Shown in pieces: positions 1 to 64,000 of a stretch of 64,000 bases of DNA. A program made the translations under genes and the position numbers. Source of the stretch: an uncultured beta proteobacterium (lineage in GTDB: Bacteria; Pseudomonadota; Gammaproteobacteria; Burkholderiales; SG8-41); contig CAWHFX010000017.1 in the NCBI GenBank assembly GCA_963828715.1, positions 59,578-123,577 on the forward strand. Reading direction: 5' to 3'. The number at the start of each line of letters is the position of its first letter. Position 1 is the first letter of the stretch. The notes below the pieces were generated by a model. The model worked only from the letters and a program-made list of their open reading frames with translations. It did not search any database and had not been told where the DNA came from.

Positions 1-729
1 GTCGCCAAGGCCGCGCCGGACGGACATACGCTCCTCGTCTACGCAGCGACATTCTGGGTGCTGCCGCTGATGCAGACGGTGTCATACGATCCCATGCGGG
101 ACTTCGCGCCGATCACGCTCGCGACCTCCGCGCCGAACATGCTCGTGGTCCATCCGTCATTGCCGGTGAAGACGGTGAGGGAATTCGTCGTGCTCGCGAA
201 AGCAAGGCCCGGAACGCTCAACTACGGCGGCTCGACCGCGGGCTCCTCGACTCACCTCGCCGTCGAATTGCTGAAGTCGATGGCGGGCATCGACCTTGTC
301 CGTGTTCCGTACAAGGGGCAGGGGCCGATGTTCACCGCGCTCATGTCGGGCGAAATCCAGCTCACCATCACGTCCGGCGCTGCGCTGCTGCCGCACGTGA
401 AGGCCGGGAGAATGCGTGCGCTTGCCGTGACGAGCGCGAAACCGTCCAACATGTTTCCCGGCATTCCTACCATAGCGGCGACGGTGCCAGGCTACGAATC
501 CGAAACGGTCTTCGCCGTCCTGGCGCCGGCGGCCACACCGGCGACGGTGATCAAGCTGCTGCAGCGAAACATCGCAGACGTCCTCAACCGGCCGGACGTG
601 AAGGAGAAACTGTTCGCCGCTGGGAACGAGGTCGTCGCGAGTACGCCGGAGTACCTTGCGAGCACGATGAAAGCCGACATGGTACGTCTCGGAAAAGTCA
701 TACGGGCTGCCGGTATTCGCGCGGAGTAA
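1..729 (+). CDS. Bug/TctC tripartite tricarboxylate transporter substrate-binding protein (5' end outside window)
   Basis: PDGHTL, YDPMRDFAPI, VHPSLPV, VPYKG and TP-x-VI motifs; frame open from the window edge. Confidence 0.9.
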   Translation, partial: VAKAAPDGHTLLVYAATFWVLPLMQTVSYDPMRDFAPITLATSAPNMLVVHPSLPVKTVREFVVLAKARPGTLNYGGSTAGSSTHLAVELLKSMAGIDLVRVPYKGQGPMFTALMSGEIQLTITSGAALLPHVKAGRMRALAVTSAKPSNMFPGIPTIAATVPGYESETVFAVLAPAATPATVIKLLQRNIADVLNRPDVKEKLFAAGNEVVASTPEYLASTMKADMVRLGKVIRAAGIRAE

Positions 730-776
730 GCGTTAGCGCCGCGCTTGCTACACTCGTGCACTCTCCATCGTGATCG

Positions 777-1642
777 ATGACCGTGTTGCCGTCTCACACC
801 CGCTACGCGTTCTCCTACATCGCCGATCGCGCCGACTACAGTTGGCCTGAAGGAAAGCGTCTTGCGTTCTACGTCGCAACGAACCTCGAGCACTTTGCGT
901 TCAGGGCCGGCGGTTCGGGCAATGCGCGTGGGCACCGCGAGTACGCGGGGCGTGACTACGGCTTGCGCGTGGGACTCGCCAATCTCATGGAGCTGTTCGA
1001 CGAGCTCGGCATTCGGGTCGCCCACAACATAAACAGCACGCTTTACGATGATCGCGCGGCGATCTTCAGGCATATACGCGCGCGCGGCGACGAAATCGTG
1101 GCGCACGGCCGTGCACGAATTCCGAGCGCCAGGACGACATGTGGGAGGACGACGAGGCGCGCGTCATTCGCGACGTAACCGAGGCCATCACGCGCCACGA
1201 AGGTGTTCCGCCGCGGGGTTGGATGAGTCCGGCGCGAGCAGCGACGAGCACGACGCCGGACGTTCTCCAGGAAACGGGCTACCGTTATTTCATGGACTGG
1301 CCGTGCGACGATCAGCCGTTGTGGATGCGGACGCGCTCGGGTCGCATTCTCTCGGTTCCTTATCCGCTCGAAGTCAATGATGGACGCGAGCAACCAGCGC
1401 AGTCGTTCGCGGACCTCATCGTCAACCAGTTCGACGAGATGCTGGAGCAGTCTTCACGGCGCCCGTTGGTGTGCGGCGTTGCGCTGCATCCCTTTTTCAG
1501 CGGCCATCCCTTCCGTCTGCGGCCCCTGAAACAGGCGCTTCTGCATTGCGTGCGGCACGCGCGACGAGACCGCGTGTGGTTCACCGTTCCCGGCGACATT
1601 GCCGATTACTGCTATACATTGCCCGAGGGCGTCATACCCTGA
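777..1642 (+). CDS. Polysaccharide deacetylase/PuuE-like hydrolase, frameshifted at ~1113
   Basis: WPEGKRLAFYVATNLEHF and DYGLRVG in ORF 777; PRGWMSP, DW.CDDQP and ALHPF in ORF 1139; deleting GC at 1113-1114 restores HGRTNSERQ. Confidence 0.8.
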
Positions 1643-1653
1643 ACAGCGTGCGG

Positions 1654-2671
1654 TCATTCGATGCGCATGCCGGTCTGCCTGATGAGCGCGCTCCACTTCG
1701 TCATGTCGGCCTTGATGACGGTCGCGAAAGTTTCCGGCGAACTGCCCACCGCTTCGACACCCGAACCCAGCAGGCGCGCCTTGACGTCCGGCTGGCGTGT
1801 CGCCGTCGTCGTCTCCTGGTTCAGGCGCGCAATGATGGCTGGCGGTGTTCTGGCCGGGGCGAACACGCCGAGCATCTGCACCGCTTCGTAACCCGGCACT
1901 CCGGCCTCCGAGACCGTCGGCAGTTCGGGAAAGACGACCGAGCGTTGCGCGCTGGTTGTGGCGAGTGCGCGTAGCTTGCCTGCTTTCACGTAGGGCGCGA
2001 CAGTCCCGCCAGTACCCGAACGAAAGCTGAACGTGACCGCCGATGAGATCGGCCGTGCGTACCGCGCCGCTCTTGTATCCCACGCGCACGATGTTTACGC
2101 GCGCCATCGACTTGAAGAGCTCGGCCGCAAGATGATCGGTTCCGCCCACGGCGCCGGACGCGTAGTTGAGATCGCCTGGTCGCGATTGCGCAAGCGCGAT
2201 GAGCTCCTTGACCGAATTCACTGGCAATGTGGGGTGCACGACCAGAAACGCCGGCGAACGCCCCACCAGCGTTATCGGCGCAAAATCTTTCGTGACATCG
2301 TAGGGCGTCGATTCGCGCAGATAGGCTTCGATCCAGAGACCGTTGCTCGCGACCAGCAGCGTATAGCCGTCAGGCGCTGCCTGGGATGCGATTTCACCCG
2401 GAATCACGCCACTCGGGCGGTTGTCCACGATCACCGGCTGGCCGAGCGGGCCGGAGATCGCCTGGGCGATGACGCGCGAAACGAAATCGCTGCCGCCGCC
2501 GACGCCGGCGGTTACGATGCGTACGGTCTTCTGAGGATAGGGCTGTGTCCAACCGCGTGCTGACCACAAGAGGCACAGCGTGCCGACCGCAATGAAAAGG
2601 CTGAGACTGCGCAGCTTCTCTATCGAGAGGGTGATGCAGGATTGCTCGAGAACTTTTACGGTAAGCTTCAC
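1654..2671 (-). CDS. Bug/TctC substrate-binding protein, frameshifted at ~2016
   Basis: YP.K.VRI, DNRP, APDGYTLL in the N-part; KAGKLRALA...ELPTV.EAG.PGYE in ORF 1654..1989; one extra base at 2015-2017. Start uncertain. Confidence 0.85.
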
Positions 2672-2771
2672 CGCTCAATCTTGCGATGCGCGCGGCCGAA
2701 AGACAACAACGATCGAGCGGGCGCGCTCACCGGCGTCTCGTGCGCGAATTCGGTTCGGTTCGAAGTCAGAG

Positions 2772-3634
2772 ATGAGCATGCGTGAATGCACCGTTCGAAC
2801 GATGCGCCGCGACGAGATCGAGCTCGCAATCGCACTCGCGGCGGGCGAAGGCTGGAACCCGGGTCTGCATGACACGCACTGCTTTGCGGAGGCCGACCCG
2901 GCCGGTTTCTTCATGGCGGAAGTCGATGGGAAGCTTGCCGGTTGTCTCAGCGCCGTTTCCTATGAAGGTCGATTCGGATTCATCGGCCTTTACATCGTCG
3001 CGCCCGAGTTTCGAGGGTAGGGCATCGGATGGCGCATGTGGACGCAGGGCATGCAGCGGCTGGCGGGCCAGCTTGTCGGCCTCGACGGCGTTCCGGCGCA
3101 GCAGGACAACTATCGGAAGTCGGGTTTCGTGCTCGGGTGGCGCAACCTGCGCTACGCTGGAACGGCGCGGCACACGATGAGCGATACCGACGATCGGACG
3201 CATCGCATCGTTCCGCTGGCGGACATCGACTTCGCCACGGTGTGCGCGGACGATCGGCGCGTGTTTCCGGCGATGCGCGAGCGCTTCCTGCGCGCATGGA
3301 TCGGCGTGCCTCAGTCTGCCGCGCTGGCGTGCATCTCAGGGAGCGGCTCGCCGGCTGGGGTGTGATTCGCCGGTGCCGGGAAGGCCATAAGATCGCTCCA
3401 CTTGTCGCCGATACGAAGGAAGTCGCGGCCGCGCTGTATACGGCACTCTGCAGGCGCGTGCCCGAGGGCGATGCCCTCTACCTGGACGTGCCGCTGCCGA
3501 ACGCCGCGGCAGTGGCACTCGCGGAGGGTTACGACATGCACGGTGTGTTCGACACGGCACGCATGTACAGCGGCGCGCCTCCGCCATGCGAGCTGAACCG
3601 GGTGTTCGGCATAACGAGCTTCGAATTGGGATGA
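2772..3634 (+). CDS. Tandem GNAT acetyltransferase (YitH/HolE-like), with in-frame TAG at 3018-3020 and a frameshift at ~3340
   Basis: EGWNPG, FGFIGLYIV.PEFRG*GIG, LDGV.AQQDNY.KSGF and C-terminal FDTARMY...FGITSFELG across three ORF pieces. Confidence 0.8.
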
Positions 3635-3644
3635 GGTGACGAGC

Positions 3645-4427
3645 ATGCGTGCGTGGTATTTCGCCGTGATCGCTGTCGCGGCAAGCGTCGCGTTCATATA
3701 CGCCGGCGCTGGTTCCGCGCAGGCGTTACACCACCCGATTCAGGCTACGAAAGTCGTCGATCTCACGCACAGGATGCACGAGAGGATGGCGTTCTGGCCG
3801 GGCGGTGTGCCGTTCAGGAAAACGAGGCTCGTCGACTACGACAAAGGCTATCGCCTGCATAAATTCGAAATGGGAGAGAACACCGGCACCCATGTCGATG
3901 CGCCATCTCACTTCATCAAGGGCAAGCGTGCCATCGATCAGATTCCGCTCGCCGATCTGATCGTGCCCGCCGTCGTCATCGATGTGAGGGACAAGGTCGC
4001 AGCATCGGCCGACTATCAGCTTGCGGCCGATGATGTGACGGCGTGGGAATCGAAGCACGGACGCATTCCGGCTGGCGCGCTCGTCATCCTCAACACGGGC
4101 TGGCACACGCGGTTCGATGATCCACGGCGGTACATCAACATGGATGACAGAAGGGTCATGCATTTCCCTGGCTACGGGAAAGAAAGCACTGCATTACTGG
4201 TGGAACGCGACGTCGCCGGCATCGCTATCGACACGTTGAGCATCGACCATGGCGCATCGAAGGATTTCGCGGCTCACAAAGTGATGCTGCAGGCCGACAA
4301 GTACATGATCGAGAATCTGGCGAACCTCGATACGCTGCCGCCGACGGGCGCGAGCGTCGTCGTGGGTGTGCTGCCCGTGCAGGAGGGCTCTCAGGCTCAG
4401 GCGCGCGTTTTCGCCTTGCTGCCGTAA
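3645..4427 (+). CDS. Cyclase / kynurenine-formamidase-like metal hydrolase with signal peptide
   Basis: NTGTHVDAPSHF, IDTLSID, IENLANL; hydrophobic N-terminus ending A-Q-A. Confidence 0.85.
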   Translation: MRAWYFAVIAVAASVAFIYAGAGSAQALHHPIQATKVVDLTHRMHERMAFWPGGVPFRKTRLVDYDKGYRLHKFEMGENTGTHVDAPSHFIKGKRAIDQIPLADLIVPAVVIDVRDKVAASADYQLAADDVTAWESKHGRIPAGALVILNTGWHTRFDDPRRYINMDDRRVMHFPGYGKESTALLVERDVAGIAIDTLSIDHGASKDFAAHKVMLQADKYMIENLANLDTLPPTGASVVVGVLPVQEGSQAQARVFALLP

Positions 4428-4732
4428 CGGCACCACACCGCGGGGTCGGAGACAGCAGCCTTCTTGAAATTGCAGCCACGTCAACTATTCCGCTGTCCGA
4501 ACTTTCAAGTCCTATTCGCTTGGTGTTCCATTTGGTCGATTTCTGGATGCTCAAGAACAGAATCGGTATGGCAAGAGAACTTCGACTGCACGCAAAAAAC
4601 CAGCTTCTCTACAATCACTAACAAGAAGCACAGGCACCCATCTCCGTGCTTTGTCAGCGGTGGGTTGGCCCAGGCCAACTACTTCAGAGAATCGGAACAC
4701 CCCAAGGGCTGCTTTGACCAGTTGATCAACAC

Positions 4733-4788
4733 CTATAACGGTGGGTTCTCAGCAGCCGTCCGGTGCCGTGTAATGGAATGTGTTAAAG
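4733..4788 (+). other. Degenerate attC-like site
   Basis: CTATAAC ... GTTAAAG ends (near-complementary) around an imperfect hairpin GCAGCCG/CGGTGC with one unpaired base; 56 bp. Confidence 0.35.
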
Positions 4789-4939
4789 CGGACGCAAGGA
4801 GATGTCTGGTCACTGGTGGCAGTAATGGTGGTCACGGAGGTGCCAATCAAGGAAAGAACACCGCCGAGATCGTCTGCGGACCTGTCGTTCTTCGGGTTTT
4901 AGCCACCGCATGCCAGGCCGCGCAGTCGCATCAGCGACG

Positions 4940-5923
4940 TCATTTGCTGCCAAGCGTCACTACCGGAAGCTTCATTTCCTGCACGAGCTTGCTCCACTCC
5001 GCGATTTCGTCGCGCACGAATGCCGCGAACTCCGTCGGTGAACTGGCCGTGGCGACGAGACCGTCGTCGGCGAATCGCTTCACGGCGTCGGGATCTTTCA
5101 TGACCTTGACTATCGCCTGATACATCTGGTCGACAATGGCGTCCGGCACGCGCGCTGGGGCGAACATCCCGGTCCAGGCCCCCTTGTCGTAGCCGGGCAC
5201 GCCGGCTTCATCGAGCGTCGGCAGCTCCGGCACTGCCGGCGATCGTTGCTTCGTGGTCACCGCAAGCGGACGCACCTGGCGTGAGGTCCTGAAAGGCTTC
5301 GAGGACAGCACGCCCATGAAACCCACCTGCACCTCGCCGGTGATGAGGCCGATCAGGGCCGGCCCGCCTCCCTTGTACGCAACCGGCACCAGGTTGATCT
5401 TCGCCATGTACTTGAACAACTCGGTCGTCATATGCAGATTGCTGCCGACGCCGGCCGAGCCGTAAAACAGGTCCTTGGGGCGTTTGCGAGCGAGTGCGAG
5501 GAGCTCCTTGACGCTCTTCACCGGCAGCGAGGGATGCACGCCCAGGATAAGCGGCTGCGTGGTAATCATCGAGACGGGTCTGAAATCCTTGATCGCATCG
5601 AAGGGCAGATTCCGGTAGAGCCCTGGGACGAACGTGAAGCTCGCGGATGTAACCAGGAACGTGTAGCCGTCGGGAGCCGCTCGCGCGGCCAGCGTGAAGC
5701 CGATGGTACCGCCCGCGCCCGTTCGATTGTCTACGAACACGCTGACGCCGAGCGCCCGCTCCAGCTTGTCCTGCAGGGCGCGAGCCAGGAGATCCGTGCC
5801 GCCCCCCGGCGCGAAGGGAACCAGCAGGCGGATCGGCTTCTCGGGATAACCGGCGGCGTTGGCCGATGGTGCGGACGACGCAAACAAGGCCGTGAGCAGC
5901 GAAACACACGTAATGCGGTTCAT
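4940..5923 (-). CDS. Bug/TctC substrate-binding protein
   Basis: YPEKPIRLLVPFAPGGGTD, APDGYT, AYKGGG; signal peptide; GAGGAG-type RBS. Confidence 0.92.
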   Translation of the reverse strand: MNRITCVSLLTALFASSAPSANAAGYPEKPIRLLVPFAPGGGTDLLARALQDKLERALGVSVFVDNRTGAGGTIGFTLAARAAPDGYTFLVTSASFTFVPGLYRNLPFDAIKDFRPVSMITTQPLILGVHPSLPVKSVKELLALARKRPKDLFYGSAGVGSNLHMTTELFKYMAKINLVPVAYKGGGPALIGLITGEVQVGFMGVLSSKPFRTSRQVRPLAVTTKQRSPAVPELPTLDEAGVPGYDKGAWTGMFAPARVPDAIVDQMYQAIVKVMKDPDAVKRFADDGLVATASSPTEFAAFVRDEIAEWSKLVQEMKLPVVTLGSK

Positions 5924-6239
5924 GGCTTCCTCCTCGTTGTTGGGTGTATCTCCTTCTCCGTGCGACGCGTTCAATGGTGCGCGGAGAGGAGGGCATCCAT
6001 AGTGTGGATGTCAGAGGCATCATAGTCTTTTTCCCGCACGCGGAAACAGAGGACGAGAAGTGGGTGCGCCGAACCAGGACGAGGCGGTTTCCCGCGGGGT
6101 AAGCTTGCGCCAATTGTGTGAAACGAGCGAAATGGTCAGCGCAACTCTGGACTGCCGTTCAGAGTAGCGCTCGCGCCTCGGTGGTGGGCCCATCGAGGTG
6201 TTCGCAGTGATCCCGAAGACGGCTCACCGCTTTTCGTGG

Positions 6240-6253
6240 TTGGTCAGCATCAA
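6240..6253 (+). promoter_or_regulatory. FNR/FixK-type box upstream of usp
   Basis: TTGGT-CAGC-ATCAA, one mismatch from TTGAT-N4-ATCAA, 57 bp before the usp ATG. Confidence 0.5.
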
Positions 6254-6310
6254 TAGATGGCTCGCCATCACAGAGCACAGTAGCCGAAGAAGCGAGCGGA
6301 GGACGCCGAA

Positions 6311-6754
6311 ATGTACAAACGCATCATCGTTGCGATCGACGGTAGCAGCACCTCGAAGCTCGCCCTGCGTCATGCAATCAAGCTCGCGAAGGAAGGGCAA
6401 TCCGCGTTGTGCATCGTGCACGCCGTCGACCTCGTCAACGTCAACGTAGAGACAGTGGACGGTATGAGCAACTACGAGGAAGCGGTGCGGAAATCGGGCA
6501 ATCAAATCCTGAAACACGCCGCGGCACTCGCGAAGAAGGCGGGAGTAAGATCGGAAACGCGGCTTCTCGACGTCCGACGATTTCGCGATCGGATCGCCGA
6601 CGAGATCGCTCGCGAGGCCAGGAACTGGCGTGCGGACCTGATCGTAATAGGCACGCACGGACGTCGCGGGCTCAGCCGCGTGTTTCTCGGAAGTGCAGCC
6701 GAGGCTGTGCTACGCATTGCTTCAGTGCCGGTCTTATTGATTCGTGGGAAGTGA
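6311..6754 (+). CDS. Universal stress protein (UspA family)
   Basis: MYKRIIVAIDGS, ADLIVIGTHGRRGLSRVFLGS.AE.VLR...PVLLI. Confidence 0.95.
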   Translation: MYKRIIVAIDGSSTSKLALRHAIKLAKEGQSALCIVHAVDLVNVNVETVDGMSNYEEAVRKSGNQILKHAAALAKKAGVRSETRLLDVRRFRDRIADEIAREARNWRADLIVIGTHGRRGLSRVFLGSAAEAVLRIASVPVLLIRGK

Positions 6755-6824
6755 CAATGCCATGAGCGCTGCCGTTGAAGCGCAGCGTCGCTCCTACGCT
6801 GGTATATCGCTATAGAGGCCGACG

Positions 6825-7607
6825 ATGGCCCGCATTCGCGTCGTCACGCTCAACATGGAGCAGGACCACAAGCGCTGGGAGATGCGGCGCGAGCTCATCG
6901 TCGAGCAACTCGTCGAGCTCAGACCGGACGTATTTGCCATGAACGAAGTCTGCGTGCCGCTGCAGACCGCACGCTGGCTGCAGGATGTGCTGAAGGAACG
7001 ACTGGATCTCGAGTATGCGCTCGTGCAGCAAACCAAATCGAACGGTGAAGCGGAGGCCGACGGCGAAGCGCTGCTGACGCGCTTTCCGCTTATCGAGACC
7101 GGAAATCTCGACTATCGGGCGCGTGACATGGTTGCGCTGGTCGCACGGATCTCTGTCGAGGACGCGCCGGTCGACGTGTATGTGACACATCTCTACAGGT
7201 CGAAAGGCGAAGATTCGTTGCGGCTCTATCAAGTGCAGCAATTGCAGGCGTGGATGGATCGTCGGGCGGATGTCACCGCACGCATCGTGTGCGGTGACTT
7301 CAACGCGACGCTCGACAAGCCATCGGCTGCCCTCATGGCTACACGCTACCGGCCAACGCAAAGCGCGCCGACTGCATTCACGCCTCTCGCCGACAGCGAT
7401 GGCGCAGTGTCGCATCCCGACTGGGCGCGAATGGATCGCTGCATCGACTATATCTGGGTCTCGCGGGACCTGCACATCGTGAAGAGTGGCGTCTGCTTCG
7501 ATAAGGCGAGTCAGTCGGATTCCTCGCTTTGGCCCTCGGACCATGCCGGTGTATGGGCCGACCTGGAAAAGGCCGGCTCCGCTCGAGCCGACGCGGGCGT
7601 GTCGTAA
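6825..7607 (+). CDS. Endonuclease/exonuclease/phosphatase family protein
   Basis: VTLN, PDVFAMNE, THL, GDFN, IDYI, SDH motifs. Confidence 0.9.
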   Translation: MARIRVVTLNMEQDHKRWEMRRELIVEQLVELRPDVFAMNEVCVPLQTARWLQDVLKERLDLEYALVQQTKSNGEAEADGEALLTRFPLIETGNLDYRARDMVALVARISVEDAPVDVYVTHLYRSKGEDSLRLYQVQQLQAWMDRRADVTARIVCGDFNATLDKPSAALMATRYRPTQSAPTAFTPLADSDGAVSHPDWARMDRCIDYIWVSRDLHIVKSGVCFDKASQSDSSLWPSDHAGVWADLEKAGSARADAGVS

Positions 7608-7645
7608 AGAATTCGTAAATAATTCTGAAAGCGGAAAGAGCTGGC

Positions 7646-8287
7646 ATGTACCTGCCGAAGCACTTCGAAGAAACGCGAGTTGAAGAGCTCCGCCGCATCA
7701 TGGCCGAATATCCGCTGGGCGCCTTCGTCATCCATGGGCCGAACGGGCTCGACGCGAATCACCTGCCGTTCCACCTCGATCCCGATGCGGGTGCGCACGG
7801 GCGACTGCTCGCGCATGTCGCGCGGACGAATCCCGTATGGACGGAGATCAAGGATGGCGACGAGGTTCTCGTCATTTTTCGCGCAGCAAACGCATACGTC
7901 TCGCCGAACTGGTATCCCAGCAAGCACGAGCTCCACCGCCAGGTGCCGACGTGGAACTATCAGGCAGTGCATGTCCACGGGAAAGCACATGTCCGCGACG
8001 ACGAGCGCTTCGTACGGGGTGTCGTGGCGCGACTGACACGCACCCACGAGGCGGGCACCGGCGCCGACAGGCCGTGGAAGATGACCGATGCTCCGCAGGA
8101 ATACATCGAGCAGATGCTGGCGGCCATCGTCGGCCTGGAAATCGAGATCAGCAGGATCGTCGGCAAATGGAAACTGAGCCAGAACAAGGAGGAGCGGGAT
8201 CGGATCGGTGCGGCCGAGGAGCTGCGCAAGCGTGGCGCGGACGTCCTTTCCGAAGCGATGCTGCGCACCGTCGGGCGGCTGCCGTGA
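7646..8287 (+). CDS. PaiB-like FMN-binding protein
   Basis: MYLP.HF, HLPF, HVAR.NP, YVSPNWY, VPTWNY, K.KLSQNK. Confidence 0.92.
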   Translation: MYLPKHFEETRVEELRRIMAEYPLGAFVIHGPNGLDANHLPFHLDPDAGAHGRLLAHVARTNPVWTEIKDGDEVLVIFRAANAYVSPNWYPSKHELHRQVPTWNYQAVHVHGKAHVRDDERFVRGVVARLTRTHEAGTGADRPWKMTDAPQEYIEQMLAAIVGLEIEISRIVGKWKLSQNKEERDRIGAAEELRKRGADVLSEAMLRTVGRLP

Positions 8288-8511
8288 TAGCGCCCTGGCA
8301 ATGCAGCCACGAACTCAGCGCACCGGACCGCGCGCGAGCGAAGTGGCGCGCGCGGCGGCGATTTCAGGCGGCAAGGTCCGCATAGAACTACCGCGGCAGG
8401 CCCATTCGCAGCACAATCCGGGACTCTCGGCCGGGATGCCAATCACGGCGTCCTGCTTCCGAGCGTTCGTTCAGCTTGCAGGAACAACTTCTTCCAGGAA
8501 GGGAGGCAGCC

Positions 8512-8799
8512 ATGTACGCGGTAATACGGCAATACGAGTTCGATCGGGGCAGCAGCGAAGAGATCAATCGCAAGCTGCGGGACGTTTTCGTCCCACTGCT
8601 CAAGAAAGCGCCGGGTTTCGTCACGTATTACTGGCTGGACACGGGTGAAGGTGCGGGTGCGTCGATCAGCGTATTCCAGAGTAAAGCCGGTGCTGAAGAG
8701 TCCGTGCGAGTTGCGGCCGCGTTCGTCAAGGAGCATCTGACCGGCATGAGCTTCAGCAGTCCCCGCATCACCCAGGGGGAGGTTCAGGCGCACGGCTGA
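8512..8799 (+). CDS. Small ABM-like (dimeric alpha/beta barrel) hypothetical protein
   Basis: GGAGG RBS; FVP.LKK.PGF..YY...S.SVF.S...AEES pattern. Confidence 0.7.
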   Translation: MYAVIRQYEFDRGSSEEINRKLRDVFVPLLKKAPGFVTYYWLDTGEGAGASISVFQSKAGAEESVRVAAAFVKEHLTGMSFSSPRITQGEVQAHG

Positions 8800-8885
8800 A
8801 GCGAGCCGAGTACTGCGATGCGCGCGTGTCCCTCGTCGCGCGCATAATCCCGAGCTCGAACCCGGTCACACGAAGGAGGCAACTC

Positions 8886-9156
8886 ATGTACCGATCAAGC
8901 GCAGGTTGATCTCGCCAGGAATCTCTGGGAACAATCGAAAGCAGCGGTGGCCCAGGGGCACCAGGCCTGGGATCTCGTGATGAAATCACACAAGACGATG
9001 CTCGACTCGATGCGCGCGGCGGGTGCGCCGTTTGCGCTTGCCGCAGACCAGTTCGACAAGCTCATGGAATTCCATTCCGCGCAATACAAGGCCGCACTCG
9101 ATTACATGGACAAGATGTCAGCGGAGTATCAGAAGCTCCTCGCGCAGGCAAAATAA
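8886..9156 (+). CDS. Small all-helical, phasin-like hypothetical protein; one extra C at ~8892
   Basis: AAGGAGG RBS before ATG 8886; removing one C joins it to ORF 8947..9156 (MYDQAQVDLARNLWEQ...). Confidence 0.65.
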
Positions 9157-9187
9157 AGGGCTTGCTGTCGTCCGGGGCGGGTGCGTG

Positions 9188-10468
9188 ATGGAGAACGATG
9201 GTTGGCTGCCAGAACCCGCTGCGCGTGCAGTGTTCATGCGCCTGCCCGTTCCCATCGCGCTGATCTCGGCGGCTGGCGAGGTCGTCCTGGAAAACGAGCG
9301 GTTCGCGCGCTACTTCGACGCATCGCGGATCAATCCGGCGCAGCTCGAGGCTCTCGATGCGACCGAGGAGGAACCGTGGAGTCTCGTGCGCATGCCGGGC
9401 CGTGGCGGCGGGATGGTCGATGCATGGGCGCAGTCGTTCGAAGTGTACGGAAGCCGCGTACTCGTGCTGGACGAGTTGCGCAGCGCGCGCTGGGCGCCCG
9501 AGCTCAAGCAGCTGCATGCTCGCCTTGCCGCACTGGAGAAGCTGAGCGCCACGGATCATCTCACCGGCGCGTGGAACCGCGCGCATTTCGACCGCGTGAT
9601 CGAAAGCGAGCTTGGCCGCAGCGCGCGCTTTCGCCAGCCGTTGTCACTGCTGCTGCTCGACCTCGACCATTTCAAAGGCATCAACGACACGTTCGGACAT
9701 CAGGCGGGTGACGTCATTCTCCAGAGCTTCGTGCGGTTCGTGAGGCAATGGACACGCAGTGCCGACGTGTTGTTTCGGTGGGGTGGAGAGGAATTCGTCG
9801 TGCTGGCAGTCTCGACCGGTTATCGGCACGCCGCCGCGTTTGCCGAGGGGCTGCGCCGCAAGATCGCCGCACAGGACTTCCCGGACATCGGGTCACTGTC
9901 GGTGAGTATCGGTGTCGCCGAGCACGTCGGCGCGGAGAGCCCGGCCGAGTGGTTTCACAGGGTCGACGAAGCGCTCTACAAGGCGAAGCAGGGCGGCCGG
10001 AATCTCGTCGTGGTCGATCCGCGCGGAAACTCCGATGCGTGGGCCACCGATTCGGCTACATCCGCGCTCCACCTCGTGTGGCAGGAGGCGTATGAATCCG
10101 GCAACCCCGTCATCGACGATGAGCATCGACAACTGTTCGACCGCGCGAACGTGCTGATCGATGCGTCCTTCGTGCAGGAAGAGACGCCGGAGGTCTTCCG
10201 CGCCGCTTTGGATGATCTGGTCGCACACGTGGCGCGCCATTTTGCGCATGAAGAGGCGCTGCTGGAACAGCACCAGTATGCGCGCCTCATCCCCCACAAG
10301 GCCGCTCACGCTCGTCTTCTCGAAAAGGCCGCCGTGCTCAACGACGCTGCGCGTGCGGGCAGCGCAACGCTCGGCGATATCGTCAACTTCGTCGCCGCCG
10401 AAGTCGTTGTTCGCCATCTGCTCACAATGGACCGCGACTTCTTCACCCTGTTCGGAGAGCGCTCATGA
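9188..10468 (+). CDS. Diguanylate cyclase with N-terminal PAS-like region and C-terminal bacteriohemerythrin
   Basis: TD.LTG..NR, DLDHFK.IND.FGH, RSAD I-site, GGEEF; hemerythrin ligands H, HF.HEE, H...H, H....D all present. Confidence 0.92.
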   Translation: MENDGWLPEPAARAVFMRLPVPIALISAAGEVVLENERFARYFDASRINPAQLEALDATEEEPWSLVRMPGRGGGMVDAWAQSFEVYGSRVLVLDELRSARWAPELKQLHARLAALEKLSATDHLTGAWNRAHFDRVIESELGRSARFRQPLSLLLLDLDHFKGINDTFGHQAGDVILQSFVRFVRQWTRSADVLFRWGGEEFVVLAVSTGYRHAAAFAEGLRRKIAAQDFPDIGSLSVSIGVAEHVGAESPAEWFHRVDEALYKAKQGGRNLVVVDPRGNSDAWATDSATSALHLVWQEAYESGNPVIDDEHRQLFDRANVLIDASFVQEETPEVFRAALDDLVAHVARHFAHEEALLEQHQYARLIPHKAAHARLLEKAAVLNDAARAGSATLGDIVNFVAAEVVVRHLLTMDRDFFTLFGERS

Positions 10469-11298
10469 ATATGCCTGATACATCAACCGCGATGCTGCGC
10501 CTCGACCCGTCACTCCTGCGTCTGGAACCCTATCCACATCTTGTTTCCGACGAAATGCTGGAGCCGGGCGCGTTCGAAGCGCTGCGAAAGGCATTTCCGG
10601 ACACCAGCATTTTCGAAGCGAATCGCAGACACGCGCTGGCCGCAGGCCGTGCGAGCCGCATCAATCTCGGGCGTGGTGATCCCCTGTTCGACAGGTTCCT
10701 CTCGCAGTCGCCGGTGTGGCGCGCCTTTTTCGATGAAATGAATTCGCCGGCCTTCATTGCGCGCGTGTATCAGCTTTTCGGGGACGCGCTTGCAACGCAC
10801 GAAAGCAGGCTCGACGCGCAACCGTACCAGTTTTACGAGCACGTCACGCGCCCGCCGACGAACCTCGCGTATCGTGCGCTGAACCGGCTCGGGGCGATCG
10901 AGGCCTTCGATCGCCTGCGCGCGGCCTTCGACAGCAACAAGCTGTGTCTCGATTTCGATATCGCATGGGCGCGCAACGGCTACGCCACCGAAGCGCATAC
11001 GGACAATCGCAACAAGCTGATTGCGATGCTGATCTATTTCGGCGAGACGGGCGGTAGCGGCGGCGAGTTCCAGGTGCTGAAGCTGAAGCATCCGCAACCG
11101 CTTTCGCAATGCAGGCGCTATCCCAGCGACGCGGAGCTCGACGTCGTGACTACGCTCGCGGCAAAGCCGAATCGCGGGCTGATCCTGCTCAACTGCAACA
11201 ACGCGTATCACGCCGTCACGCCGCTCGTTGGCAGCGACCGCCCGCGGCAGTTCATGTATCTGAGCGTCGGCAGTCGCTACAAGGCGCCGATCTGGTAG
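10465..11298 (+). CDS. 2OG-Fe(II) oxygenase-fold protein
   Basis: PYPHLV, HTD...K...MLIY, YHAV...R; ATGA overlap with the upstream gene. Confidence 0.75.
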   Translation: MNMPDTSTAMLRLDPSLLRLEPYPHLVSDEMLEPGAFEALRKAFPDTSIFEANRRHALAAGRASRINLGRGDPLFDRFLSQSPVWRAFFDEMNSPAFIARVYQLFGDALATHESRLDAQPYQFYEHVTRPPTNLAYRALNRLGAIEAFDRLRAAFDSNKLCLDFDIAWARNGYATEAHTDNRNKLIAMLIYFGETGGSGGEFQVLKLKHPQPLSQCRRYPSDAELDVVTTLAAKPNRGLILLNCNNAYHAVTPLVGSDRPRQFMYLSVGSRYKAPIW

Positions 11299-11342
11299 AC
11301 GCGGAAAGGCGCCCGAGCCTCTCGCTGTTCGCCGCGTGCCGT

Positions 11343-11954
11343 TTACTTGTGAGCGTGCGGGACGAGCTGGGGCGATATCTCGTTCAGCGTATACGGTCCC
11401 TTTGAGCATTTCACGTTCGGATTCGTGGGCGCGAACAGGCCGGCGGGATTGTCCTTCCACAGCCAGACGTGCAGGTCGTAATGATGTAGCGCCTGCGGCA
11501 TCAGCGGATGATGGCCTTCCATCGGTCCGTCGAACGGCTTATCGAAAAGCTGCGGGCGCTCCTTGAGCTCGGGAGAAAGCGGCACGAACCATTCGGCCGC
11601 GACCAGCCGCAGCTTGCCGTTGACGGGCTCGTACACGAGGATCTGCGGTTTGAGCGGATCGAGCGGCTGGCCGAGCAGCCCCGCGTTCAGGAAATGCACG
11701 CCCATTCCGCCTGCCACGTAGGGAACCTGGCCCGCCGCGCCGCCCTTCGGATACGTGACACACCCGACGGTCGAGAAATAGCCGTCGTGAACCGCCACCA
11801 GCGGATCCTTGTACTTGTCGAGCGCGTCGCGCACACGCTTCAACTCGGGTGGAACATCCTTTTTCCCTTGTGCGGCTGCCGGAGCGCTGAGCGCAGCGGC
11901 CATCACAAGGCCCAACGCAAGCGCAGCGCCGCGAAACGGCTTTCCTGTCGCCAT
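11343..11954 (-). CDS. Exported hypothetical protein
   Basis: Signal peptide; GMG.H, P..LVYE, LHVW.W..NP.G.F...NP.V motifs of an uncharacterised His-containing family. Confidence 0.75.
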   Translation of the reverse strand: MATGKPFRGAALALGLVMAAALSAPAAAQGKKDVPPELKRVRDALDKYKDPLVAVHDGYFSTVGCVTYPKGGAAGQVPYVAGGMGVHFLNAGLLGQPLDPLKPQILVYEPVNGKLRLVAAEWFVPLSPELKERPQLFDKPFDGPMEGHHPLMPQALHHYDLHVWLWKDNPAGLFAPTNPNVKCSKGPYTLNEISPQLVPHAHK

Positions 11955-12074
11955 GATTACACCTCCCCCGTGGTGACGAACCCGCGTAATCTACGCGCTC
12001 GCGACGTAGAGTCAATGTCTACGACGGCACATGGCTGCTGATCGTTGGCGACCCGAATGGGCGCACACGTTGAA

Positions 12075-12698
12075 ATGGAAACAGACGATTCTCACGACGT
12101 CCTGACCTTCTGGTTCCCGGACCTGGCCGGCGCGGATCACGCGAGAATGGTCGCGCAGTTCCGATGGTGGTTCGGCGGCGGATCGGACGAGACGATCGGG
12201 AGCCGTTACCCCGCGCTGACTGAGCGTGCAGCGCGAGGCGAGCTCGATGGGTGGGCCGATGCGCCCCGCTCGCGTCTCGCGCTCATCATCGTCCTCGATC
12301 AGTTCTCACGCTCACTCTACAGGAACACGCCGCAGGCGTTCGCGCACGATCCGAAAGCGCTGGGGTTGACGCTTGCGGGCCTCGAGAATGGTCACTACGC
12401 GGCTCTGGAGACACCGTGGGAGAAGACCTTCTTTTTTCTTCCGCTCGGCCATTCCGAATACCTTCCTTATCAGGAGCGTGCGGTTACGCTGGCCGAAGAA
12501 CTCGTCGTCAGCGCGCCCGCGAAGTTCCGGAAGATCCTGGAACACTCGGCGTCCCAGGCTCGTGCGCATCGCGACGTCATCGCGCGTTTCGGGCGTCATC
12601 CTCATCGGAACATGATTCTCGGAAGGTCATCGACTGCCGCCGAGGTTGAATACCTCGCCACCACTCAACTGGTACACACGCGGCTGCCGGGAGCGTAG
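12075..12698 (+). CDS. DUF924 family protein
   Basis: FWF, LA.IIVLDQFSR, F..LP..HSE, H..VI.RFGR.PHRN..LGR.ST. Confidence 0.9.
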   Translation: METDDSHDVLTFWFPDLAGADHARMVAQFRWWFGGGSDETIGSRYPALTERAARGELDGWADAPRSRLALIIVLDQFSRSLYRNTPQAFAHDPKALGLTLAGLENGHYAALETPWEKTFFFLPLGHSEYLPYQERAVTLAEELVVSAPAKFRKILEHSASQARAHRDVIARFGRHPHRNMILGRSSTAAEVEYLATTQLVHTRLPGA

Positions 12699-12706
12699 CG
12701 GCGACC

Positions 12707-13981
12707 TTACGTGAGCCGCGCGTGCATCCAGCGCGCAACTGTGAAGAGCGTACGGTCGGCACCCGGTGCAGCGATCACTTGCGCGCCGATCGGGAGCCCG
12801 TTCGGTCCCGTGAATACCGGGATGCTCATGGTCGGCGTGTGCATGAGTGTCCACGGTGAGGCCAGCGTGGAATCGCCGGTGTTCCAACCGACGGGCGCTT
12901 CGCCGGTCGCCGCGGGCGCGAGCAAGACGTCGAAATCCGCGAAGACAGGCGCGAGCCCGCGACGGCAACGCTCGGCCAGCGCACGCGCTGCGCAGTAGCT
13001 TTCGAAGCTGCACTCGAGCCCGAGGCGGATCTTTCCGTTGCGCAGCTCTTCGCTGAGCTCGCTCCAGTGATGCCGGATTTCACGCGTGAAGTTGAGCGCG
13101 AACTCGCGACACGTAATCAGGCGATGTGCTTCTTCCGCCCGCTCGAATTCCGCCGGCAGCGTCGCGTCGGACACGTTCGCCCCGGCACGCGCCAGGCCGC
13201 GTGCGGCGTCTTCGAGGAGCGCCTGCGTCTGCGGCTCGAGCTTCGACCATTGAGGTGGCCGGACGAATCCGATCCGCGGGCGGCGCATGTCACCAGGCAG
13301 CGGCATCGGGTCGACGCCGATCAGCACGTCGCGGTGAAGCGCGATGTCCTCCACCGTGCGCGCATAGAACCCGACCGTATCGCACGAGCCGGACGACTCC
13401 ATCATGCCGGAGCAGCGTACGTCCCCGAACGTCGGACGATACGCGAAGACGCCGCAAAACGAGCCCGGTTTGATGGTCGAGCCCGTCGTTTGCGAACCGA
13501 GCGCAAGCGGCACCATGAAATCGGCGACCGCCGCGGCCGACCCGCTCGACGAGCCGCCCGGCGTCCGCGCCGGATCGAGCGGGTGACGCGTCTTCCCCGG
13601 ATAGTTCACGGCGAACTCGGCCGTGATGGTCTTGCCCATGACCACGCCGCCCGCCTTGCGCCCGAGGGCAACGCACGCGGCATCGCGCCCGGGGCGGTGC
13701 CCCGCATAGATAGGCGAGCCGTACGCGGTCGGCATGTCGCACGTATCGATGATGTCTTTAACGCCGAACGGAACGCCGCTGAGCGGGCCGGATGTGCCAC
13801 TGCGATCCAGAGCGCGTGCTTGCGCGATTGCCAGTTCACGATCGAGAAAGGCCCACGCGTGGACGGACGGCTCTCGCTCCGCAATGCGCTCCAGGCACGC
13901 GCGCGTGACCGCTTCGCAGGTCGTGCGGCCGGTGCGAACCGCAGTGACGATCTCGATCGCCGACAGTCTGTGAAGATCCAT
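12707..13981 (-). CDS. Amidase signature family enzyme
   Basis: GPL.GVP.GVKD, TPGGSSSGSAAAVA, GSQTTGS, GLPIG.Q. Confidence 0.93.
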   Translation of the reverse strand: MDLHRLSAIEIVTAVRTGRTTCEAVTRACLERIAEREPSVHAWAFLDRELAIAQARALDRSGTSGPLSGVPFGVKDIIDTCDMPTAYGSPIYAGHRPGRDAACVALGRKAGGVVMGKTITAEFAVNYPGKTRHPLDPARTPGGSSSGSAAAVADFMVPLALGSQTTGSTIKPGSFCGVFAYRPTFGDVRCSGMMESSGSCDTVGFYARTVEDIALHRDVLIGVDPMPLPGDMRRPRIGFVRPPQWSKLEPQTQALLEDAARGLARAGANVSDATLPAEFERAEEAHRLITCREFALNFTREIRHHWSELSEELRNGKIRLGLECSFESYCAARALAERCRRGLAPVFADFDVLLAPAATGEAPVGWNTGDSTLASPWTLMHTPTMSIPVFTGPNGLPIGAQVIAAPGADRTLFTVARWMHARLT

Positions 13982-14042
13982 TCAGCGGCCTCGGGCGCAG
14001 GCAGCGGATCGATGAAGACGCTCGAGGCGCATCAACGTGCCC

Positions 14043-15023
14043 TCAATCGGCTTTGATGCCCGTCTCGCGCACGATCCTGCCCCATTTCGCAACGTCGTTC
14101 GATATGAGCTGAGCAAAACCGGCGGGCGTGTCGCGGAACGGCTGCGTGCCCTGTTTCGCCATGTGCTCTTTCAACTCGGGGCTCTGCTGCAGGCGCTCGA
14201 TTTCCGCGTTCAGCTTGTTGACGACGGCGGTCGGGGTACCCGCGGGCGCCAGCAGTCCGACCCATACCACGGCTTCGTAGCCCTTCAGTCCGGCTGCCTC
14301 GTCCACGGTTGGCAATTCGGGCGCGAGCGGCGTGCGCTGTGCCGTTGTAACAGCCAGGATGCGCAGCTTCCCGGCTTTGGCATGCGGCAGCGACGGAGGC
14401 AGGCTCGTGGACAGCACGGGCAACTGTCCTCCGAGTACCGCGACGGTAGACGGGCCGGCGCCGTTGTACGGTACGGCCAGCATCTTGATGCCCGCCATCG
14501 ACAGAAAGAGCTCCATGCCCACGTGCATGAGCGTGCCGTTGCCCGCATGCGCATAGCTCAGATCGGCGGATCTCGATTTGGCGAGCGTGATCAGATCGCG
14601 CAGCGTCTTTGCGGGCAATGAGGGATGAATGGCGATCACGTCGGCCTGCAATGCCGTCGGCGTCACGGGCGCAAAGCTCTTCACCGTATCGTAGGGAAGC
14701 TTGCCATAGAGCGATGCGTTGATCGAGTGCGTCACGGATACCATGATGAGCGTGTATCCATCGGGCGGTGCTTTCGCGAGCAGGTCACTCGCGAGCGTGC
14801 CGCCGGCGCCGGGTCGATTGTCGACGAACACCGACTGGCCGAGCGCCTCGGTGAGTTGCTGGGCATAGATGCGCGCCACGATGTCGATGCCGCCGCCGGC
14901 GGCGAAACCGACGAGAATGCGCACGGGCTTCGCGGGATACGCCGGTGCTGCCGTCTGCCCGAACGCCGTCGCCGAAAGGGACAACGCCGCTGCGCATGCG
15001 ATCCCGGTGAAACGGTGCATCAT
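14043..15023 (-). CDS. Bug/TctC substrate-binding protein
   Basis: YPAKPVRILVGFAAGGG.D, DNRPGAGG, PDGYTL; AGGAG RBS. Confidence 0.92.
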   Translation of the reverse strand: MMHRFTGIACAAALSLSATAFGQTAAPAYPAKPVRILVGFAAGGGIDIVARIYAQQLTEALGQSVFVDNRPGAGGTLASDLLAKAPPDGYTLIMVSVTHSINASLYGKLPYDTVKSFAPVTPTALQADVIAIHPSLPAKTLRDLITLAKSRSADLSYAHAGNGTLMHVGMELFLSMAGIKMLAVPYNGAGPSTVAVLGGQLPVLSTSLPPSLPHAKAGKLRILAVTTAQRTPLAPELPTVDEAAGLKGYEAVVWVGLLAPAGTPTAVVNKLNAEIERLQQSPELKEHMAKQGTQPFRDTPAGFAQLISNDVAKWGRIVRETGIKAD

Positions 15024-15156
15024 CTCTCCTGTCGATTCCACGAGTCCACTCCGCGTGGGTGGTGACTCGCCCTTGTTGCACGATCGGCGGACGGTAACAT
15101 ACGGTGAGAAACGATAAGGAGGTATGGAGGATGCGCATCGTCGCCCTCCGCGGGCT

Positions 15157-15219
15157 CCCGCGAACGTGACATTCACGCGCAGGTTAGAACTCACGTCCGA
15201 TCGTGCGAGGCTCACGGCG
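15157..15219 (+). repeat. 95-bp element, partial copy (3' two-thirds)
   Basis: CCGCGAACGTGACATTC...TTAGAACTCACGTCCGATCGTGCGAGGCTC matches the copies at 30.7, 41.3, 53.6 and 62.6 kb. Confidence 0.75.
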
Positions 15220-15247
15220 TCGGAAAACACGTCACCGCCATAGACGG

Positions 15248-16903
15248 CTAGTCGTATACCGTCTCCGAGTAGTGCGCGGGGTCCACGCCGATGTGAATGA
15301 CGTTCGGCCCGTCCATCGCGAGTGCGCTTACCAGCGCGTGCTCGAGATCCGCGGCGTTTTCGCCCGTCATCACCGGAACGCCGAAATAATGCGCGGGCGG
15401 CTGTCGGGTTTCGGCGGGGAGCGCGGTGCCGTAGTAAGGCAATGAGCGCCGTTCCTGTTTTACTTTGATGAGACTCAGCCAGCCGTCGTCGAGGACGACG
15501 AACGGGATCGCAAGCCGCTCACGTTTGGCCACCGCGAGCTCGCCGCACGTCATCTGGAAACAACCGTCGCCGACGATGCACACGACCGGGAGATCCGGCC
15601 GCGCGAGTTTGGCCGCGATGGCAGCAGGCAACCCGAAGCCCATGGAAGACCAGCCGTTTGTAATGAGGAACGTGCGCGGACCGTAGGCCGTCCACTGGCT
15701 TGCGATCTGGTGCGTGTGGGCGCCGACGTCGAAGGCGAGCACCCCCTCGTGCGGCAGAACGCGGCGCACAACGTCGATCGCCTCGTGCGGTGAGAAGCGG
15801 TCGCCCGCCGGCCGCAAAGACCGCTGAAAGGCGGAGCGGTGTGCGTCCACCTCCGCGATGTGAACACCATCATCGCCAGCCTGCCGCGTCCATGCGTTCG
15901 GGATCGGATCCAGCCCGGCGAGCGCGGGGATCGATTGCGCGAGCGGCCCCACGACCTCATGCACGATGCGCACCGAAGAATCCACGTCGGCGCGCTCGAC
16001 ATCGACGTGCAGCAGCGGCACGTCGCCGATCCATGCTTCGTATTCGACCTCGACCGTGTCGTAGCCCAGGCCGATGATCAAGTCGGCGTGTTCCCGGATG
16101 AAACCACGCTGAAGCTGGCGCCTGGCGCGCTCGATGCAGCCGATCGAGAGCGGATGCGTTTCGTCGATGAGGCCTTTCGCCATCGTCGTGGTGGCGAACG
16201 GAATGCCGTGGCGTTCCACGAGCGCGCGCAAAGATCCAGGCTGCGGAAGCCGCATTGCATTCGCGCCAATGACGGCGACGGGACGTTTCGCGTTGCGGAG
16301 CAACGTGGCCGCGCGGTCGATGCCGTTATCGGAACGATCCGATTGTCCGGAACGTGCGGCGCCGGGCGCATCTGCGCCAGCGATCGATTCGCGAGGGACA
16401 GATTCCTGAGCAGCCGCGAGCGCGACATCTTCCGGCAGATCGAGGTGCACGGGTCCGGGCGGCTCGCTGATCGCGATACGCAGCGCCTTTTCGAGTGTCG
16501 TGGCGATTTCGCCCCTGCGCAGCCGAAAGCTTGCTTTCGTGATCGGTTTGAAGAGTGTTTCATGATCGATCCACATCTGCATGCGGCGCCCGAGCTGGGC
16601 TTCGTTGAGGGTGCACGTGATCGCGATGAGCGGCGAGCGATCGAGATACGCGCAGCCGACGCCGGTGGCGAGATTCGTCGCACCCGGCCCGAGTGTCGCG
16701 ATGCACAGACCCGGAACTCCGGTCATTCGCGCCGTCACGTCGGCGGCGAAGCCGGCTGAACCTTCGTGCGCGGTCAGGACGAAGTCGATGCCGCCCTCAC
16801 GCATCGCTTCCATGAGCGGCAGAACATTTCCGCTGGGCACACCGAAGCCGCGCTGGATTCCGGCGGCCCTGAGAATGGCGACGATGAGATCCGCGTTGTT
16901 CAT
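15248..16903 (-). CDS. Thiamine-diphosphate-dependent enzyme (acetolactate synthase-like)
   Basis: FGVPSG, HE..AGF.A, GPGATN, PGPVHLDLP, SMGFGLP, GDG.F.M. Confidence 0.92.
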   Translation of the reverse strand: MNNADLIVAILRAAGIQRGFGVPSGNVLPLMEAMREGGIDFVLTAHEGSAGFAADVTARMTGVPGLCIATLGPGATNLATGVGCAYLDRSPLIAITCTLNEAQLGRRMQMWIDHETLFKPITKASFRLRRGEIATTLEKALRIAISEPPGPVHLDLPEDVALAAAQESVPRESIAGADAPGAARSGQSDRSDNGIDRAATLLRNAKRPVAVIGANAMRLPQPGSLRALVERHGIPFATTTMAKGLIDETHPLSIGCIERARRQLQRGFIREHADLIIGLGYDTVEVEYEAWIGDVPLLHVDVERADVDSSVRIVHEVVGPLAQSIPALAGLDPIPNAWTRQAGDDGVHIAEVDAHRSAFQRSLRPAGDRFSPHEAIDVVRRVLPHEGVLAFDVGAHTHQIASQWTAYGPRTFLITNGWSSMGFGLPAAIAAKLARPDLPVVCIVGDGCFQMTCGELAVAKRERLAIPFVVLDDGWLSLIKVKQERRSLPYYGTALPAETRQPPAHYFGVPVMTGENAADLEHALVSALAMDGPNVIHIGVDPAHYSETVYD

Positions 16904-16952
16904 GTCCTATACGTTACCATTGCTGCATCGAATCGCGACGTGGAGGCGCGCC

Positions 16953-18179
16953 ATGCCCAGTAGCGTTGTCCGTTTTCCGTCGAGCCACGGTCACGAGCTT
17001 GCGGCGCGGCTCGACATTCCGGCCGGCACCCCGCGTGCCTACGCGCTGTTCGCGCACTGCTTCACGTGTTCGAAGGACTCGAAAGGCGCGGCCTTCATCG
17101 CGCAGTCGCTCGCGGCGCGCGGCATCGCGGTGCTGCGCTTCGATTTCACCGGCCTCGGGATGAGCGGCGGCGAATTCGCGGATTCGACTTTCAGCTCCAA
17201 CATCAGTGATCTTCTCGCCGCAGTGCAGTACCTGCGTGAGCAGCATCGGGCGCCGTCGATCCTGATCGGACACAGTCTCGGCGGGGCCGCTGTGCTTGCC
17301 GCCGCACGCGAGACAAGTGAGGCGACCGCTGTCGCGACGATCGGCGCGCCCTTCGAGCCGCGGCACGTCGCGCATCTGCTGAAAGAGAGCAAGGCGGAGA
17401 TCGTTGCCAAAGGCGAAGCCACGGTCGACATCGGCGGCCGGCCATTCCGCGTGCGACGCGAGTTCATAGACGACCTCGAGAGACACGATCTAACGGAAGC
17501 GATTGCTTCGATGCGCAAAGCCCTGCTCGTGTTGCATTCGCCGGTCGACGCGATCGTGCCGATCGAGAACGCATCGAAGATATTTCTCGCCGCCAAGCAT
17601 CCGAAGAGTTTCGTTTCGCTGGACGATGCCGACCACTTGCTGACGCGCCGTGGCGACGCGGCGTACGTCGGAGAAGTATTGTCGGCCTGGGCCTCACGCT
17701 ACCTCGAAGGGGAGGAGCAGGTGAAGCCCGAGAGTGTGTCCGGTGTGCGGGTCATCGAGGCGGGGGAAGGCAAATTTGCGCAGGACGTCGTGGCCGGCCG
17801 TCACCGTTTTCGAGCGGACGAGCCGTTGTCGGTCGGCGGCGCAGACACGGGGCCGAGCCCGTACGACCTGCTCGTGGCGGCGCTCGGCACCTGTACGGCG
17901 ATGACCGTTCGCATGTACGCCGACCTCAAGAAGATTCCGCTGCAGCGCGTGAGCGTCGAGCTGAAGCACGAGAAAGTGCATGCGCAGGATTGCGTGGATT
18001 GCGACTCGAAGGATGCGAAGCTCGATCGTATCGATCGCGTTCTCACGTTCGAGGGCTCGCTCGACGAGACGCAGCGTGCGCGGCTCCTCGAGATCGCGAA
18101 CAAGTGTCCGGTGCATCGCACACTCGAGCGGGGCGTAACGATCTCGACGGCCGCTGTTGATCCCGCCGTCGATGCGTGA
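16953..18179 (+). CDS. Alpha/beta hydrolase-OsmC fusion protein
   Basis: FAHCFTC, GHSLGG, KSFVSLD.ADHLL, then ADEP...GP.PY...LG.C and KCPVH. Confidence 0.93.
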   Translation: MPSSVVRFPSSHGHELAARLDIPAGTPRAYALFAHCFTCSKDSKGAAFIAQSLAARGIAVLRFDFTGLGMSGGEFADSTFSSNISDLLAAVQYLREQHRAPSILIGHSLGGAAVLAAARETSEATAVATIGAPFEPRHVAHLLKESKAEIVAKGEATVDIGGRPFRVRREFIDDLERHDLTEAIASMRKALLVLHSPVDAIVPIENASKIFLAAKHPKSFVSLDDADHLLTRRGDAAYVGEVLSAWASRYLEGEEQVKPESVSGVRVIEAGEGKFAQDVVAGRHRFRADEPLSVGGADTGPSPYDLLVAALGTCTAMTVRMYADLKKIPLQRVSVELKHEKVHAQDCVDCDSKDAKLDRIDRVLTFEGSLDETQRARLLEIANKCPVHRTLERGVTISTAAVDPAVDA

Positions 18180-18311
18180 CAATGCGCTGCCGCACCAGTA
18201 AATTTTGACGGCGCTTACACAACGCAGAGGCGGAGGAATGGGACGCACGTCCGGACACGGATATGGACGCATAGGCGAAGTCATCATTGAGACAGCTGGG
18301 ATCGAGGTCGC

Positions 18312-19313
18312 ATGAATCCGAATGAACTGAAAAGCGCACACGCGGTGCTGCGCGCATCGCCCGAAACGGTCGTGTGGGGTGCAATCCCGGCGGACAGGAC
18401 GCCGGTGCTGCGCATTCGCTCGGGCGATACGGTGGTGATCGAGACCGTATCGCAGCAGCCGCTCAACAACGAAGACCCGGCGACTTTCTTCGACGCGGCA
18501 GGCATCGAGCCACAGCAGATCCTGCCGGAGGCGATCGCGATCTACCGGCAGGTGAAGAAATCGCCGCCGGGCGGTCCCCACGTGCTGACCGGGCCGGTGC
18601 ATATCGAAGGCGCCGCGCCCGGCGACATGCTCGAGGTGCGCGTGCTCGATGTCGCATTCCGGGTGCCGTACGGCGTGAACGGCATCGGCCCGGGATCGGG
18701 CGTGCTGCCCGATCTGCTGTCCGCGCGCGTGGCTCCGGTGATCCGGCTCGATCTCGAACGGCGCGTTGCGTTGTTTGCAGGCGGCACCGAAATCCCGCTG
18801 GCGCCCTTCATGGGCATCATGTCCGTCGCGCCCCCGCCCGAACGCGCGCCCGTGAGCACGAAGCCGCCCGGCGAATGGGGCGGCAATATCGATTTCAAAC
18901 ACCTGGTCGCAGGTTCGAAACTCTACTTGCCCGTTTTCAACGAGGGCGCTCTGTTCTATACGGGCGATGGACATGCAGCGCAGGGCGACGGCGAGGTGGA
19001 TGGCGCGACGATCGAGATTTCACTCGCGCCCACGCTGCAGTTCGTCGTTCACAAGCGTGCGGGCAAGCGCATGAAGTGGCCGCGCGCGGAGGACGCTGCT
19101 TACGATTACGTGATGGGGATGGACGAAGATCTCGATCTCGCGCTCAAGGAAGCGGTGCGCGAAAGCGTCGAGTTCATTCAGCGCCGCGCGGGTGTGACGG
19201 CCGCGGAAGCGTATGCGCTGTCGAGCTTCAACGTCGATTTCCGGATCGCGGAAGCCGTGAATCTCGTGAAGATGGTCTACGGTGTGATTCCGAAGAAGCT
19301 TTTCTGCGCGTAA
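18312..19313 (+). CDS. Acetamidase/formamidase family protein
   Basis: H.LTGP..IEGA.PGD, PFMG, GGNID, GD.HA.QGDGEV. Confidence 0.92.
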   Translation: MNPNELKSAHAVLRASPETVVWGAIPADRTPVLRIRSGDTVVIETVSQQPLNNEDPATFFDAAGIEPQQILPEAIAIYRQVKKSPPGGPHVLTGPVHIEGAAPGDMLEVRVLDVAFRVPYGVNGIGPGSGVLPDLLSARVAPVIRLDLERRVALFAGGTEIPLAPFMGIMSVAPPPERAPVSTKPPGEWGGNIDFKHLVAGSKLYLPVFNEGALFYTGDGHAAQGDGEVDGATIEISLAPTLQFVVHKRAGKRMKWPRAEDAAYDYVMGMDEDLDLALKEAVRESVEFIQRRAGVTAAEAYALSSFNVDFRIAEAVNLVKMVYGVIPKKLFCA

Positions 19314-19334
19314 GCGCGTAAGAGGAGATCGGAC

Positions 19335-20414
19335 ATGGGGCAGATTCTCGGACTCGGCATCACGCATTATCCGAACCTCGCCTCCAAGCTCAACATGAGC
19401 TGGCGCTTCCAGCAGGCGCTCGAGGATCCAACGGTGCCCGCACGCTTCCGGTCGATCGAGAACTGGCATCCGACGATGCGCGAGCAGTGGAGCGACGACA
19501 AAGGACAGGCGCATTCGGATCGTCACCGCCGGGACATGATCGAGCAGTTTCGCAAAGTACGTCGCGAGCTCGATGCGTTCGAGCCGGATTTCGTCCTGAT
19601 CTGGGGCGACGATCAGTACGAAAATTTCCGCGAAGACTGCGTGCCCGCATTTTCGATTCTCGCGTACGACACCGTCGAGCTTCAGCCGTGGAAAGGTTAT
19701 CGCCGGGGCGCCAACGCATGGGACGAACCCGAGGACAAGACCTTCGTCGTGAAAGGTCATCGTGCCGGCGGCAAGTACCTCGCGACCGCGTTGCTGAAGG
19801 CCGGGATCGACGTCGCATACGCGTACAAGCCACTCCATCATCCGCTCGGCCACGCGTTCGCCAATTCGCTGCTCTTTCTCGATTACGACCGCCGCGGCTT
19901 TCCTTATCCGATAGTCCCGTTCGCGGTGAATGCGTATGGGCGGTGGCTCATATCGGCCCGCGGTGCGCCGCGGCTTCCATCCGAGGGCGAGGGCGCCATT
20001 CCTGAGCAACAGAGCGATTTCGATCCGCCGGCCCCGCAGCCCTGGCGCTGCATGGAAGTGGGCGCGGCGATCGCACGTGCGCTGCGGGACAGTCCGTGGC
20101 GTGTCGCCGTGATCGCTTCGTCGAGCTGGAGCCACGCTTTTCTCGTGCAGAAGAACGCGCTTCTCTTCCCGGACGTCGACGCGGACCGGCGTTACTACGA
20201 CGCGCTTCGAAACGGCGACTCGGAAACGTGGCGCAATACGAGCATCGAAGAGGTCGAGGATCGCGGCCACCACGAGCTCTTGAACTGGTTCTGCCTCGTC
20301 GGTGCGATGCATGAACTGGGACGGACGAAACCGGACGAATCGGTGTTCCTCGAATCGTGGATCACCAATTCCGACAAGGTGTTCGCGGTTTACCGGCCGA
20401 ATGGGGTCCGCTGA
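19335..20414 (+). CDS. LigB-like (class III extradiol dioxygenase fold) protein
   Basis: LGLG.TH.P, PD.VLI.GDDQ.ENF, HAF, RVAVIAS...SH, E..NW. Confidence 0.8.
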   Translation: MGQILGLGITHYPNLASKLNMSWRFQQALEDPTVPARFRSIENWHPTMREQWSDDKGQAHSDRHRRDMIEQFRKVRRELDAFEPDFVLIWGDDQYENFREDCVPAFSILAYDTVELQPWKGYRRGANAWDEPEDKTFVVKGHRAGGKYLATALLKAGIDVAYAYKPLHHPLGHAFANSLLFLDYDRRGFPYPIVPFAVNAYGRWLISARGAPRLPSEGEGAIPEQQSDFDPPAPQPWRCMEVGAAIARALRDSPWRVAVIASSSWSHAFLVQKNALLFPDVDADRRYYDALRNGDSETWRNTSIEEVEDRGHHELLNWFCLVGAMHELGRTKPDESVFLESWITNSDKVFAVYRPNGVR

Positions 20415-20438
20415 AAACGTATCGATAACCCACGCCCA

Positions 20439-21431
20439 ATGGCAGAGACTCAGCAGATGAAGAACAGCGCACGCAGGATCACGGCGCTGCTGGTGGTGAC
20501 GCTCTCGTGCGTGTTGCCGAACGTCGTACACGGGCAGGCTTTTCCCGCGAAGCCCGTCCGCATGATCGTGGCGAGCTCGGCGGGCAGCAACCCGGATACG
20601 ATCGCCCGGGTTTTCGCGAGTGCGCTCGGCCAGCAGCTCGGCCAGCAGGTGGTGGTCGACGACCGCGCTGGCGCTGGAGGAAACATCGGCGCGGAAGTCG
20701 CGGCGAGGGCTGCGCCGGACGGCTATACCGTGTTCCTCGCGCATACGAACCACAGCATCAACGCGAGTCTCTATCGCAAGCTCTCGTACGACATCCTGGC
20801 CGACTTCTCGCCGCTCACGCTGGTTGCGCAGTCCGCGTTCGTATGCGTGGTGCATCCGTCGCTTCCGGCCAGGACGGCGGGCGATCTGCTCAAGATCGCG
20901 AAAGCGCGGCCGGGCGATCTCAATTACGCGTCGGCGGGGACCGGCAGCGGCACCTATTTCGCGGCGGAGTATTTCAACGCGCTCGGCAACGTCAAGATGG
21001 TGCACGTCGCCTATACCGGTGGCGGTCCGGCGCTCGCGTCGGTGCTGTCCGGCGAGACGTCGGTTTACTTCACGCCGCTCGCGACCGGTCTTGCACACAT
21101 CCGAAGCGGCCGCTTGCGCGCGCTCGGCGTCACGTCAGCGAAACGCCTGCCGGAATTGCCCGATGTCGCGCCGATCGCGGATACGTTGCGCGGATACGAA
21201 GTCCAGTCGTGGGCCGGGCTGATGGTTCCGGTGAAGACGCCGAAGGATGTCGCCGCAACCGTTTATAAATCGGCCGTTGCCACGCTCGGCAAACCGGAGA
21301 CGATGCGCCGCTTCGAGGATCTCGGCTTCACGGTCCAGACCAGCCGGCCGGAGGAGATGCAGAGCTTCGTGAAGACCGAAATCGACAAGTACGCGAGGCT
21401 CATCCGCGACTCCGGCATGGCGCTGCAGTAG
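20439..21431 (+). CDS. Bug/TctC substrate-binding protein
   Basis: FPAKPVRMIV, GAGGNIG, APDGYT, VHPSLP; start may be 20457. Confidence 0.92.
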   Translation: MAETQQMKNSARRITALLVVTLSCVLPNVVHGQAFPAKPVRMIVASSAGSNPDTIARVFASALGQQLGQQVVVDDRAGAGGNIGAEVAARAAPDGYTVFLAHTNHSINASLYRKLSYDILADFSPLTLVAQSAFVCVVHPSLPARTAGDLLKIAKARPGDLNYASAGTGSGTYFAAEYFNALGNVKMVHVAYTGGGPALASVLSGETSVYFTPLATGLAHIRSGRLRALGVTSAKRLPELPDVAPIADTLRGYEVQSWAGLMVPVKTPKDVAATVYKSAVATLGKPETMRRFEDLGFTVQTSRPEEMQSFVKTEIDKYARLIRDSGMALQ

Positions 21432-21472
21432 GACTTGCGATTGAAGCTTGAAGCCATAATCTTTCCGTCCAC

Positions 21473-21552
21473 CCTTCGGGCGTCTCGTCGCGGGAGCCTC
21501 GGGGCGAATGGTGGAAGCCTTCGTGCCGAGGCAGCCGTTGCCCGTCTCCAAA
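21473..21552. repeat. Degenerate palindromic repeat, CCCTTCG...CCTCRGGGCGAAYGG family
   Basis: CCTCGGGGCGAATGG and CCTTCGTGCCGAGG resemble 48001-48190 and 57118-57137. Confidence 0.5.
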
Positions 21553-21578
21553 CATGAGCGAACGAACAGGAGCTTTCC

Positions 21579-22481
21579 ATGGGTCTGACATTCTCTCCGC
21601 TCCATCCCGTCTTCGCCGCCGAATGTTGCGGCATCGACATCGGCGAGCCGATATCACCTGCGGTCGCGACGCAGATCGAGGACGGCATGGATCGCTACGG
21701 CGTGCTCGTATTCCGGCGCAATCGGCCGCTCTCCACCGAACAGCAGATCGCGTTCACGAAAAGCCTCGGCGAGCTCGAAGGACCTTACACGAAGATCAAC
21801 CCGGACAAAGGCGTGCGTCTGGACAACACGGCGGTTTCGGACCAGTCCAATCTCGGGCCCGGCGACACGATCCTGGCACGCGAAGACCGCAAGCGACTCT
21901 TCATGCTCGGCAACCGGCTGTGGCACAGCGACAGCAGTTACAAGACGATTCCCGCCAAGTATTCGTTGCTGTGTGCGCACGTTCTGCCGCCGGAGGGCGG
22001 TGACACCGAGTTCGCCGACATGCGTGCGGCGTGGGATATGCTCGATGCGCGCACGAAGGAACAGGTGAAGGACCTCGTCGTCGAGCACAGCCGCATCTAC
22101 TCGAAGGGCGTGCTCGGCGTGCCGTTCACGGAAGAGGAAAAGCGCGCTTTCGCGCCCGTCACACAGCCGCTCGTGCGCACGCATCAGCGCACCGGCCGCC
22201 ATTCGCTCTTCCTGTCTTCGCACGCGGGACGGATCGTGGGATGGCCCGTTTCGGAAGGCATGCTGCTCCTCCGCGAGCTGATGGAACACGCCACGCAGCG
22301 CGAATTCGTGTATCGCCACAGGTGGCGTGTCGGTGACCTCGTGATGTGGGACAACCGCGTGACGATGCATCGGGCCCGGCCGTTCGACGACCGCACGTTC
22401 CCGCGCGACCTGCGTCGTACGACGCTGACCGCCGGCGCACCGGCGCTCCCGATGTCGCAGGCGCAACGCGAAACCGCTTAG
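21579..22481 (+). CDS. TauD/TfdA family 2-oxoglutarate dioxygenase (TfdA-like)
   Basis: GNRLWHSDSS, GGDTEFADMRAA, WDNR.TMHRA. Confidence 0.92.
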   Translation: MGLTFSPLHPVFAAECCGIDIGEPISPAVATQIEDGMDRYGVLVFRRNRPLSTEQQIAFTKSLGELEGPYTKINPDKGVRLDNTAVSDQSNLGPGDTILAREDRKRLFMLGNRLWHSDSSYKTIPAKYSLLCAHVLPPEGGDTEFADMRAAWDMLDARTKEQVKDLVVEHSRIYSKGVLGVPFTEEEKRAFAPVTQPLVRTHQRTGRHSLFLSSHAGRIVGWPVSEGMLLLRELMEHATQREFVYRHRWRVGDLVMWDNRVTMHRARPFDDRTFPRDLRRTTLTAGAPALPMSQAQRETA

Positions 22482-22531
22482 CCGGCTCCGGTTTCATCGG
22501 ACCGCACCTGTTTTCACGAACAAGGAAGAAC

Positions 22532-22924
22532 ATGATCGACCAGCGCATCATCGGTACATGGAAACTGAAGAGCACGAAGGCGAGCGATGATGAAGGCAAA
22601 GCGCTGCCGCCGCCTTATGGACCGGTCGCGGACGGTCTCGTCTGCTTCGAGAGCGACGGACGGATGTACTGCGTTCTATGCGACGGCCGGCCCGAATTGC
22701 CCGCCGGCGAGTCCCGGCAGTTCATGTCGTATGCGGGTAACTACACGTTCGACGGCACGACGCTGACCACGCGCGTCGATGCGTCGTCGGACGCATCGCG
22801 CATCGGCGGCGAGCAGTTGCGCACCGTCAGGTTCGAACGAGGCGGCATCGTGCTCGCGCCGCCACGACGGCTTTACATGGGCTCGATGCAGCATCACGAG
22901 CTCTTCTGGGAGCGCCTTGCGTAG
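22532..22924 (+). CDS. Lipocalin-like domain protein
   Basis: IGTWKL, G...F..DGRM, SY.G.Y, Q.R, L.WER. Confidence 0.8.
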   Translation: MIDQRIIGTWKLKSTKASDDEGKALPPPYGPVADGLVCFESDGRMYCVLCDGRPELPAGESRQFMSYAGNYTFDGTTLTTRVDASSDASRIGGEQLRTVRFERGGIVLAPPRRLYMGSMQHHELFWERLA

Positions 22925-22975
22925 CACTGGAATGCCGCGCTGATTCATACGGCGTGGCCTGGGAGGTTCAATGGC

Positions 22976-23074
22976 GTGCATGGCTGCGACGTCTTCACAT
23001 TTCGCGGCGATAAGATCGCGTTGAAGGATTCGTATCGGAAGAATCGTCCGCCGCTGCCCGCATCGAGCCGGTGA
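22976..23074 (+). pseudogene. C-terminal remnant of an NTF2/SnoaL-like protein
   Basis: VHGCDVFTFRGDKIALKDSYRKNRPP with no N-terminal part. Confidence 0.55.
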
Positions 23075-23080
23075 GTTCTG

Positions 23081-24091
23081 CTACGAACCAGCCGGTGCGG
23101 AATTGACGGACCTTTCGTAAGCACGTCTCAGCTCGTTGTGCGCTTCGTCGAGCGTGATCGTGCGGAATCGCAGCGACTGCCCGGGTCGCGTCTGCGCGAT
23201 GCGGCCGATGTCGAACGAGCAGACCGTCGCGATCTTCGTGTAGCCGCCGGTGGATTGACGGTCGACCAGGAGCACGATCGGCTGGCCGTCGCCGGCGACC
23301 TGCACCGAGCCCAGCGCGATGCCGTCGGACACGATGTCGTGGCCCCGCACGTGCGCGATCGATGCACCGCGCAGACGCGCACCCATGCGGTCCGATTGCG
23401 GCAGCATCTCGTACGGACTTCCCAGAAATGCGGCGATGCCTCGTTCGGTAAAGCGATCGGCTTGCGGACCGAGGACGACGCGGATTTCGGCCTCACCCGG
23501 CTGAACATCAGCCGCGTGGTGCGCTGGCGCGGATGGCTTCCCCTCACCCCCACCCTCTCCCCGACTCGGGGCGAGGGCGTGTTCGACCGCCCGACACGTC
23601 TCGAGCGGGGCGTGTCCCGAGCCGAGGGCGGGCAGCAGCTTAAGCCGGTCCCCTTTGCGCAGCGCGCGCCCTTCGAGCCCGCCCAGTCCGCCGCGCAGAT
23701 ACGTCGAGCGAGAACCCATGACGAGCGGCACGTCGATCCCGCCGCGGAACGCGATATATCCACGCACACCCGTGCGCGCAGGGCCGATTCTGACGACATC
23801 GCCCGGCTGGAGCGCGAGCACCGTCCGGCGGGATGCCGGTTCTGCGTTCATCGTTACCGGCATCTCCGCACCGGTCACGGCGATCGCGCACTGCGCGTGG
23901 GCACGAAAACGCGGGCCGATCAAGGTGCATTCGAGTGCCGCCATCGAATGGCTGTTGCCGACGAGAAGGTTCGCGGCCACGAACGCATCGCGGTCCATCG
24001 GACCCGATGGCGGAATGCCGAAGCGCAGGAAGCCGAAGCGGCCGAGGTCCTGCACCGTCGTGAGCGGACCGGGATCGAGTATCTCGATCAT
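23081..24091 (-). CDS. pxpC: 5-oxoprolinase subunit C / allophanate hydrolase subunit 2 family
   Basis: PG.LTTVQDLGR.G, N.LVGN, GSRST, SDRMG.RL, G.VQV..DGQPI.L..DRQ.TGGY. Confidence 0.9.
   Translation of the reverse strand: MIEILDPGPLTTVQDLGRFGFLRFGIPPSGPMDRDAFVAANLLVGNSHSMAALECTLIGPRFRAHAQCAIAVTGAEMPVTMNAEPASRRTVLALQPGDVVRIGPARTGVRGYIAFRGGIDVPLVMGSRSTYLRGGLGGLEGRALRKGDRLKLLPALGSGHAPLETCRAVEHALAPSRGEGGGEGKPSAPAHHAADVQPGEAEIRVVLGPQADRFTERGIAAFLGSPYEMLPQSDRMGARLRGASIAHVRGHDIVSDGIALGSVQVAGDGQPIVLLVDRQSTGGYTKIATVCSFDIGRIAQTRPGQSLRFRTITLDEAHNELRRAYERSVNSAPAGS
23540..23577. repeat. CCCTCACCC-type REP-like palindrome inside pxpC
   Basis: CCCCTCACCCCCACCCTCTCCCCGACTCGGGGCGAGGG, near-identical to the intergenic copy at 36750. 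Confidence 0.8.
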
Positions 24092-24801
24092 GAGATCCTC
24101 GGCGCATAGGTGTGGCGCTGGATGGCCGCAGCGATGTCGTCGAACTCGTCACGGCCGATCGCACGGAAGCGCAGCCGGTCGCCCGGGCGCAGCAGTATCG
24201 GGTCGCGGCTCTTGCGGTCGTAGATCGGAACCGGCGTGCGTCCGATCACCCAGAACCCGCCGGGGCTCTCCACCGAGTAGATGCACGACTGCGTGCCGCC
24301 GATGGCGACACTTCCCGCGGGTGTGCTCGTGCGCGGGGTGTCGAGGCGCGGAATGACGAGGCGCTCCGGCGTGCCGGTGAGATACGGTTGTCCCGGTGCG
24401 AAGCCGATGAAGTAGACGAGATACTCGGCGCTGCTGTGCAGGTCCATGAGCCCGGACGTCGAAAGTCCGAGCCGCCCGGCCGCGCGCTCGAGCTCGAAAC
24501 CGAGCTCCGGATCGCTGTAGCAGCACGGCAGCTCGACGACACGCGCCTGGGCCAGTTCCGTCGTCGCCGCTCGTGCGTCGAGCCCGGCGATCGACTCGCA
24601 CAGCGCGGCGTAGCCGATATCGAGCGGGTCGTAGTACACGAGCAGCGAGCGAAACGCCGGTACGGTTTCGCGAACGGCCGGAATGCGCTCGGTGATGAGT
24701 TGCTCGAGCGCACGCAGGCGTGTCGCCAGAGCATCGCCGATTGCGCCGTCGAGCTCCACGAGCACGGCGAGATCGCCCGCCGGCTGAAACGTGAGGCTCA
24801 C
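24088..24801 (-). CDS. pxpB: 5-oxoprolinase subunit B / allophanate hydrolase subunit 1 family
   Basis: GD.A.LVE, VP.FRSLLV.YDP, GF.PG.PYL, PR...PR...PAGSV.IG, SPGG...IGRT. Confidence 0.9.
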   Translation of the reverse strand: MSLTFQPAGDLAVLVELDGAIGDALATRLRALEQLITERIPAVRETVPAFRSLLVYYDPLDIGYAALCESIAGLDARAATTELAQARVVELPCCYSDPELGFELERAAGRLGLSTSGLMDLHSSAEYLVYFIGFAPGQPYLTGTPERLVIPRLDTPRTSTPAGSVAIGGTQSCIYSVESPGGFWVIGRTPVPIYDRKSRDPILLRPGDRLRFRAIGRDEFDDIAAAIQRHTYAPRIS

Positions 24802-24876
24802 GGGATGACGAGGCGCGAAATCAACACGCCAGAGGTGACACGCCGCTCCGCGTTCGTCACGAAACGAGTCATCGTA

Positions 24877-25872
24877 TCACTGCGTCTGATAGAGCCCCGC
24901 ACCCTTGACGACGCGCGTCCACTTGTCCGTTTCCGCAGCGATCCACGCACCGAACTCGTCCGGCGTGGTGCTGGGCGACGGCTCCGCGCCGAGCGCGGCG
25001 AGCCGCTCCCGCGCATCCTGTGCGACCACGGCACGCGCCGTCTCGCGGGCGAGCTTCTGAACGATTTCGGGCGGCGTCCCCGCCGGCGCGAGCAGCCCAC
25101 CCCAGCCGAGCGAGATCACGCCCGGGAATCCGGATTCGGCCATCGTCGGCGTATCCGGAAAAGCGGGAGAACGCTTGTCGCCCGCCGTTGCGAGGAGCCG
25201 CAGGCGTCCCTGGTTCACGAACGGCGTCACGCCTGCCGAAGGCGAAAACATGAGCGCGACCTGTCCGCCCACGAGGTCGGTAATGGCAGGCGTTTCTCCC
25301 TTGTACGGTACGTGCAGGAGCTTCAGCTTCGCTTCGATACGCAAGAGCTCGGTCGTGAGATGCGTCTGATTGCCGACCCCGAAAGAGCCGTAGAGGAGCT
25401 CGCCGGGATGCGCCCGTGCGAGGGCGACGAGCTCTTTGACGTTCTTCACCGGCAGATACGGATTCACCACGAGCGCCATCTGGTTGGTGACCGTCTGCGT
25501 GACGGGTGTGAAGTCGCGCAGCGTGTCATAGGGCAGCGATTTGTAAACCGACGGATTGATCGTCAGCATCGAGCTGAAGCCGTAGAGAAAGGTGTAACCG
25601 TCGGGTTTCGACTTCGCAACCGCTTCCGCGCCAATGATTCCGTTCGCGCCGGCGCGATTATCGACAATGACCTGCTGGCCCCAGGCGTCCGCGAGTTTGG
25701 CCGCTATCGTACGTGCGACCGTATCGGTTCCGCCGCCTGCCGCCTGCGGCAGTACGATGCGCACGACCCGGTTCGGATAATCGGCGGCTGCCGGTTTCGT
25801 CTGTGCCACGCATGTTGCGGGAAATCCCACGGCTGCGAGCACCATCGCACATGATCTCGCGGCGATTTTCAT
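24877..25872 (-). CDS. Bug/TctC substrate-binding protein
   Basis: GGGTD, DNRAGANG.IG, PDGYT, HVPYKG. Confidence 0.92.
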   Translation of the reverse strand: MKIAARSCAMVLAAVGFPATCVAQTKPAAADYPNRVVRIVLPQAAGGGTDTVARTIAAKLADAWGQQVIVDNRAGANGIIGAEAVAKSKPDGYTFLYGFSSMLTINPSVYKSLPYDTLRDFTPVTQTVTNQMALVVNPYLPVKNVKELVALARAHPGELLYGSFGVGNQTHLTTELLRIEAKLKLLHVPYKGETPAITDLVGGQVALMFSPSAGVTPFVNQGRLRLLATAGDKRSPAFPDTPTMAESGFPGVISLGWGGLLAPAGTPPEIVQKLARETARAVVAQDARERLAALGAEPSPSTTPDEFGAWIAAETDKWTRVVKGAGLYQTQ

Positions 25873-26004
25873 GCGCTCTTCGGTCTTTGCTGGATGTTCT
25901 TCGATGCTAGCATGGACCGGCCCCTATGCCCGGCGACGACTCGTTGCATGCAGGCGCGCGCAATCGCGGTTAATCTAACGATCTTATCGAACCCGGGAGG
26001 AGCC

Positions 26005-26991
26005 ATGAGCCAGTCGCCAAAGATCAGCTACAGCGTCGTCGAAGGCTGGGAACAGTTGCCGAAAGACTGGGCGCACCGTGACGTTGCGGGCGTCGCGGTC
26101 GATCAGGAAGACCGTGTGTATCTCATCTGCCGCGGCGATCATCCGATCATCATGTACGACCGGCAGGGCAACTTCAAAGGCTCGTGGGGCGAAGGCGAAT
26201 TCTCCTATCGCACGCACGGCATCTATGTGGCGCCGAACGGCACGATCTTCGCGACCGATGACGGCCAGCATACGGTGCGCCAGTTCACGCCCGAGGGCCG
26301 ACTGCTGATGACCATGGGCACGAAGAACACGCCATCGAATACCGGATACGACGGCAAGAACCTGGACACGATCACCCACGGCGGCCCGCCTTTCAACCGC
26401 CCGACCAACGTCGCCATCGGGCTGAAGGGCGAGATCTACATCACGGACGGCTACGGCAACGCGCGCGTGCACATCTTCTCTCCCAAGGGCGAGCTCATCC
26501 GCTCGTGGGGCGAGCCAGGCAAGGGTCCGGGCCAGTTCCATCTGCCGCACGGGATCGCGGTGGCCGCCGACGGGCGTGTGTTCGTGTGCGATCGCGAAGG
26601 CGACCGCATCCAGATCTTCAGCCCCGAAGGCGAATACCTCGCGCAGTGGACCGACACGCAGCGTCCGACACATATTTGCTTCGACGGGAAGGGCAATGCG
26701 TACGTGACCGAGCTCGCGTGGCACGAAGGAGACAAGAACTACCGCGAAGACGTTGTGATCAAGCAGTCCCGGCACGCGCGCATGAGCGTCTACGATAAGG
26801 ACGGAAAAATGCTCGCGCGCTGGGGCACGCCCGAGTGCACCGCGCCCGGCAGCTTCGCGGCGCCGCACGGCCTCGCGCTCGATTCGAAAAACGATCTTTA
26901 CGTGAGCGAGGTGACGTGGACGTTCGCGGTGAGTCGTGGTCGCGCGCCGGAGGACTGCCACACATTCCAGAAGTTCGCGCTGAATGCATGA
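26005..26991 (+). CDS. NHL-repeat beta-propeller, peptidyl-alpha-hydroxyglycine lyase-like
   Basis: FNRPT.VA, Y.TDGYGNARV, WG.PG.GPGQF.LPHGIAV, DRE..RIQ.F; GGAGG RBS. Confidence 0.88.
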   Translation: MSQSPKISYSVVEGWEQLPKDWAHRDVAGVAVDQEDRVYLICRGDHPIIMYDRQGNFKGSWGEGEFSYRTHGIYVAPNGTIFATDDGQHTVRQFTPEGRLLMTMGTKNTPSNTGYDGKNLDTITHGGPPFNRPTNVAIGLKGEIYITDGYGNARVHIFSPKGELIRSWGEPGKGPGQFHLPHGIAVAADGRVFVCDREGDRIQIFSPEGEYLAQWTDTQRPTHICFDGKGNAYVTELAWHEGDKNYREDVVIKQSRHARMSVYDKDGKMLARWGTPECTAPGSFAAPHGLALDSKNDLYVSEVTWTFAVSRGRAPEDCHTFQKFALNA

Positions 26992-28418
26992 CCCTGGCTG
27001 AGATGACAGCCACCGCGGCAGCCGAGCGGGTCGATCGTGCGGGCGCGACCCGCGACTCCGCGATCCTCGCGACGTATCACGCCCGCACCCGGCGCGCCGC
27101 GGAGTTGAGCCGTCACGCACGCGAGGTATTGCCGGGCGGCATCGTGCACGAGTCGCGCCGCATGTGGCCCTATGGCATCTACGGCGACCATGCGCTGGGT
27201 TCGCGCAAGTGGGACGTCGACGGCAACGAATACGTCGATTACTACGGCGGTCACGGCTCGTTGCTGCTCGGACATCAGCATCCGCAGGTGCTCGAAGCGA
27301 TTCAGCGTCAGCTCGGGCGAGGCATGCACCTGGCCGCTGCGCATGCGCTCGAAGTCGAGTGGGCTGCGCTGATTCGCGACATGGTGCCCTCGGTGGAGCG
27401 CGTGCGCTTCACGTCGTCCGGCACCGAAGCGACGCAGCTTGCGCTGCGCCTTGCGCGCGCGCAGACGGGCCAGCGCCGGATCGTGCGCTTCGCGACGCAC
27501 TTCCACGGTTGGCACGATCACGTCGCCAACGGCGTTCACGATCATTTCGACGGGTCGCCGAACGCCGGCGTATTGAACGAAGTCGCGTCCAGCACGACGC
27601 TTGTCGCTCCCAACGATGTGGCCGCGGTCGAGCGCGTCATCGAGACGTGCAAGGATGTCGCGGCGGTCATTCTCGAGCCGGTCGGCAGCAGCTCCGGTAT
27701 GGTCCCGACGCCGCCGGAAGTGCTGGGCGCGCTCCGCGACATCACGCGCAGGCACGGCGTCATTCTGATTTTCGACGAAGTCGTGACGGGGTTTCGCGTC
27801 GCACCGGGTGGTGCACAGGCGTTCTATGGCGTGATTCCGGATCTCACGACGATGGCGAAGATCCTCGCCGGCGGCTTACCGGGCGGGGCGGTCGGCGGAC
27901 CGAAAGATATTCTCGACTGGTTGGATCACGACGCGACGAGCGCGCGCGGACGCGAGCACGTCAACCATCACGGCACGCATAATGGACATCCCTACAGCGC
28001 CGCGGCGGGCATTGCGACGCTAACCGTCGTACGCGACTCGGATGCGTGTGCCAGAGCGTCGGACACCGCGGCGCGACTGCGGCGGGCCATGAACGACGTG
28101 CTCGAGGCCGAGGGCGTACCGTGGGCGGTGTACGGCGAGCACTCGTTCTTCCACATCCATTCCAATCCATGCGGCGAGCCATTTCGGCCGACCGCTTTCG
28201 ATGCGAGCACGATCACACCGGACACACTGAAGGGCCGCAACGAGACGGTGCTCAACCTGCTGCGGATCGCGATGCTCAATCACGGTGTCGATCTCAAAGG
28301 CTGGCGTGGTGGCCTGGTCTCGGCGGCACACACGCCCGAGGACGTCGAGTTGACCGTGGATGCGTGGCGCAGGTCTCTGCGCGATCTCAAAAGGGAGGGC
28401 CTGCTTGAGCCAGCCTGA
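26988..28418 (+). CDS. Class III PLP aminotransferase (GSA-aminomutase-like)
   Basis: DVDGNEY.D, SGTEA, FHGWHD, LIFDEVVTGFR, PDLTT.AKI.AGG.PGG. Confidence 0.9.
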   Translation: MTLAEMTATAAAERVDRAGATRDSAILATYHARTRRAAELSRHAREVLPGGIVHESRRMWPYGIYGDHALGSRKWDVDGNEYVDYYGGHGSLLLGHQHPQVLEAIQRQLGRGMHLAAAHALEVEWAALIRDMVPSVERVRFTSSGTEATQLALRLARAQTGQRRIVRFATHFHGWHDHVANGVHDHFDGSPNAGVLNEVASSTTLVAPNDVAAVERVIETCKDVAAVILEPVGSSSGMVPTPPEVLGALRDITRRHGVILIFDEVVTGFRVAPGGAQAFYGVIPDLTTMAKILAGGLPGGAVGGPKDILDWLDHDATSARGREHVNHHGTHNGHPYSAAAGIATLTVVRDSDACARASDTAARLRRAMNDVLEAEGVPWAVYGEHSFFHIHSNPCGEPFRPTAFDASTITPDTLKGRNETVLNLLRIAMLNHGVDLKGWRGGLVSAAHTPEDVELTVDAWRRSLRDLKREGLLEPA

Positions 28419-29604
28419 TGCTCCTTTCCCCCGCGTGGTGAGCGGGCTGCTCAACATCGGTCACGCCGCCGATCACATGTTCCTGCTGATCTTCGCCACC
28501 GCCGTGGCATCGATCGCGGCCGACTTCGGTTACGCGAAGTGGGAAGATCTGATGCCGTATGCCGTCGGCGCGTTCGCCCTGTTCGGCCTCGGCGCCTTGC
28601 CGGCCGGACGATTGGGGGATCTGTGGGGCCGCCGCGTGATGATGATCGTGTTCTTCGTGGGCCTGGGTGCCGCCGCCGTGCTCACCGCGTGTACGCAAAA
28701 CGCCTGGCAGCTTGCGGCCGGACTTACGCTGATCGGCGCGTTTGCGTCGATCTACCACCCGGTAGGCATTCCGATGCTGGTGCAGAACGTGCCGAACCCG
28801 GGCGCAGTGATCGGATTCAACGGACTCGCCGGAAACCTCGGTATCGCGGTCGCCGCACTCGTCACGGGCTTTCTCGTGAAATGGTTCGGCTGGCGTGCTG
28901 CATTCGCGGTTCCGGGCGCGCTTGCCATCGTGTGCGGCGTGATATTCGCGATCGTCTGTCCGAACGAAACCGAAGCGCCGGCCAGGCGCAAAGGCAAGGC
29001 GACCGTCATTCTTTCACCGGCGATGATGGCGCGCGCCTTTACGGTAATGACCGCCGCCGCCGTGACCGGAAGCCTCCTTTTCAACTTCACCACCAACGGG
29101 AACGCGCAGCTTCTGTCGGAGCGCTTTGCCGGCGTGCTGGAAGACCCCGCCATGCTCGGCGCGTTGCTCGCGCTGGTCTACGCCATCGCCTCGCTTGCCC
29201 AGCTCGTCGTCGGCAATCTCATCGATCGCATGCCGTTCAAGCCGCTGCAGCTGTGGATCTCCGTCGTGCAGGTGCCGACGCTGATCGCCGCCGCGCATGC
29301 GCAGGCCTGGGGCTTTTTCGTCGCGCTGGTTGCCGTGATGGTCTTCATCTTCGGCGCGATCCCGTTCACGGATGCGATGATCGTTCGCTACGTGGATGAC
29401 CGGCTGCGCTCGCGGGTGTCCGGCATGCGGCTCACCGTCTCGTTCGGTATCAGCTCGCTTGCGGTGTGGCTCCTCGGGCCGCTGGTGAAAGGCATAGGGT
29501 TCACGGCGCTGGTCTGGCTGATGGTCGGCATTGCCGCGGTTCGCGCCGCCATTGTCCTGCTCCTGCCGGACGAGCGTACGGCGGCACAGACCGCGGCGTC
29601 GTAG
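28405..29604 (+). CDS. MFS transporter
   Basis: About 12 hydrophobic segments; G.L.D.WGRR motif A; IYHPVG. Confidence 0.88.
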   Translation: MSQPDAPFPRVVSGLLNIGHAADHMFLLIFATAVASIAADFGYAKWEDLMPYAVGAFALFGLGALPAGRLGDLWGRRVMMIVFFVGLGAAAVLTACTQNAWQLAAGLTLIGAFASIYHPVGIPMLVQNVPNPGAVIGFNGLAGNLGIAVAALVTGFLVKWFGWRAAFAVPGALAIVCGVIFAIVCPNETEAPARRKGKATVILSPAMMARAFTVMTAAAVTGSLLFNFTTNGNAQLLSERFAGVLEDPAMLGALLALVYAIASLAQLVVGNLIDRMPFKPLQLWISVVQVPTLIAAAHAQAWGFFVALVAVMVFIFGAIPFTDAMIVRYVDDRLRSRVSGMRLTVSFGISSLAVWLLGPLVKGIGFTALVWLMVGIAAVRAAIVLLLPDERTAAQTAAS

Positions 29605-29623
29605 GGGGGCGCTCGCCTGACGC

Positions 29624-30334
29624 TCAGCGCGCGTTCGGGAACAGACTGCGCGCCGCCTGCGGGTCAGCCGCGAGATCGACCACGTTCCCGTGCGCAAGAA
29701 TGAGCCAGCGCGGACGGTCCTTCTCGTATTCCTGTGTGAGCCACTGTCGGAGCGCGTGCTTGTCGCGCACCATGAACAGCGATCCGATGCGGTTGTAACG
29801 CAGACCGACGCCGTAGCTCAGTCTGAAAACCAGCTTCCATAGCGGACTGGGCGGCAGCTCGCTGATGTTGATTACGAGGTCCGTCAGATACCACGCGAGG
29901 CCCTGGGGCGTTCTGATACGGACGAGGGCCTCGCCGGTCCGGTAGTAGGGCATGTCCGTCAGTTCCACGGCCGCGCCGGTGAGCGCCTTCGCATCGGCGA
30001 GCGGCCGGACGTTCGCGATGCCGGTTTTGGCTTCGACGCGGGCGATCGACTGCGCCGGCGCGAATACGGCGGCAGCGGGAAATCGCTGTTTCCATTCCGG
30101 GATGCCCATGTTGTGAAACGCATTGGACGCAACCAGCGCGCGCACCGGGCCGTACGACGCGAGCTCGTCGAAAACCCGCTGTTGCACGCGATAGGGCGGG
30201 CTCAGCACGATGAGGCCCGATTGACCCCCGACCGCAAGCGCGTTGACGCGGGCCGGACCGAAACGGTATGCGGTCACCAGAACCGGTAAGTCGGCGTTGA
30301 ATACGCTCCACACCGAACGCGTCGCTCGCATCAT
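29624..30334 (-). CDS. Hypothetical protein, degenerate metallo-beta-lactamase fold (DUF4336-like)
   Basis: L.V.SP, GPV..LVA.N.FH..GI.EW...FP.A, TD, AHG. Confidence 0.6.
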   Translation of the reverse strand: MMRATRSVWSVFNADLPVLVTAYRFGPARVNALAVGGQSGLIVLSPPYRVQQRVFDELASYGPVRALVASNAFHNMGIPEWKQRFPAAAVFAPAQSIARVEAKTGIANVRPLADAKALTGAAVELTDMPYYRTGEALVRIRTPQGLAWYLTDLVINISELPPSPLWKLVFRLSYGVGLRYNRIGSLFMVRDKHALRQWLTQEYEKDRPRWLILAHGNVVDLAADPQAARSLFPNAR

Positions 30335-30465
30335 GGGAGATCTGCGTCGTGAACGCTGGTCGAGGGGTAAGCGCAGAGTCTAAGCGAGCATTGCCGTTGC
30401 TTTCATCTCGCGCGCGCCCCAATCGCGGCCAGATGCGCTATCTGCCTGCCCGACATGCCCGGCGG

Positions 30466-30480
30466 CGGCATGGGCCTTGC
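30466..30480 (+). promoter_or_regulatory. Possible sigma-54 promoter
   Basis: CGGCAT-GGGCC-TTGC with GG-N10-GC spacing, 35 bp before the ATG at 30516. Confidence 0.45.
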
Positions 30481-30515
30481 CTAGATAAAGACAGGTTCGA
30501 CCCAAGGAGACAGCG

Positions 30516-30713
30516 ATGAGCACGAAAGACAAAGAGCACGGCGAAGGCAATTACAAGGCGACGCAGGACTATAACGAGCGCACCAAGCAGTTCATCGATT
30601 CGGGCAAGGTCGACGAGGCCGCCCAGAAATCCAAGCCTACGAACCCGCAGGAAGCGCGCGAGATGAAAGAAGCTGAAGAGGCTGGCAAGTCGCATTCGAA
30701 GGGCGAACACTGA
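30516..30713 (+). CDS. Small hydrophilic hypothetical protein
   Basis: AAGGAG RBS; GEGNY.A...Y.......SG.V..AA....P...E....AE..GK pattern. Confidence 0.8.
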   Translation: MSTKDKEHGEGNYKATQDYNERTKQFIDSGKVDEAAQKSKPTNPQEAREMKEAEEAGKSHSKGEH

Positions 30714-30733
30714 GGTTAGAACGACCCCGTTCC

Positions 30734-31010
30734 GGTGAGCGGTGCGCCTCGGAGAGGCTGTCGCCGTGAACGTAACGTTCGAACGTCGGTTAGCACTCTC
30801 GTCCGAGCGTACCGAGGCTTGTGGAGATGGGTGAGCGGCGCGACTGGGACAGTCTGTCGCTGCGAACGAAACTTTCCGGCGCAAGTTAGAACTCTCGTCC
30901 GAGTGTACGAGGGTCAGGGCGATGGAAAGCGCCGGCCGCTGGGACAGCGTGTCCGCCCCGAGCGTAACGTTCGAAGGTCGCTCAGCACTCTCGTCCGAGC
31001 GTAGGAGGCA
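30734..31010 (+). repeat. 95-bp element, tandem array of 3 units (starts 30734, 30830, ~30924)
   Basis: Each unit has a GCG(G/C)-hairpin, GA(A/G)CG..AC.TTC and T(T/C)AG(A/C)ACTCTCGTCCGAG.GTA core. Confidence 0.9.
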
Positions 31011-31130
31011 CGCGTCGAGGGACGCCGGCCGTCGGAAGCCAAATCGATCGCCGGTGGGTGCCTGCCGCGGTGCGCGGCACGGAACGACCTCTGACTCGAT
31101 CCGCAGTTGTTCTGACATACTCGCCGTCGT

Positions 31131-32204
31131 ATGCGAACCGGTTTTGCGCATCTGCCGCTGCACGGCGGAAAGGCACCTGCCTATCTTTTCCAGCGCATGG
31201 TGCCGCTCGCCCGCGAGATTGCGATTTACATCGCGACTGAGTTCGGCCCACTGGAGGTGTTGCGCCGACTCTCGGATCCGTTCTGGTTTCAGGCTTTCGG
31301 CTGTGTGCTGGGCTTCGACTGGCACTCGAGCGGTCTCACGACGACGGTTTGCGGAGCGCTCAAGGAAGGCATGCGCGGCACGGAACGTGAATTCGGCATT
31401 CATGTCGCGGGCGGGAAGGGCGCCACATCCCGCAGGACACCCGCAGAAATCACAACGGCGTGCGAGCGAATCGGGCGCGATCCCGGCGGGCTGGTGCATG
31501 CGAGCCGCATCTCCGCCAAGGTCGACAACTCGGCCGTACAGGATGGGTATCAGCTCTATCACCATACGTTCGTGTTCACCGATGCGGGTGAGTGGTGCAT
31601 CGTGCAGCAGGGCATGAGCGACGAAACCGCCATGGCGCGCCGTTATCACTGGCTCTCCGAAAGTGTCGCAAGCTATGTGAGCGAGCCGCACGCCGCAGTC
31701 TGCTGCGAGCGAACTGCGCCCACGCTCAACCTGGTGGCTTCCGAAAGTGAGCGGGTGAGAGCGGCGAGTGCGAACCTCGCGTCCCAGAGGCCCGAAGTCA
31801 CGCTCGATGCGTTCATGCATCTGCCGCTGCTCGATATGCCGCGGCGCCATCAGGTCAGTGCCGACGATATCGATCCGAGATACCTCCGGAAAATCCTCCT
31901 TCGTACCTACGAACGTGCGCCCACTGATTTCGAGTCGCTTCTCTCGATCGAAGGTGTGGGTGCGAAGACGCTCCGGGCACTTGCGATCACGTCCGAGCTG
32001 ATCTATGGCACGCCCGCCAGCCGGCGCGACCCGGCCCGCTATTCGTTCGCTCATGGCGGAAAGGACGGCACACCCTATCCCGTCGATCGCGTTACGTACG
32101 ACAAGACCATCGAGGTCATGCGCGATGCGTTGAACAGGGCACAGGTGGGTCGCAGCGAAAAGGTACAGGCGTTTCGAAGGCTCGCGTCGTTCGCGAGCGG
32201 TTGA
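31131..32204 (+). CDS. DUF763 domain protein
   Basis: LPLH.G.AP, RLSDPFWFQ.FG.V.G.DWHSSG.TT, KVDN.A.QDGY.LY.H, SFAHGGKDG.P.PV. Confidence 0.92.
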   Translation: MRTGFAHLPLHGGKAPAYLFQRMVPLAREIAIYIATEFGPLEVLRRLSDPFWFQAFGCVLGFDWHSSGLTTTVCGALKEGMRGTEREFGIHVAGGKGATSRRTPAEITTACERIGRDPGGLVHASRISAKVDNSAVQDGYQLYHHTFVFTDAGEWCIVQQGMSDETAMARRYHWLSESVASYVSEPHAAVCCERTAPTLNLVASESERVRAASANLASQRPEVTLDAFMHLPLLDMPRRHQVSADDIDPRYLRKILLRTYERAPTDFESLLSIEGVGAKTLRALAITSELIYGTPASRRDPARYSFAHGGKDGTPYPVDRVTYDKTIEVMRDALNRAQVGRSEKVQAFRRLASFASG

Positions 32205-32219
32205 GGGTGAGCCCTTCAG

Positions 32220-33200
32220 CTACTCGGACAGCTTGATACCCGCTTCGGAGATGATCTTCGCGAACTTCGCCGACTCACCGCGTATGAAGGTGCGAAACTG
32301 TTCGGGTGTATTCGGCGCCGGGTCGAACCCGAGGCTCACGAGCTTGGACGCGATGTCCGGTGACTTCATCACCTGAACGGCCGCGCCATTGAGGCGGCGC
32401 AGTATCCCTTCAGGCAGCCCCGCGGGGCCCAGAAAACCGAAGAAGTTCACCAGCTCGAATCCCGCGAGCGGCGGGTACTCGCCGACGGCGGGTACATCGG
32501 GCAGCGCGGCGACACGTTGAGCAGACGTGACCGCGATCGGGTGGATCTTCCCGCTGTCGATGAACGGCTTGGCTGCCCCGATACTGACATAGGTCATCGT
32601 GACTTCCTTCCCCGCGACCGCGGCAAGCTGCGGGGCGGCGCCCTTGTATGGAACGTGCCGGATGTCCACGCCCGCCATCTTGTTGAACAGCTCTCCAGTC
32701 AACTGCTGTGGGTTGCCGACGCCGCTCGACGAGAACGTGAGCTTGCCGGGCGTCGCCTTCGCGTGCTTGATCAGCTCGGCCACCGTTTTCGCCGGCACGT
32801 CCGCATTCACCGCGAGGACGTTCGCAACTTTCACCAGAAGCGTGATCGGCTGCAGCTCGCGGTCCCAGTCGTACGCGATCTTCGGATAGAGATGCGGATT
32901 GAGTGCGATCTCGCCGGAGGCGACGAGCACCGTGTAGCCGTCGGGCTTCGCCTTCGCCACGAGCTCGGTCCCGATCATTCCGCTTGCACCGGTCCGATTG
33001 TCCACGACGACCGGCTGGCCGAGCATCTTCTGCAACTGTTCCCCGAGCACTCTCGCGGTGAGATCGGTGCCGCCGCCGGCAGGGAAAGGACAGACGATGC
33101 GGATCTGCTGCGTGGGATACTGTTGCTCGGCGGCGTTGGCGCCGAATGGGAACAGGCACCCCGCGGTGAGCAGGGCGAGTGCGGCAGTCGCTCGTTGCAT
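32220..33200 (-). CDS. Bug/TctC substrate-binding protein
   Basis: PFPAGGGTD, DNR.GA.G.IG, PDGYT, HVPYKG. Confidence 0.93.
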   Translation of the reverse strand: MQRATAALALLTAGCLFPFGANAAEQQYPTQQIRIVCPFPAGGGTDLTARVLGEQLQKMLGQPVVVDNRTGASGMIGTELVAKAKPDGYTVLVASGEIALNPHLYPKIAYDWDRELQPITLLVKVANVLAVNADVPAKTVAELIKHAKATPGKLTFSSSGVGNPQQLTGELFNKMAGVDIRHVPYKGAAPQLAAVAGKEVTMTYVSIGAAKPFIDSGKIHPIAVTSAQRVAALPDVPAVGEYPPLAGFELVNFFGFLGPAGLPEGILRRLNGAAVQVMKSPDIASKLVSLGFDPAPNTPEQFRTFIRGESAKFAKIISEAGIKLSE

Positions 33201-33252
33201 GCGTCTTCCTCCTGAAGCTACCCCTTACCCCACCGCTCTCCCCGATTCGGGT

Positions 33253-33315
33253 CTCGTCACTCCTCACTCGCCGCTCGTCACCGATCACGAGGCACGATCC
33301 ACGATCTACCAGCCA
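33253..33315. repeat. Degenerate heptamer tandem repeat (9 units)
   Basis: CTCGTCA CTCCTCA CTCGCCG CTCGTCA CCGATCA CGAGGCA CGATCCA CGATCTA CCAGCCA. Confidence 0.7.
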
Positions 33316-33324
33316 CTGTTCTCG

Positions 33325-34314
33325 TCAGTCGAGCTTGAGCCCGATCGCCTGCACGACTTTGGCGAAGCGTGCGACCTCGTTCTTGAAGAACGCACCGAGC
33401 GCTTCCGGCGTATCACCGGTCGGCACCGCGCCCGCTCCCAGCAGGCGCTGCTTCACGTCGGGCGCATCGAGCGCCTTCAGCGCTTCTGCATTCACCCGCG
33501 CGATCAGCTCCCGCGGCGTCCCGGCCGGCGCGAAGAGTGCGTTCCACAGCGACATCTCGTAACCCGGCAGCCCCGATTCCGCGATCGTCGGAATATCCGG
33601 CGCAACCGGCGAACGTTCTTTGGTCGCGACGGCGAGCGCTCTCACGCGGCCGTCCTTCGCGAGCGGCAGGCCGACGAGGATGCCGGAGAAGTACATGGAC
33701 ACCTGTCCGGTCACCGTGTCCTGGGCGGCCTGGGCGCCGCCTTTATAAGGCACATGCACGATGTCGATGCCTGCCGCGACCTTGAACAACTCGCCCGCCA
33801 GATGATCCGCGTTGCCGGGGCCCGCGGAAGAAAAGTTGAGCGCGCCCGGCTTCGCTTTCGCGAGTGCGATGAGGTCTTTCACGGACTTCACCGGCAGCGA
33901 CGGATGAACGATCAGGAGATGGGTGGAGTCGGCGAGGCGTGCGACGGGCGCAAGATCGCGCAATGCGTTATACGCGAGGCGGGTGTATGCGCTTGCGCTG
34001 ATCGCGAGTCCAGGATTGACGCACACGGTCGTATAGCCATCCGGCGGCGCCTTGGCTGCAAGCTCGGCCGCAATGTTCGCACCCGCGCCCGGGCGATTGT
34101 CGATGACCACGGGCCTGCCGAGGTTCTCCGACATTTTCTGCGCGACTATTCTCGCGATCACGTCGGTCGTTCCGCCGGGCGTGAAGCCGACCAGCAGGCG
34201 AATCGGCCGGCTGGGAAAAGCCTGAGCCGAAGCGGCCGGTGCACCTTGCGCGAGCGCTTCGCCGCATGCACAGACCATGAACATCGAGCACAGGAACCGT
34301 GCAGTCGCTTTCAT
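33325..34314 (-). CDS. Bug/TctC substrate-binding protein
   Basis: FPSRPIRLLVGF.PGG.TD, DNRPGAG, HVPYKGG. Confidence 0.93.
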   Translation of the reverse strand: MKATARFLCSMFMVCACGEALAQGAPAASAQAFPSRPIRLLVGFTPGGTTDVIARIVAQKMSENLGRPVVIDNRPGAGANIAAELAAKAPPDGYTTVCVNPGLAISASAYTRLAYNALRDLAPVARLADSTHLLIVHPSLPVKSVKDLIALAKAKPGALNFSSAGPGNADHLAGELFKVAAGIDIVHVPYKGGAQAAQDTVTGQVSMYFSGILVGLPLAKDGRVRALAVATKERSPVAPDIPTIAESGLPGYEMSLWNALFAPAGTPRELIARVNAEALKALDAPDVKQRLLGAGAVPTGDTPEALGAFFKNEVARFAKVVQAIGLKLD

Positions 34315-34429
34315 CCGTCCTCCCGGCCGTTCATCTGCCACCCTGGCAAGCGTGTGCCATCGCTCGTCCTCTCAGCGGGAATGGCCGTCCTTCCTATAAT
34401 AGGACATTCAACGCAGGAATTTCGTCCAC

Positions 34430-35449
34430 ATGATTCGTAGTTTCATAGAGCGCTCGCGCGGCGCGGCAGACCTTTCGTCTGCAAACCGTGCCGTCGTCGC
34501 CGGGATGCTCGCGGCTGCGGTCTTCTGTGCGAGAGACAGTGGCGCCCAGTCCTATCCGACGCGGCCCGTTCGCGTGATTCACGGCTATGCGGTCGGCTCC
34601 GCGATCGACGTCTACTCCCGGCCGCTCGCACAGAAGCTGTCCGAAGCGCTCGGGTATCAATTCGTCGTTGATGCGCGGCCGGGCGCGACGGGAACGATCG
34701 GCAGCGAGATCGTAGTGAAGTCGCCTCCGGACGGCTACACGCTGCTCGCCGCGCCGTCCTCCGCGCTCGGCAGCACGCCGCACATGCAGAAGCTCTCGTA
34801 CGACACGCTGAAAGATTTCGCACCGATCGCGCAGATCAACCAGTTCTACAGCGTGATCGTGGTGCATCCCGCAGTGCCGGCCAAGACCGCGGCCGACCTC
34901 ATCGCCCTTGCGAAGGCCCGTCCCGGCTTTCTGACGTACGCCTCGACCGGCGTCGGCAGCGGCTTCCATCTCAACATGGAGAGCTTCTGCCAGATGGCGG
35001 CCATCAAGATGCTGCACGTGCCCTACCGGGGCGGCGGCTCCACGGCGCTACCCGATCTGCTGGCCGGGCGTGTCGACGCCATGCTCGACAATATCGGCGT
35101 CGTGAAGCCGAACATCGATTCCGGCAAGCTGCGGCCGCTCGGCGTGACCGGATTGAAGCGGGTCGCCGCGCTGCCGAACGTGCCGACGATCTCGGAAAGC
35201 GGTTTACCCGGCTACGAATCCATGGGCTGGCATGGCTGGCTCGCGCCGGCCGCCACACCGAAACAGATCGTCGCACAACTGAACGCGGCCATTCGCAAGG
35301 CGCTCGCGCAGCCGGACATTCGGGCCATCTGGGAATCGAATGGCATTGAGGTGGTCGACACCACGCCCGAACAGTTCGCCGCGCGCATTCGCGAGGACTA
35401 CGAGCGTTACGGCAAGCTCGTGCGCAGCCTGGGTCTTGCCGTGAAGTAA
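34430..35449 (+). CDS. Bug/TctC substrate-binding protein
   Basis: YPTRPVRVI, RPGA.G.IG, PDGYTLL, HVPYRGGG; TATAAT at 34395-34400 upstream. Confidence 0.9.
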   Translation: MIRSFIERSRGAADLSSANRAVVAGMLAAAVFCARDSGAQSYPTRPVRVIHGYAVGSAIDVYSRPLAQKLSEALGYQFVVDARPGATGTIGSEIVVKSPPDGYTLLAAPSSALGSTPHMQKLSYDTLKDFAPIAQINQFYSVIVVHPAVPAKTAADLIALAKARPGFLTYASTGVGSGFHLNMESFCQMAAIKMLHVPYRGGGSTALPDLLAGRVDAMLDNIGVVKPNIDSGKLRPLGVTGLKRVAALPNVPTISESGLPGYESMGWHGWLAPAATPKQIVAQLNAAIRKALAQPDIRAIWESNGIEVVDTTPEQFAARIREDYERYGKLVRSLGLAVK

Positions 35450-35506
35450 ACGCAGTCGTTCTTTTCCCGGCGCCCGGAGCGCCGCGTTCAACACAGGAGA
35501 AGTCGG

Positions 35507-36733
35507 ATGATCCGCAACTTGCGCACGCAGCGCGACGACCAGCAATGGATGCTCGATCTCGCGCTCAACATGCGCGGACGAGTGCAGAACTTCGAAGGTG
35601 ACGCGACCGAGCTCCCGCCCGGCAAGCGCGCGCGCAACTATCGGATGATTCCCAAGGTCTGGCGCCAGGAGGCCGAGCGCCATGAAGCGCTCGCAAAGCG
35701 GGCGCACGCGCGTGGGGCACGCGCGACCGCGACTGCGCATTACGATCACGCGATCGAAGCCTATCGCATGGCGCAGCATCCGATCTTCTACGACGACCAC
35801 CCGGTGAAGCAGTATCTGTGCGGCAAGATGGCCGAGATGGTGGAGCGGCGCGCGGAAGTGGCTCCCTATCCGATCGAGCGCGTCGAGGTGCCGTTCGACG
35901 ATGGCAAGACGATCTCGTGTCTCTTTCATCTGCTGCCGGATCGGCGCACGGCGCCGGTCGTGATCTATGTTCCGGGGATGGATCAGACGAAGGAGGCGTT
36001 CCCGCTGGCTACTCACAATGTCGGTCTGGATCGCGGCTTCCACGTGCTAGCGATGGACGGGCCGGGACAGGGCAGTTCGAACCTGCAGAAGATTCGAGCG
36101 GTCAAGGACAACTACGAGCGGGCGGGCGCAGCCGTCGTGTCGTATCTCGAGAAGCGCCCGGAAGTGGACAAGACAAAGATTGCAGCCTACGGCAGCAGCA
36201 TGGGTAGCTACTGGTCGCTCCGGCTGGCGAGTTATGACCGCCGGATCGCTGCCGTCGCGAGCGCCGTAGCCTGTTTCAATCCGAACAACACGATCTTCAC
36301 GCAGTGCTCGCCGCGCTTCAAGCAGATGTTCATGTACATGGCAGGTTACGAGGACGAGGCACGCTTCGACGTGGAAGTCGCGCGCGACATGACCGTGCGT
36401 GGTCATCTATCGGGCATCAAATGCCCGACTCTGCTATCGACCGGGGAGTTCGATCCGCTGTGTCCGCTGGAAGACACCATCGAGGCGTATGAGGAATTGA
36501 CCGCGCCGAAGGAGCTGTGGGTTTTCGAGAACCAGTATCACCAGCAGCGCCGGTTGTCGAACCTCGGAGGCCTCGATAATTACGAATACATCTTCGACTG
36601 GCTGGGGCAGGTGTTCGAGCAGGGTTTGCCCGCGCAGCACCGGCGCATCGCCTACATACGGGAAAACGGCGACGGCCCGTGGGGTGAATGCGAATGGACG
36701 CCGACGGTGAGAGGCGGGGCCGCGTACTTCTGA
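35507..36733 (+). CDS. Alpha/beta hydrolase (FrsA / 2,6-dihydroxypseudooxynicotine hydrolase-like)
   Basis: IERVEVPF, PG.D..KE, DGPGQG, G.SMG nucleophile elbow, GE.D. Confidence 0.85.
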   Translation: MIRNLRTQRDDQQWMLDLALNMRGRVQNFEGDATELPPGKRARNYRMIPKVWRQEAERHEALAKRAHARGARATATAHYDHAIEAYRMAQHPIFYDDHPVKQYLCGKMAEMVERRAEVAPYPIERVEVPFDDGKTISCLFHLLPDRRTAPVVIYVPGMDQTKEAFPLATHNVGLDRGFHVLAMDGPGQGSSNLQKIRAVKDNYERAGAAVVSYLEKRPEVDKTKIAAYGSSMGSYWSLRLASYDRRIAAVASAVACFNPNNTIFTQCSPRFKQMFMYMAGYEDEARFDVEVARDMTVRGHLSGIKCPTLLSTGEFDPLCPLEDTIEAYEELTAPKELWVFENQYHQQRRLSNLGGLDNYEYIFDWLGQVFEQGLPAQHRRIAYIRENGDGPWGECEWTPTVRGGAAYF

Positions 36734-36749
36734 ACGTCAGTCCGCTGTT

Positions 36750-36870
36750 CCCCTCACCCCAACCCTCTCCCCAACTTGGGGCGAGGGCGGGTTTGAGCGC
36801 GGCGCGCGGCAGTAGAGCGCGTCTACGCAATTCCCTCTCCTCGAATCGGGATGAGGGCAGGGTGAGGGGG
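36750..36870. repeat. Inverted pair of CCCTCACCC-type palindromes (REPIN-like) between convergent genes
   Basis: 36750-36787 and an inverted copy at 36833-36870. Confidence 0.8.
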
Positions 36871-36871
36871 C

Positions 36872-37945
36872 TTACTTGGCCTTCGCCCGATTCTTCGCAA
36901 CCCACTCGTCGACCAGCGCGACCGTCTTGTCGACTTCCGCGTTCTGCATGCCTTTCGCTTTCGCGATGGTCTGCACGAGCCGATCGACACGCTCGATGTT
37001 GGGCGCACCGTTCGCGAGCGCGCGGGCGGCTGACGACGGGCTCTGCAGCGACAGTGCAGCCTGAGCGTACTTATCGAACGGCACCAGATCCTTCACGTCC
37101 GCGCCGAGCTTCCTGCACAGTTCGACCACCCAGTCGTAGACCGAACGCGACGTTTCCTTGTCCGTGTGCACCGCATCCTTGATCGTGCGCATGCCGTCCT
37201 TCTGTACGCAACGATAGTTGCCCGCGAGCAGCATGCTCCACTTCGCGAGCGGCACGAACACCGATTCGTGTACCTTGAGCTTTACCGGAAGCTCGATGCG
37301 AGTTCCGTCGCCGGCATCGAAACGCGCCGCTTCGATTCCGTCCTGAAGGTCGCGCAGAATGGCCGTGTGCGCGTCCGCATCGAAGCGCGCCGATTTGAAG
37401 TTCGTCGGCAGTCGTACCTGCAGAACGTTGACCTTGTCTTCGGGCGGTCGGAACGCCTGCGGGTCCGGACTGCACAGTGTCATATACTTCGGATCGAAGC
37501 TGTCCCAGACCGTGGGATCCGTGTAGGCGGGCCTGCACGCGTCGAGCGGAATGGCGGGGATGCGCGCGAGATACGGCAGCGGCGGCATGTTCATGATGGA
37601 CATGCACGGAACCCGTGCCTTCGCGACCGCGTCGAGCAACTCGCGCACGCCGGGCGAGCGATACTGCGGCTCCTGCATGGCGAGAACGACGAGATCGTAA
37701 TCCTTGGGATCGACCCCTTGCGTGCCGCCGGCGGAGAGCTTGCCCGGGAGCTTGCGCGTGTCGATTTCGACGAGACCTTCGCGACCTTTCACGGGCATCC
37801 GGATGCGTGCGCCTTCTTGGTTGATGAGGTCGGCTTCGGCAGGCAGGCAGATCAGCTTCACGGTGCTGCCCGCGGCGAGCAGTTTGGCGCCCAGCAGCGA
37901 GCCGTAGGACGCGCCCATGATCAGAATCTTGTAAGAGGCGGGCAT
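36872..37945 (-). CDS. Ketopantoate-reductase-like hypothetical protein
   Basis: Rossmann-like KILIMGASYGSLLG; DLVVLAMQEPQY; helical C-domain. Confidence 0.65.
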   Translation of the reverse strand: MPASYKILIMGASYGSLLGAKLLAAGSTVKLICLPAEADLINQEGARIRMPVKGREGLVEIDTRKLPGKLSAGGTQGVDPKDYDLVVLAMQEPQYRSPGVRELLDAVAKARVPCMSIMNMPPLPYLARIPAIPLDACRPAYTDPTVWDSFDPKYMTLCSPDPQAFRPPEDKVNVLQVRLPTNFKSARFDADAHTAILRDLQDGIEAARFDAGDGTRIELPVKLKVHESVFVPLAKWSMLLAGNYRCVQKDGMRTIKDAVHTDKETSRSVYDWVVELCRKLGADVKDLVPFDKYAQAALSLQSPSSAARALANGAPNIERVDRLVQTIAKAKGMQNAEVDKTVALVDEWVAKNRAKAK

Positions 37946-38054
37946 GTATATCTCCGGAATTGAAAGCGTATAGGCTGAATGGTACCGCACTTTGAGGCGC
38001 CGCTTGTGAATCGCGGCAGATCGTTTCGCATGGCGAAATGAGCGCAAGCCGCTG

Positions 38055-39296
38055 ATGCCGCGTCTCTCCGGTCAGCGGCTCGTTCTTGCCGTCTGCGGCG
38101 CGCAGGTGATGGTTCAGATCGGCGCGTTCTTCTGGCCTGCGCTGCTGCCGCGGCTCGCCCCGCTCTGGCAGCTTTCGAATGCCGAAGCCGGCTGGATCAC
38201 GGCCGCTTTCTATGGCGCGTACATGTTGTCCGTACCGGTGCTGGTTACGCTCACCGATCGCGTCGACGTGAAGCGCGTCTATCTGTTCGGCGTTGCCTGC
38301 ACGGTGGCAGGTCATCTCGTTTTCGCGCTCGCTGCACACGGCTTCTGGTCGGCGCTCCTCACGCGCGCACTGGCCGGGATAGGCTGGGCCGGAACCTACA
38401 TGACGGGCGTCAAGCTGCTCGCCGATCAGGTCGATGCGAAGCTCATGTCGCGTGCGGTCACGGGCCATGCTGCGAGCATCGGCATCTCCGGCGCGCTGTC
38501 GTTCGCATGCGCCGAGCTGCTGGCCGATCACTTCGGCTGGCCATCGGCGTTCATCGTGGCGTCGGCGAGTGCGCTGGTAGCCTGGCTCGTCGTCGCGCTG
38601 GGTGCGCCTCCACGCAAACCGGCGGCTGCGGCCTCGGACGGCGGCGGACTGTTCGATTTTCGCGTGGTGCTGCGCAACCGGTCGGCGATGGCCTACGCGC
38701 AGGCGTATTGCGTTCACACGCTCGAAATGAATGCGCTGCGCGGCTGGGGTGTTGCGTTCCTCGGCTACGTCGCTGCGAGCACGGGGGCAGCCGACGCGTT
38801 GCTCTCACCGAGTTTCGTGCTGACGGCACTCGGACTGGTCGGCACCGCTGCCAGCGTACTCGGGAACGAAGCCGCGATACGGCTCGGCCGCAAGCGGCTC
38901 GTGTCTGCCGCCCTCCTTGGATCCATCGTCGTGGCGGCGAGCATCGGCAGCGTGGGAACGATTTCATATTCGCTGGCCGTCGCACTGCTCATGGTCTACG
39001 GCTTCGTCGTATGGCTGGATTCCTCGTCGCTCACGGCCGGTGCGGCGGGCACTGCGGAACCGTCCCGGCGCGGCGCGACGCTCGCGGTGCACTCGACGCT
39101 TGGCTATGCGGGCGGTTTCATCGGTCCGCTCATGATCGGCTACACGCTCGATTTCGCCGGCGGCATGTCGCGCGCCGGCTGGAGCATGGCGTTCCTGCTC
39201 ATCGCGATTCTGAGCGTCCTTGCGCTTGCGGCGTTCTGGATCATGCGTCCACGGGAGCTGGCGGGCGACCGCGCGACGGAGTCGGCGCGGAACTGA
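38055..39296 (+). CDS. MFS transporter
   Basis: About 12 TM segments; LTDR.D.KR, RLGR.R. Confidence 0.88.
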   Translation: MPRLSGQRLVLAVCGAQVMVQIGAFFWPALLPRLAPLWQLSNAEAGWITAAFYGAYMLSVPVLVTLTDRVDVKRVYLFGVACTVAGHLVFALAAHGFWSALLTRALAGIGWAGTYMTGVKLLADQVDAKLMSRAVTGHAASIGISGALSFACAELLADHFGWPSAFIVASASALVAWLVVALGAPPRKPAAAASDGGGLFDFRVVLRNRSAMAYAQAYCVHTLEMNALRGWGVAFLGYVAASTGAADALLSPSFVLTALGLVGTAASVLGNEAAIRLGRKRLVSAALLGSIVVAASIGSVGTISYSLAVALLMVYGFVVWLDSSSLTAGAAGTAEPSRRGATLAVHSTLGYAGGFIGPLMIGYTLDFAGGMSRAGWSMAFLLIAILSVLALAAFWIMRPRELAGDRATESARN

Positions 39297-39494
39297 AGAC
39301 ACCTTACCTTTGTCGCGACGAGGTGCGTGCATCGACACGCGAGTGCTCAGCATGAAAGGTTCCTCCCTGCTCGGAACCGACCGCGGCGCGCCGGTTCCGC
39401 CCGGCGGTTCTATTGGGCCGCCGACTGTGCCAAGATTGCGCTCCTGCCGCTCCGCGTGTCTGTGGGAGCGCCATCAGAAACGGGAGAGGACCCA

Positions 39495-40217
39495 ATGACG
39501 ACCAAAGACATCCGCATCAAATCGAGCTCGGGTGGAGGAGAGTTCGACTGCTACATCGCCCTGCCCGACGGAAACGCGAAAGTGCCTGCGATCGTGCTGG
39601 CGTCGGCCGTGCACGGCGTCGACAAAGACATTCGCGACATCGCCGACGAATTCGCAGCGCAGGGCTATATCGCTGCGGCGCCGGATCTCTTCTGGCGCAC
39701 GGTGCCGGGCCCGCTCGGCCGCGACGACGAACGCACCCGGAGCCGTTCGCAGCCGCGGCTCCAGCGCATAAAGGAGGGTGAAACAGACTTGACCGATACG
39801 CTGGCCGAACTGCGCAAGGAACCGCGCTTCAACGGCCGTGCGGCGACGATGGGCTTCTGCTACGGTGGACCGTACGCGATCCTCGGCCCGAAGCGGCTCG
39901 GCTTCGAAGGCGGCGTCTCGTGCCACGGCACGCAGCTCATTGACTACATCAAGGACCTCGAGGGCGTGACGGCGCCCGTATGCATCATCTGGGGTGACCA
40001 GGACCATGCAGCGCCGCCGCCGGTGCAGGAGGCCTACCGCGAAGTGCCGAAGCGCATGAAGAACGTCGAGGTCGATATCTTCCCCGGCATTCAGCATGGC
40101 TACATGATGCCCGGCAGCGCGAAGGCATTCGACCGCAAGACCCGCGAGTTCTCGATGGGACGCGCGCTCGCGATACTCAACGGGTTGCGTGGGGAATCGT
40201 TGCGGAAGGCGTCCTGA
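39495..40217 (+). CDS. Dienelactone hydrolase family protein
   Basis: APDLFWR, GFCYGG, G..D, HGY. Confidence 0.92.
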   Translation: MTTKDIRIKSSSGGGEFDCYIALPDGNAKVPAIVLASAVHGVDKDIRDIADEFAAQGYIAAAPDLFWRTVPGPLGRDDERTRSRSQPRLQRIKEGETDLTDTLAELRKEPRFNGRAATMGFCYGGPYAILGPKRLGFEGGVSCHGTQLIDYIKDLEGVTAPVCIIWGDQDHAAPPPVQEAYREVPKRMKNVEVDIFPGIQHGYMMPGSAKAFDRKTREFSMGRALAILNGLRGESLRKAS

Positions 40218-40240
40218 CGCGGGCAGCGGGGCACGCAGCC

Positions 40241-41227
40241 ATGCAAGCAACCCGCAGTCTGACGGTACGTGCCGCACTGGCGTGTGCCTTCTTTGCATTA
40301 CCCGCAGTGTCATCCGCCGCCGAACAGACATGGCCCACGAAGCCCGTGCGCGTCGTCGTGCCGTTCGCGGCGGGCGGGGGCACGGACAGCATCGCCCGCG
40401 CGCTCGGACAGAAGCTGGCCGAGACGTTCGGCCAGCAATTCATCGTCGATAACCGCGCCGGCGCAGGCGGGACGATAGGCGCCGAGATGGTGGCGCGCGC
40501 AGCCCCCGACGGTTACACGCTCAGCATGGTGTCGGCGAGCTATGGCGCGAATCCTGCGCTCTACAAGCTTCCCTACGACCCGGTGAAAGGCATCACGCCG
40601 ATCAATCTGCTCGCGGTGGGACCGCTGGTGCTGATCGGCAACTTGAAGGTGCCGGCGGCCAGTCTGAAGGAGTTGATCGCGGTCGCGCGCGCCAAACCGA
40701 ACAGTCTCACGTACGGTTCAACCGGTGTCGGCAGCATTGCGCATCTTGTCGGTGCGATGTTTACGCAGATGAGCGGTGCCGAGATGGTTCACGTCCCGTA
40801 CAAGGGCGTCGCGCCGGCGCTCGTCGACATGCTCGGTGGCAATCTCGATCTCGGCTACTACACGGCCGTCGCCGTCGTGCCGCACGTGAAGGCCGGCAGA
40901 CTGCGTGCGTACGGCGTCACCACGGAAAAGCGGATCGATGCGCTGCCGGGCGTACCGGCGATCGGCGAAGTCGTCAGCGGCTACGCCGCCGAGCATTGGT
41001 ACGGCTTGTGGGGCCCGCGCGGCATGCCGCGGGACCTCGTGATGCGCCTCAATCAGGCGGTGAACAAGGCGCTCGAGTCAGCGGATGTGCGCGATCGCAT
41101 CGTGGCGGATGGGTTCGTGCCGACGCAATCCCCGCCGGAAGAGTTCGGTGCGCGGCTGGCGAAGGATGTCGCGCGCTGGCAGGACGTCGTGAAGCGCGCG
41201 AACATCAAGATCGACGTGCACGGGTAA
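40241..41227 (+). CDS. Bug/TctC substrate-binding protein
   Basis: WP.KPVR.VVPFAAGGGTD, APDGYT, HVPYKG. Confidence 0.93.
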   Translation: MQATRSLTVRAALACAFFALPAVSSAAEQTWPTKPVRVVVPFAAGGGTDSIARALGQKLAETFGQQFIVDNRAGAGGTIGAEMVARAAPDGYTLSMVSASYGANPALYKLPYDPVKGITPINLLAVGPLVLIGNLKVPAASLKELIAVARAKPNSLTYGSTGVGSIAHLVGAMFTQMSGAEMVHVPYKGVAPALVDMLGGNLDLGYYTAVAVVPHVKAGRLRAYGVTTEKRIDALPGVPAIGEVVSGYAAEHWYGLWGPRGMPRDLVMRLNQAVNKALESADVRDRIVADGFVPTQSPPEEFGARLAKDVARWQDVVKRANIKIDVHG

Positions 41228-41256
41228 TCACCGATATTTAGCACGACCTCCGATCT

Positions 41257-41348
41257 GGTGAGCGGCGCGCCTGGGACAGGCTGTCGCCGCGAACGTGACA
41301 TTCGAGCGCCAGTCAGAACTCTCGTCCGAACGTACGAGGGTCAGAGCG
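41257..41348 (+). repeat. 95-bp element, single full copy
   Basis: GGTGAGCGGCGCGCCTGGGACAGGCTGTCGCCGCGAACGTGACATTC...AGAACTCTCGTCCGAACGTACGAGGG. Confidence 0.9.
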
Positions 41349-41349
41349 G

Positions 41350-43761
41350 TTATGTCTCCGGTCCGCGTATGTCCGTGGTCCTCTGCCATTTCCAGTTGCT
41401 GATTTCCGGCATGTCTTCGCCGTATCGTTCGATGTGCATCTTGTGATCGAGCAGCCGGTCGCGCAGCCATTGCCTGGAGTGCGCCGCGCGCGAGCCCAGG
41501 CTCGGCACACGATCGATCACGTCTCCCACGAGATGAAAGCGGTCGAGGTCGTTCAGAACCACCATATCGAACGGCGTCGTCGTTGTGCCGTTTTCCTTGA
41601 AGCCGCGCACGTGGATCTGATCGTGATTGGTGCGGCGATACGTGAGGCGATGGATCAGCCACGGGTAACCGTGGAAAGCGAAGATGATCGGCTTGTCCTT
41701 CGTGAAGAGCGTGTCGAAGTCGCGATCGGCCAACCCGTGCGGATGCTCGCTTTCGGGCTGTAGCCGCATCAGGTCCACGACGTTGATCACGCGGATCCTG
41801 AGATGCGGAAAGTGCTCGTGCAGGATCTGCACGGCGGCGAGTGTCTCGAGTGTCGGTATGTCGCCGCAGCACGCCATCACGACATCGGGATCGCCGCCTT
41901 CGTCGTTGCTCGCCCACTCCCACATGCCGAGGCCGGCGGTGCAATGCTTGATCGCCGCATCCATATCCAGCCATTGCAGCGCCGGCTGTTTCCCGGCAAC
42001 GATGACGTTGACGTAGTTGCGGCTGCGCAGGCAGTGGTCGGTGACCGACAGCAGCGTGTTCGCGTCGGGCGGCAGGTAGACGCGGATGATCGCGGCTTTC
42101 TTGTTCGAGACGACGTCGAGGAAGCCGGGGTCCTGATGGCTGAAGCCGTTGTGGTCCTGCCGCCACACGTGCGAAGAAAGAAGGTAATTGAGCGAGGCCA
42201 CGGGACGGCGCCAGGGGATGTGTCTCGCTTCCTCCAGCCATTTCGCGTGCTGGTTGAACATCGAGTCGACGATGTGGATGAACGCTTCGTAGCACGAGAA
42301 GAATCCATGCCGGCCGGTCAGCAGATAGCCTTCGAGCCAGCCTTCGCACTGGTGCTCCGACAGCATTTCCATGACGCGGCCGTCCGGCGCGACGTGCTCG
42401 TCGCCGGGAACGATGTTCGCGACCGATGCCCTGTTCGTCACCTCGAACACCGCGTCCCAGCGATTCGATGACGTCTCATCCGGGCTGAACACGCGGAAGT
42501 TGCGCGCGCGCTCGTTCAGGCGCAGCACGTCGCGAATCATCGCGCCCTGTACGCGGGTTGCTTCCAGGGTAACTGTTCCAGGAGACGAAACCTCGACCGC
42601 GTAATCGCGAAAGTCGGGCAGGCGCAGATCGCGCAGCAGGAGGCCGCCGTTCGCATGCGGGTTAGCGCCCATGCGCCGGGCGCCTTGGGGCGCGAGCTCC
42701 GCCAGCGCGGGGCGCAGCGTTCCGTTTTCGTCGAAGAGCTCCTCCGGACGGTAGCTCCGCATCCACGCCTCGAGCATCTTCAGATGCTCCGGTTTCTCGG
42801 CGAGCCCGGCGAGCGGTACCTGATGCGCGCGAAACGTGCCTTCGACCGCCTTGCCGTCGACCGTTTTCGGCCCGGTCCAGCCTTTCGGAGTGACGAGGAT
42901 GATCATCGGCCACAGCGGACGTGCGCGGAATCCGTTCGTGCGCGCATCTTTCTGGATACGCTTCACCTCTCCGAGCACCTCGTCGAGCGTCGCAGCCATC
43001 GCCTGATGCATGGCCATCGGCTCGTCGCCCTCGACGAAATAGGGGCGATAACCGTAGCCTCGGAACAGCGCTTCGAGCTCTTCACGTGGAATGCGCGACA
43101 GCACGGTCGGCCCGGCGATCTTGTAACCGTTGAGGTGCAGTATGGGCAGTACCGCGCCGTCGGTCGCCGGGTTCAGAAATTTGTTCGAGTGCCAGCTCGT
43201 CGCGAGCGGACCTGTCTCGGCTTCGCCGTCGCCCACCACGCAGGCGACGATGAGATCCGGGTTGTCGAAGGCGGCACCGAAGGAATGCGAGAGCGAATAG
43301 CCGAGCTCACCGCCTTCATTGATGGAACCAGGAGTGGCCGCCGCCGCGTGGCTGGGAATGCCGCCCGGAAAGGAAAACTGCTTGAAAAGCTTCTTCATCC
43401 CCGGTTCGTCTTGCGAGATGTCGGGATAGAGCTCGCTATACGTGCCTTCCAGGTACGTGTTCGCCACCACCGCCGGTCCGCCGTGCCCGGGCCCCGTCAC
43501 GAAGATCATGTCGAGGTCGTCCCGTTTCACGATCCGATTGAGGTGCACGTAAACGAAATTGAGGCCGGGTGTCGTACCCCAGTGCCCCAGGAGCCGCGGT
43601 TTCGTGTCCGCGAGGGTGAGCGGCTTCCTGAGGAGAGGGTTGTCCAGCAGATAGATCTGTCCGACCGAGAGGTAGTTCGCGGCGCGCCAGTACGCGTCCA
43701 TGTTCCGCAGCAGATCGGCCGACAATGTCGGTTGCGCGACGTGCGCGCTGCTTGCTTTCAT
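41350..43761 (-). CDS. xfp: Phosphoketolase (XFP family)
   Basis: [60 protein letters not shown]. Confidence 0.97.
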
Positions 43762-43925
43762 CGTGATGCTCCTGATGTCGTGCCGGAGCGCAGGACGCGG
43801 CAGACGCTCTTCGCAATCATGCGTTCTTCGTCGGTCGCGATGACGCGCACCGCGATGCGCGAGCCATGCGCGTTGATGATGCCGGCGTTCTCAGCGTTGA
43901 GGCTGCTGTCCCGCGGCTCGTTCAT
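43758..43925 (-). pseudogene. ackA: Acetate kinase remnant (internal deletion)
   Basis: MNEPR joined to N..NA.II...[17 protein letters not shown], the AckA C-terminus; ATGA overlap with xfp. Confidence 0.75.
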
Positions 43926-43929
43926 GACG

Positions 43930-44616
43930 TCACGTATGCGGTGCGGCGGCAAGATACGCCGCAAGATCGTGATCGACGATGTCACCGATGCGCTCGAGCG
44001 TGATGTCGGCGGCCGGATAGAGCGCCACGTTCTGCGGATCGAGCGCGTAATGGCCCTGACGCACGAATACGGTGGTCACGCGCGCCTGCCATACGTGTTT
44101 CATGGCCGTGAGAATGCGCAGCTTGTCATCGAACATGACGTAGTGCCGCGCCGGGTAACGCCGCTCGATGTCGTCGAGCACCGTCTCCTTGTGAATGTAG
44201 ATGAGCACGTGTCCGTGCAATGCATCCCACAGGCCCGAGCGCTGCACCTTGCGCGGCTGAAACACGACGTCGCCGTCGGACACGATCACCGTCGCGCCCC
44301 AGCGGGAAACATGGGCGATGGCGTCGAATGCGCCCGGGTAGACGCGTTCAAAGAAAGGATAGTCGACGAGAAAAGACGACATGAGGAGCAGGCGCGGATC
44401 GTTGTCCAGCTCGAGTCTGTAGCGCTGCAATGCCCCGAGGTAATCGACGTAGCCCAACTCCGCGCGTAGCGCCTCGAGGATCTCACCGTAACGGTCGCAG
44501 CTCGCAGCGCCGAACGTCTGCTTCAGGTGATCGTGCAGGTCGCTGAGTACGCGGTCGTTATCGAGAAGCGTATTGTCGACGTCGAAGAGAAAGGCGATGT
44601 CATGCGGTGCATGCAT
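43930..44616 (-). CDS. HAD-superfamily hydrolase
   Basis: FLFDVDNTL motif I, SDG, DDK; start may be 44643. Confidence 0.88.
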   Translation of the reverse strand: MHAPHDIAFLFDVDNTLLDNDRVLSDLHDHLKQTFGAASCDRYGEILEALRAELGYVDYLGALQRYRLELDNDPRLLLMSSFLVDYPFFERVYPGAFDAIAHVSRWGATVIVSDGDVVFQPRKVQRSGLWDALHGHVLIYIHKETVLDDIERRYPARHYVMFDDKLRILTAMKHVWQARVTTVFVRQGHYALDPQNVALYPAADITLERIGDIVDHDLAAYLAAAPHT

Positions 44617-44703
44617 AGTGACCGTTCCACTGCTGGAACCCATGGGGCATCGTTTGCCCCTCGAGAGTTCCGTGCTGATCGAATCGGTAATTCGTGGAGG
44701 GCG

Positions 44704-44835
44704 CGCTGGGGACCCCGCGGCTCTGCAGCCCCCGCCTACCACCGCCTCAGCCCTCGTACATTCGGACGAGAGTGCTAACCGGCGCCGGAAGGCTTCGCTC
44801 GCGGGGACCGCGCTGCTCCGCAGCCCCCGCTCACC
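44704..44835 (-). repeat. 95-bp element, one full unit (44835-44741) plus a partial second unit
   Basis: Reverse complement GGTGAGCGGGGGCTGCGGAGCAG...TCCCCGCGAGCG...TTAGCACTCTCGTCCGAATGTACGAGG; next unit starts 95 bp on. Confidence 0.88.
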
Positions 44836-44842
44836 GTGATGA

Positions 44843-45874
44843 CTATTGGCATCCTCCCACGCAGGCGCCCTTCCCATCGAACTCCATCGTGCGTCCGCTG
44901 ATCGAAAGGTAGGCCGGCCGCTTCACCAGCTTCATGAACGTCGCGGTCCGCGTGTTCGGCCGCAGCTTGCCGCCTTCCGTGACTGCCTCGTTCGCATGCG
45001 ATACCACCACCGACTGCGGACGAACCAGCTCGTTGATCGCATAGGCGGCGGCCTGCGGATCGATCGCATTCGGTCCGAGGTTGAAGATCGACATGTTCAC
45101 CTTGTGATAGTCCTGGACGATATTCTTCATTTCGGTGTGCAGGCCGGTATCGCCGCTCAGGTAAACGGTCAGGCCGTTCGTGAACTTCACGACGAAGCCG
45201 ATGGGCGGGCCGAGTGTGACCGCAACGCCTTCGCCTTCGGCCGTTTTCCGCAATTGCTCCGACAGCAGACTCGGCGCCACTGCGTTCGCATGCGATGCGT
45301 AGACGTTCGTGATCTCGACGGCCTCCTTGGCGTTCGCCGCACGCAGCTTGATCGTGCCTCCGAGATGCGAGTTGGAGCGACACGGCGCCGCAACCGGAAC
45401 GTTCACGGCGCCGCCTGATACCGGACACGGGCCGACGGGCTTGCCTCGAATCGCTTCGACTTTCTTGCCAAGGAAGACCGCGAGGTCGACGACCGCGACG
45501 ATGGCCGCGTTCTTCGCTGCCGCGACCTCGGCCGTCATTCCGTTCGCGCCGGCGGAAATCGTCTCGGGCTCGCCGCACGTGCCGGTGTCGAGTGCCTTCA
45601 GCTTGCGATCGCCGATGTGGTCGCCGTGCGCGTGGCTCAGGAGCACCGCATGCACGTCGCCGAGCCGGGGGTCGTCCGGACCGGTCAGCGTGTGGCCGGC
45701 GTCATACAGGATGCGCACGCCGCTCGGGTCTACGAAGAGCGTCGCACGATCGCGATCGCAGAGCTCGCCGTTGTGAGAACCGAGGAAAGTCATCTTTACG
45801 TTCTGGGCGGCTGCGGGAAGTGCCGTCAATCCCAGTCCCAACGTCGCAACCCCACACATGAATGCAACTCTCAT
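44843..45874 (-). CDS. Exported metallo-beta-lactamase-fold hydrolase
   Basis: Signal peptide; SHAHGDH, ASH.N, YLSGDTG, SH. Confidence 0.85.
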   Translation of the reverse strand: MRVAFMCGVATLGLGLTALPAAAQNVKMTFLGSHNGELCDRDRATLFVDPSGVRILYDAGHTLTGPDDPRLGDVHAVLLSHAHGDHIGDRKLKALDTGTCGEPETISAGANGMTAEVAAAKNAAIVAVVDLAVFLGKKVEAIRGKPVGPCPVSGGAVNVPVAAPCRSNSHLGGTIKLRAANAKEAVEITNVYASHANAVAPSLLSEQLRKTAEGEGVAVTLGPPIGFVVKFTNGLTVYLSGDTGLHTEMKNIVQDYHKVNMSIFNLGPNAIDPQAAAYAINELVRPQSVVVSHANEAVTEGGKLRPNTRTATFMKLVKRPAYLSISGRTMEFDGKGACVGGCQ

Positions 45875-45910
45875 TTGAGCTCCCTGTACATGTTGGTTAC
45901 TGCTTTGCTA

Positions 45911-45950
45911 CCCCTCACCCTACCCTCTCCCCGCGGACGGGGCGAGAGGA
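45911..45950. repeat. CCCTCACCC-type REP-like palindrome
   Basis: CCCCTCACCCTACCCTCTCCCCGCGGACGGGGCGAGAGG. Confidence 0.75.
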
Positions 45951-46070
45951 CATGCTTTGCCTTCCGACGCCTCCTGCTCCCCGGGGTTACCGTGCCAGGA
46001 GCGGAGCGAAACCGCGTGGCGATGATACGCCGCGCACCAAGACGATCAGATCCGCTCACCGCGCTTTAGC

Positions 46071-47012
46071 TCACGGTAAAGGCCGGCGGCGTTTCTGCTC
46101 GAGAAGTGTCCAGGCTTTGTCTCCGAACTCTCTGCGCCAGCGCGCGTAGAACCCGTTTTCCTGGAGCCGCGTGACGAAGCCGCTCGTGTCGGTGACGTTG
46201 AAGTCGAGGCGCGACTTCAGGCGCTGCGCGGCCGCTTCGTTCTCGCGCTCCATATCGGCGCGGAACAGGCCGACATACTTTTCGGCGTTGCGCGTCACGC
46301 TCGCTCGCACGTCCGCGGGAAGTGCGTTCCAGCGTTCGGGATTCGCACACAGCCAGAAGTTGCCCATGCGGTGATTCGTGACGCTCAGGTACTTCTGCAC
46401 TTCGACGAAACGGTCCATCTCGACATACAGATAGGGTGTCTCCTGACCCGATGCGGCGCCACTCTTCAGGTTGTCGTACACCGCCTGATAGTAGATCGGC
46501 TGCGGCTCGCAGCCGAGCGACCTGAAGAGATCGATCTTGTACGGCACCTGCGCGGTGCGCAGTTTGAAGCCGTCGAGATCGTCGACCGTCCGGATCGGTC
46601 TGGTGCTGCTCGTAATCTGATTGTTTCCCTGGGGCCAGTTCCGCGGAAAGACGACGAGCCCTTTGGCGGCGATTTCGTTTCTGAGGAGGTCGCCGAATTC
46701 GCCATCCATGATCCGACATGCTTCCTGCTCCGAGTCGAACGCGAACGGGAGGCCTTCCATCGCAGCGATCGGCACGATCGTGGAGAGCGGCATGCCCGAA
46801 ACGGGATGAAACGCGATCTCGCCGTCGAGCAACTTCGTCAGCGTGACCTTCGATGGGCCCGTACCGCCCCATGGGATGACGTCGACTTCGAGGCGGCCGT
46901 CCGTCTCGCGGCGGATCGCATCGAACATTTCAGTCAGGCGACGGTGGAGAGGATTCTCCGCGCGCAGATCGTGCGAGCAGAGATAGCGGAACGCATTACG
47001 ATCGTTGCTCAT
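46071..47012 (-). CDS. TRAP transporter DctP-like substrate-binding protein, no visible signal peptide
   Basis: T.GRL.V.V.P, LPFAF, PI.T..DL.G.KLR, GQE.P, EVQKYLS.TNH, W.ALP. Confidence 0.85.
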   Translation of the reverse strand: MSNDRNAFRYLCSHDLRAENPLHRRLTEMFDAIRRETDGRLEVDVIPWGGTGPSKVTLTKLLDGEIAFHPVSGMPLSTIVPIAAMEGLPFAFDSEQEACRIMDGEFGDLLRNEIAAKGLVVFPRNWPQGNNQITSSTRPIRTVDDLDGFKLRTAQVPYKIDLFRSLGCEPQPIYYQAVYDNLKSGAASGQETPYLYVEMDRFVEVQKYLSVTNHRMGNFWLCANPERWNALPADVRASVTRNAEKYVGLFRADMERENEAAAQRLKSRLDFNVTDTSGFVTRLQENGFYARWRREFGDKAWTLLEQKRRRPLP

Positions 47013-47101
47013 CGACACCTTCCGTTGAGCCGCGTAGTCGGCGTACCTGAGTCCATCGGGTCACGTCCAGTCAATCAGCCTGACGCGAGCTCTGCGACGC
47101 T

Positions 47102-47935
47102 TCAAGACTTGGCATCGGCGTCGACCTGCTGCATGGCACGGGCGCCGATCTCGACCGTCAGGGCACCCGTCATCGGCAGCACGCAGGAAATGGCTTCGAG
47201 CACCTGCAGCCGAGTAACACCGCAGGCATAGGCGCGCCGGATGTGCTGCACGGCACTGTCAGCTGCGCCACGCGCGCACAGCGCTGCGATGGCGATCAGC
47301 TCGCGTGCACCGGCCCCGAGCAGCCTGTCTCGTGAGCCGCCGGCGAACAGGCAATGATCGACGAACGCGCCCGCGCGTCGTGCAAGCTCCGGATCGATGG
47401 ACGCGACATAGCGCCACTCGGGCGTGTCGAGCGCGCTGTCCATGGTTTGAGTGGCTGCTTCGCGGCCGAGGTCGAGCTCGGAGAAGCGCGTGAGCGTTTT
47501 CGGTTCTCCGCCCGGCGGCAGCTCGCCGTACGGGTACGCCGGATCGTTCGCCGTGAGAATCGCTTTCGCCACGTGCGCCACCGTAGACCAGCCGACGACC
47601 GGCGCGATCGCTTCTCCTGCTTCGAAGAGCACGCGATTCGTCACGCCCATCCGGTAAAGGCGACGTACATGGTTGGGCGCGAAGCGGTCGTCATTCTGCG
47701 CGCACAACTGGCAGGTCGCGATCAGCTCGCGCATCGGGCCCGAGAGATTCTGCTCGGGGGTCGTCTGGTTCTCGTAGAAATGAACGTAGCCCGCCGTGCG
47801 GCGAATGAGGTTCACGGTTTCCGGCGCCTCGCGTGCGAAGAGATGGAATTCTTCGTAGAGATCGCCGCGCTCCTGGATGAAGCGCTGCACGATCTCATTC
47901 GCGGCCTGGTCCTCGTCTTTATCCTGCATCGTCAT
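47102..47935 (-). CDS. Tandem carboxymuconolactone decarboxylase/AhpD-like protein
   Basis: Two L...RELIA...LCA......H.RR....GVT...L.EA modules. Confidence 0.75.
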   Translation of the reverse strand: MTMQDKDEDQAANEIVQRFIQERGDLYEEFHLFAREAPETVNLIRRTAGYVHFYENQTTPEQNLSGPMRELIATCQLCAQNDDRFAPNHVRRLYRMGVTNRVLFEAGEAIAPVVGWSTVAHVAKAILTANDPAYPYGELPPGGEPKTLTRFSELDLGREAATQTMDSALDTPEWRYVASIDPELARRAGAFVDHCLFAGGSRDRLLGAGARELIAIAALCARGAADSAVQHIRRAYACGVTRLQVLEAISCVLPMTGALTVEIGARAMQQVDADAKS

Positions 47936-47961
47936 CCTGTGCGTCTCTGGTGGCGTGATTC

Positions 47962-47996
47962 ATAGATCCGACATACAAAATAGATCCGACATACAA
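47962..47996. repeat. Perfect 17-bp direct repeat (period 18)
   Basis: ATAGATCCGACATACAA at 47962-47978 and 47980-47996, 27 bp before the start of the minus-strand gene. Confidence 0.85.
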
Positions 47997-48000
47997 GATA

Positions 48001-48190
48001 CCGTTCGTGCCGAGGAGCAGTAGCGTCTCGAAGCAGGAACAACCGCGGCCGTTCACCCCCGCCGTTCGACAAGCTTGGTTCACCCTTCGAGACGAGCGCC
48101 GCGCTGTTTCTCCTCAGGGCGAACGTTTATCGTACGAGCTCGCATTCCGGACCACGAAAACCTTCGTGCTGAGGAGCGGTAGCGTTTCGC
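48001..48190. repeat. Cluster of alternating palindromic repeats (CCCTTCGAGACG...CTCCTCAGGGCGAACG family)
   Basis: TTCGTGCCGAGGAGCAGTAGCGTCTCGAAG, an inverted copy at ~48082-48125, and a direct copy TTCGTGCTGAGGAGCGGTAGCGTTTCG. Confidence 0.7.
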
Positions 48191-48436
48191 GCCGGAGTCC
48201 TGAGCCAGCCACACAGTGCTGCCGTCGAAGGGATGAACAACTGCATGCTCCTCCGCCGCTTCTCATGTGTTCTCCTCGCCCGGCGACGCTGTTTCGAATC
48301 GCCGCGAATCAGGGCGATTGACGCGAACTTCCATCACAGAGTAGCTTCGACGGTCGCAGGTTTGCAATAGCGTTGGCGCGGCAGTCGCAGCTCTCGACGC
48401 GTACAACAGTGCGAAGCGTCACGAGGAGATTATCAG

Positions 48437-49480
48437 TTGACAGCAGAATCACGTGTGGCCGTGCTGAGCGGCCCGAGAAAGTTCGACTTCGTCGAGCGCG
48501 CACGCCCTTCCCCGCGAGCGGGTGAAGCCCTGGTGAAGATCGCCGCCACCGCGGTCTGTCACACCGACCTCGACATGTACACGGGCGCGAACAAGTCGGT
48601 GCGCTACCCGGTCGTTCTCGGCCACGAATCCACGGGCACCGTCGAAGCCGTTACGACGGAAGGCTCGGGCCTCACGCCCGGGCAGACCGTGCTCATCAAT
48701 CCGGTCATCACATGCGGCCACTGCGATTCATGTCAGCGCGGCCTGGAGCATCTCTGCCGCAACGCGGGCCTCTTCGGTCGCGAAATCGAGGGCTCGCTGA
48801 GCGAATACGTGACGCTCGACACGCGCTACCTCTATCCGCTGCCGCCGAAATTGCCGTTCGACGATGCCACCATCGTCGAGACGCTCGCGACGGTGCGGCA
48901 CGCGCAGGAGCGTGCGCAGTTGAAAGCGGGCGAGTCGGTCGTCGTGCTGGGCCAGGGCACGACCGGTCTGCTCCACACACGGCTTGCTGTGCTCACGGGT
49001 TGCGATCCGGTAATCGCGGTCTCGCGCACGAAATGGAAGCTCGAACGTGCGATGCAGGCGGGCGCGCGTCATGCGGTGGAGCGCGACGCGAAAGACGCAG
49101 TGCAGGAGGTGCTGCGGCTCACGAACGGCATGGGTGCAGACGTCGTCATTGACACCGCGGGCGGCGCGGATACGGTGCGCGCCGGCATCGACATGCTGCG
49201 GCCGGGCGGACGGTTCTGCTCGTTCTCGCTGAGTCACGAGCCATTCGCAGGCGTGAGCGCATTCCCGCTGTATTACAAGGAAGTGAGCATCATCGGCTCA
49301 CGCGCCCTCACGGCTGCCGACATCCGCGCCTCGATCGATCTCGTGGCCGCTGGGAAAATCGACGTATCGGGTTTTGTCTCCAACACGTACCCGCTCGCGC
49401 ACGCCGCGGAAGCGTTCAAGGAGTACGAGGGCAACCCGGGACGGATCCTGCGCATCATCATCGATTCGCGGGCCGCGTAA
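48437..49480 (+). CDS. Zinc-dependent medium-chain dehydrogenase
   Basis: CHTD, GHE..G, CG.C..C.......C, G.G..G. Confidence 0.92.
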   Translation: MTAESRVAVLSGPRKFDFVERARPSPRAGEALVKIAATAVCHTDLDMYTGANKSVRYPVVLGHESTGTVEAVTTEGSGLTPGQTVLINPVITCGHCDSCQRGLEHLCRNAGLFGREIEGSLSEYVTLDTRYLYPLPPKLPFDDATIVETLATVRHAQERAQLKAGESVVVLGQGTTGLLHTRLAVLTGCDPVIAVSRTKWKLERAMQAGARHAVERDAKDAVQEVLRLTNGMGADVVIDTAGGADTVRAGIDMLRPGGRFCSFSLSHEPFAGVSAFPLYYKEVSIIGSRALTAADIRASIDLVAAGKIDVSGFVSNTYPLAHAAEAFKEYEGNPGRILRIIIDSRAA

Positions 49481-49529
49481 GAGCCCGTCTGCCTCGGGTC
49501 GGCGGCGGAGCGGAGAGGTAAGGGAATCA

Positions 49530-50723
49530 ATGGAAGCGATTTTCATCGTCAACGAAGAGCAAAGAGCGATCCTCGAAACCGTAAAGCGCTTCGTCGACGA
49601 GGAGGTGAGGCCGCGCGCGGCGAAGCTCGATGCCGATCCCGATCCTGCCGCGGGCTTTTCGTGGGAGATCGTCGAGAAGGCGCACGAGCTCGGTATCCGG
49701 ACGATGACGCTCTCGGAGAAGTGGGGCGGCCTCGGCACCGATTCGCTCACGACCTCCATGGTGATCGAGGAGCTTGCGAAAGGTGACATCGGCGTATCGG
49801 TGATCTTCGCGCAGACACTGAAGATCGCGCAGATCATGGAGAAAGCGTTCAGCGCGGAGCAGCAGTCCCGCGTGCTGCCGAAATTCGCGAAGGATCCGCG
49901 CGGCATGCTTGCGATCGGCATCACCGAGCCCGACAACGCGTCGAATTACTTCCTGCCGCACCCGACACCGTTCCGGACCACAGCTACGAAAGCGCGGGGC
50001 GGCTGGGTGGTCAACGGCATGAAACATTTCATCTCGAACGGCAACCGTGCGAGCTTCTATCTTCTTTTCGTGCAGACCGAGCGCGGCAAGCCGCTGGCCG
50101 AAGGATCGACGTGCTTCCTCGTCGAACGTGACCGGCCCGGCTTTACCATCGGCCGCGTGCACGACAAGATGGGTGAGCGTCTCGCCAACAACGCCGAGCT
50201 CGTATTCCAGGACTGCTTCATCCCGGACGAGAACGTTGTCGGTGAAGTGAGTCGCGGCTTCAACGTGCTGGCCAATTTCTTTCCGCAAAGCAACGCCTAC
50301 GCGGGCGCGACCGTGATCGGCGTCGCGGAGGCGCTCTTCGGTAAATCCCTCGAGTGGGCGTGCGTGCGCGTGCAGGGCGGAAAACCGCTGATCGAACATG
50401 GCGAGATCCGCGCGCAGCTCGCGGAGATGCGCATGCTGATCGATGCCTCGCGCTCTTACATTCACCGCGCATGCTGGCTCGCCGATCACCGCGAGCATGC
50501 GTGGGACAAGACGCTCGGCGCGCTGCCGAAAGCGATGGCGGCGCAGGCGTGCTGGAAGATCGCCACCTGGACGATGGAGATTCACGGCGGTCATGGCTAC
50601 ATGAAGGAGTTCGGGGTCGAGAAGCTGCTGCGTGATGCGGCTGCGTTCCTGCATTCGGACGGCGTGAACCGGACATTGTTTTTGAAGGCTGCGAATTTCA
50701 TGTTCGCCGACGTCATCGGGTAG
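49530..50723 (+). CDS. Acyl-CoA dehydrogenase family protein
   Basis: ITEP, NG.K.FISNG, KMG.R, R.QGGKPL, IHGG.GY.KE..VEKL.RDA. Confidence 0.92.
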   Translation: MEAIFIVNEEQRAILETVKRFVDEEVRPRAAKLDADPDPAAGFSWEIVEKAHELGIRTMTLSEKWGGLGTDSLTTSMVIEELAKGDIGVSVIFAQTLKIAQIMEKAFSAEQQSRVLPKFAKDPRGMLAIGITEPDNASNYFLPHPTPFRTTATKARGGWVVNGMKHFISNGNRASFYLLFVQTERGKPLAEGSTCFLVERDRPGFTIGRVHDKMGERLANNAELVFQDCFIPDENVVGEVSRGFNVLANFFPQSNAYAGATVIGVAEALFGKSLEWACVRVQGGKPLIEHGEIRAQLAEMRMLIDASRSYIHRACWLADHREHAWDKTLGALPKAMAAQACWKIATWTMEIHGGHGYMKEFGVEKLLRDAAAFLHSDGVNRTLFLKAANFMFADVIG

Positions 50724-50728
50724 AGCCT

Positions 50729-51763
50729 ATGAGAGCGCTCCTGCTGAGAGGGCCGAATCGGCCCTTCGACCTCGTCGACATGCCGGATCCGGTTGCCGGA
50801 CCGGGCGAGGCGGTGGCACGCGTGCTCACGTGCGGCTCGGGGCTCACGATCCAGCATATCAAGGCAGGCCGCATTGCCGCGCGCTTTCCCACCATTATCG
50901 GTCACGAGATCACGGCGGAGATTGTCGAGGTGGGCGCGGGGGTAACCGCAGTCAAGGAAGGTGACGCGGTCACCTCGTACTACTATCTCAATTGCGGTCA
51001 CTGCCGGTGGTGCTATGCCAATCTCGAGCCGCTGTGCGAAAACTCGGGCGGCAATGTCGGTATCACCTGCGATGGCGGCTATGCCGAGTACATCAAGCTG
51101 CCCGCGCACCTCTTCATCAAATTTCCGGCAAGCCTCGACTACAAAGCGCATCCGGCCGAGTGCGGCGTCGTCATGGATGCGCTCGCGACGCCGTACAAAG
51201 TTCTGAGACGGGCATCCGTCGCTGCCGGCGATACCGTTGCAGTGATCGGCGCGGGCGGCGGTGTCGGCATTCATCAGGTGATGATGGCGAAGTGGGCGCA
51301 TGCGCGCGTGATCGCCGTCGATACGGTGCGCGCCAAGTTCGACGCCTGCCGAAAAGCCGGTGCAGACGAGGTCGTCGATGCGTCCGACGGCAGGACCGCG
51401 GAGGCGCTGCTCGATCTCACACGCGGCCAGGGTGTCGACGTCGTGATCGACTACGTGTCCACCGCAGCCACGCTCGAAGCGGGCGCGAAAGCACTCGGCA
51501 GACGCGGTCGTCTCGTGACGCTTGGCGGTGCCGGCCAGTCCTTCAACGTCTCGGCCCGCGAGATGCTGCTGAAAGAACAATCGTTGCTGGGCAGCCGTTA
51601 CGTCACACGCGCGGAGATCGTGGAAACACTCGACCTCGTCGCCCGACGTGATGTGTGGCCGCTCGTGACCGAAGTTCGTCCACTCGAGGAAGCCGAGATC
51701 GTGCACGAAAAAGTGGAGCGCGGCGAAGTGATCGGGCGCGCGGCGCTGACGATCGCTGTGTAG
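50729..51763 (+). CDS. Medium-chain (alcohol) dehydrogenase with atypical catalytic Zn site
   Basis: GHE and structural CGHCRWC...C present; CGSGLT in place of G.CHxD. Confidence 0.85.
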   Translation: MRALLLRGPNRPFDLVDMPDPVAGPGEAVARVLTCGSGLTIQHIKAGRIAARFPTIIGHEITAEIVEVGAGVTAVKEGDAVTSYYYLNCGHCRWCYANLEPLCENSGGNVGITCDGGYAEYIKLPAHLFIKFPASLDYKAHPAECGVVMDALATPYKVLRRASVAAGDTVAVIGAGGGVGIHQVMMAKWAHARVIAVDTVRAKFDACRKAGADEVVDASDGRTAEALLDLTRGQGVDVVIDYVSTAATLEAGAKALGRRGRLVTLGGAGQSFNVSAREMLLKEQSLLGSRYVTRAEIVETLDLVARRDVWPLVTEVRPLEEAEIVHEKVERGEVIGRAALTIAV

Positions 51764-51827
51764 CGCGATCCTGAAGCGCGATCGCAAACCCGACTCAAAG
51801 CGAAAGGGCGGGAGCAAAGGAGGGCGG

Positions 51828-52809
51828 ATGGGGCACGTCGTACGGACGGCATTTGCGGCATTGGCCGCGCTCGTGGTCCCGTGTGCGACCCTGGCGCAGG
51901 ATTATCCGAAAAAGCCGATGCTGGTGATCCTGCCGATGCAGTCCGCAAGCGCATCGGATGTCATGGTGCGACTGGTCGCGCAGCGCATGGCGGAGAACAT
52001 GAAGCAGCAGACCGTCATCGTCAACATGCCGGGTGCGGCTGGACTGATCGGCACAGAGCGTATTGCGCGTGCGGCTGCCGACGGCTACACGATCGGCGGT
52101 TTGAACGACGGGCTGCTCACCCAGATCCCGTATCTGTATCAGAAGGTGCCGTACGATCCGGTCAGGAGTTTCGATCCCGTGTCGATGGTGGCGGCGGTCA
52201 CGTACGTGCTGATCGTGCACCCCTCGGTACCGGCGAAGTCGCTGAAAGAGCTGATCGCGCTCGCCAGATCGCAGCCGGGCAGGATCGACTTCGCATCCGG
52301 CGGCGTGGGCAACGCGCAGCACTTCGCGATGGAGCTCTTCAATCGTGCAAGCGGTGCGTCGTTCGGCCACGTCCCGTATCGCGGCGCGACTGCGGCGGGA
52401 CTCGACGTTATCGGCGGGCGTGTTCCCGCCATGTTCTCAAGCATTGCCGTGCCACTGCCCGCGATCAAGGAGGGCCGCCTTCGCGCGCTCGCCGTGCCGA
52501 GCGAGAAGCGCTCACCCCTTCTGCCGGATACGCCGACGTTCCAGGAAGCCGGCGTGCCGAACTTCGTCTTCTTCACGTACACGGCGCTCTACGTTCCGGC
52601 CGGCACACCGAAGCCGATCGTGCAGCGCCTGAATGACGAGGCTGCAAAAGCGTTGAGCGATCCGGCGGTGAAGGGAGCGTCTGCTCGGGCTCGGTCTCGA
52701 GCCCGCCAGCTCCACGCCGGAGCAGCTCGGCCGCCTGATCGAATCCGATCGCGCAAAGATGATCAAGGTCATCAAGGAAGCGAACATCCACATCGAGCCG
52801 GAGAAATAG
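51828..52809 (+). CDS. Bug/TctC substrate-binding protein, frameshifted at ~52674
   Basis: DGYT, YDPV..F.PV, HVPYRG; deleting one G in AAGGGAG restores KERLLGLGLEP...IEPEK*. Confidence 0.88.
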
Positions 52810-52822
52810 GAGTCGACAGCAC

Positions 52823-53548
52823 ATGGACACGGGAATATGGGCCACCTGGTACAACCTCGCTGACGACACGCGCGACGCGTATCTCGAATGGGCCCACGGC
52901 ACGTACCTGCCATTTCTCAAACAGTTGCCCGGATATGCCTGGGTCGCGCACTATCGGCACGAAGGGGGCGGGCCGAAAATGAAGCGCGTCGAAGAGACGG
53001 TCGTCGGCCATACGGACGAAGACATCGGCGCCGGCTATCAGTATGTGATGCTCGTCGGCGCACCGTCGGCGCACACGTTCTTTCATCCCGCGTTGTCTGA
53101 AATCGAGCTCCCGGATTCGTTCAGGGAGAGGCTCGCCTTGCGGCAGGGGGTGCGCACTGCGATCTTCACCGAAGAGGCACGTGTAAGCGGTCCGGCGGCG
53201 GCGCAGGCGAGTCCCGGTTCGACACCCGGGCCCTATATCCAGATGGGAAGCTTCCGCATGCGCTCGCCGGAGTTGGAGTTCGACCTCGGCCGCTGGTATG
53301 CACAATTCCGGCTGCCGTACATGGCGCAGATGCCGGGTTGTCTGCGCACGCGCAAGCTGATCTGTGTCGCGGGGTGGGCGAAGCATGCGGTGCTCTACGA
53401 GTTCGAATCGGCCGAGATGCGGCTCAGGCACTTCGAAGAGCCGCACGAGTCGCTTTCACTCGACAAAACGCATTGGAGCTCTCAGATCACCGGGAACACC
53501 GTGCACACGCCGGGCTCGCCGACGATTGGGCCCAGGATATATCCTTAG
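52823..53548 (+). CDS. Conserved hypothetical protein with two EthD-like alpha/beta modules
   Basis: AGGAG RBS; repeated W.....LP...(Q)(L/M)PG pattern; LYEFES. Confidence 0.7.
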   Translation: MDTGIWATWYNLADDTRDAYLEWAHGTYLPFLKQLPGYAWVAHYRHEGGGPKMKRVEETVVGHTDEDIGAGYQYVMLVGAPSAHTFFHPALSEIELPDSFRERLALRQGVRTAIFTEEARVSGPAAAQASPGSTPGPYIQMGSFRMRSPELEFDLGRWYAQFRLPYMAQMPGCLRTRKLICVAGWAKHAVLYEFESAEMRLRHFEEPHESLSLDKTHWSSQITGNTVHTPGSPTIGPRIYP

Positions 53549-53565
53549 TAGGACCACCGCCATTC

Positions 53566-53822
53566 GGTGAGCGGGGACTGCGGAGCAGAGGGGTCCCCGC
53601 GAACGAAACATTCCAGCGTCGTTAACACTCCCGTCCGAGAGTACGAGGCTCAGGAAGGTGGGTGAGTGGGGGCCTCGAAGAGGCGGGGTCCCCGCGAACG
53701 AATCATTCCGGCGCCATTTAGCACTCTCGTCCGAGAGTACGAGGCTCAGGAAGATGGGTGAGTGGGGGCCTCGAAGAGGCGGGGTCCACGCGCGCGTGAT
53801 CGGCCAGCGCACTCTCGTCCAA
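53566..53822 (+). repeat. 95-bp element, tandem array (units start 53566, 53661, 53757; third internally deleted)
   Basis: Periods of 95 and 96; shared CGTCCGAGAGTACGAGGCTCAGGAAG.TGGGTGAG. Confidence 0.92.
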
Positions 53823-53843
53823 AAGCGCGGACTTCACCGTCCC

Positions 53844-55448
53844 TCACGCCGAATCCTGCAGGATCATGTCGGCGCCTTTTTCGCCGATCATGATCGTCGG
53901 CGCGTTGGTATTGCCCGAGATGAGCGCGGGCATGATCGACGCGTCCACCACACGCAGGCCGTCGAAGCCGCGAACGCGCAGCCGCTCGTCGACGACGGCG
54001 TCGCGATCGACGCCCATGCGGCACGTGCTCACGGGGTGATAGCTGATGCCGCCGCGTGTGCGCACGTATTCGCGCCATTCGTCGTCACTGCCCGGCACCG
54101 CAGGCGGATCGTACGCGCGTTTGACGTAACGCCGCATCGCGGATGAATCGACGATCGCCTGCGCGGCCTTCATGCCCTCGACGAGCACGTTGCGGTCCTT
54201 CTCCGTCGCAAGATAGTTGGGTCTGATTTCCGGCGGCTCGAGCGGATCGGCGCTTTTCAGGAGCACGGTGCCGCGGCTCTGAGGCCGCAGCAGCCGCACG
54301 AGAATCGTGAAGCCGGGAAAGCGGTGGAGGCCGTCTCCGAACTTGTCGGCGCTGAAGAGAACGAGACCGATCTGAACGTCGGGCCGTTCGGTCTGCGGAT
54401 CGGTGGAGACGAACCCAGCGGCATACGACGCGCCCATCGTGAGGAAGCCCTTGCGGAACAGAAGGTAGCGCAACCCTTCGCGCGCACCGCGGATGTAGTT
54501 GTGCACGACGTCGTTCAGCGTGAACCGCTTCGTGCTCTCGAGGACGAGTCGCCCGTTGTAGTGATCCTGGAGGTCGGCGCCGATGCCCGGCATGTCGGCG
54601 CGCACGGCAATGCCGAGCTTCCTCAGCAGCTCGGCAGGGCCAATGCCGGAAAGCTGCAGGAGTTGCGGTGAATTGAATGCGCCCGCAGCGAGAATCACCT
54701 CACGTTGGGCGAACGCCATGCGGCGCGCGCCGTTCTGCAGATACTCCACCCCGACCGCGCGTTTGCCTGAAAACACGATTCGGGTCGCGTGCGCGCCGGT
54801 CGCGATCGAGAGATTGGCACGGTCGCGCGCCGGTCGCAGATAGCCGACCGCAGTGCTGTTGCGCCGGCCTTTCTTCAGTGTGACCTGGATGTAGCCGAAT
54901 CCCGCCTGCGTGGCACCGTTGAAATCGGGGTTGCGTGGATAGCCGCATTCTTCGGCGGCGTCGAAGAATGCTTCACACAATGGATGCGGACCCGACGGAT
55001 CCGACACGCACAGCGGCCCGCCGACGCCGTGGTACTCGTCAGCACCGCGCTGGTTGTTCTCGGCCTTGCGGAAATAGGGGAGCACGTCCGCATAACCCCA
55101 GCCCACGTTGCCGAGATCGCGCCAGTGATCGTAGTCCTCGCGCTGGCCGCGGATGTACACGAGGCCGTTGATCGAGCTCGTGCCGCCGAGCACCTTGCCG
55201 CGCGGCTGCGCGATACGCCGGTTGCCGCTGTTTTCATCGGCTTCGCTCGTATAGAGCCAGTTGACTTTCGGATTGCCGAAATGCTTGCCGTAGCCAAGCG
55301 GTATGTGAATCCACGGATCGCGGTCTTCACCGCCGGCTTCGAGCAGCAGCACGCGGTGCTGCTGCGATGCGCTGAGGCGATTTGCGAGAACGCATCCGGC
55401 GCTTCCCGCGCCGACGACGATGTAATCGTACTCCGCTTTCCTCGCCAT
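53844..55448 (-). CDS. GMC oxidoreductase (choline dehydrogenase-like)
   Basis: [32 protein letters not shown]...[14 protein letters not shown]....GNTN. Confidence 0.93.
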
Positions 55449-55514
55449 CTGGCCTTGTACTCCTCGAGCGCTTAAGCTTGCGTCAACTATGACACGTCTT
55501 CCGGGAGGAGAGGA

Positions 55515-56480
55515 ATGGTCTTGCGCATGATGTTGATCGGCGCGTCCATTGCATTGGCCACGGCCGCCGTGCAGGCCGCGGATGCGTATCCGGAGAAGCC
55601 CGTGCGCTTCGTGGTGCCGTTTCCTCCCGGCGGCGGCACGGACGGTTTCGCTCGCATTCTCGGCAGCAAGCTCACCGAGTTCTGGAACCAGCAGATCATC
55701 ATCGACAGTCGCGCCGGTGCGCAGGGCAGCGTCGGGACGGCGATCGGCGCCAAGGCTGCGCCGGACGGCTATACGCTCGTGCTCGCGCACTCCGGTTCCC
55801 TCGCGATCAATCCGCATCTCTACAGCAATCCCGGCTACGACACGCTCAGGGACTTCACTCCGGTATCGGGCGGCGTGAGCATGCCGTTCATCCTGGTCGT
55901 GCATCCGTCGGTGCCGGTGACCACGACAAAGGAGCTCGCGGCGCTCGCCCGTCAGAACCCGGGCAACCTCAGCTTTGCCTCCACGTCGGCCGGTCCGTGG
56001 GTCGTCGGCGAGCTGTTCAAGCTCACCACGAAGACCGACATGCTGCACGTGCCTTACAAGGGCGCCGGGCCGGCCATCATCGACCTGCTCACCGGCTATA
56101 TAACGATCATGTTCAGCGTGCCCTTCGCGTCGGTGCCGCACGTGAGCAGCGGCAAGCTGCGCGCGCTGACGATCTTCGGCGCCAAGCGCATCGAAGCGAT
56201 GCCGGACGTGCCGACTGCAGTGGAGGCGGGCTATCCCGAGCTGGGGAATGTGACGGAGTGGTACGGCGTCGTCGTTCCATCCGCCACTCCGCGCGACATC
56301 GTGGCGAAACTCAACGGCGCGGTCGTGAAGGCGCTGAGCGCGCCCGATGCGCAGAAGCGCATCGCTGCGATCGGGCAGTATCCCCAGCCGACCACGCCCG
56401 CGGAGTTCGGCCAGATCATCAAGGATGATTACGAACGCTGGGGCCGGGTGGTGAAGCAGGCGAACCTGAAGATCGAGTGA
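55515..56480 (+). CDS. Bug/TctC substrate-binding protein
   Basis: YPEKPVR.VVPFPPGGGTD, APDGYT, HVPYKG. Confidence 0.93.
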   Translation: MVLRMMLIGASIALATAAVQAADAYPEKPVRFVVPFPPGGGTDGFARILGSKLTEFWNQQIIIDSRAGAQGSVGTAIGAKAAPDGYTLVLAHSGSLAINPHLYSNPGYDTLRDFTPVSGGVSMPFILVVHPSVPVTTTKELAALARQNPGNLSFASTSAGPWVVGELFKLTTKTDMLHVPYKGAGPAIIDLLTGYITIMFSVPFASVPHVSSGKLRALTIFGAKRIEAMPDVPTAVEAGYPELGNVTEWYGVVVPSATPRDIVAKLNGAVVKALSAPDAQKRIAAIGQYPQPTTPAEFGQIIKDDYERWGRVVKQANLKIE

Positions 56481-56672
56481 CGGGAAGCGGGGAGTCTGGG
56501 CGAGCCACCGCCGGCGCAAGCACGCATGCAGCGATAACGGCGGCTCTCAAGGTTCGCATGATCCGAAAGCGCGTTAGCGTACAGACAAAAGACCGATCAA
56601 GTGCGTAGTGTCTCAGGGAAGACCCGGTAGAGTCAGCTTGATTCGCAAGTGTTGGCAAAAAAGGAGCGCCTC

Positions 56673-57110
56673 ATGATCGATACCCGCACGGCACCCTATG
56701 CCGCACTCGTGCTGCGGCTTTCGCTTTCATTCCTGTTTTTCGCGCATCTGTACCGGAAGTTTCAGGTGATGGGTTTCGACACGTGGTGGAGCGGCATGGA
56801 AAAGGCGGGCTATGCGGACTGGGTGATCTATTACACCCTGGCAGCGGAGTTTGCGGGCGCCATATTGCTCTTGCTTGGGGTCTATTCGCGATATGTAAGC
56901 ATTCTCGTACTTCCAGTGATGATAGCGATCGTGTACCACCAGGCCACTCGCAAAGGCTTCTGGTTTTCGGATGGAGGCGCCGAGTTTCCCCTCGCGTGGA
57001 CCTTCATTCTTTGTGCGCAGGCATTGCTGGGTGACGGCAAGTATGCATTGCGAGTACCGGCGATGCCGTGGAATCGGACCCCGCGAGCGCTCGTCGCTGC
57101 GAAGGCCTAG
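56673..57110 (+). CDS. DoxX family membrane protein
   Basis: LVLR......F.AH...K, E..G..LL.LG...R, GG.EFP, LLGDG.YAL. Confidence 0.88.
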   Translation: MIDTRTAPYAALVLRLSLSFLFFAHLYRKFQVMGFDTWWSGMEKAGYADWVIYYTLAAEFAGAILLLLGVYSRYVSILVLPVMIAIVYHQATRKGFWFSDGGAEFPLAWTFILCAQALLGDGKYALRVPAMPWNRTPRALVAAKA

Positions 57111-57180
57111 CTAGGGCTGCTCCTCAGGGTGAACGGGAGTCGATCGGTGCGGCGCGATCGATCGCTTACAGTACCGTCGC

Positions 57181-57432
57181 ATGAACAAACCTCGCGACGC
57201 CGGCGCAAGCGTGCCCGCCGATCTGCACTTCCTCACGCTTGCCCAGGCGAGTCGCCTGCTCGAAACCAAAGCGCTTTCGCCGGTGGATTACGTGACTGCG
57301 CTCATCGCGCGCATCGATGCGCTCGACGGCCAGTTGAACGCGTTCATCACGCGGACGAACGATCTCGCATTGAAGCAGGCGCGAATCGCGGACAACGAGA
57401 TCGCGAGCGGCCGTTATCGCGGTCCGCTGCAT
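57181..57432 (+). pseudogene. Amidase (GatA-like) N-terminal fragment, truncated
   Basis: LSPV......ARI...D..LNAF......AL.QA..AD.EI..G.YRGPLH, then homology stops before the catalytic G.P...KD. Confidence 0.8.
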
Positions 57433-57458
57433 TCCATAAAGCCGAGGCGTCCACGGGA

Positions 57459-57542
57459 ATGTCCGCTTCGAGAAACACGACTGACCGCAATGGGTCGTCA
57501 GTTGCCTATCCTCAAGTGCTGAAGTCGGCCACAAGCGGACAT
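57459..57542. repeat. Nested inverted-repeat element at the insertion junction
   Basis: ATGTCCGCTT (57459-68) / AAGCGGACAT (57533-42); inner ACTGAC/GTCAGT around CGCAATGGGTC. Confidence 0.65.
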
Positions 57543-57846
57543 CGGCTGTTACGTTCAAAATGACGATAGATCGACGACACCGGCGTTGTCACGCTGATAC
57601 AACGCTTTGACTCGTCCGCCAACTTGAACATCCTTCTGCATGGTCGGATGTCGCGCTCACCTCAAAAGCGCCTGGCCCGACGACACCACGCATATGGAGA
57701 TGTCGCCGCCCGATGGCGCCGCGGCCTGCGGCTCGGCATCGCTTGCGCGGGTGGGTGTGCCAACCACGGCCGCTACTGGCGCTGAAACGAGAGCAGCGGC
57801 GCAGCCCCGGCCAATCGTCCAACACCACAACGAACGGGACCAGGAA

Positions 57847-60795
57847 GTGACGCAGTCAACCCAAGCACCGGTGGATGCGGCAATGTCCTTCCCGGCGGCC
57901 GATGTGGGCGACAGCCCAGCGCCGAAACGCAACTTCGCTGCGCGGCTCTTTGGCTACGACCTGTTCATCTCGTTTGCGCTCGGCCCGGCGCCGCGCGGCA
58001 GCCTCAGCTATGCGTCTGACCTGGCGCGCCGGCTGCGGGAGCGCGACTTCAGCGTGTTTTTCAGCGAAGACGAAGCGCCACCCGGCGAACGTCTGGACAG
58101 CACCTTGCTCAAGGCGTTACACAGCTCGCGGCTGCTCGTGGTCATTGCCAACCGCGGCACGCTGGAACAGCCGCGCTGGGTGCGCAAGGAGGTTGAAGAG
58201 TTCCGGCGCCGCCATCCTGGCCGGCCCATCATTCCCATCAGTGTTGGCGGCGCCCTCCAGGACCCGGCGCTGGCAGCCGCTGCGCAGGAGTGGCTCGTCT
58301 TCCAGGACAAGATCTGGCTTGACGAGTGCACCGAAGCGGCCAGTGACGGCATTGCCAGCAAGGCGGTACTCGAACGCCTGGCTATGGCGCCGACCCGCGT
58401 GCGCGCGAACGTGTGGTGGCGCTGGCTGGTACGCGGGGTGATGGCGGTCCTGGCCACGCTGGCGGTCGCCCTGGGTGTCGCGGCCAAGGTGGCCGCCGAC
58501 AGCGCCGAACGCGCGCGAGACGAGTTGCGCCGCGCGGTCTCACTTCGCCTCATCGGCGAGGCGCCGGCCATGCTCGACGGCGCGAGAGCCGGCGGCGACG
58601 AGCAGACGCTGCAGCAGGTGCTGGTGGCGCAGCGGTTGGCGGGGCCGTCGGCCGAGGCGGACCGCGCGCTCCTCTCCACTCTGAAGGCCGTGCCGCACTT
58701 GAGCAAGGCAGTCAACACCGGCCTGCGCATCGGCGACGTGGCTTTCAGCCGTGACGGCACGCACGTGGTGTCCGGCGCCAGCGACGGCTCGCTGCAGGTT
58801 TGGGACGCTTCAACGCTGCAGGCGCTGGGCGCGGCGCTCAAGTCCACGCAGAATGACATCTCGACCCTTTCGCTCAGTGCCGACGGCAAGACCCTGGTTG
58901 CCGGCAGCTCGGACGGCACGCTACAGCTGTGGGATCTGGTCACCCGCAAGCCGCTGGGCGAAGCGATGAAGGCGCACAAGAACGAAGCGCCGCCCTGGTC
59001 AGACTTTGGCGTGCAGACGGTTGCCATCAGCCCGGATGGCCGCCGTGCCGCATCGGCCGGCTGGGACTGGACACTCAAGTTGTGGGACACCAAGGCCGCG
59101 AAACTGGAAGGCAAGCCCCTCATGGAAGCGGAGGGGTTTGTCAATCGGGCGATCGCGTTCAACGCCGACGGCTCGCGCATCACGGCAGCCGGGAACGAAC
59201 TGGTGCTTCGCCTGTGGAACGCCGACACGCGCGAACTGCTGGCGACGCTCGACTTGCGAAAGGCGTTCCAGGGTGATGACGATGTGGCCGGCCTGGCCTT
59301 CAGTCCGGCGGGCACCGACGGGTTTGCCATCGTTGCCGGCACCGAACACAAAGGGGTGTGGCTCTGGAATGCCAAGACCGGCCAGCGCCGCTTGCTGGAA
59401 GGCACGCCGTCGGGCAAGGTAACCCGCGTGACCTTCAGCGCCGACGGACTGCGGGTGCTGGCGTCGACCGAAAGCGGCAGGGTGCAGGTGTGGAATGCGG
59501 CCACCGGCAAGCCGGTCGGCGCACTGCAGGCCGGGGCCGACGGATCGCTTACCGCGGTGGACTTCAGCCTGGACGGCGGTACCGTCGTATCCGGCGATCA
59601 GGACGGCAGACTGCGGCTGTGGGACATCGCGGGCCGACATTCGTTGCTGGCGGTGCTGAAGCCTGGCCACGAGGACGAACGCAACCTCGTCTTCGGCACC
59701 AACGGTGCGTTGCTCGCCGTTGGCAACACCGCGGGCAAGGTGGAACTGCGCAGCATGGAGGGCGGGCATGTGGTCCGTGCCCTGCCGGGCGCAGCGGCAC
59801 GGGACGCCAACCTCGTGGCGCTCAGCGCCGACGGGATGAGGCTGGTCACGACCAGCATGCCCGCAATCCGGTCTCCGAATGCCACCGGTAACACCCCGGC
59901 CCGCGAAGCTGGCGACGAGGCCACGCTGAGCTCAGGCGCATTCATGCAGCTGTGGAACACCGAGACCGGCTACCCCATCGGCGAACCCGTGAAGGCCCAG
60001 CACCGCCGGATCTTCAATGGCGCTGCCTTCCGGTTCGACGGCGCGCGATTCGTCACCTATGAACAGGAGGGCGACACACCGGGAGACTACACACAGGTCG
60101 ACGGACGGCTTCAGGTGTGGGATGCCAACACCGGCCAAGCGATCGGCGAGCCGCTGACAGGCCACCGAGGCGGCATACGGCATGCGGCGTTCGATCCGCA
60201 AGGCACGACGCTCGTCTCGGCCGGCGCGGACGGCACGCTGCGGCTTTGGGACGCCGAGCGCCAGCTGTCGCTACCAGCGCCCGCCATGTTGCATGAAGAC
60301 GTCGCGGTGGTCGCGTTCAGCCTTGACGGGCGCCAGATCGTCTCGGGCGCCGACAACGGCAGCGTGAAGGTTTGGGACGTGAACGCCGGCGCCAAGGCGG
60401 ACGTGTCGGCCTCCGGCAAGGCACGCCCCAGGCTCGATGTGAAGTTCAGCGAGACTCAGATCTGGGCCGTGGCCTTCAGCCCCGACGGTGCGCGCGTCTT
60501 CGCCAGTGGCAGCGACGGGGTGCGGCTGTGGAATGCGCATAGCGGCCACCTTATCGGCAGCCTTCCGCGCTCGGCGCAGCACGGGCCGGTGTTTGGTCTG
60601 GCGTTCAATCCTCAAGGCACGATGCTCGGCTACACCAAAGCCGGCTTCGTGATTCAGTGGGCGCAGGCCGCCGTGTGGGCTGAGCTACTGTGTGCCAGGC
60701 TCACGCGCAACATGGGTCGCCAGGCATGGAAGGAACTGGTATCGCCGGAGATCGACTATCAAGTCCAGTGCCCCAGCCTGCCGGCTACCCCTTAG
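57847..60795 (+). CDS. TIR domain - hydrophobic helix - WD40 repeat protein
   Basis: YDLFISF...F....PGE......L..S..LVV.......WVRKEV (TIR); WLVRGVMAVLATLAVALGVAA; 14 WD-type blades; start uncertain (57640, 57847 or 57883). Confidence 0.9.
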   Translation: MTQSTQAPVDAAMSFPAADVGDSPAPKRNFAARLFGYDLFISFALGPAPRGSLSYASDLARRLRERDFSVFFSEDEAPPGERLDSTLLKALHSSRLLVVIANRGTLEQPRWVRKEVEEFRRRHPGRPIIPISVGGALQDPALAAAAQEWLVFQDKIWLDECTEAASDGIASKAVLERLAMAPTRVRANVWWRWLVRGVMAVLATLAVALGVAAKVAADSAERARDELRRAVSLRLIGEAPAMLDGARAGGDEQTLQQVLVAQRLAGPSAEADRALLSTLKAVPHLSKAVNTGLRIGDVAFSRDGTHVVSGASDGSLQVWDASTLQALGAALKSTQNDISTLSLSADGKTLVAGSSDGTLQLWDLVTRKPLGEAMKAHKNEAPPWSDFGVQTVAISPDGRRAASAGWDWTLKLWDTKAAKLEGKPLMEAEGFVNRAIAFNADGSRITAAGNELVLRLWNADTRELLATLDLRKAFQGDDDVAGLAFSPAGTDGFAIVAGTEHKGVWLWNAKTGQRRLLEGTPSGKVTRVTFSADGLRVLASTESGRVQVWNAATGKPVGALQAGADGSLTAVDFSLDGGTVVSGDQDGRLRLWDIAGRHSLLAVLKPGHEDERNLVFGTNGALLAVGNTAGKVELRSMEGGHVVRALPGAAARDANLVALSADGMRLVTTSMPAIRSPNATGNTPAREAGDEATLSSGAFMQLWNTETGYPIGEPVKAQHRRIFNGAAFRFDGARFVTYEQEGDTPGDYTQVDGRLQVWDANTGQAIGEPLTGHRGGIRHAAFDPQGTTLVSAGADGTLRLWDAERQLSLPAPAMLHEDVAVVAFSLDGRQIVSGADNGSVKVWDVNAGAKADVSASGKARPRLDVKFSETQIWAVAFSPDGARVFASGSDGVRLWNAHSGHLIGSLPRSAQHGPVFGLAFNPQGTMLGYTKAGFVIQWAQAAVWAELLCARLTRNMGRQAWKELVSPEIDYQVQCPSLPATP

Positions 60796-60819
60796 CGGTC
60801 GAATACCATTTAGGACAAA

Positions 60820-61845
60820 TCATTCGCCCTTGATGCCGGCTTCCTTCACCACGCGCGCCCACTTCGGGACTTCACGTTTCAGATGTGCTTCGAAGGCTTC
60901 GGGGCTGCTGCCTGCAGCGTCGAGGCCCTGCCGACTCATCTGTTCGACGGTGTCGGGAAGTCGCAGTGCGTTCAGGAGCGCTGTATTGAGCCTGACGACA
61001 CGGACGCGCGGCGTACGGGCCGGGAACACGAGACCGTACCATGCGGTTACCTCGAATCCTGGATAACCAAGCTCCGCGATCGTTGGGATCTCGGGTGCGA
61101 TGGTAGTGCGCGTCGCGCCGGTCACCCCGAGTGCGACGAGCTTGCCCGCCTTCACCTGCGGCAGCGTCGCCGGAATGCTCGCGACCAGCAGGTGCGCTTC
61201 TCCCGTGATCACAGCGGTGGCTGCGGGGGCGCCGCCCTTGTATGCAACGTGCACGAGATCGATGCCTGTCGCCTGCTTGAGCAATTCCGCCCCGAGATGT
61301 GAAGGTGAGCCGCTGCCGGCCGTGGAGTAGTTCAACTGCGCCGGACGCGCTTTCGCGTAGGCGACGAACTCCTTGAGCGTTCGCGGTATCGAGGGATGGG
61401 TTACAACGATGTACTGCGATGTGGCAACCAGGCCTACCGGCGCGAAGTCGCCGATGGGATCGTACGGAACGCGCTGGATCGCCGGGCTGAATGCGAGATT
61501 GCCGTTGAAGCCGAGCAGCATCGTGGACCCGTCGGGCGACGCGCGCGCGGCGATCTCGGTGGCGATGATGCCGCCTCCGCCCGCGCGGTTGTCTACGATG
61601 ATCTGCTGGCCCATGGAATCCGTGAGCTTCTGGGCCAAAATGCGCGCCAGCGCGTCGCTCGCGCCGCCCGGCGGATTGGGAACGAGAAATCGAATCGGCT
61701 GTCCCGATCCGTTCGCGGCATCGGCACCCGTGGCGGTGCCCGCCATCAGCAGAGCCGCGAGCACCAGCGCGGCAGCACACCGTCTTCTGCTCCGTACGCC
61801 GACGAGACCCAACCCAAAGGCGGGGGCCATCCCGATCAGCCGCAT
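60820..61845 (-). CDS. Bug/TctC substrate-binding protein
   Basis: PIRFLVP.PPGG.SD, DNRAG.GG, HVAYKGG. Confidence 0.9.
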   Translation of the reverse strand: MRLIGMAPAFGLGLVGVRSRRRCAAALVLAALLMAGTATGADAANGSGQPIRFLVPNPPGGASDALARILAQKLTDSMGQQIIVDNRAGGGGIIATEIAARASPDGSTMLLGFNGNLAFSPAIQRVPYDPIGDFAPVGLVATSQYIVVTHPSIPRTLKEFVAYAKARPAQLNYSTAGSGSPSHLGAELLKQATGIDLVHVAYKGGAPAATAVITGEAHLLVASIPATLPQVKAGKLVALGVTGATRTTIAPEIPTIAELGYPGFEVTAWYGLVFPARTPRVRVVRLNTALLNALRLPDTVEQMSRQGLDAAGSSPEAFEAHLKREVPKWARVVKEAGIKGE

Positions 61846-62573
61846 TGCTCCACGAACGGCGCGGTGAGGTCGGACAGCCGCACCCTCTGCTTGCCCTCCG
61901 CGTCGAAGTTGTCAGGATGTAGCCATTGCTCGAATGCGGGCTGCAGCCGCGGCCAGTCGCGATCGAGTATCGAGAACCACGTCGTATCGCGGTTGCGTCC
62001 CCGCCACAGCACGGCCTGGCGGAACAGGCCCTCGTAGCAAAATCCCAGTCGTGTCGCGGCCGCACGCGATGGCGCGTTGAGCGAGTTGCACTTCCATTCG
62101 TAACGCCGATAGCCCGAGTCGAACGCGTGCTTCATCATGAGATACATCGCCTCGGTCGCGGCGCGCGTACGCTGGAGCAGCGGTGAAAACGCGAGATGCC
62201 CCACTTCGATCACGCCGTTCTGCACGTCGATACGCAGATAGCTTGCAACGCCGACGGCTTTACTCGTGTCCCGATCGACGATCGCATAGAAGAGCGGATC
62301 TTCACTGCGCGCGAATTTCTCGGCCCACTCGCGGTATGCGTCGAGTGTTTGAAACGGGCCGTAGGACAGATAGGTCCACATGCGGCCTTCGCGGTCGAGC
62401 GCGTTCACTTCGAACAGCGCTTCAGCATGCTTTTCGACGCTCAGACGCTCGACGCGGCAGTAGCGGCCGTTCAGCGGTTCGCGTGTGGGCGGCTGCGCGG
62501 GTTTCCAGTTCGGCACCGGCAAGCCGACAGGCTGGCCGAGATGGTTGAGTTCCGATTCGCTTGGCGTTGTCAT
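61836..62573 (-). CDS. GNAT N-acetyltransferase (RimJ/RimL-like)
   Basis: WTYL.YGPF, G.IEVG, LQRT.AATEA.YL, GYRR.EWKC..LN.PS..AA.RLGF, RNRDT.W.S. Confidence 0.93.
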   Translation of the reverse strand: MTTPSESELNHLGQPVGLPVPNWKPAQPPTREPLNGRYCRVERLSVEKHAEALFEVNALDREGRMWTYLSYGPFQTLDAYREWAEKFARSEDPLFYAIVDRDTSKAVGVASYLRIDVQNGVIEVGHLAFSPLLQRTRAATEAMYLMMKHAFDSGYRRYEWKCNSLNAPSRAAATRLGFCYEGLFRQAVLWRGRNRDTTWFSILDRDWPRLQPAFEQWLHPDNFDAEGKQRVRLSDLTAPFVEQCG

Positions 62574-62599
62574 TGCTGCCCTTTATCCCGGCTTCCTCC

Positions 62600-62694
62600 G
62601 CCGCCCTAACCCTCGCACTCTCGGACGAGAGTTCTAAATTTCGCTTGAATGTCACTTCGCGGCGGACACGCTGTCCCAGCGGCCGCCGCTCACC
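62600..62694 (-). repeat. 95-bp element, single full copy
   Basis: Reverse complement GGTGAGCGGCGGCCGCTGGGACAGCGTGTCCGCCGCGAAGTGACATTC...TTAGAACTCTCGTCCGAGAGTGCGAGGG. Confidence 0.9.
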
Positions 62695-62721
62695 GGAACG
62701 CGGCAGTTCTGTCGACCGCGT

Positions 62722-63694
62722 TCACTGCACCTTCATGCCGATCTGCTTGATCAGCTTCCCGAGCTCGGCGTACTCGTCACGCTGAAGTCTGGCGAACTCT
62801 TCCGGCGTGCTCGGCCGGGGCTCGGCTCCCGCGCGAATGATCTTCTCGCGCGTGGAGGGCTCCTTCAGGTACCTTGACCGTGTCTGCATTCAGTCGGGTG
62901 ATGAGCTGGCGCGGCAACGCGCGCGGGGCGACCATGCCGAACCACGATTCCGAGATGTACTCGGGGAATCCCGCTTCAGCACTCGTCGGCAGCTCGGGAA
63001 GCGCCTCGGCCCGCCTGGGCGAAGCAACCGCAAGCGCGCGGAACTGCCCGGCGCGAATGCCGCCCACGATCGCCGGCAGCGGATAGATGTAATACTGGAT
63101 CGCGCCCGAAAGCAGCGCGCTGCGACTGTCGCCGCCGGCCCGAAACGGAACGTGGACGACGTCGATTTTCGCCTTGGATGCGAACAGGGCGCCTGCCAGA
63201 TGAGACGAGCTTCCCACGCCGGCAGAGCCATAGTTGAGCGCCCCCGGCTTTGCTCTTGCGAGTTTGATGAGCTCCGGGATCGTCTTTGCTTCGACGCCTT
63301 TGCCGAGAACGATCACGTTGGGTGTGACGCCGACGAGGCCAACCGATGCGAAATCGTTCAGCGGATCGTACGGTTTAGGGTCGCGCATCAGCACGTTCGA
63401 GAGATGGGGCTGGCCCACCATTCCGAACGTGTAGCCGTCCGGCGCCGAGCTGCGTATGAGCTCGCTGCCGATCAGGCCGCCCGCGCCAGGTCGATTGTCG
63501 ACGACCAACTGCTGGCCATAGATGTGTGAAAGCCGCTCGCCGAGTATTCGGCTGAGCGCATCGCTCGCCGCCGTGTTGGGGAACGGAACGATCATACGGA
63601 TCGGCTTGCTGGGCCACTTATCCTGAGCGATGGCGAGGCCACACGTGGCCGCGACTACGATGCACCCGGCGATGCAGCGGCGAAAGGTTCTCAC
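62722..63694 (-). CDS. Bug/TctC substrate-binding protein, frameshifted at ~62868
   Basis: WPSKPIRMIVPF, DNRPGAGG, APDGYT; GGAGG RBS before GTG; removing one base restores VKVLKEP... Confidence 0.88.
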
Positions 63695-63743
63695 CGATTT
63701 TCCTCCTGCAAGTTCTCTAATGATTGCGAGACCAACGGCGCCG

Positions 63744-64000
63744 CTAATCCAGCCGAATGTTTGCCGCGCGTGCGACCCTGGTATAGCGATCACCATCGCT
63801 TTTCAGCAACGCGGAGAACTGCTCCGGCGTGCCCGGCGCCGCATTCAGACCCTGACCACGCATGTTCTCGCGCACTTCGGGCGTGTTCAGGATTCTGACA
63901 ATCTCCGCGTTGAGCTTGTTCACGATGTTTGTCGGCGTGCCAGAGTGGACGACATAGCCGGCCCAGTTGACGGCCTCGATCTCCGGATAACCGACTTCGC
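63744..64000 (-). CDS. Bug/TctC substrate-binding protein, C-terminal part
   Basis: EVGYP.....W.G......TP..IV.KLNAEI..IL..PEVR......TPEQF...ANIRLD*. Confidence 0.85.
   Translation of the reverse strand, partial: EVGYPEIEAVNWAGYVVHSGTPTNIVNKLNAEIVRILNTPEVRENMRGQGLNAAPGTPEQFSALLKSDGDRYTRVARAANIRLD

Follow-up and report, generated by a model that had tools for sequence, protein, structure and literature searches.

The window, a 64,000-nt stretch of DNA from an uncultured beta proteobacterium, carries copies of an intergenic repeat. They probably belong to a modular, non-autonomous family of interspersed repeats that is specific to its lineage and of the same kind as REP, BIME, and BOX. Its copies are restricted to a single genus of uncultured Burkholderiales. 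The family is new, and no description of it was found in Rfam or in the literature searched. Selection for pairing in its first hairpin (H1) is supported, and its insertion sites differ between species.

The window lies in contig C17 of its own MAG (G000, the window genome), which is made up of 23 contigs and 6.96 Mb, with 63% G+C and a completeness of 85.5%. The genomes compared with it, including G010 (61% complete), are also MAGs. The repeat is present at six of six window loci, exactly where an earlier sequence-only reading had placed it (Table 1). A 22-nt degenerate word from the 3' core, allowed up to two mismatches, matches the window eight times and matches none of 100 dinucleotide-preserving shuffles. 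The HMM built from eight window units finds nine window units at E<1e-3, and these, with two partial H1 pieces seen by eye, account for the 11 units at six loci that had been counted. A repeat search of the window recovers the same loci as direct families D3, D6, D10, and D11 and as inverted pairs I2, I6, I9, and I14. The copy at 15157-15219 had been called partial and is indeed incomplete; it is a 5'-truncated copy that bears the junction of a longer form described below.

Table 1. Repeat loci of the window and other features located in the window genome (G000) and in G010.
Feature	Location	Strand	Basis
5'-truncated copy: long-form 3' junction (..CCGCGGGCTCCCGCGAAC), spacer, TTAGAAC, H2, tail	window 15123..15229	+	nhmmer model positions 30-91; covariance-model match of 45.1 bits; aligns with long-form copies
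Head-to-tail array of three units (30734, 30830, 30926; last truncated), leader TTAGAAC at 30716-30722	window 30716..31010	+	repeat families D3, D6; nhmmer; covariance model
Single full unit, leader TTAGCAC at 41238-41244	window 41238..41350	+	nhmmer; covariance model
Full unit (H1 start 44835) and partial second H1 (44704-44740)	window 44704..44858	-	nhmmer; covariance model
Two full units (53566, 53661) and partial H1 (53757-53822)	window 53546..53822	+	nhmmer; covariance model
Single full unit, CAGAAC leader	window 62592..62716	-	nhmmer; covariance model
Long-form examples outside the window (among L161-L170)	G000 C20:148784-149024; C15:629398-629624; C21:190220-190574		long-form search
IS200-type copies	G000 C7:21707-22064, C17:243729-244019, C4:204613-204970; G010 C45, C41, C8		PF01797
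Duplicated ATP-synthase block (L210, L211)	G000 C2:452762-458881 and C2:627668-632901		self-comparison of G000

Window copies lie close to gene ends. The array at 30716 begins 2 nt past the TGA (30711-30713) of a small upstream ORF. The leader of the 41238 unit is 10 nt past the TAA of a TctC-family gene, and the 3' end of this unit abuts the stop of a convergent phosphoketolase gene. The 44704 locus is located between co-directional genes, with the TAG stop of the upstream gene inside an atypical leader stretch that has no TTAGAAC word. At the 53546 locus, the upstream ORF terminates in a TAG (53546-53548), after which comes the leader TAGGACC. The 62592 unit is downstream of a TctC-family gene and upstream of a GNAT acetyltransferase gene, and three window loci in all follow TctC-family genes. 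Paralogues of the TctC/Bug-type solute receptors are numerous in the window (families D1, D4, D5, and D7-D9), and three of eight ORFs tested match PF03401.

Each unit is ~115 nt long and is composed of a leader, hairpin H1, a spacer, a second TTAGAAC or TTAGCAC word, hairpin H2, and a G-rich tail. It thus starts, with its leader, ~18 nt earlier than the ~95-bp unit first proposed. The leader is 18 nt long and has the consensus TTAGAAC-CACCCCGTTCC in flank alignments. A YAGMAV word is found 14-24 nt before H1 at 67 of the 121 loci with a 5'-complete first unit, and conservation fades further upstream. H1 has a conserved foot (GGTGA ... CGAAC) that contains a tandem G-A/G-A mismatch. Above the foot, 6-7 bp form the outer stem, TGT or GGGGT bulges out on the 3' side, and 5 bp of freely varying sequence make up the inner stem, which is capped by a triloop (GRA); among 123 fully paired cases the triloop is GGA in 84, GAA in 16, GTA in seven, and AGA in seven. 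H1 had been divided into two subfamilies. There are at least three in the window genome and more in its relatives.

The spacer after H1 reads GAACG..C.TTC and continues for ~8 variable nt. The second TTAGAAC/TTAGCAC word then directly abuts H2 (CTCTCGT/ACGAGGG), which has an 8-nt loop and a conserved T-G wobble. Despite a mean identity of 72.5% between copies, the blocks GGTGAGCGG, CGCGAAC, ACTC.CGTCCGA, and GT.CGAGG are strongly conserved. The TTAGAAC word occurs 163 times in G000, 84 of them inside recognised units, and the sister words TTAGAAG, TTAGAAA, and TTAGAAT occur 49-57 times. This excess indicates that the word belongs to the element and is not a pre-existing target.

A genome-wide nhmmer search with the HMM from the eight window units (E<1e-3) finds 187 units at 150 loci in G000. 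The density of about one locus per 10 kb noticed in the window holds there locally, but not for the genome, where 150 loci in 6.96 Mb amount to ~1 per 46 kb. Copies occur on 17 of the 23 contigs (none on C3, C6, C8, C11, C14, or C23), and their spacing along contigs is not regular. One unit is present at 123 loci, two at 19, three at seven, and five at one. All 27 multi-unit loci are head-to-tail arrays in a single orientation. The leader is found on the first unit of an array only, and the core is repeated one to five times. In G010, the tail ends in CAGAAC and the next unit starts at once with GAGCGG; the G000 junction is G(A/G)(T/C)GG followed by (A/G)NAGCGG.

The 3' end has no distinct end module. 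A trailing partial H1 with a GCGG-type start follows at only about 26-42 of 140 loci, and folding energy downstream does not differ from that upstream (p = 0.15), so a second H1 closing every element was rejected. A closing helix between leader and tail was also rejected. Pairing is -11.3 kcal/mol within a copy and -11.4 kcal/mol between copies (p = 0.41), and the complementarity is a property of the consensus only.

The compensatory base changes noted in H1 hold up. By direct stem parse, all 5 bp of the inner stem form in 123 of 150 units, 118 of them by Watson-Crick pairs only, with 14 different 5'-arm sequences. When 3' arms are shuffled among copies, 1000 trials give a mean of 25 and a maximum of 41 paired units, although the copies are kin and such shuffle tests overstate significance. 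A covariance model was built from 40 copies with a hand-set structure and was then used to align 66 copies, taken from the window and from loci of eight genomes. Pairing holds in 89.7% of the cells of this alignment, and both sides have changed in 11 of 19 pairs; the copies are kin and were fitted to the model, so independent events are far fewer than these cell counts. The covariation score is 0.199, compared with 0.100 +/- 0.005 after shuffling, and none of 500 shuffles is as high. Sliding the partners by 1-3 columns lowers it to 0.005-0.044. RNAalifold on MAFFT alignments was uninformative because the H1 subfamilies were aligned out of register, and it was replaced by the stem parse and the covariance-model alignment.

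Congeners keep the foot and the leader and have different stems, e.g., GCGGCAG/CTGCCGC, or GCGACGG/CCGTCGC with a 7-bp inner stem. Other stems on the same foot give independent support for H1 pairing. The selection on structure that had been proposed for the whole element therefore stands for H1. H2 is almost invariant, shows no covariation, and neither backs nor contradicts the fold. Its U-G pair, seen in 60 of 61 cells, ties the fold to one strand, the one drawn here. The two mutually exclusive 3' hairpins once suggested are not a feature of the family. The alternative, ACTCTCG/CGAGAGT, can form in only four of the 66 units with a canonical H2 (187 units in all), and three units capable of it happen to sit in the window.

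A long form of the element is found in the same genomes as the short form. At 24 loci, the element first seemed to be 5'-truncated, and 19 of these have a normal leader and H1 5' arm further upstream. Between the two H1 arms is a conserved insert of ~165 nt, or ~300 nt in five of the 19 copies. The insert sits in the H1 bulge, and the long form keeps both ends in common with the short form. A long-form HMM gives 34 matches in G000, 21 of them above 120 bits (about 21 strong loci). The insert itself is matched 26 times in G000, 17 times in G004, and seven times in G010, with fragments in G012, G006, and G007. Within the insert is GGTTCTAAC, the inverse of the leader word, and the element as a whole holds TTAGAAC three times in direct orientation and, in the long form, once inverted.

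One long-form copy folds at -137.6 kcal/mol, compared with -118.2 +/- 5.5 kcal/mol for shuffled sequences (z = -3.55). An alignment of 12 long-form sequences and a stray 10-nt row has 43 consensus pairs, of which eight have changes in both partners; the domain is still closed by the outer stem of H1. Eight long-form loci have no match in Rfam at E<=1.

Genes in G000 were called with a crude GC3-based caller, which gives 4933 genes and 70.6% coding sequence and therefore under-calls. Against these calls, 146 of the 150 loci are outside genes. Convergent genes flank 61 loci, co-directional genes 78, and divergent genes seven; four loci are intragenic. The upstream same-strand gene ends within 30 nt of H1 in 68 of 74 loci. 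In 27 of the 74 it ends 13-16 nt before H1, at the position of the TAG in the leader, and in seven it ends at the TGA inside GGTGAGC. The leader is thus often on a stop codon or in its place. Two paralogous ATP-synthase operons (Table 1) show such a left junction, since their similarity stops inside the atpA stop: one continues as TATTA+A... and the other as TATTA+GAAC and the element. In one of the ATP-synthase blocks, ~1 kb between atpA and atpD (apparently atpG) is replaced by a 137-nt spacer with a partial element. In the other block, the atpG reading frame looked interrupted on reading.

A position at gene 3' ends, often a few nucleotides from the stop, is what would be expected of a cis-acting structured RNA in 3' UTRs, i.e., an mRNA stabiliser, processing site, or termination signal read from the drawn strand and maintained by selection locus by locus. 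The covariation of H1 and the strand-specific fold, with its G-A tandem mismatch at the foot and its U-G wobble in H2, fit such an RNA, as do the folding energy of the long form and its eight of 43 predicted pairs with changes on both sides. This reading is nevertheless unlikely. At co-directional sites, the element has the orientation of the genes at only 46 of 78 loci and the opposite one at 32. No U-tract follows either hairpin in the window copies that were read, and no Rfam family matches. The genes concerned do not need the element, as it is absent or single-copy in most congeners and is missing from the orthologous sites described next.

The distribution of the family is narrow and patchy. 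A search with a strict word in one genome per GTDB species, a set from which the window genome may have been left out, finds two MAGs only, labelled uncultured beta proteobacterium and Burkholderiales bacterium. Among 41 relatives, the strict word with up to one mismatch occurs 100 times in G000, 73 times in G010, and 13 times in G004. These are three of the 13 genomes of the genus, and the 28 genomes of other genera have none. The covariance model finds single copies in G003, G012, G001, G009, and G011, 24 weak matches in G006, and none in G007. Diverged or single copies are thus counted in six of the seven congeners sampled with this model, and one copy or none in five. The model has no match in 53 genomes from 12 other genera of the host family. 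A plasmid collection has no match by blastn, and viral contigs have none to the exact pattern.

A 17-kb block of the window is syntenic with contig C41 of G010 at 77-83% identity. The genes before the 41257, 53566, and 62600 copies have orthologues in G010, and the element is present at none of these three gene ends. At the 62600 site, the two spacers share only the first bases past the stop, and the G010 spacer is otherwise unrelated. At the 53566 site, the G000 gene is one codon shorter than its G010 orthologue and ends in the TAG directly before the leader. G010 has one copy in the syntenic block, inside a 3.7-kb segment that is absent from G000. The sequence-only reading had left a mobile element and a structured RNA side by side. 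The genus-restricted, patchy family, the empty orthologous sites, and the occurrence in both orientations to flanking genes favour the mobile element, and this reading is well supported by the distribution.

Copies are old and mixed. Mean identity is 72.5% within G000, 77.7% within G010, and 74.4% between the two. The nearest neighbour of a G000 copy within its genome has a median identity of 87% and a maximum of 94%, and there is no sign of current activity. For 31 of 104 G000 copies, the nearest neighbour is in G010, and the subfamilies are common to the species and not clustered by genome.

No exact pair of filled and empty alleles was seen in the comparisons made, i.e., congeners, public runs, and a metagenome scan. 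In four public runs (two DNA, two RNA) compared with window positions 30001-50000, contigs are short and none joins exactly across the element. One contig from an RNA library touches 44729-44802 with three indels and may derive from another copy. These contigs support neither expression nor excision. The metagenome scan, made with the phosphoketolase beside the 41257 locus, gives distant relatives only (best 81% identity), in which no empty site is readable.

Shared subfamilies could also mean that the copies serve the host as DNA sites for a nucleoid protein, gyrase, or recombinase and were spread and kept by their benefit to the chromosome. The highly conserved blocks amid 72.5% mean identity and the recurrence of the TTAGAAC word, including its inverted occurrence in the long form, would suit a binding site. 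Against it, five of the seven congeners sampled with the covariance model have one copy or none, and the copies share no orthologous sites, have no regular spacing, and have no known binding protein. This explanation is very improbable.

The mobile-element reading is best examined against the defining features of known classes. MITEs depend on a DDE transposase and are marked by inverted ends and target duplication, and the family has neither. There are no terminal inverted repeats, and the 5' end (TTAGAACCACCCC...) is unlike the reverse complement of the 3' end. Own and permuted flanks of 106 loci match equally well, with 58 matches and 55.1 expected at k=5, 19 and 17.9 at k=6, 5 and 4.4 at k=7, and 0 and 1.1 at k=8. 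H1, at 150 loci, has the character of a REP, being a GC-rich, imperfect, extragenic palindrome in many copies. The units are never inverted or alternating as in REPINs and BIMEs (27 of 27 arrays), and H2 is not an inverted copy of H1. Among the genomes examined, there is no cognate RAYT gene flanked by the repeat, as a REP-RAYT system would have. Integron attC sites have an inverse core and a core site at their two ends that pair with one another, and gene cassettes beside an integrase separate them. The repeats differ from these, as the TTAGAAC words are direct and not inverted, the copies are dispersed, and the arrays are contiguous.

Comparison with databases gives no better assignment. The window has no Rfam match at the gathering score. 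The only match in the array region is to mir-555, at 22.6 bits against a gathering score of 92. Full-text searches for sequence words return only unrelated primers among the matches listed, none with the 12-mer. The novelty proposed from the sequence alone is upheld, with no match to Rfam or to a described REP/BIME family.

No mobilising gene was found adjoining any copy in searches for RAYT, IS200, TnpB, IS91, and IS110 genes, and this counts against the mobile reading. A RAYT-like gene of 250 aa is present in seven congeners, including G010, with no H1-like motif in its flanks. None is detectable in G000 (85.5% complete) by tblastn with both G010 proteins. The Y2/IS91 transposase (PF04986) has no match in G000, G010, or G004 and is matched only in G011, G006, G001, and G012. 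G000 has no TnpB domain, and its four IS110 genes are not near copies. An autonomous parent was sought by self-megablast, and the element is absent from all 61 repeated G000 segments of at least 400 bp.

Among 13 genomes of the genus, strong matches to PF01797 occur only in G000 and G010, with three copies in each. Those of G010 are intact; those of G000 are all frameshifted or stop-bearing and far from any element. The repeat might accordingly be a miniature (PATE-like) derivative of this resident IS200/IS605-type IS, with the Y1 transposase TnpA of that IS as its mobiliser. The IS copies have YTAGC on their left flank, which resembles the leader word, and the repeat lacks both inverted ends and target duplication. 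In IS608, a conserved word is located ~19 nt before the foot of the first hairpin and ~12 nt after the last, and the layout of the unit recalls it.

When five IS copies of G000 and G010 are aligned, their hairpins (CCCCGGC...GCCGGGG) and ends prove to be different, without similarity to H1 or H2. One TnpA normally binds similar hairpins at both ends, whereas H1 differs from H2. A strong Y1 match is lacking in G004 and G006, which have the family or a diverged form of it. IS200/IS605 elements are also usually biased in orientation with replication. The repeat shows no such bias against local GC skew, with counts of 33, 35, 40, and 42 (odds ratio 0.99), although only ~55% of genes follow the skew and the direction of replication is poorly known. 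Derivation from this IS is quite improbable.

The preferred reading remains a family of non-autonomous mobile repeats. The lack of inverted ends and duplication, the strand-specific fold, the hairpins by both ends, the repeated word, and the direct arrays together read as the signature of a single-strand, HUH-like mechanism. Such a mechanism has been proposed for REP/RAYT and is known for IS200/IS605. A trans-acting enzyme would recognise the folded hairpin ends on one DNA strand and cut at (Y)AGAAC words, and the element would move by single-strand cut-and-paste or copying. Arrays may grow through unequal recombination or slippage. Inserted copies are probably tolerated because of their position behind genes.

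A bolder form of this proposal takes the repeat as the non-autonomous part of a new hairpin-guided element that lacks inverted repeats and target duplications, with (Y)AGAAC at both ends and inside and with insertion at or into stop codons. The multi-helix domain of the long form, 165-300 nt within H1, would then be a nucleic-acid cofactor, guide-like or ribozyme-like, for an enzyme not yet recognised. This form is a long shot.

Several known systems resemble the family in part. IS200/IS605 elements and their miniatures, IS91/ISCR elements, and Helitron-type elements have no inverted ends or target duplication, and they possess subterminal hairpins, a short word at or near both ends, and tandem insertions in the same orientation. 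The repeat shares all of these features. It differs in that its ends are unlike those of the resident IS200, no Y2 gene is present in the three element-rich genomes, TnpB is missing from G000, and there is no strand bias as far as the weak skew can tell. RIME and ERIC, of rhizobia and enterobacteria, are intergenic, lineage-restricted repeats of 100-130 nt with more than one palindrome and moderate copy number. They are similar in size, palindromes, location, and restriction to a lineage, as compared by description only, whereas the family has a higher copy number and direct arrays are common in it.

REP, BIME, and REPIN elements are mobilised by RAYT in Enterobacteria and Pseudomonas (PMC3116915, PMC3337134, PMC5581495). 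REP sequences, as described in PMC3116915, are GC-rich imperfect palindromes with a conserved foot, are extragenic and located behind genes, and reach hundreds of copies, all as seen here. Further likenesses to REP sequences are clustering, predicted folding of ssDNA or mRNA, a division into several sequence groups in which pairing is maintained, and the lack of target duplications and inverted terminal repeats (PMC3116915). By that account, 93% of REP doublets are inverted (PMC3116915), whereas all 27 clusters of this family are head-to-tail. The family also differs in its ~115-nt unit with two unlike hairpins and fixed spacers, in its long form with a 165-300-nt insert, and in having no RAYT flanked by the repeat and none detectable in the richest genome (G000).

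The BOX repeats of streptococci are modular and intergenic, with predicted stem-loops, a variable number of modules, and different module sets in related species, as described in PMC3049150, and in these respects they are similar. They are made up of an end module, a middle module that can be repeated in tandem, and another end module, and their ends are reported to be inverted repeats that resemble an IS (PMC3049150). The present family is from a different phylum, has no sequence likeness to BOX, and has no inverted-repeat ends. Its repeated module is the whole H1-spacer-H2 core.

Overall, the behaviour of the family is most likely that of other selfish intergenic repeats. Interspersed repeats of small size are frequent, and to our knowledge few families have a known mobiliser. 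This one fails the defining tests of the MITE and REP-RAYT classes, yet one of its hairpins is clearly selected, and it has short and long forms with the same ends. It therefore offers a clean opportunity to track down a missing enzyme and its substrate in a soil lineage that is uncultured, and its long form and stop-codon junction deserve the closest attention. The repeats also affect annotation, as 27 of 74 upstream genes have their stop codon supplied or displaced by a repeat, and they break short-read assemblies, as seen from contig-end matches in G004. A model of the family would help the annotation and binning of these genomes.

The 24 matches in G006 (e.g., L205 and L207) and L203 of G011 form a diverged sister family. 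Its members share the leader and the foot of H1, but their inner stem is 7 bp long, their loop is a tetraloop, and their 3' half differs and has no H2.

Other repeats are also present in the window. Repeat family D2 is made up of WD40 repeats, which occupy most of a 1051-aa protein encoded at 57640-60795 (+), a size unusual for a bacterium. A second short repeat family, D12, is located at 23538-23590, 33219-33271, and 36748-36800; it is C-rich and has a small GC hairpin at its end. In G010, the spacer orthologous to the 62600 locus is occupied by a D12-like sequence.

Follow-up and report, generated by a model that had tools for sequence, protein, structure and literature searches.

NTPase-less TIR-helix-WD40 proteins, a large bacterial family of candidate transmembrane sensor-effectors

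Introduction

In the bacterial TIR effectors known so far, activation takes place within the cell and is brought about by a partner, a nucleotide signal or a STAND NTPase. The closest described architectures are nSTAND1-helix-WD40 and TIR-nSTAND1-helix-WD40, which count among the 'conflict systems' of Kaur, Burroughs, Iyer and Aravind (eLife 2020, 2021; Pfam PF20703). They have a hydrophobic helix, a neck, propellers and a Cys-pair cap in common with the family described in this study. However, the nSTAND1 systems carry an NTPase, whereas the present family has none and its TIR domain is joined straight to the helix. Therefore, any activation would have to work without a nucleotide switch.

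The TIR domain has the same fold as the NAD-cleaving domains of L6, RUN1, RPV1, AbTir, BtTir, PdTIR and SARM1, and its catalytic Glu aligns with that of L6 and RUN1. Nevertheless, identity is about 20%, and the proteins of this family are predicted to be membrane-tethered, are fused to propellers and have a TIR motif of their own. As in Thoeris ThsB, the TIR effectors of CBASS and Pycsar and PDC-S66, the domain is probably an NAD-consuming effector. Membership in Thoeris was not found with the Pfam model ThsB_TIR (E=0.22) or the NCBIfam model ThcB4 (19.8 bits versus a cut-off of 220). The PADLOC comparison suggested in an earlier note on this DNA returned only weak partial matches, with PDC-S66 among them (E=1.6e-4, 19.2 bits, profile positions 148-224 of 282).

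Animal Toll-like and IL-1 receptors resemble the layout predicted here in that a single membrane pass separates a sensor built of repeats from a cytoplasmic TIR domain, and by analogy ligand-driven association is a likely activation logic here as well. However, Toll-like receptors are type I proteins with an N-terminal LRR ectodomain and an adaptor-type C-terminal TIR domain. Here, the TIR domain is N-terminal, the predicted topology is type II, the sensor consists of WD40 rather than LRR or Ig repeats and the enzymatic-type Glu is kept. We found no evidence for common descent of the whole architecture with these receptors. A cytoplasmic catalytic domain followed by one helix and a sensor domain, as predicted here, also occurs in PknB-type kinases and in a TIR-TM-PASTA protein encoded at locus L019 of a relative, which has another TIR subtype and another sensor domain.

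Results

Gene and domain architecture

On the + strand of the window, the whole stretch of 64,000 nucleotides that was analysed, the frame of the TIR-WD40 gene stays open between 57640 and 60795. The earlier note had placed the start at GTG 57847, giving 982 aa. ATG 57883 is the most likely start, and the database entry P0002, 99-100% identical, likewise has 970 aa. The exact codon is immaterial since the relatives are conserved only from about residue 25 of the 982-aa form onwards. GC content is 67.9% in the gene versus 63.8% for the window. The gene is intact and encodes five parts, a TIR domain, an Arg-rich stretch, a hydrophobic helix, 14 blades and a Cys-pair cap (Table 1). This set of features is far beyond chance, and more than 100 relatives share the TIR domain, the position of the helix and the cap.

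The domain order read from the sequence in the earlier note was borne out throughout, with an N-terminal TIR domain that keeps the Glu in WVRKEV, an Arg-rich stretch ahead of a hydrophobic helix (together residues 170-201 in 970-aa numbering; the uncharged core is 17 residues long), 14 WD-type blades and a near-invariant terminal Cys pair. The same is true for the lack of a Walker A/STAND domain. A pattern search of the 970-aa protein detected no Walker A motif, and no NTPase family appeared in Pfam among the best 25 of the 54 families listed in one scan or in a second scan. Thus, a P-loop NTPase module of the STAND or NLR-like class (nSTAND1, NACHT, NB-ARC, Avs) was not found in this protein; in the AF2 model one helix and a short neck make up the interval between TIR domain and propellers.

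Table 1. Positions in the window of the TIR-WD40 gene, its parts and its surroundings
Feature	Position	Strand	Details
Variable slot between two conserved TctC-type genes	56481..60819	.	DoxX, about 770 nt without convincing gene, TIR gene
DoxX gene	56649-57110		inside variable slot
Whole gene, TIR-TM-neck-(WD40)14-cap	57883..60795	+	970 aa from ATG 57883
TIR domain	57934..58344	+	residues 18-154 of 970-aa form; Pfam TIR_2, AF2 models, Foldseek
Catalytic-type Glu, W-x-x-x-E motif	58189..58191	+	E103 (E115 in 982-aa numbering)
Arg-rich juxtamembrane stretch	58390..58434	+	residues 170-184; four Arg, zero acidic
Predicted transmembrane core	58435..58485	+	residues 185-201; hydropathy, AF2 helix
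Helical neck ahead of first blade	58594..58689	+	helices 238-253 and 257-269; AF2 model
WD40 blades 1-7, first propeller	58699..59658	+	residues 273-592; AF2, Pfam
WD40 blades 8-14, second propeller	59677..60660	+	residues 599-926; AF2, Pfam, Foldseek
C-terminal cap, 45 aa	60658..60792	+	C937 (60691-60693), C963 (60769-60771)

TIR domain

Pfam TIR_2 (PF13676) matched the N-terminus with E=1.8e-10 (41.8 bits, above the cut-off of 28), and the TIR domain of flax L6 (3ozi) was matched by sequence with E=3.5e-5. The Glu of WVRKEV aligned with the catalytic Glu of L6 and RUN1; an equivalent Glu is present in 121 of 121 aligned N-termini and the Trp of the motif in 119. The AF2 model of residues 1-179 (pLDDT 78) showed the flavodoxin-like alpha/beta fold of TIR domains. 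With this model Foldseek gave 114 matches at E<=1e-3 (best E 8e-7), the top ones all being TIR domains, with plant RPV1 and RUN1 first, followed by BtTir, PdTIR, AbTir and SARM1. Around the first strand and helix, the family has a strongly conserved motif of its own. C149 is the lone Cys of the TIR part, in a protein that has three. The suggestion that the domain is of the enzymatic type agrees with the invariance of the catalytic-type Glu, which makes it probably NAD-cleaving. A two-copy complex prediction of residues 18-272 scored 0.02 and was uninformative on self-association either way.

Hydrophobic helix and predicted topology

The hydrophobic core reaches a Kyte-Doolittle value of 2.16 over 19 aa and is embedded in a single modelled helix of 72 residues (160-231, 58360-58575; AF2). 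Of 120 relatives, 112 have a hydrophobic segment above 1.8 in the equivalent position, with a variable sequence; their uncharged core spans 15-25 residues and is flanked by Arg and Lys. In the 120 relatives the N-side flank contains on average 4.3 K/R and 0.08 D/E. The C-side flank is likewise rich in K/R (mean 3.6), which counts against a clear orientation. Nevertheless, in 114 of the 120 the TIR side has the higher net charge (means +4.2 versus +1.1). From the hydropathy scale and the positive-inside rule we infer membrane insertion with the TIR domain probably inside and the propellers outside. As a prediction, the cytoplasmic TIR domain and outer propellers proposed in the earlier note are thus the arrangement that the charge asymmetry favours.

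Several observations from relatives bear on this orientation. Among the best 150 of 2925 matches to a cap profile, the domains N-terminal of the helix-neck-WD40-cap cassette (TIR, nSTAND1, caspase-nSTAND1 and AAA_35) all need cytoplasmic substrates. In L019, the gene of a TIR-TM-3xPASTA protein lies some 6 kb away from that of the family member. PASTA is an extracytoplasmic domain, and this protein would therefore support the TIR-in orientation by analogy, not by membership. On the other side, the TIR-helix module is elsewhere fused to TPR_10/TPR_12 repeats, which are typical of cytoplasmic STAND sensors, and this counts against propellers outside. The number of Cys after the helix was even in 69 and odd in 51 of 120 relatives, a weak signal for an oxidising compartment, and we rejected this count as a non-discriminating marker.

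Neck, propellers and cap

A linker comparable to the neck follows the helix in other TIR and nSTAND1 proteins. The 14 blades are four-stranded in the AF2 model and form two seven-bladed rings (mean pLDDT 86.6), the second of which has a low-confidence insert at residues 663-680. Pfam WD40 (PF00400) matched in 8 stretches with E=7.5e-59, beta-propeller families of Pfam matched too, and the DNA repeats of the first-propeller blades are 60-71% alike. With the full model Foldseek returned only generic tandem propellers (2ymu) and Apaf-1. The C-terminal 84 aa matched no Pfam family.

C937 and C963 are the sole Cys after the helix. Both are invariant in the 25 sequences of alignment A2 and kept in 91 of 94 relatives with a detectable cap, with a joint loss in P0060. 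Of the cap-bearing proteins without a detectable hydrophobic helix, at least one (P0209) retains both Cys, and another (P0237) has lost one. Hence, the cassette apparently can work in the cytoplasm too, and since P0209 keeps both Cys without a helix, the pair is no proof of a disulfide.

A large family and a shared cassette

The NTPase-less TIR-helix-WD40 architecture is shared by no fewer than 311 database proteins and 65 species genomes. The guess that similar proteins are deposited as hypothetical was correct. All 65 loci found belong to diderm phyla. Across more than 90% of its first 330 residues, the protein is 45-79% identical to most of the 120 listed relatives, and it shares with them the TIR motif of the family, a helix at about residue 180-215 and the C-terminal Cys-pair cap. 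Our literature search found no paper describing this architecture; TIR-helix-neck-WD40-cap proteins are a large unstudied bacterial family. That the present copy is a deletion derivative of an NTPase protein, the case the earlier note had named against itself, is excluded, as members of this TIR family generally lack the NTPase.

The cap profile detected 2925 representative proteins at E<=1e-3. Among the best 150 of them, the helix-neck-WD40-cap cassette also lies downstream of nSTAND1, TIR-nSTAND1, caspase-nSTAND1 and AAA_35, and Pfam confirmed nSTAND1 in P0132, P0151 and P0237. The hydrophobic helix is present in 32 of 39 long cap-bearing proteins. The profile superseded a word search with the linker only (residues 196-300), which had found 13 close relatives and is no census of N-terminal domains. 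The description as a sensor without an NTPase therefore holds for this protein, but the same sensor cassette is also employed by nSTAND1 NTPases.

The locus and its counterparts in relatives

The gene is located in a variable slot, next to DoxX and TctC-type genes of housekeeping character, and no known Thoeris, cyclase or other partner is encoded at the locus. In a genome of the same genus (G010) a gap of 509 bp separates the two flanking genes, with a BrnA-like small ORF as its sole content. A full-length TIR-WD40 orthologue was found in none of 40 related genomes. We detected no IS element, flanking direct repeat or tRNA marking an insertion and no Rfam family in 56000-63000, and a promoter and terminator scan gave nothing usable for the TIR-WD40 gene. 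An ORF of 144 aa (57129-57563) was rejected as a gene or partner; it is very Arg-rich, matches no Pfam family and gave no tblastn match in related loci or in the rest of the genome. At other loci, DoxX is unlinked to the family.

Near-identical DNA is present in root, rhizosphere and soil metagenomes. Pieces of the gene of 151-356 nt with 0-3 differences also occur in contigs of four soil metatranscriptome runs. These contigs do not cover DoxX, which is uninformative. As such contigs may stem from DNA carry-over and give no expression level, we make no claim of transcription.

At this locus the statement that there is no partner gene stands, but in about 40% of the relatives' loci a TIR-TPR-S and/or a patatin phospholipase gene is adjacent. 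Among 58 loci, TIR-TPR-S was found at 21 (and 2 further), patatin at 15 and another TIR gene at 4; when the count is restricted to the 42 loci with flanks of 3 kb or more in both directions, 16 had at least one of TIR-TPR-S and patatin and 9 had both. The neighbouring patatins match PADLOC models of CBASS-type phospholipase effectors with E down to 3e-44. Like the present gene, its three closest relatives (L009, L010 and L012) are solo, with neither partner within the fetched flanks. Nine solo loci were scanned. L009 and L010 adjoin type I R-M and AbiEi/helicase genes, L015 adjoins a gene for a large patatin-domain protein and L019 is set among TIR genes. The neighbours in L011, L014, L018, L023 and L032 are chiefly housekeeping or metabolic, as they are in this window, which counts against a defence reading; L023 also has an LRR-Roc GTPase gene nearby. 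In the genome studied here, another contig (C3) carries a cluster whose products are a patatin of 441 aa, a TPR-S protein of 706 aa, and SLATT and NUDIX proteins. The TPR-S protein is 28-31% identical over its full length to that of the relatives.

Discussion

In the best reading, to which we give a probability of roughly 0.45, the protein would serve a conflict or defence system as a type II, single-pass transmembrane sensor-effector that is triggered by clustering. The linkage to TIR-TPR-S and patatin genes, the defence genes near some solo loci, the patchy distribution and the variable slot all favour a conflict system. The protein would span the inner membrane once (N-in/C-out), with an enzymatic TIR domain in the cytoplasm. 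One long juxtamembrane-transmembrane-stalk helix would join it to the neck, the two propellers and a cap in the periplasm, where the Cys pair may form a disulfide. The propellers would bind a cue, e.g. a part of an incoming phage, envelope damage or a foreign cell-surface molecule. The bound cue may then gather receptor copies so that their TIR domains assemble and cleave NAD+, and the cell would stop through depletion or through an ADP-ribose-derived signal. The bolder claim, that bacteria have true transmembrane pattern-recognition receptors in which periplasmic disulfide-capped WD40 propellers, on sensing an extracytoplasmic cue, switch on a cytoplasmic NAD-cleaving TIR domain purely by clustering and without an NTPase, is possible and advanced here tentatively.

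An alternative that we regard as unlikely is a multi-gene system. The TIR-WD40 protein would be one of its effector subunits and would act in trans, together with the C3 homologues, and sensing would fall to the TPR-S protein or a different partner. At many loci the TIR-TPR-S gene immediately precedes the TIR-WD40 gene in the same orientation, patatin is adjacent, and patatin and TPR-S homologues are clustered in this genome as well. However, about 60% of the loci, including this one, have neither gene within the fetched flanks, and the C3 proteins are only about 30-35% identical to the linked ones. Moreover, the linked or solo label needs at least 8 changes on a quick tree, which means that the linkage was repeatedly gained or lost.

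We rate it as improbable that the propellers are intracellular and the protein is a STAND-type receptor that does without the NTPase, the helix being an oligomerisation element or a peripheral anchor. WD40 repeats of the G-beta type are chiefly cytoplasmic, the sensors of nSTAND1 NTPases, which the cassette also follows, are usually in direct contact with the NTPase, and both the swaps to TPR_10/TPR_12 and the helix-less P0237 and P0209 point in the same direction. Nevertheless, the helix is kept in most long cap-bearing proteins, and its uncharged, Arg/Lys-flanked core and strong positive-inside asymmetry argue for the membrane. Its sequence drifts while hydrophobicity is kept, which is typical of lipid-facing helices and not of protein interfaces.

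Similarly improbable is a physiological receptor for envelope state or for neighbour cells in flocs, biofilms or the rhizosphere, whose TIR domain would make an NAD-derived messenger or a signalling platform. Many of the carriers belong to floc-, filament- or aggregate-forming groups (Zoogloea, Crenothrix, Nitrospira and Gallionella). The housekeeping neighbourhoods and the origin of near-identical DNA from roots, rhizosphere and soil would suit such a role, and Kaur et al. tie such systems to multicellular habits (PMC7159879). However, the distribution is patchy and the slot variable, and patatin and further TIR genes nearby are the typical company of suicide effectors. In addition, no conserved downstream receiver of a messenger adjoins the gene in the relatives' loci.

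If the sensor-effector reading is true, a TIR domain, one helix and a repeat sensor would couple detection to NAD+ destruction in a different way, and no other bacterial system would come closer to Toll-type receptor logic. Under the bolder claim, the protein would amount to a functional counterpart of Toll-like receptors. Since the family is large (the TIR part retrieves at least 311 proteins and the cap 2925 representatives), findings on one member would generalise. As the same cassette follows nSTAND1, TIR-nSTAND1 and AAA_35, the bolder claim would also mean that a whole layer of bacterial NLR-like immunity senses across the inner membrane and not in the cytoplasm. Because nSTAND1 NTPases share the cassette, one may also ask by what means a membrane-crossing sensor would regulate them; the genome studied here itself encodes a pair of proteins of the nSTAND1-helix-WD40 and TIR-nSTAND1-helix-WD40 kind on contig C5.

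Gene, start and protein architecture

The open frame of the gene allows two starts (table). The GTG named in the earlier note is possible, and conservation among relatives is absent before about position 25 of the form that begins there; residues are counted here from the ATG. In the AF2 model of the full-length protein (mean pLDDT 86.6, pTM 0.76) a TIR core, a long continuous helix, fourteen WD40 blades and a small cap follow each other. All elements listed in the earlier note were present when checked against the reading frame, Pfam, the model, the cysteines and the Walker A pattern. The protein contains three cysteines in total. A pattern search detected no Walker A motif in the 970-aa protein and no NTPase family is among the Pfam matches listed for it. 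The blades are old repeats and 60-71% alike at the DNA level.

Features of the gene, its product and the loci discussed
Feature	Position	Remark
Open frame, + strand	57640 to stop at 60793-60795	
ATG start	57883	970 aa, as in the matching database entry P0002
GTG start	57847	982 aa
TIR core	residues 18-154	AF2 full-length model
Single continuous helix	residues 160-231	AF2 full-length model
Arg-rich stretch	residues 170-184	inside the helix
Uncharged 17-residue core	residues 185-201	inside the helix
Two short helices	residues 238-269	AF2 full-length model
14 four-stranded blades	residues 273-926	AF2 full-length model
C-terminal cap	after the blades	45 residues with two terminal helices; AF2 full-length model
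Cysteines	C149; C937 and C963	TIR part; cap
144-aa ORF	57129-57563	probably not a gene
Possible left edge of a transferred unit	57710	
Intergenic repeat (probable)	62601-62694	about 92 nt
TIR gene, own genome, contig C5	L084:4072-5235	387 aa
nSTAND1-WD40 gene, contig C5	L084:5252-9772	1506 aa; hydrophobic segment at residues 585-603
Patatin, SLATT, TPR-S and NUDIX cluster, own genome, contig C3	L083:5898-12174	441, 356, 706 and 193 aa
Type I restriction genes (HsdR, HsdS)	L009:11479-18409	
AbiEi antitoxin and DEAD/UvrD double helicase	L010:10960-18174	helicase 1732 aa
Other TIR genes at L019	L019:662-6551 and 12148-13554	

The N-terminal part scored 41.8 bits against Pfam TIR_2 (cut-off 28, E=1.8e-10), and a sequence search with it matched the TIR of flax L6 (E=3.5e-5) and also that of grapevine RUN1. 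The Glu of the W-V-R-K-E-V motif aligns with the catalytic Glu of L6 and RUN1; it is kept in all 121 aligned N-termini, and the Trp four residues upstream in 119 of them. Foldseek with a model of residues 1-179 (mean pLDDT 78) retrieved TIR domains exclusively, in the order of plant RPV1, RUN1, RPS4 and L7, then BtTir, PdTIR, AbTir and SARM1. Judged by its sequence, the domain is a member of the TIR superfamily with an enzymatic signature.

A family without NTPase

Of 8000 candidates scored in a search on residues 1-330, 311 proteins reached E<=1e-3. Most of the 120 that are listed are TIR+WD40 proteins of 900-1000 aa with 45-79% identity over more than 90% of residues 1-330; the names given by their sources, if any, do not go beyond 'TIR domain-containing protein' or 'WD40 repeat protein'. 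The earlier note had considered that orthologues might all carry an NTPase, which would make this copy a deletion derivative. In this large family the NTPase-less TIR+WD40 form is the rule, and the idea of a deletion product is therefore rejected. Scanning one genome per species with motifs specific to the family's own TIR subfamily, as distinct from other TIR subtypes, gave 65 loci in Beta-, Gamma-, Alpha- and Deltaproteobacteria, Acidobacteriota, Nitrospira, Chlorobi and Gemmatimonadota. All of these are diderm groups.

The C-terminal parts are shared more widely. The cap profile (46 positions), searched over 1.84 billion representative proteins, matched 2925 proteins at E<=1e-3, 432 of them at E<=1e-10. 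The composition of cap-bearing proteins was taken from the best 150 of the 2925 matches, among which 39 new proteins have at least 540 aa. In 32 of these 39 a hydrophobic segment (Kyte-Doolittle >=1.7) separates the N-terminal module from the propellers; 25 have a Walker A pattern ahead of that segment, and nine match the TIR profile of the family. Pfam on six N-terminal parts gave nSTAND1 (P0132), TIR_2 with nSTAND1 (P0151), caspase with nSTAND1 but without the helix (P0237), AAA_35 (P0213) and two other TIR subtypes (P0185, P0195). On contig C5 of the window's own genome a TIR gene is directly followed by an nSTAND1-WD40 gene, whose product has a hydrophobic segment between NTPase and propellers; this pair looks like an NTPase-containing counterpart of the TIR-helix-WD40 protein.

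Another TIR subtype precedes helix, neck and WD40 in a same-genus genome (L003). Exchange is found on the other side of the helix as well: the family's TIR-helix module is joined to TPR_10/TPR_12 repeats in P0110 and P0114, to divergent propellers at L021 and to about 800 C-terminal residues without any Pfam family at L059, L062 and L063. Each of the latter three loci also carries a TPR-S gene. Taken together, the effector or switch modules at the N-terminus look exchangeable, as do the sensors at the C-terminus, with one hydrophobic helix connecting the two.

Comparison with known systems

The protein does not belong to STAND/NLR proteins because it has no NTPase, and it is not Thoeris ThsB because it scores far below the cut-offs and has no partner gene at its locus. 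By descent it is no Toll-like receptor either, because the orientation is opposite and the repeats are WD40. Kaur et al. 2020 (PMC7159879) and Kaur et al. 2021 (PMC8195603) described effector-NTPase-repeat conflict systems, some of them membrane-proximal, and defined nSTAND1; the available portions of both texts contain no TIR-helix-WD40 protein. In the available parts, the WD40 or TPR architectures that Lapin et al. 2022 (PMC9153377) list for bacteria are all of the TIR-NBD-WD40/TPR kind, and WD40 goes unmentioned by Toshchakov and Neuwald 2020 (PMC7075850). Full-text searches turned up no publication describing a TIR-transmembrane-WD40 protein from bacteria; the eLife supplementary tables of Kaur 2020 and 2021 may list some. 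TIR conflict effectors themselves are known, and we rate as new the proposed wiring of such an effector to a sensor across the membrane without an NTPase.

Proposed mechanism and linked genes

We favour, at a probability of about 45%, a membrane-spanning sensor-effector in which clustering drives NAD+ cleavage by the TIR. The propellers would bind a cue on the periplasmic side, binding would gather molecules together, and the cytoplasmic TIR domains would then assemble and cleave NAD+. For plant, SARM1 and bacterial TIRs it is established that the enzymes must self-associate; the rest of this chain we infer from anatomy and context.

It is unlikely that the protein is instead a subunit of a multi-gene system in which TPR-S and patatin act in trans. 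Neighbour clustering and tblastn across 58 loci of relatives found TPR-S (Pfam PF20308) in 21, in a protein of about 670 aa that is usually encoded immediately upstream and on the same strand; this count excludes L029 and L050, where TPR-S is present and was removed by an overlap filter. At the N-terminus of this protein is a weak TIR (E down to 1.6e-7 with the TIR effector model of PADLOC). In 15 of the 58 loci there is a patatin phospholipase (about 390 aa; PADLOC phospholipase effector models, E down to 3e-44) and in four a 517-aa protein with C-terminal TIR. When only the 42 loci flanked by 3 kb or more on each side are counted, TPR-S is present in 14, patatin in 11, either in 16 and both in nine. 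In a quick tree built from 56 rows (the window and 55 loci, three being left out for an early stop) the label linked or solo, that is, with or without these genes, needs 8 changes versus a shuffled mean of 17.6. The window groups there with solo L009, L010 and L012 and linked L013. Patatin, SLATT, TPR-S and NUDIX genes cluster on contig C3 of the own genome; the SLATT protein is of the two-TM effector type and encoded on the opposite strand. Patatin and TPR-S (28-31% identical over full length to the relatives' TPR-S protein) are homologues of the genes linked to the family elsewhere, but lie on a contig other than that of the window.

Helix, topology and cap

The sensor-effector reading places the helix in the membrane. 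A 19-residue hydrophobic window (Kyte-Doolittle >=1.8) keeps its position in 112 of the 120 listed relatives, and its sequence varies freely. In the 120 relatives the 15 residues on its N-side hold a mean of 4.3 K/R and 0.08 D/E, those on its C-side 3.6 and 2.5, and the net charge of the TIR-side flank exceeds that of the propeller-side flank in 114, equals it in five and falls below it in one. By the positive-inside rule this asymmetry predicts a cytoplasmic TIR and propellers outside. The domains found N-terminal of the same cassette agree with this prediction, as every one needs cytoplasmic substrates. At L019, where the family member has four or more other TIR genes around it, a 456-aa frame about 6 kb away encodes a different TIR, a hydrophobic helix and three PASTA domains, and two more genes have a hydrophobic segment after the TIR. 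Since PASTA is an established extracytoplasmic domain, these bacteria do have proteins with TIR inside and sensor outside.

The cap Cys pair is the best-conserved C-terminal feature, with both Cys in all 25 sequences of the family alignment. Of the 120 relatives, 94 have a recognisable cap, the other 26 being shortened or having another C-terminus. Both Cys are kept in 91 of the 94; of the remaining three caps, one lacks the first Cys, that of P0060 (Chloroherpeton) lacks both and one is partial. A structural disulfide would fit this pattern, which does not prove it. The number of Cys after the helix is even in only 69 of 120 relatives. P0209, a cap-bearing TIR-NTPase with no detectable hydrophobic helix, retains both cap Cys, and the first is lost in P0237, likewise without a helix. 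A helix that does not span the membrane, with cytoplasmic propellers, is in our estimate improbable. The available text of Doré et al. 2024 (PMC10907252) predicts conflict-system sensors in cytoplasm and periplasm alike.

Genomic context and occurrence

That the protein is a physiological receptor sensing the envelope or neighbouring cells is quite doubtful. Its gene neighbours in the window are of housekeeping type (acyl-CoA dehydrogenase, zinc alcohol dehydrogenase, several TctC-type receptors, GMC oxidoreductase, DoxX, GNAT). The closest relatives (63% identity), at L009 and L010, are in defence-island-like surroundings. These two belong to nine solo loci scanned with Pfam, of which L015 adjoins a 1078-aa patatin-domain protein, L019 is described above, and housekeeping or metabolic genes predominate around L011, L014, L018, L023 and L032, L023 having an LRR-Roc GTPase gene in addition. 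The own genome has ten separate Pfam TIR_2 matches above the cut-off, on eight contigs, and is unusually TIR-rich.

The gene is accessory, and the slot in which it sits is variable. A search of 40 related genomes, of which 12 belong to the same genus, did not find the full-length gene; matches were at WD40 level only. The flanking TctC-type genes are 4340 bp apart in the window versus 509 bp in a same-genus genome (G010, contig C41, L086). There the slot contains only a 119-aa ORF that, read from its sequence, looks like a BrnA-type antitoxin; the slot therefore receives varying cargo. GC content is 67.9% in the gene versus 63.8% in the window, and a repeat search found no IS element or direct repeat marking the gene ends.

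In X18 and X21, two RNA-library runs of soil, contigs align with the window from 57710 on and share the same unrelated sequence before that point, so that the gene and a leader of about 170 nt stand in another context in those populations. The very Arg-rich 144-aa ORF further upstream matches no Pfam family, no related locus and no other part of the genome; without it, about 770 nt ahead of the TIR gene are apparently non-coding. Downstream, the probable dispersed intergenic repeat recurs at 87-91% identity: the genome has at least four further copies (two on contig C2, one each on C13 and C10), and G010 has it too. It matches neither a tRNA nor an Rfam family and folds modestly better than shuffles (z=-2.2).

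Short pieces of the gene occur in contigs of four soil RNA libraries, which does not prove transcription. Near-identical DNA (at least half of the sampled words) was present in 10 public metagenome runs from root, rhizosphere or soil.
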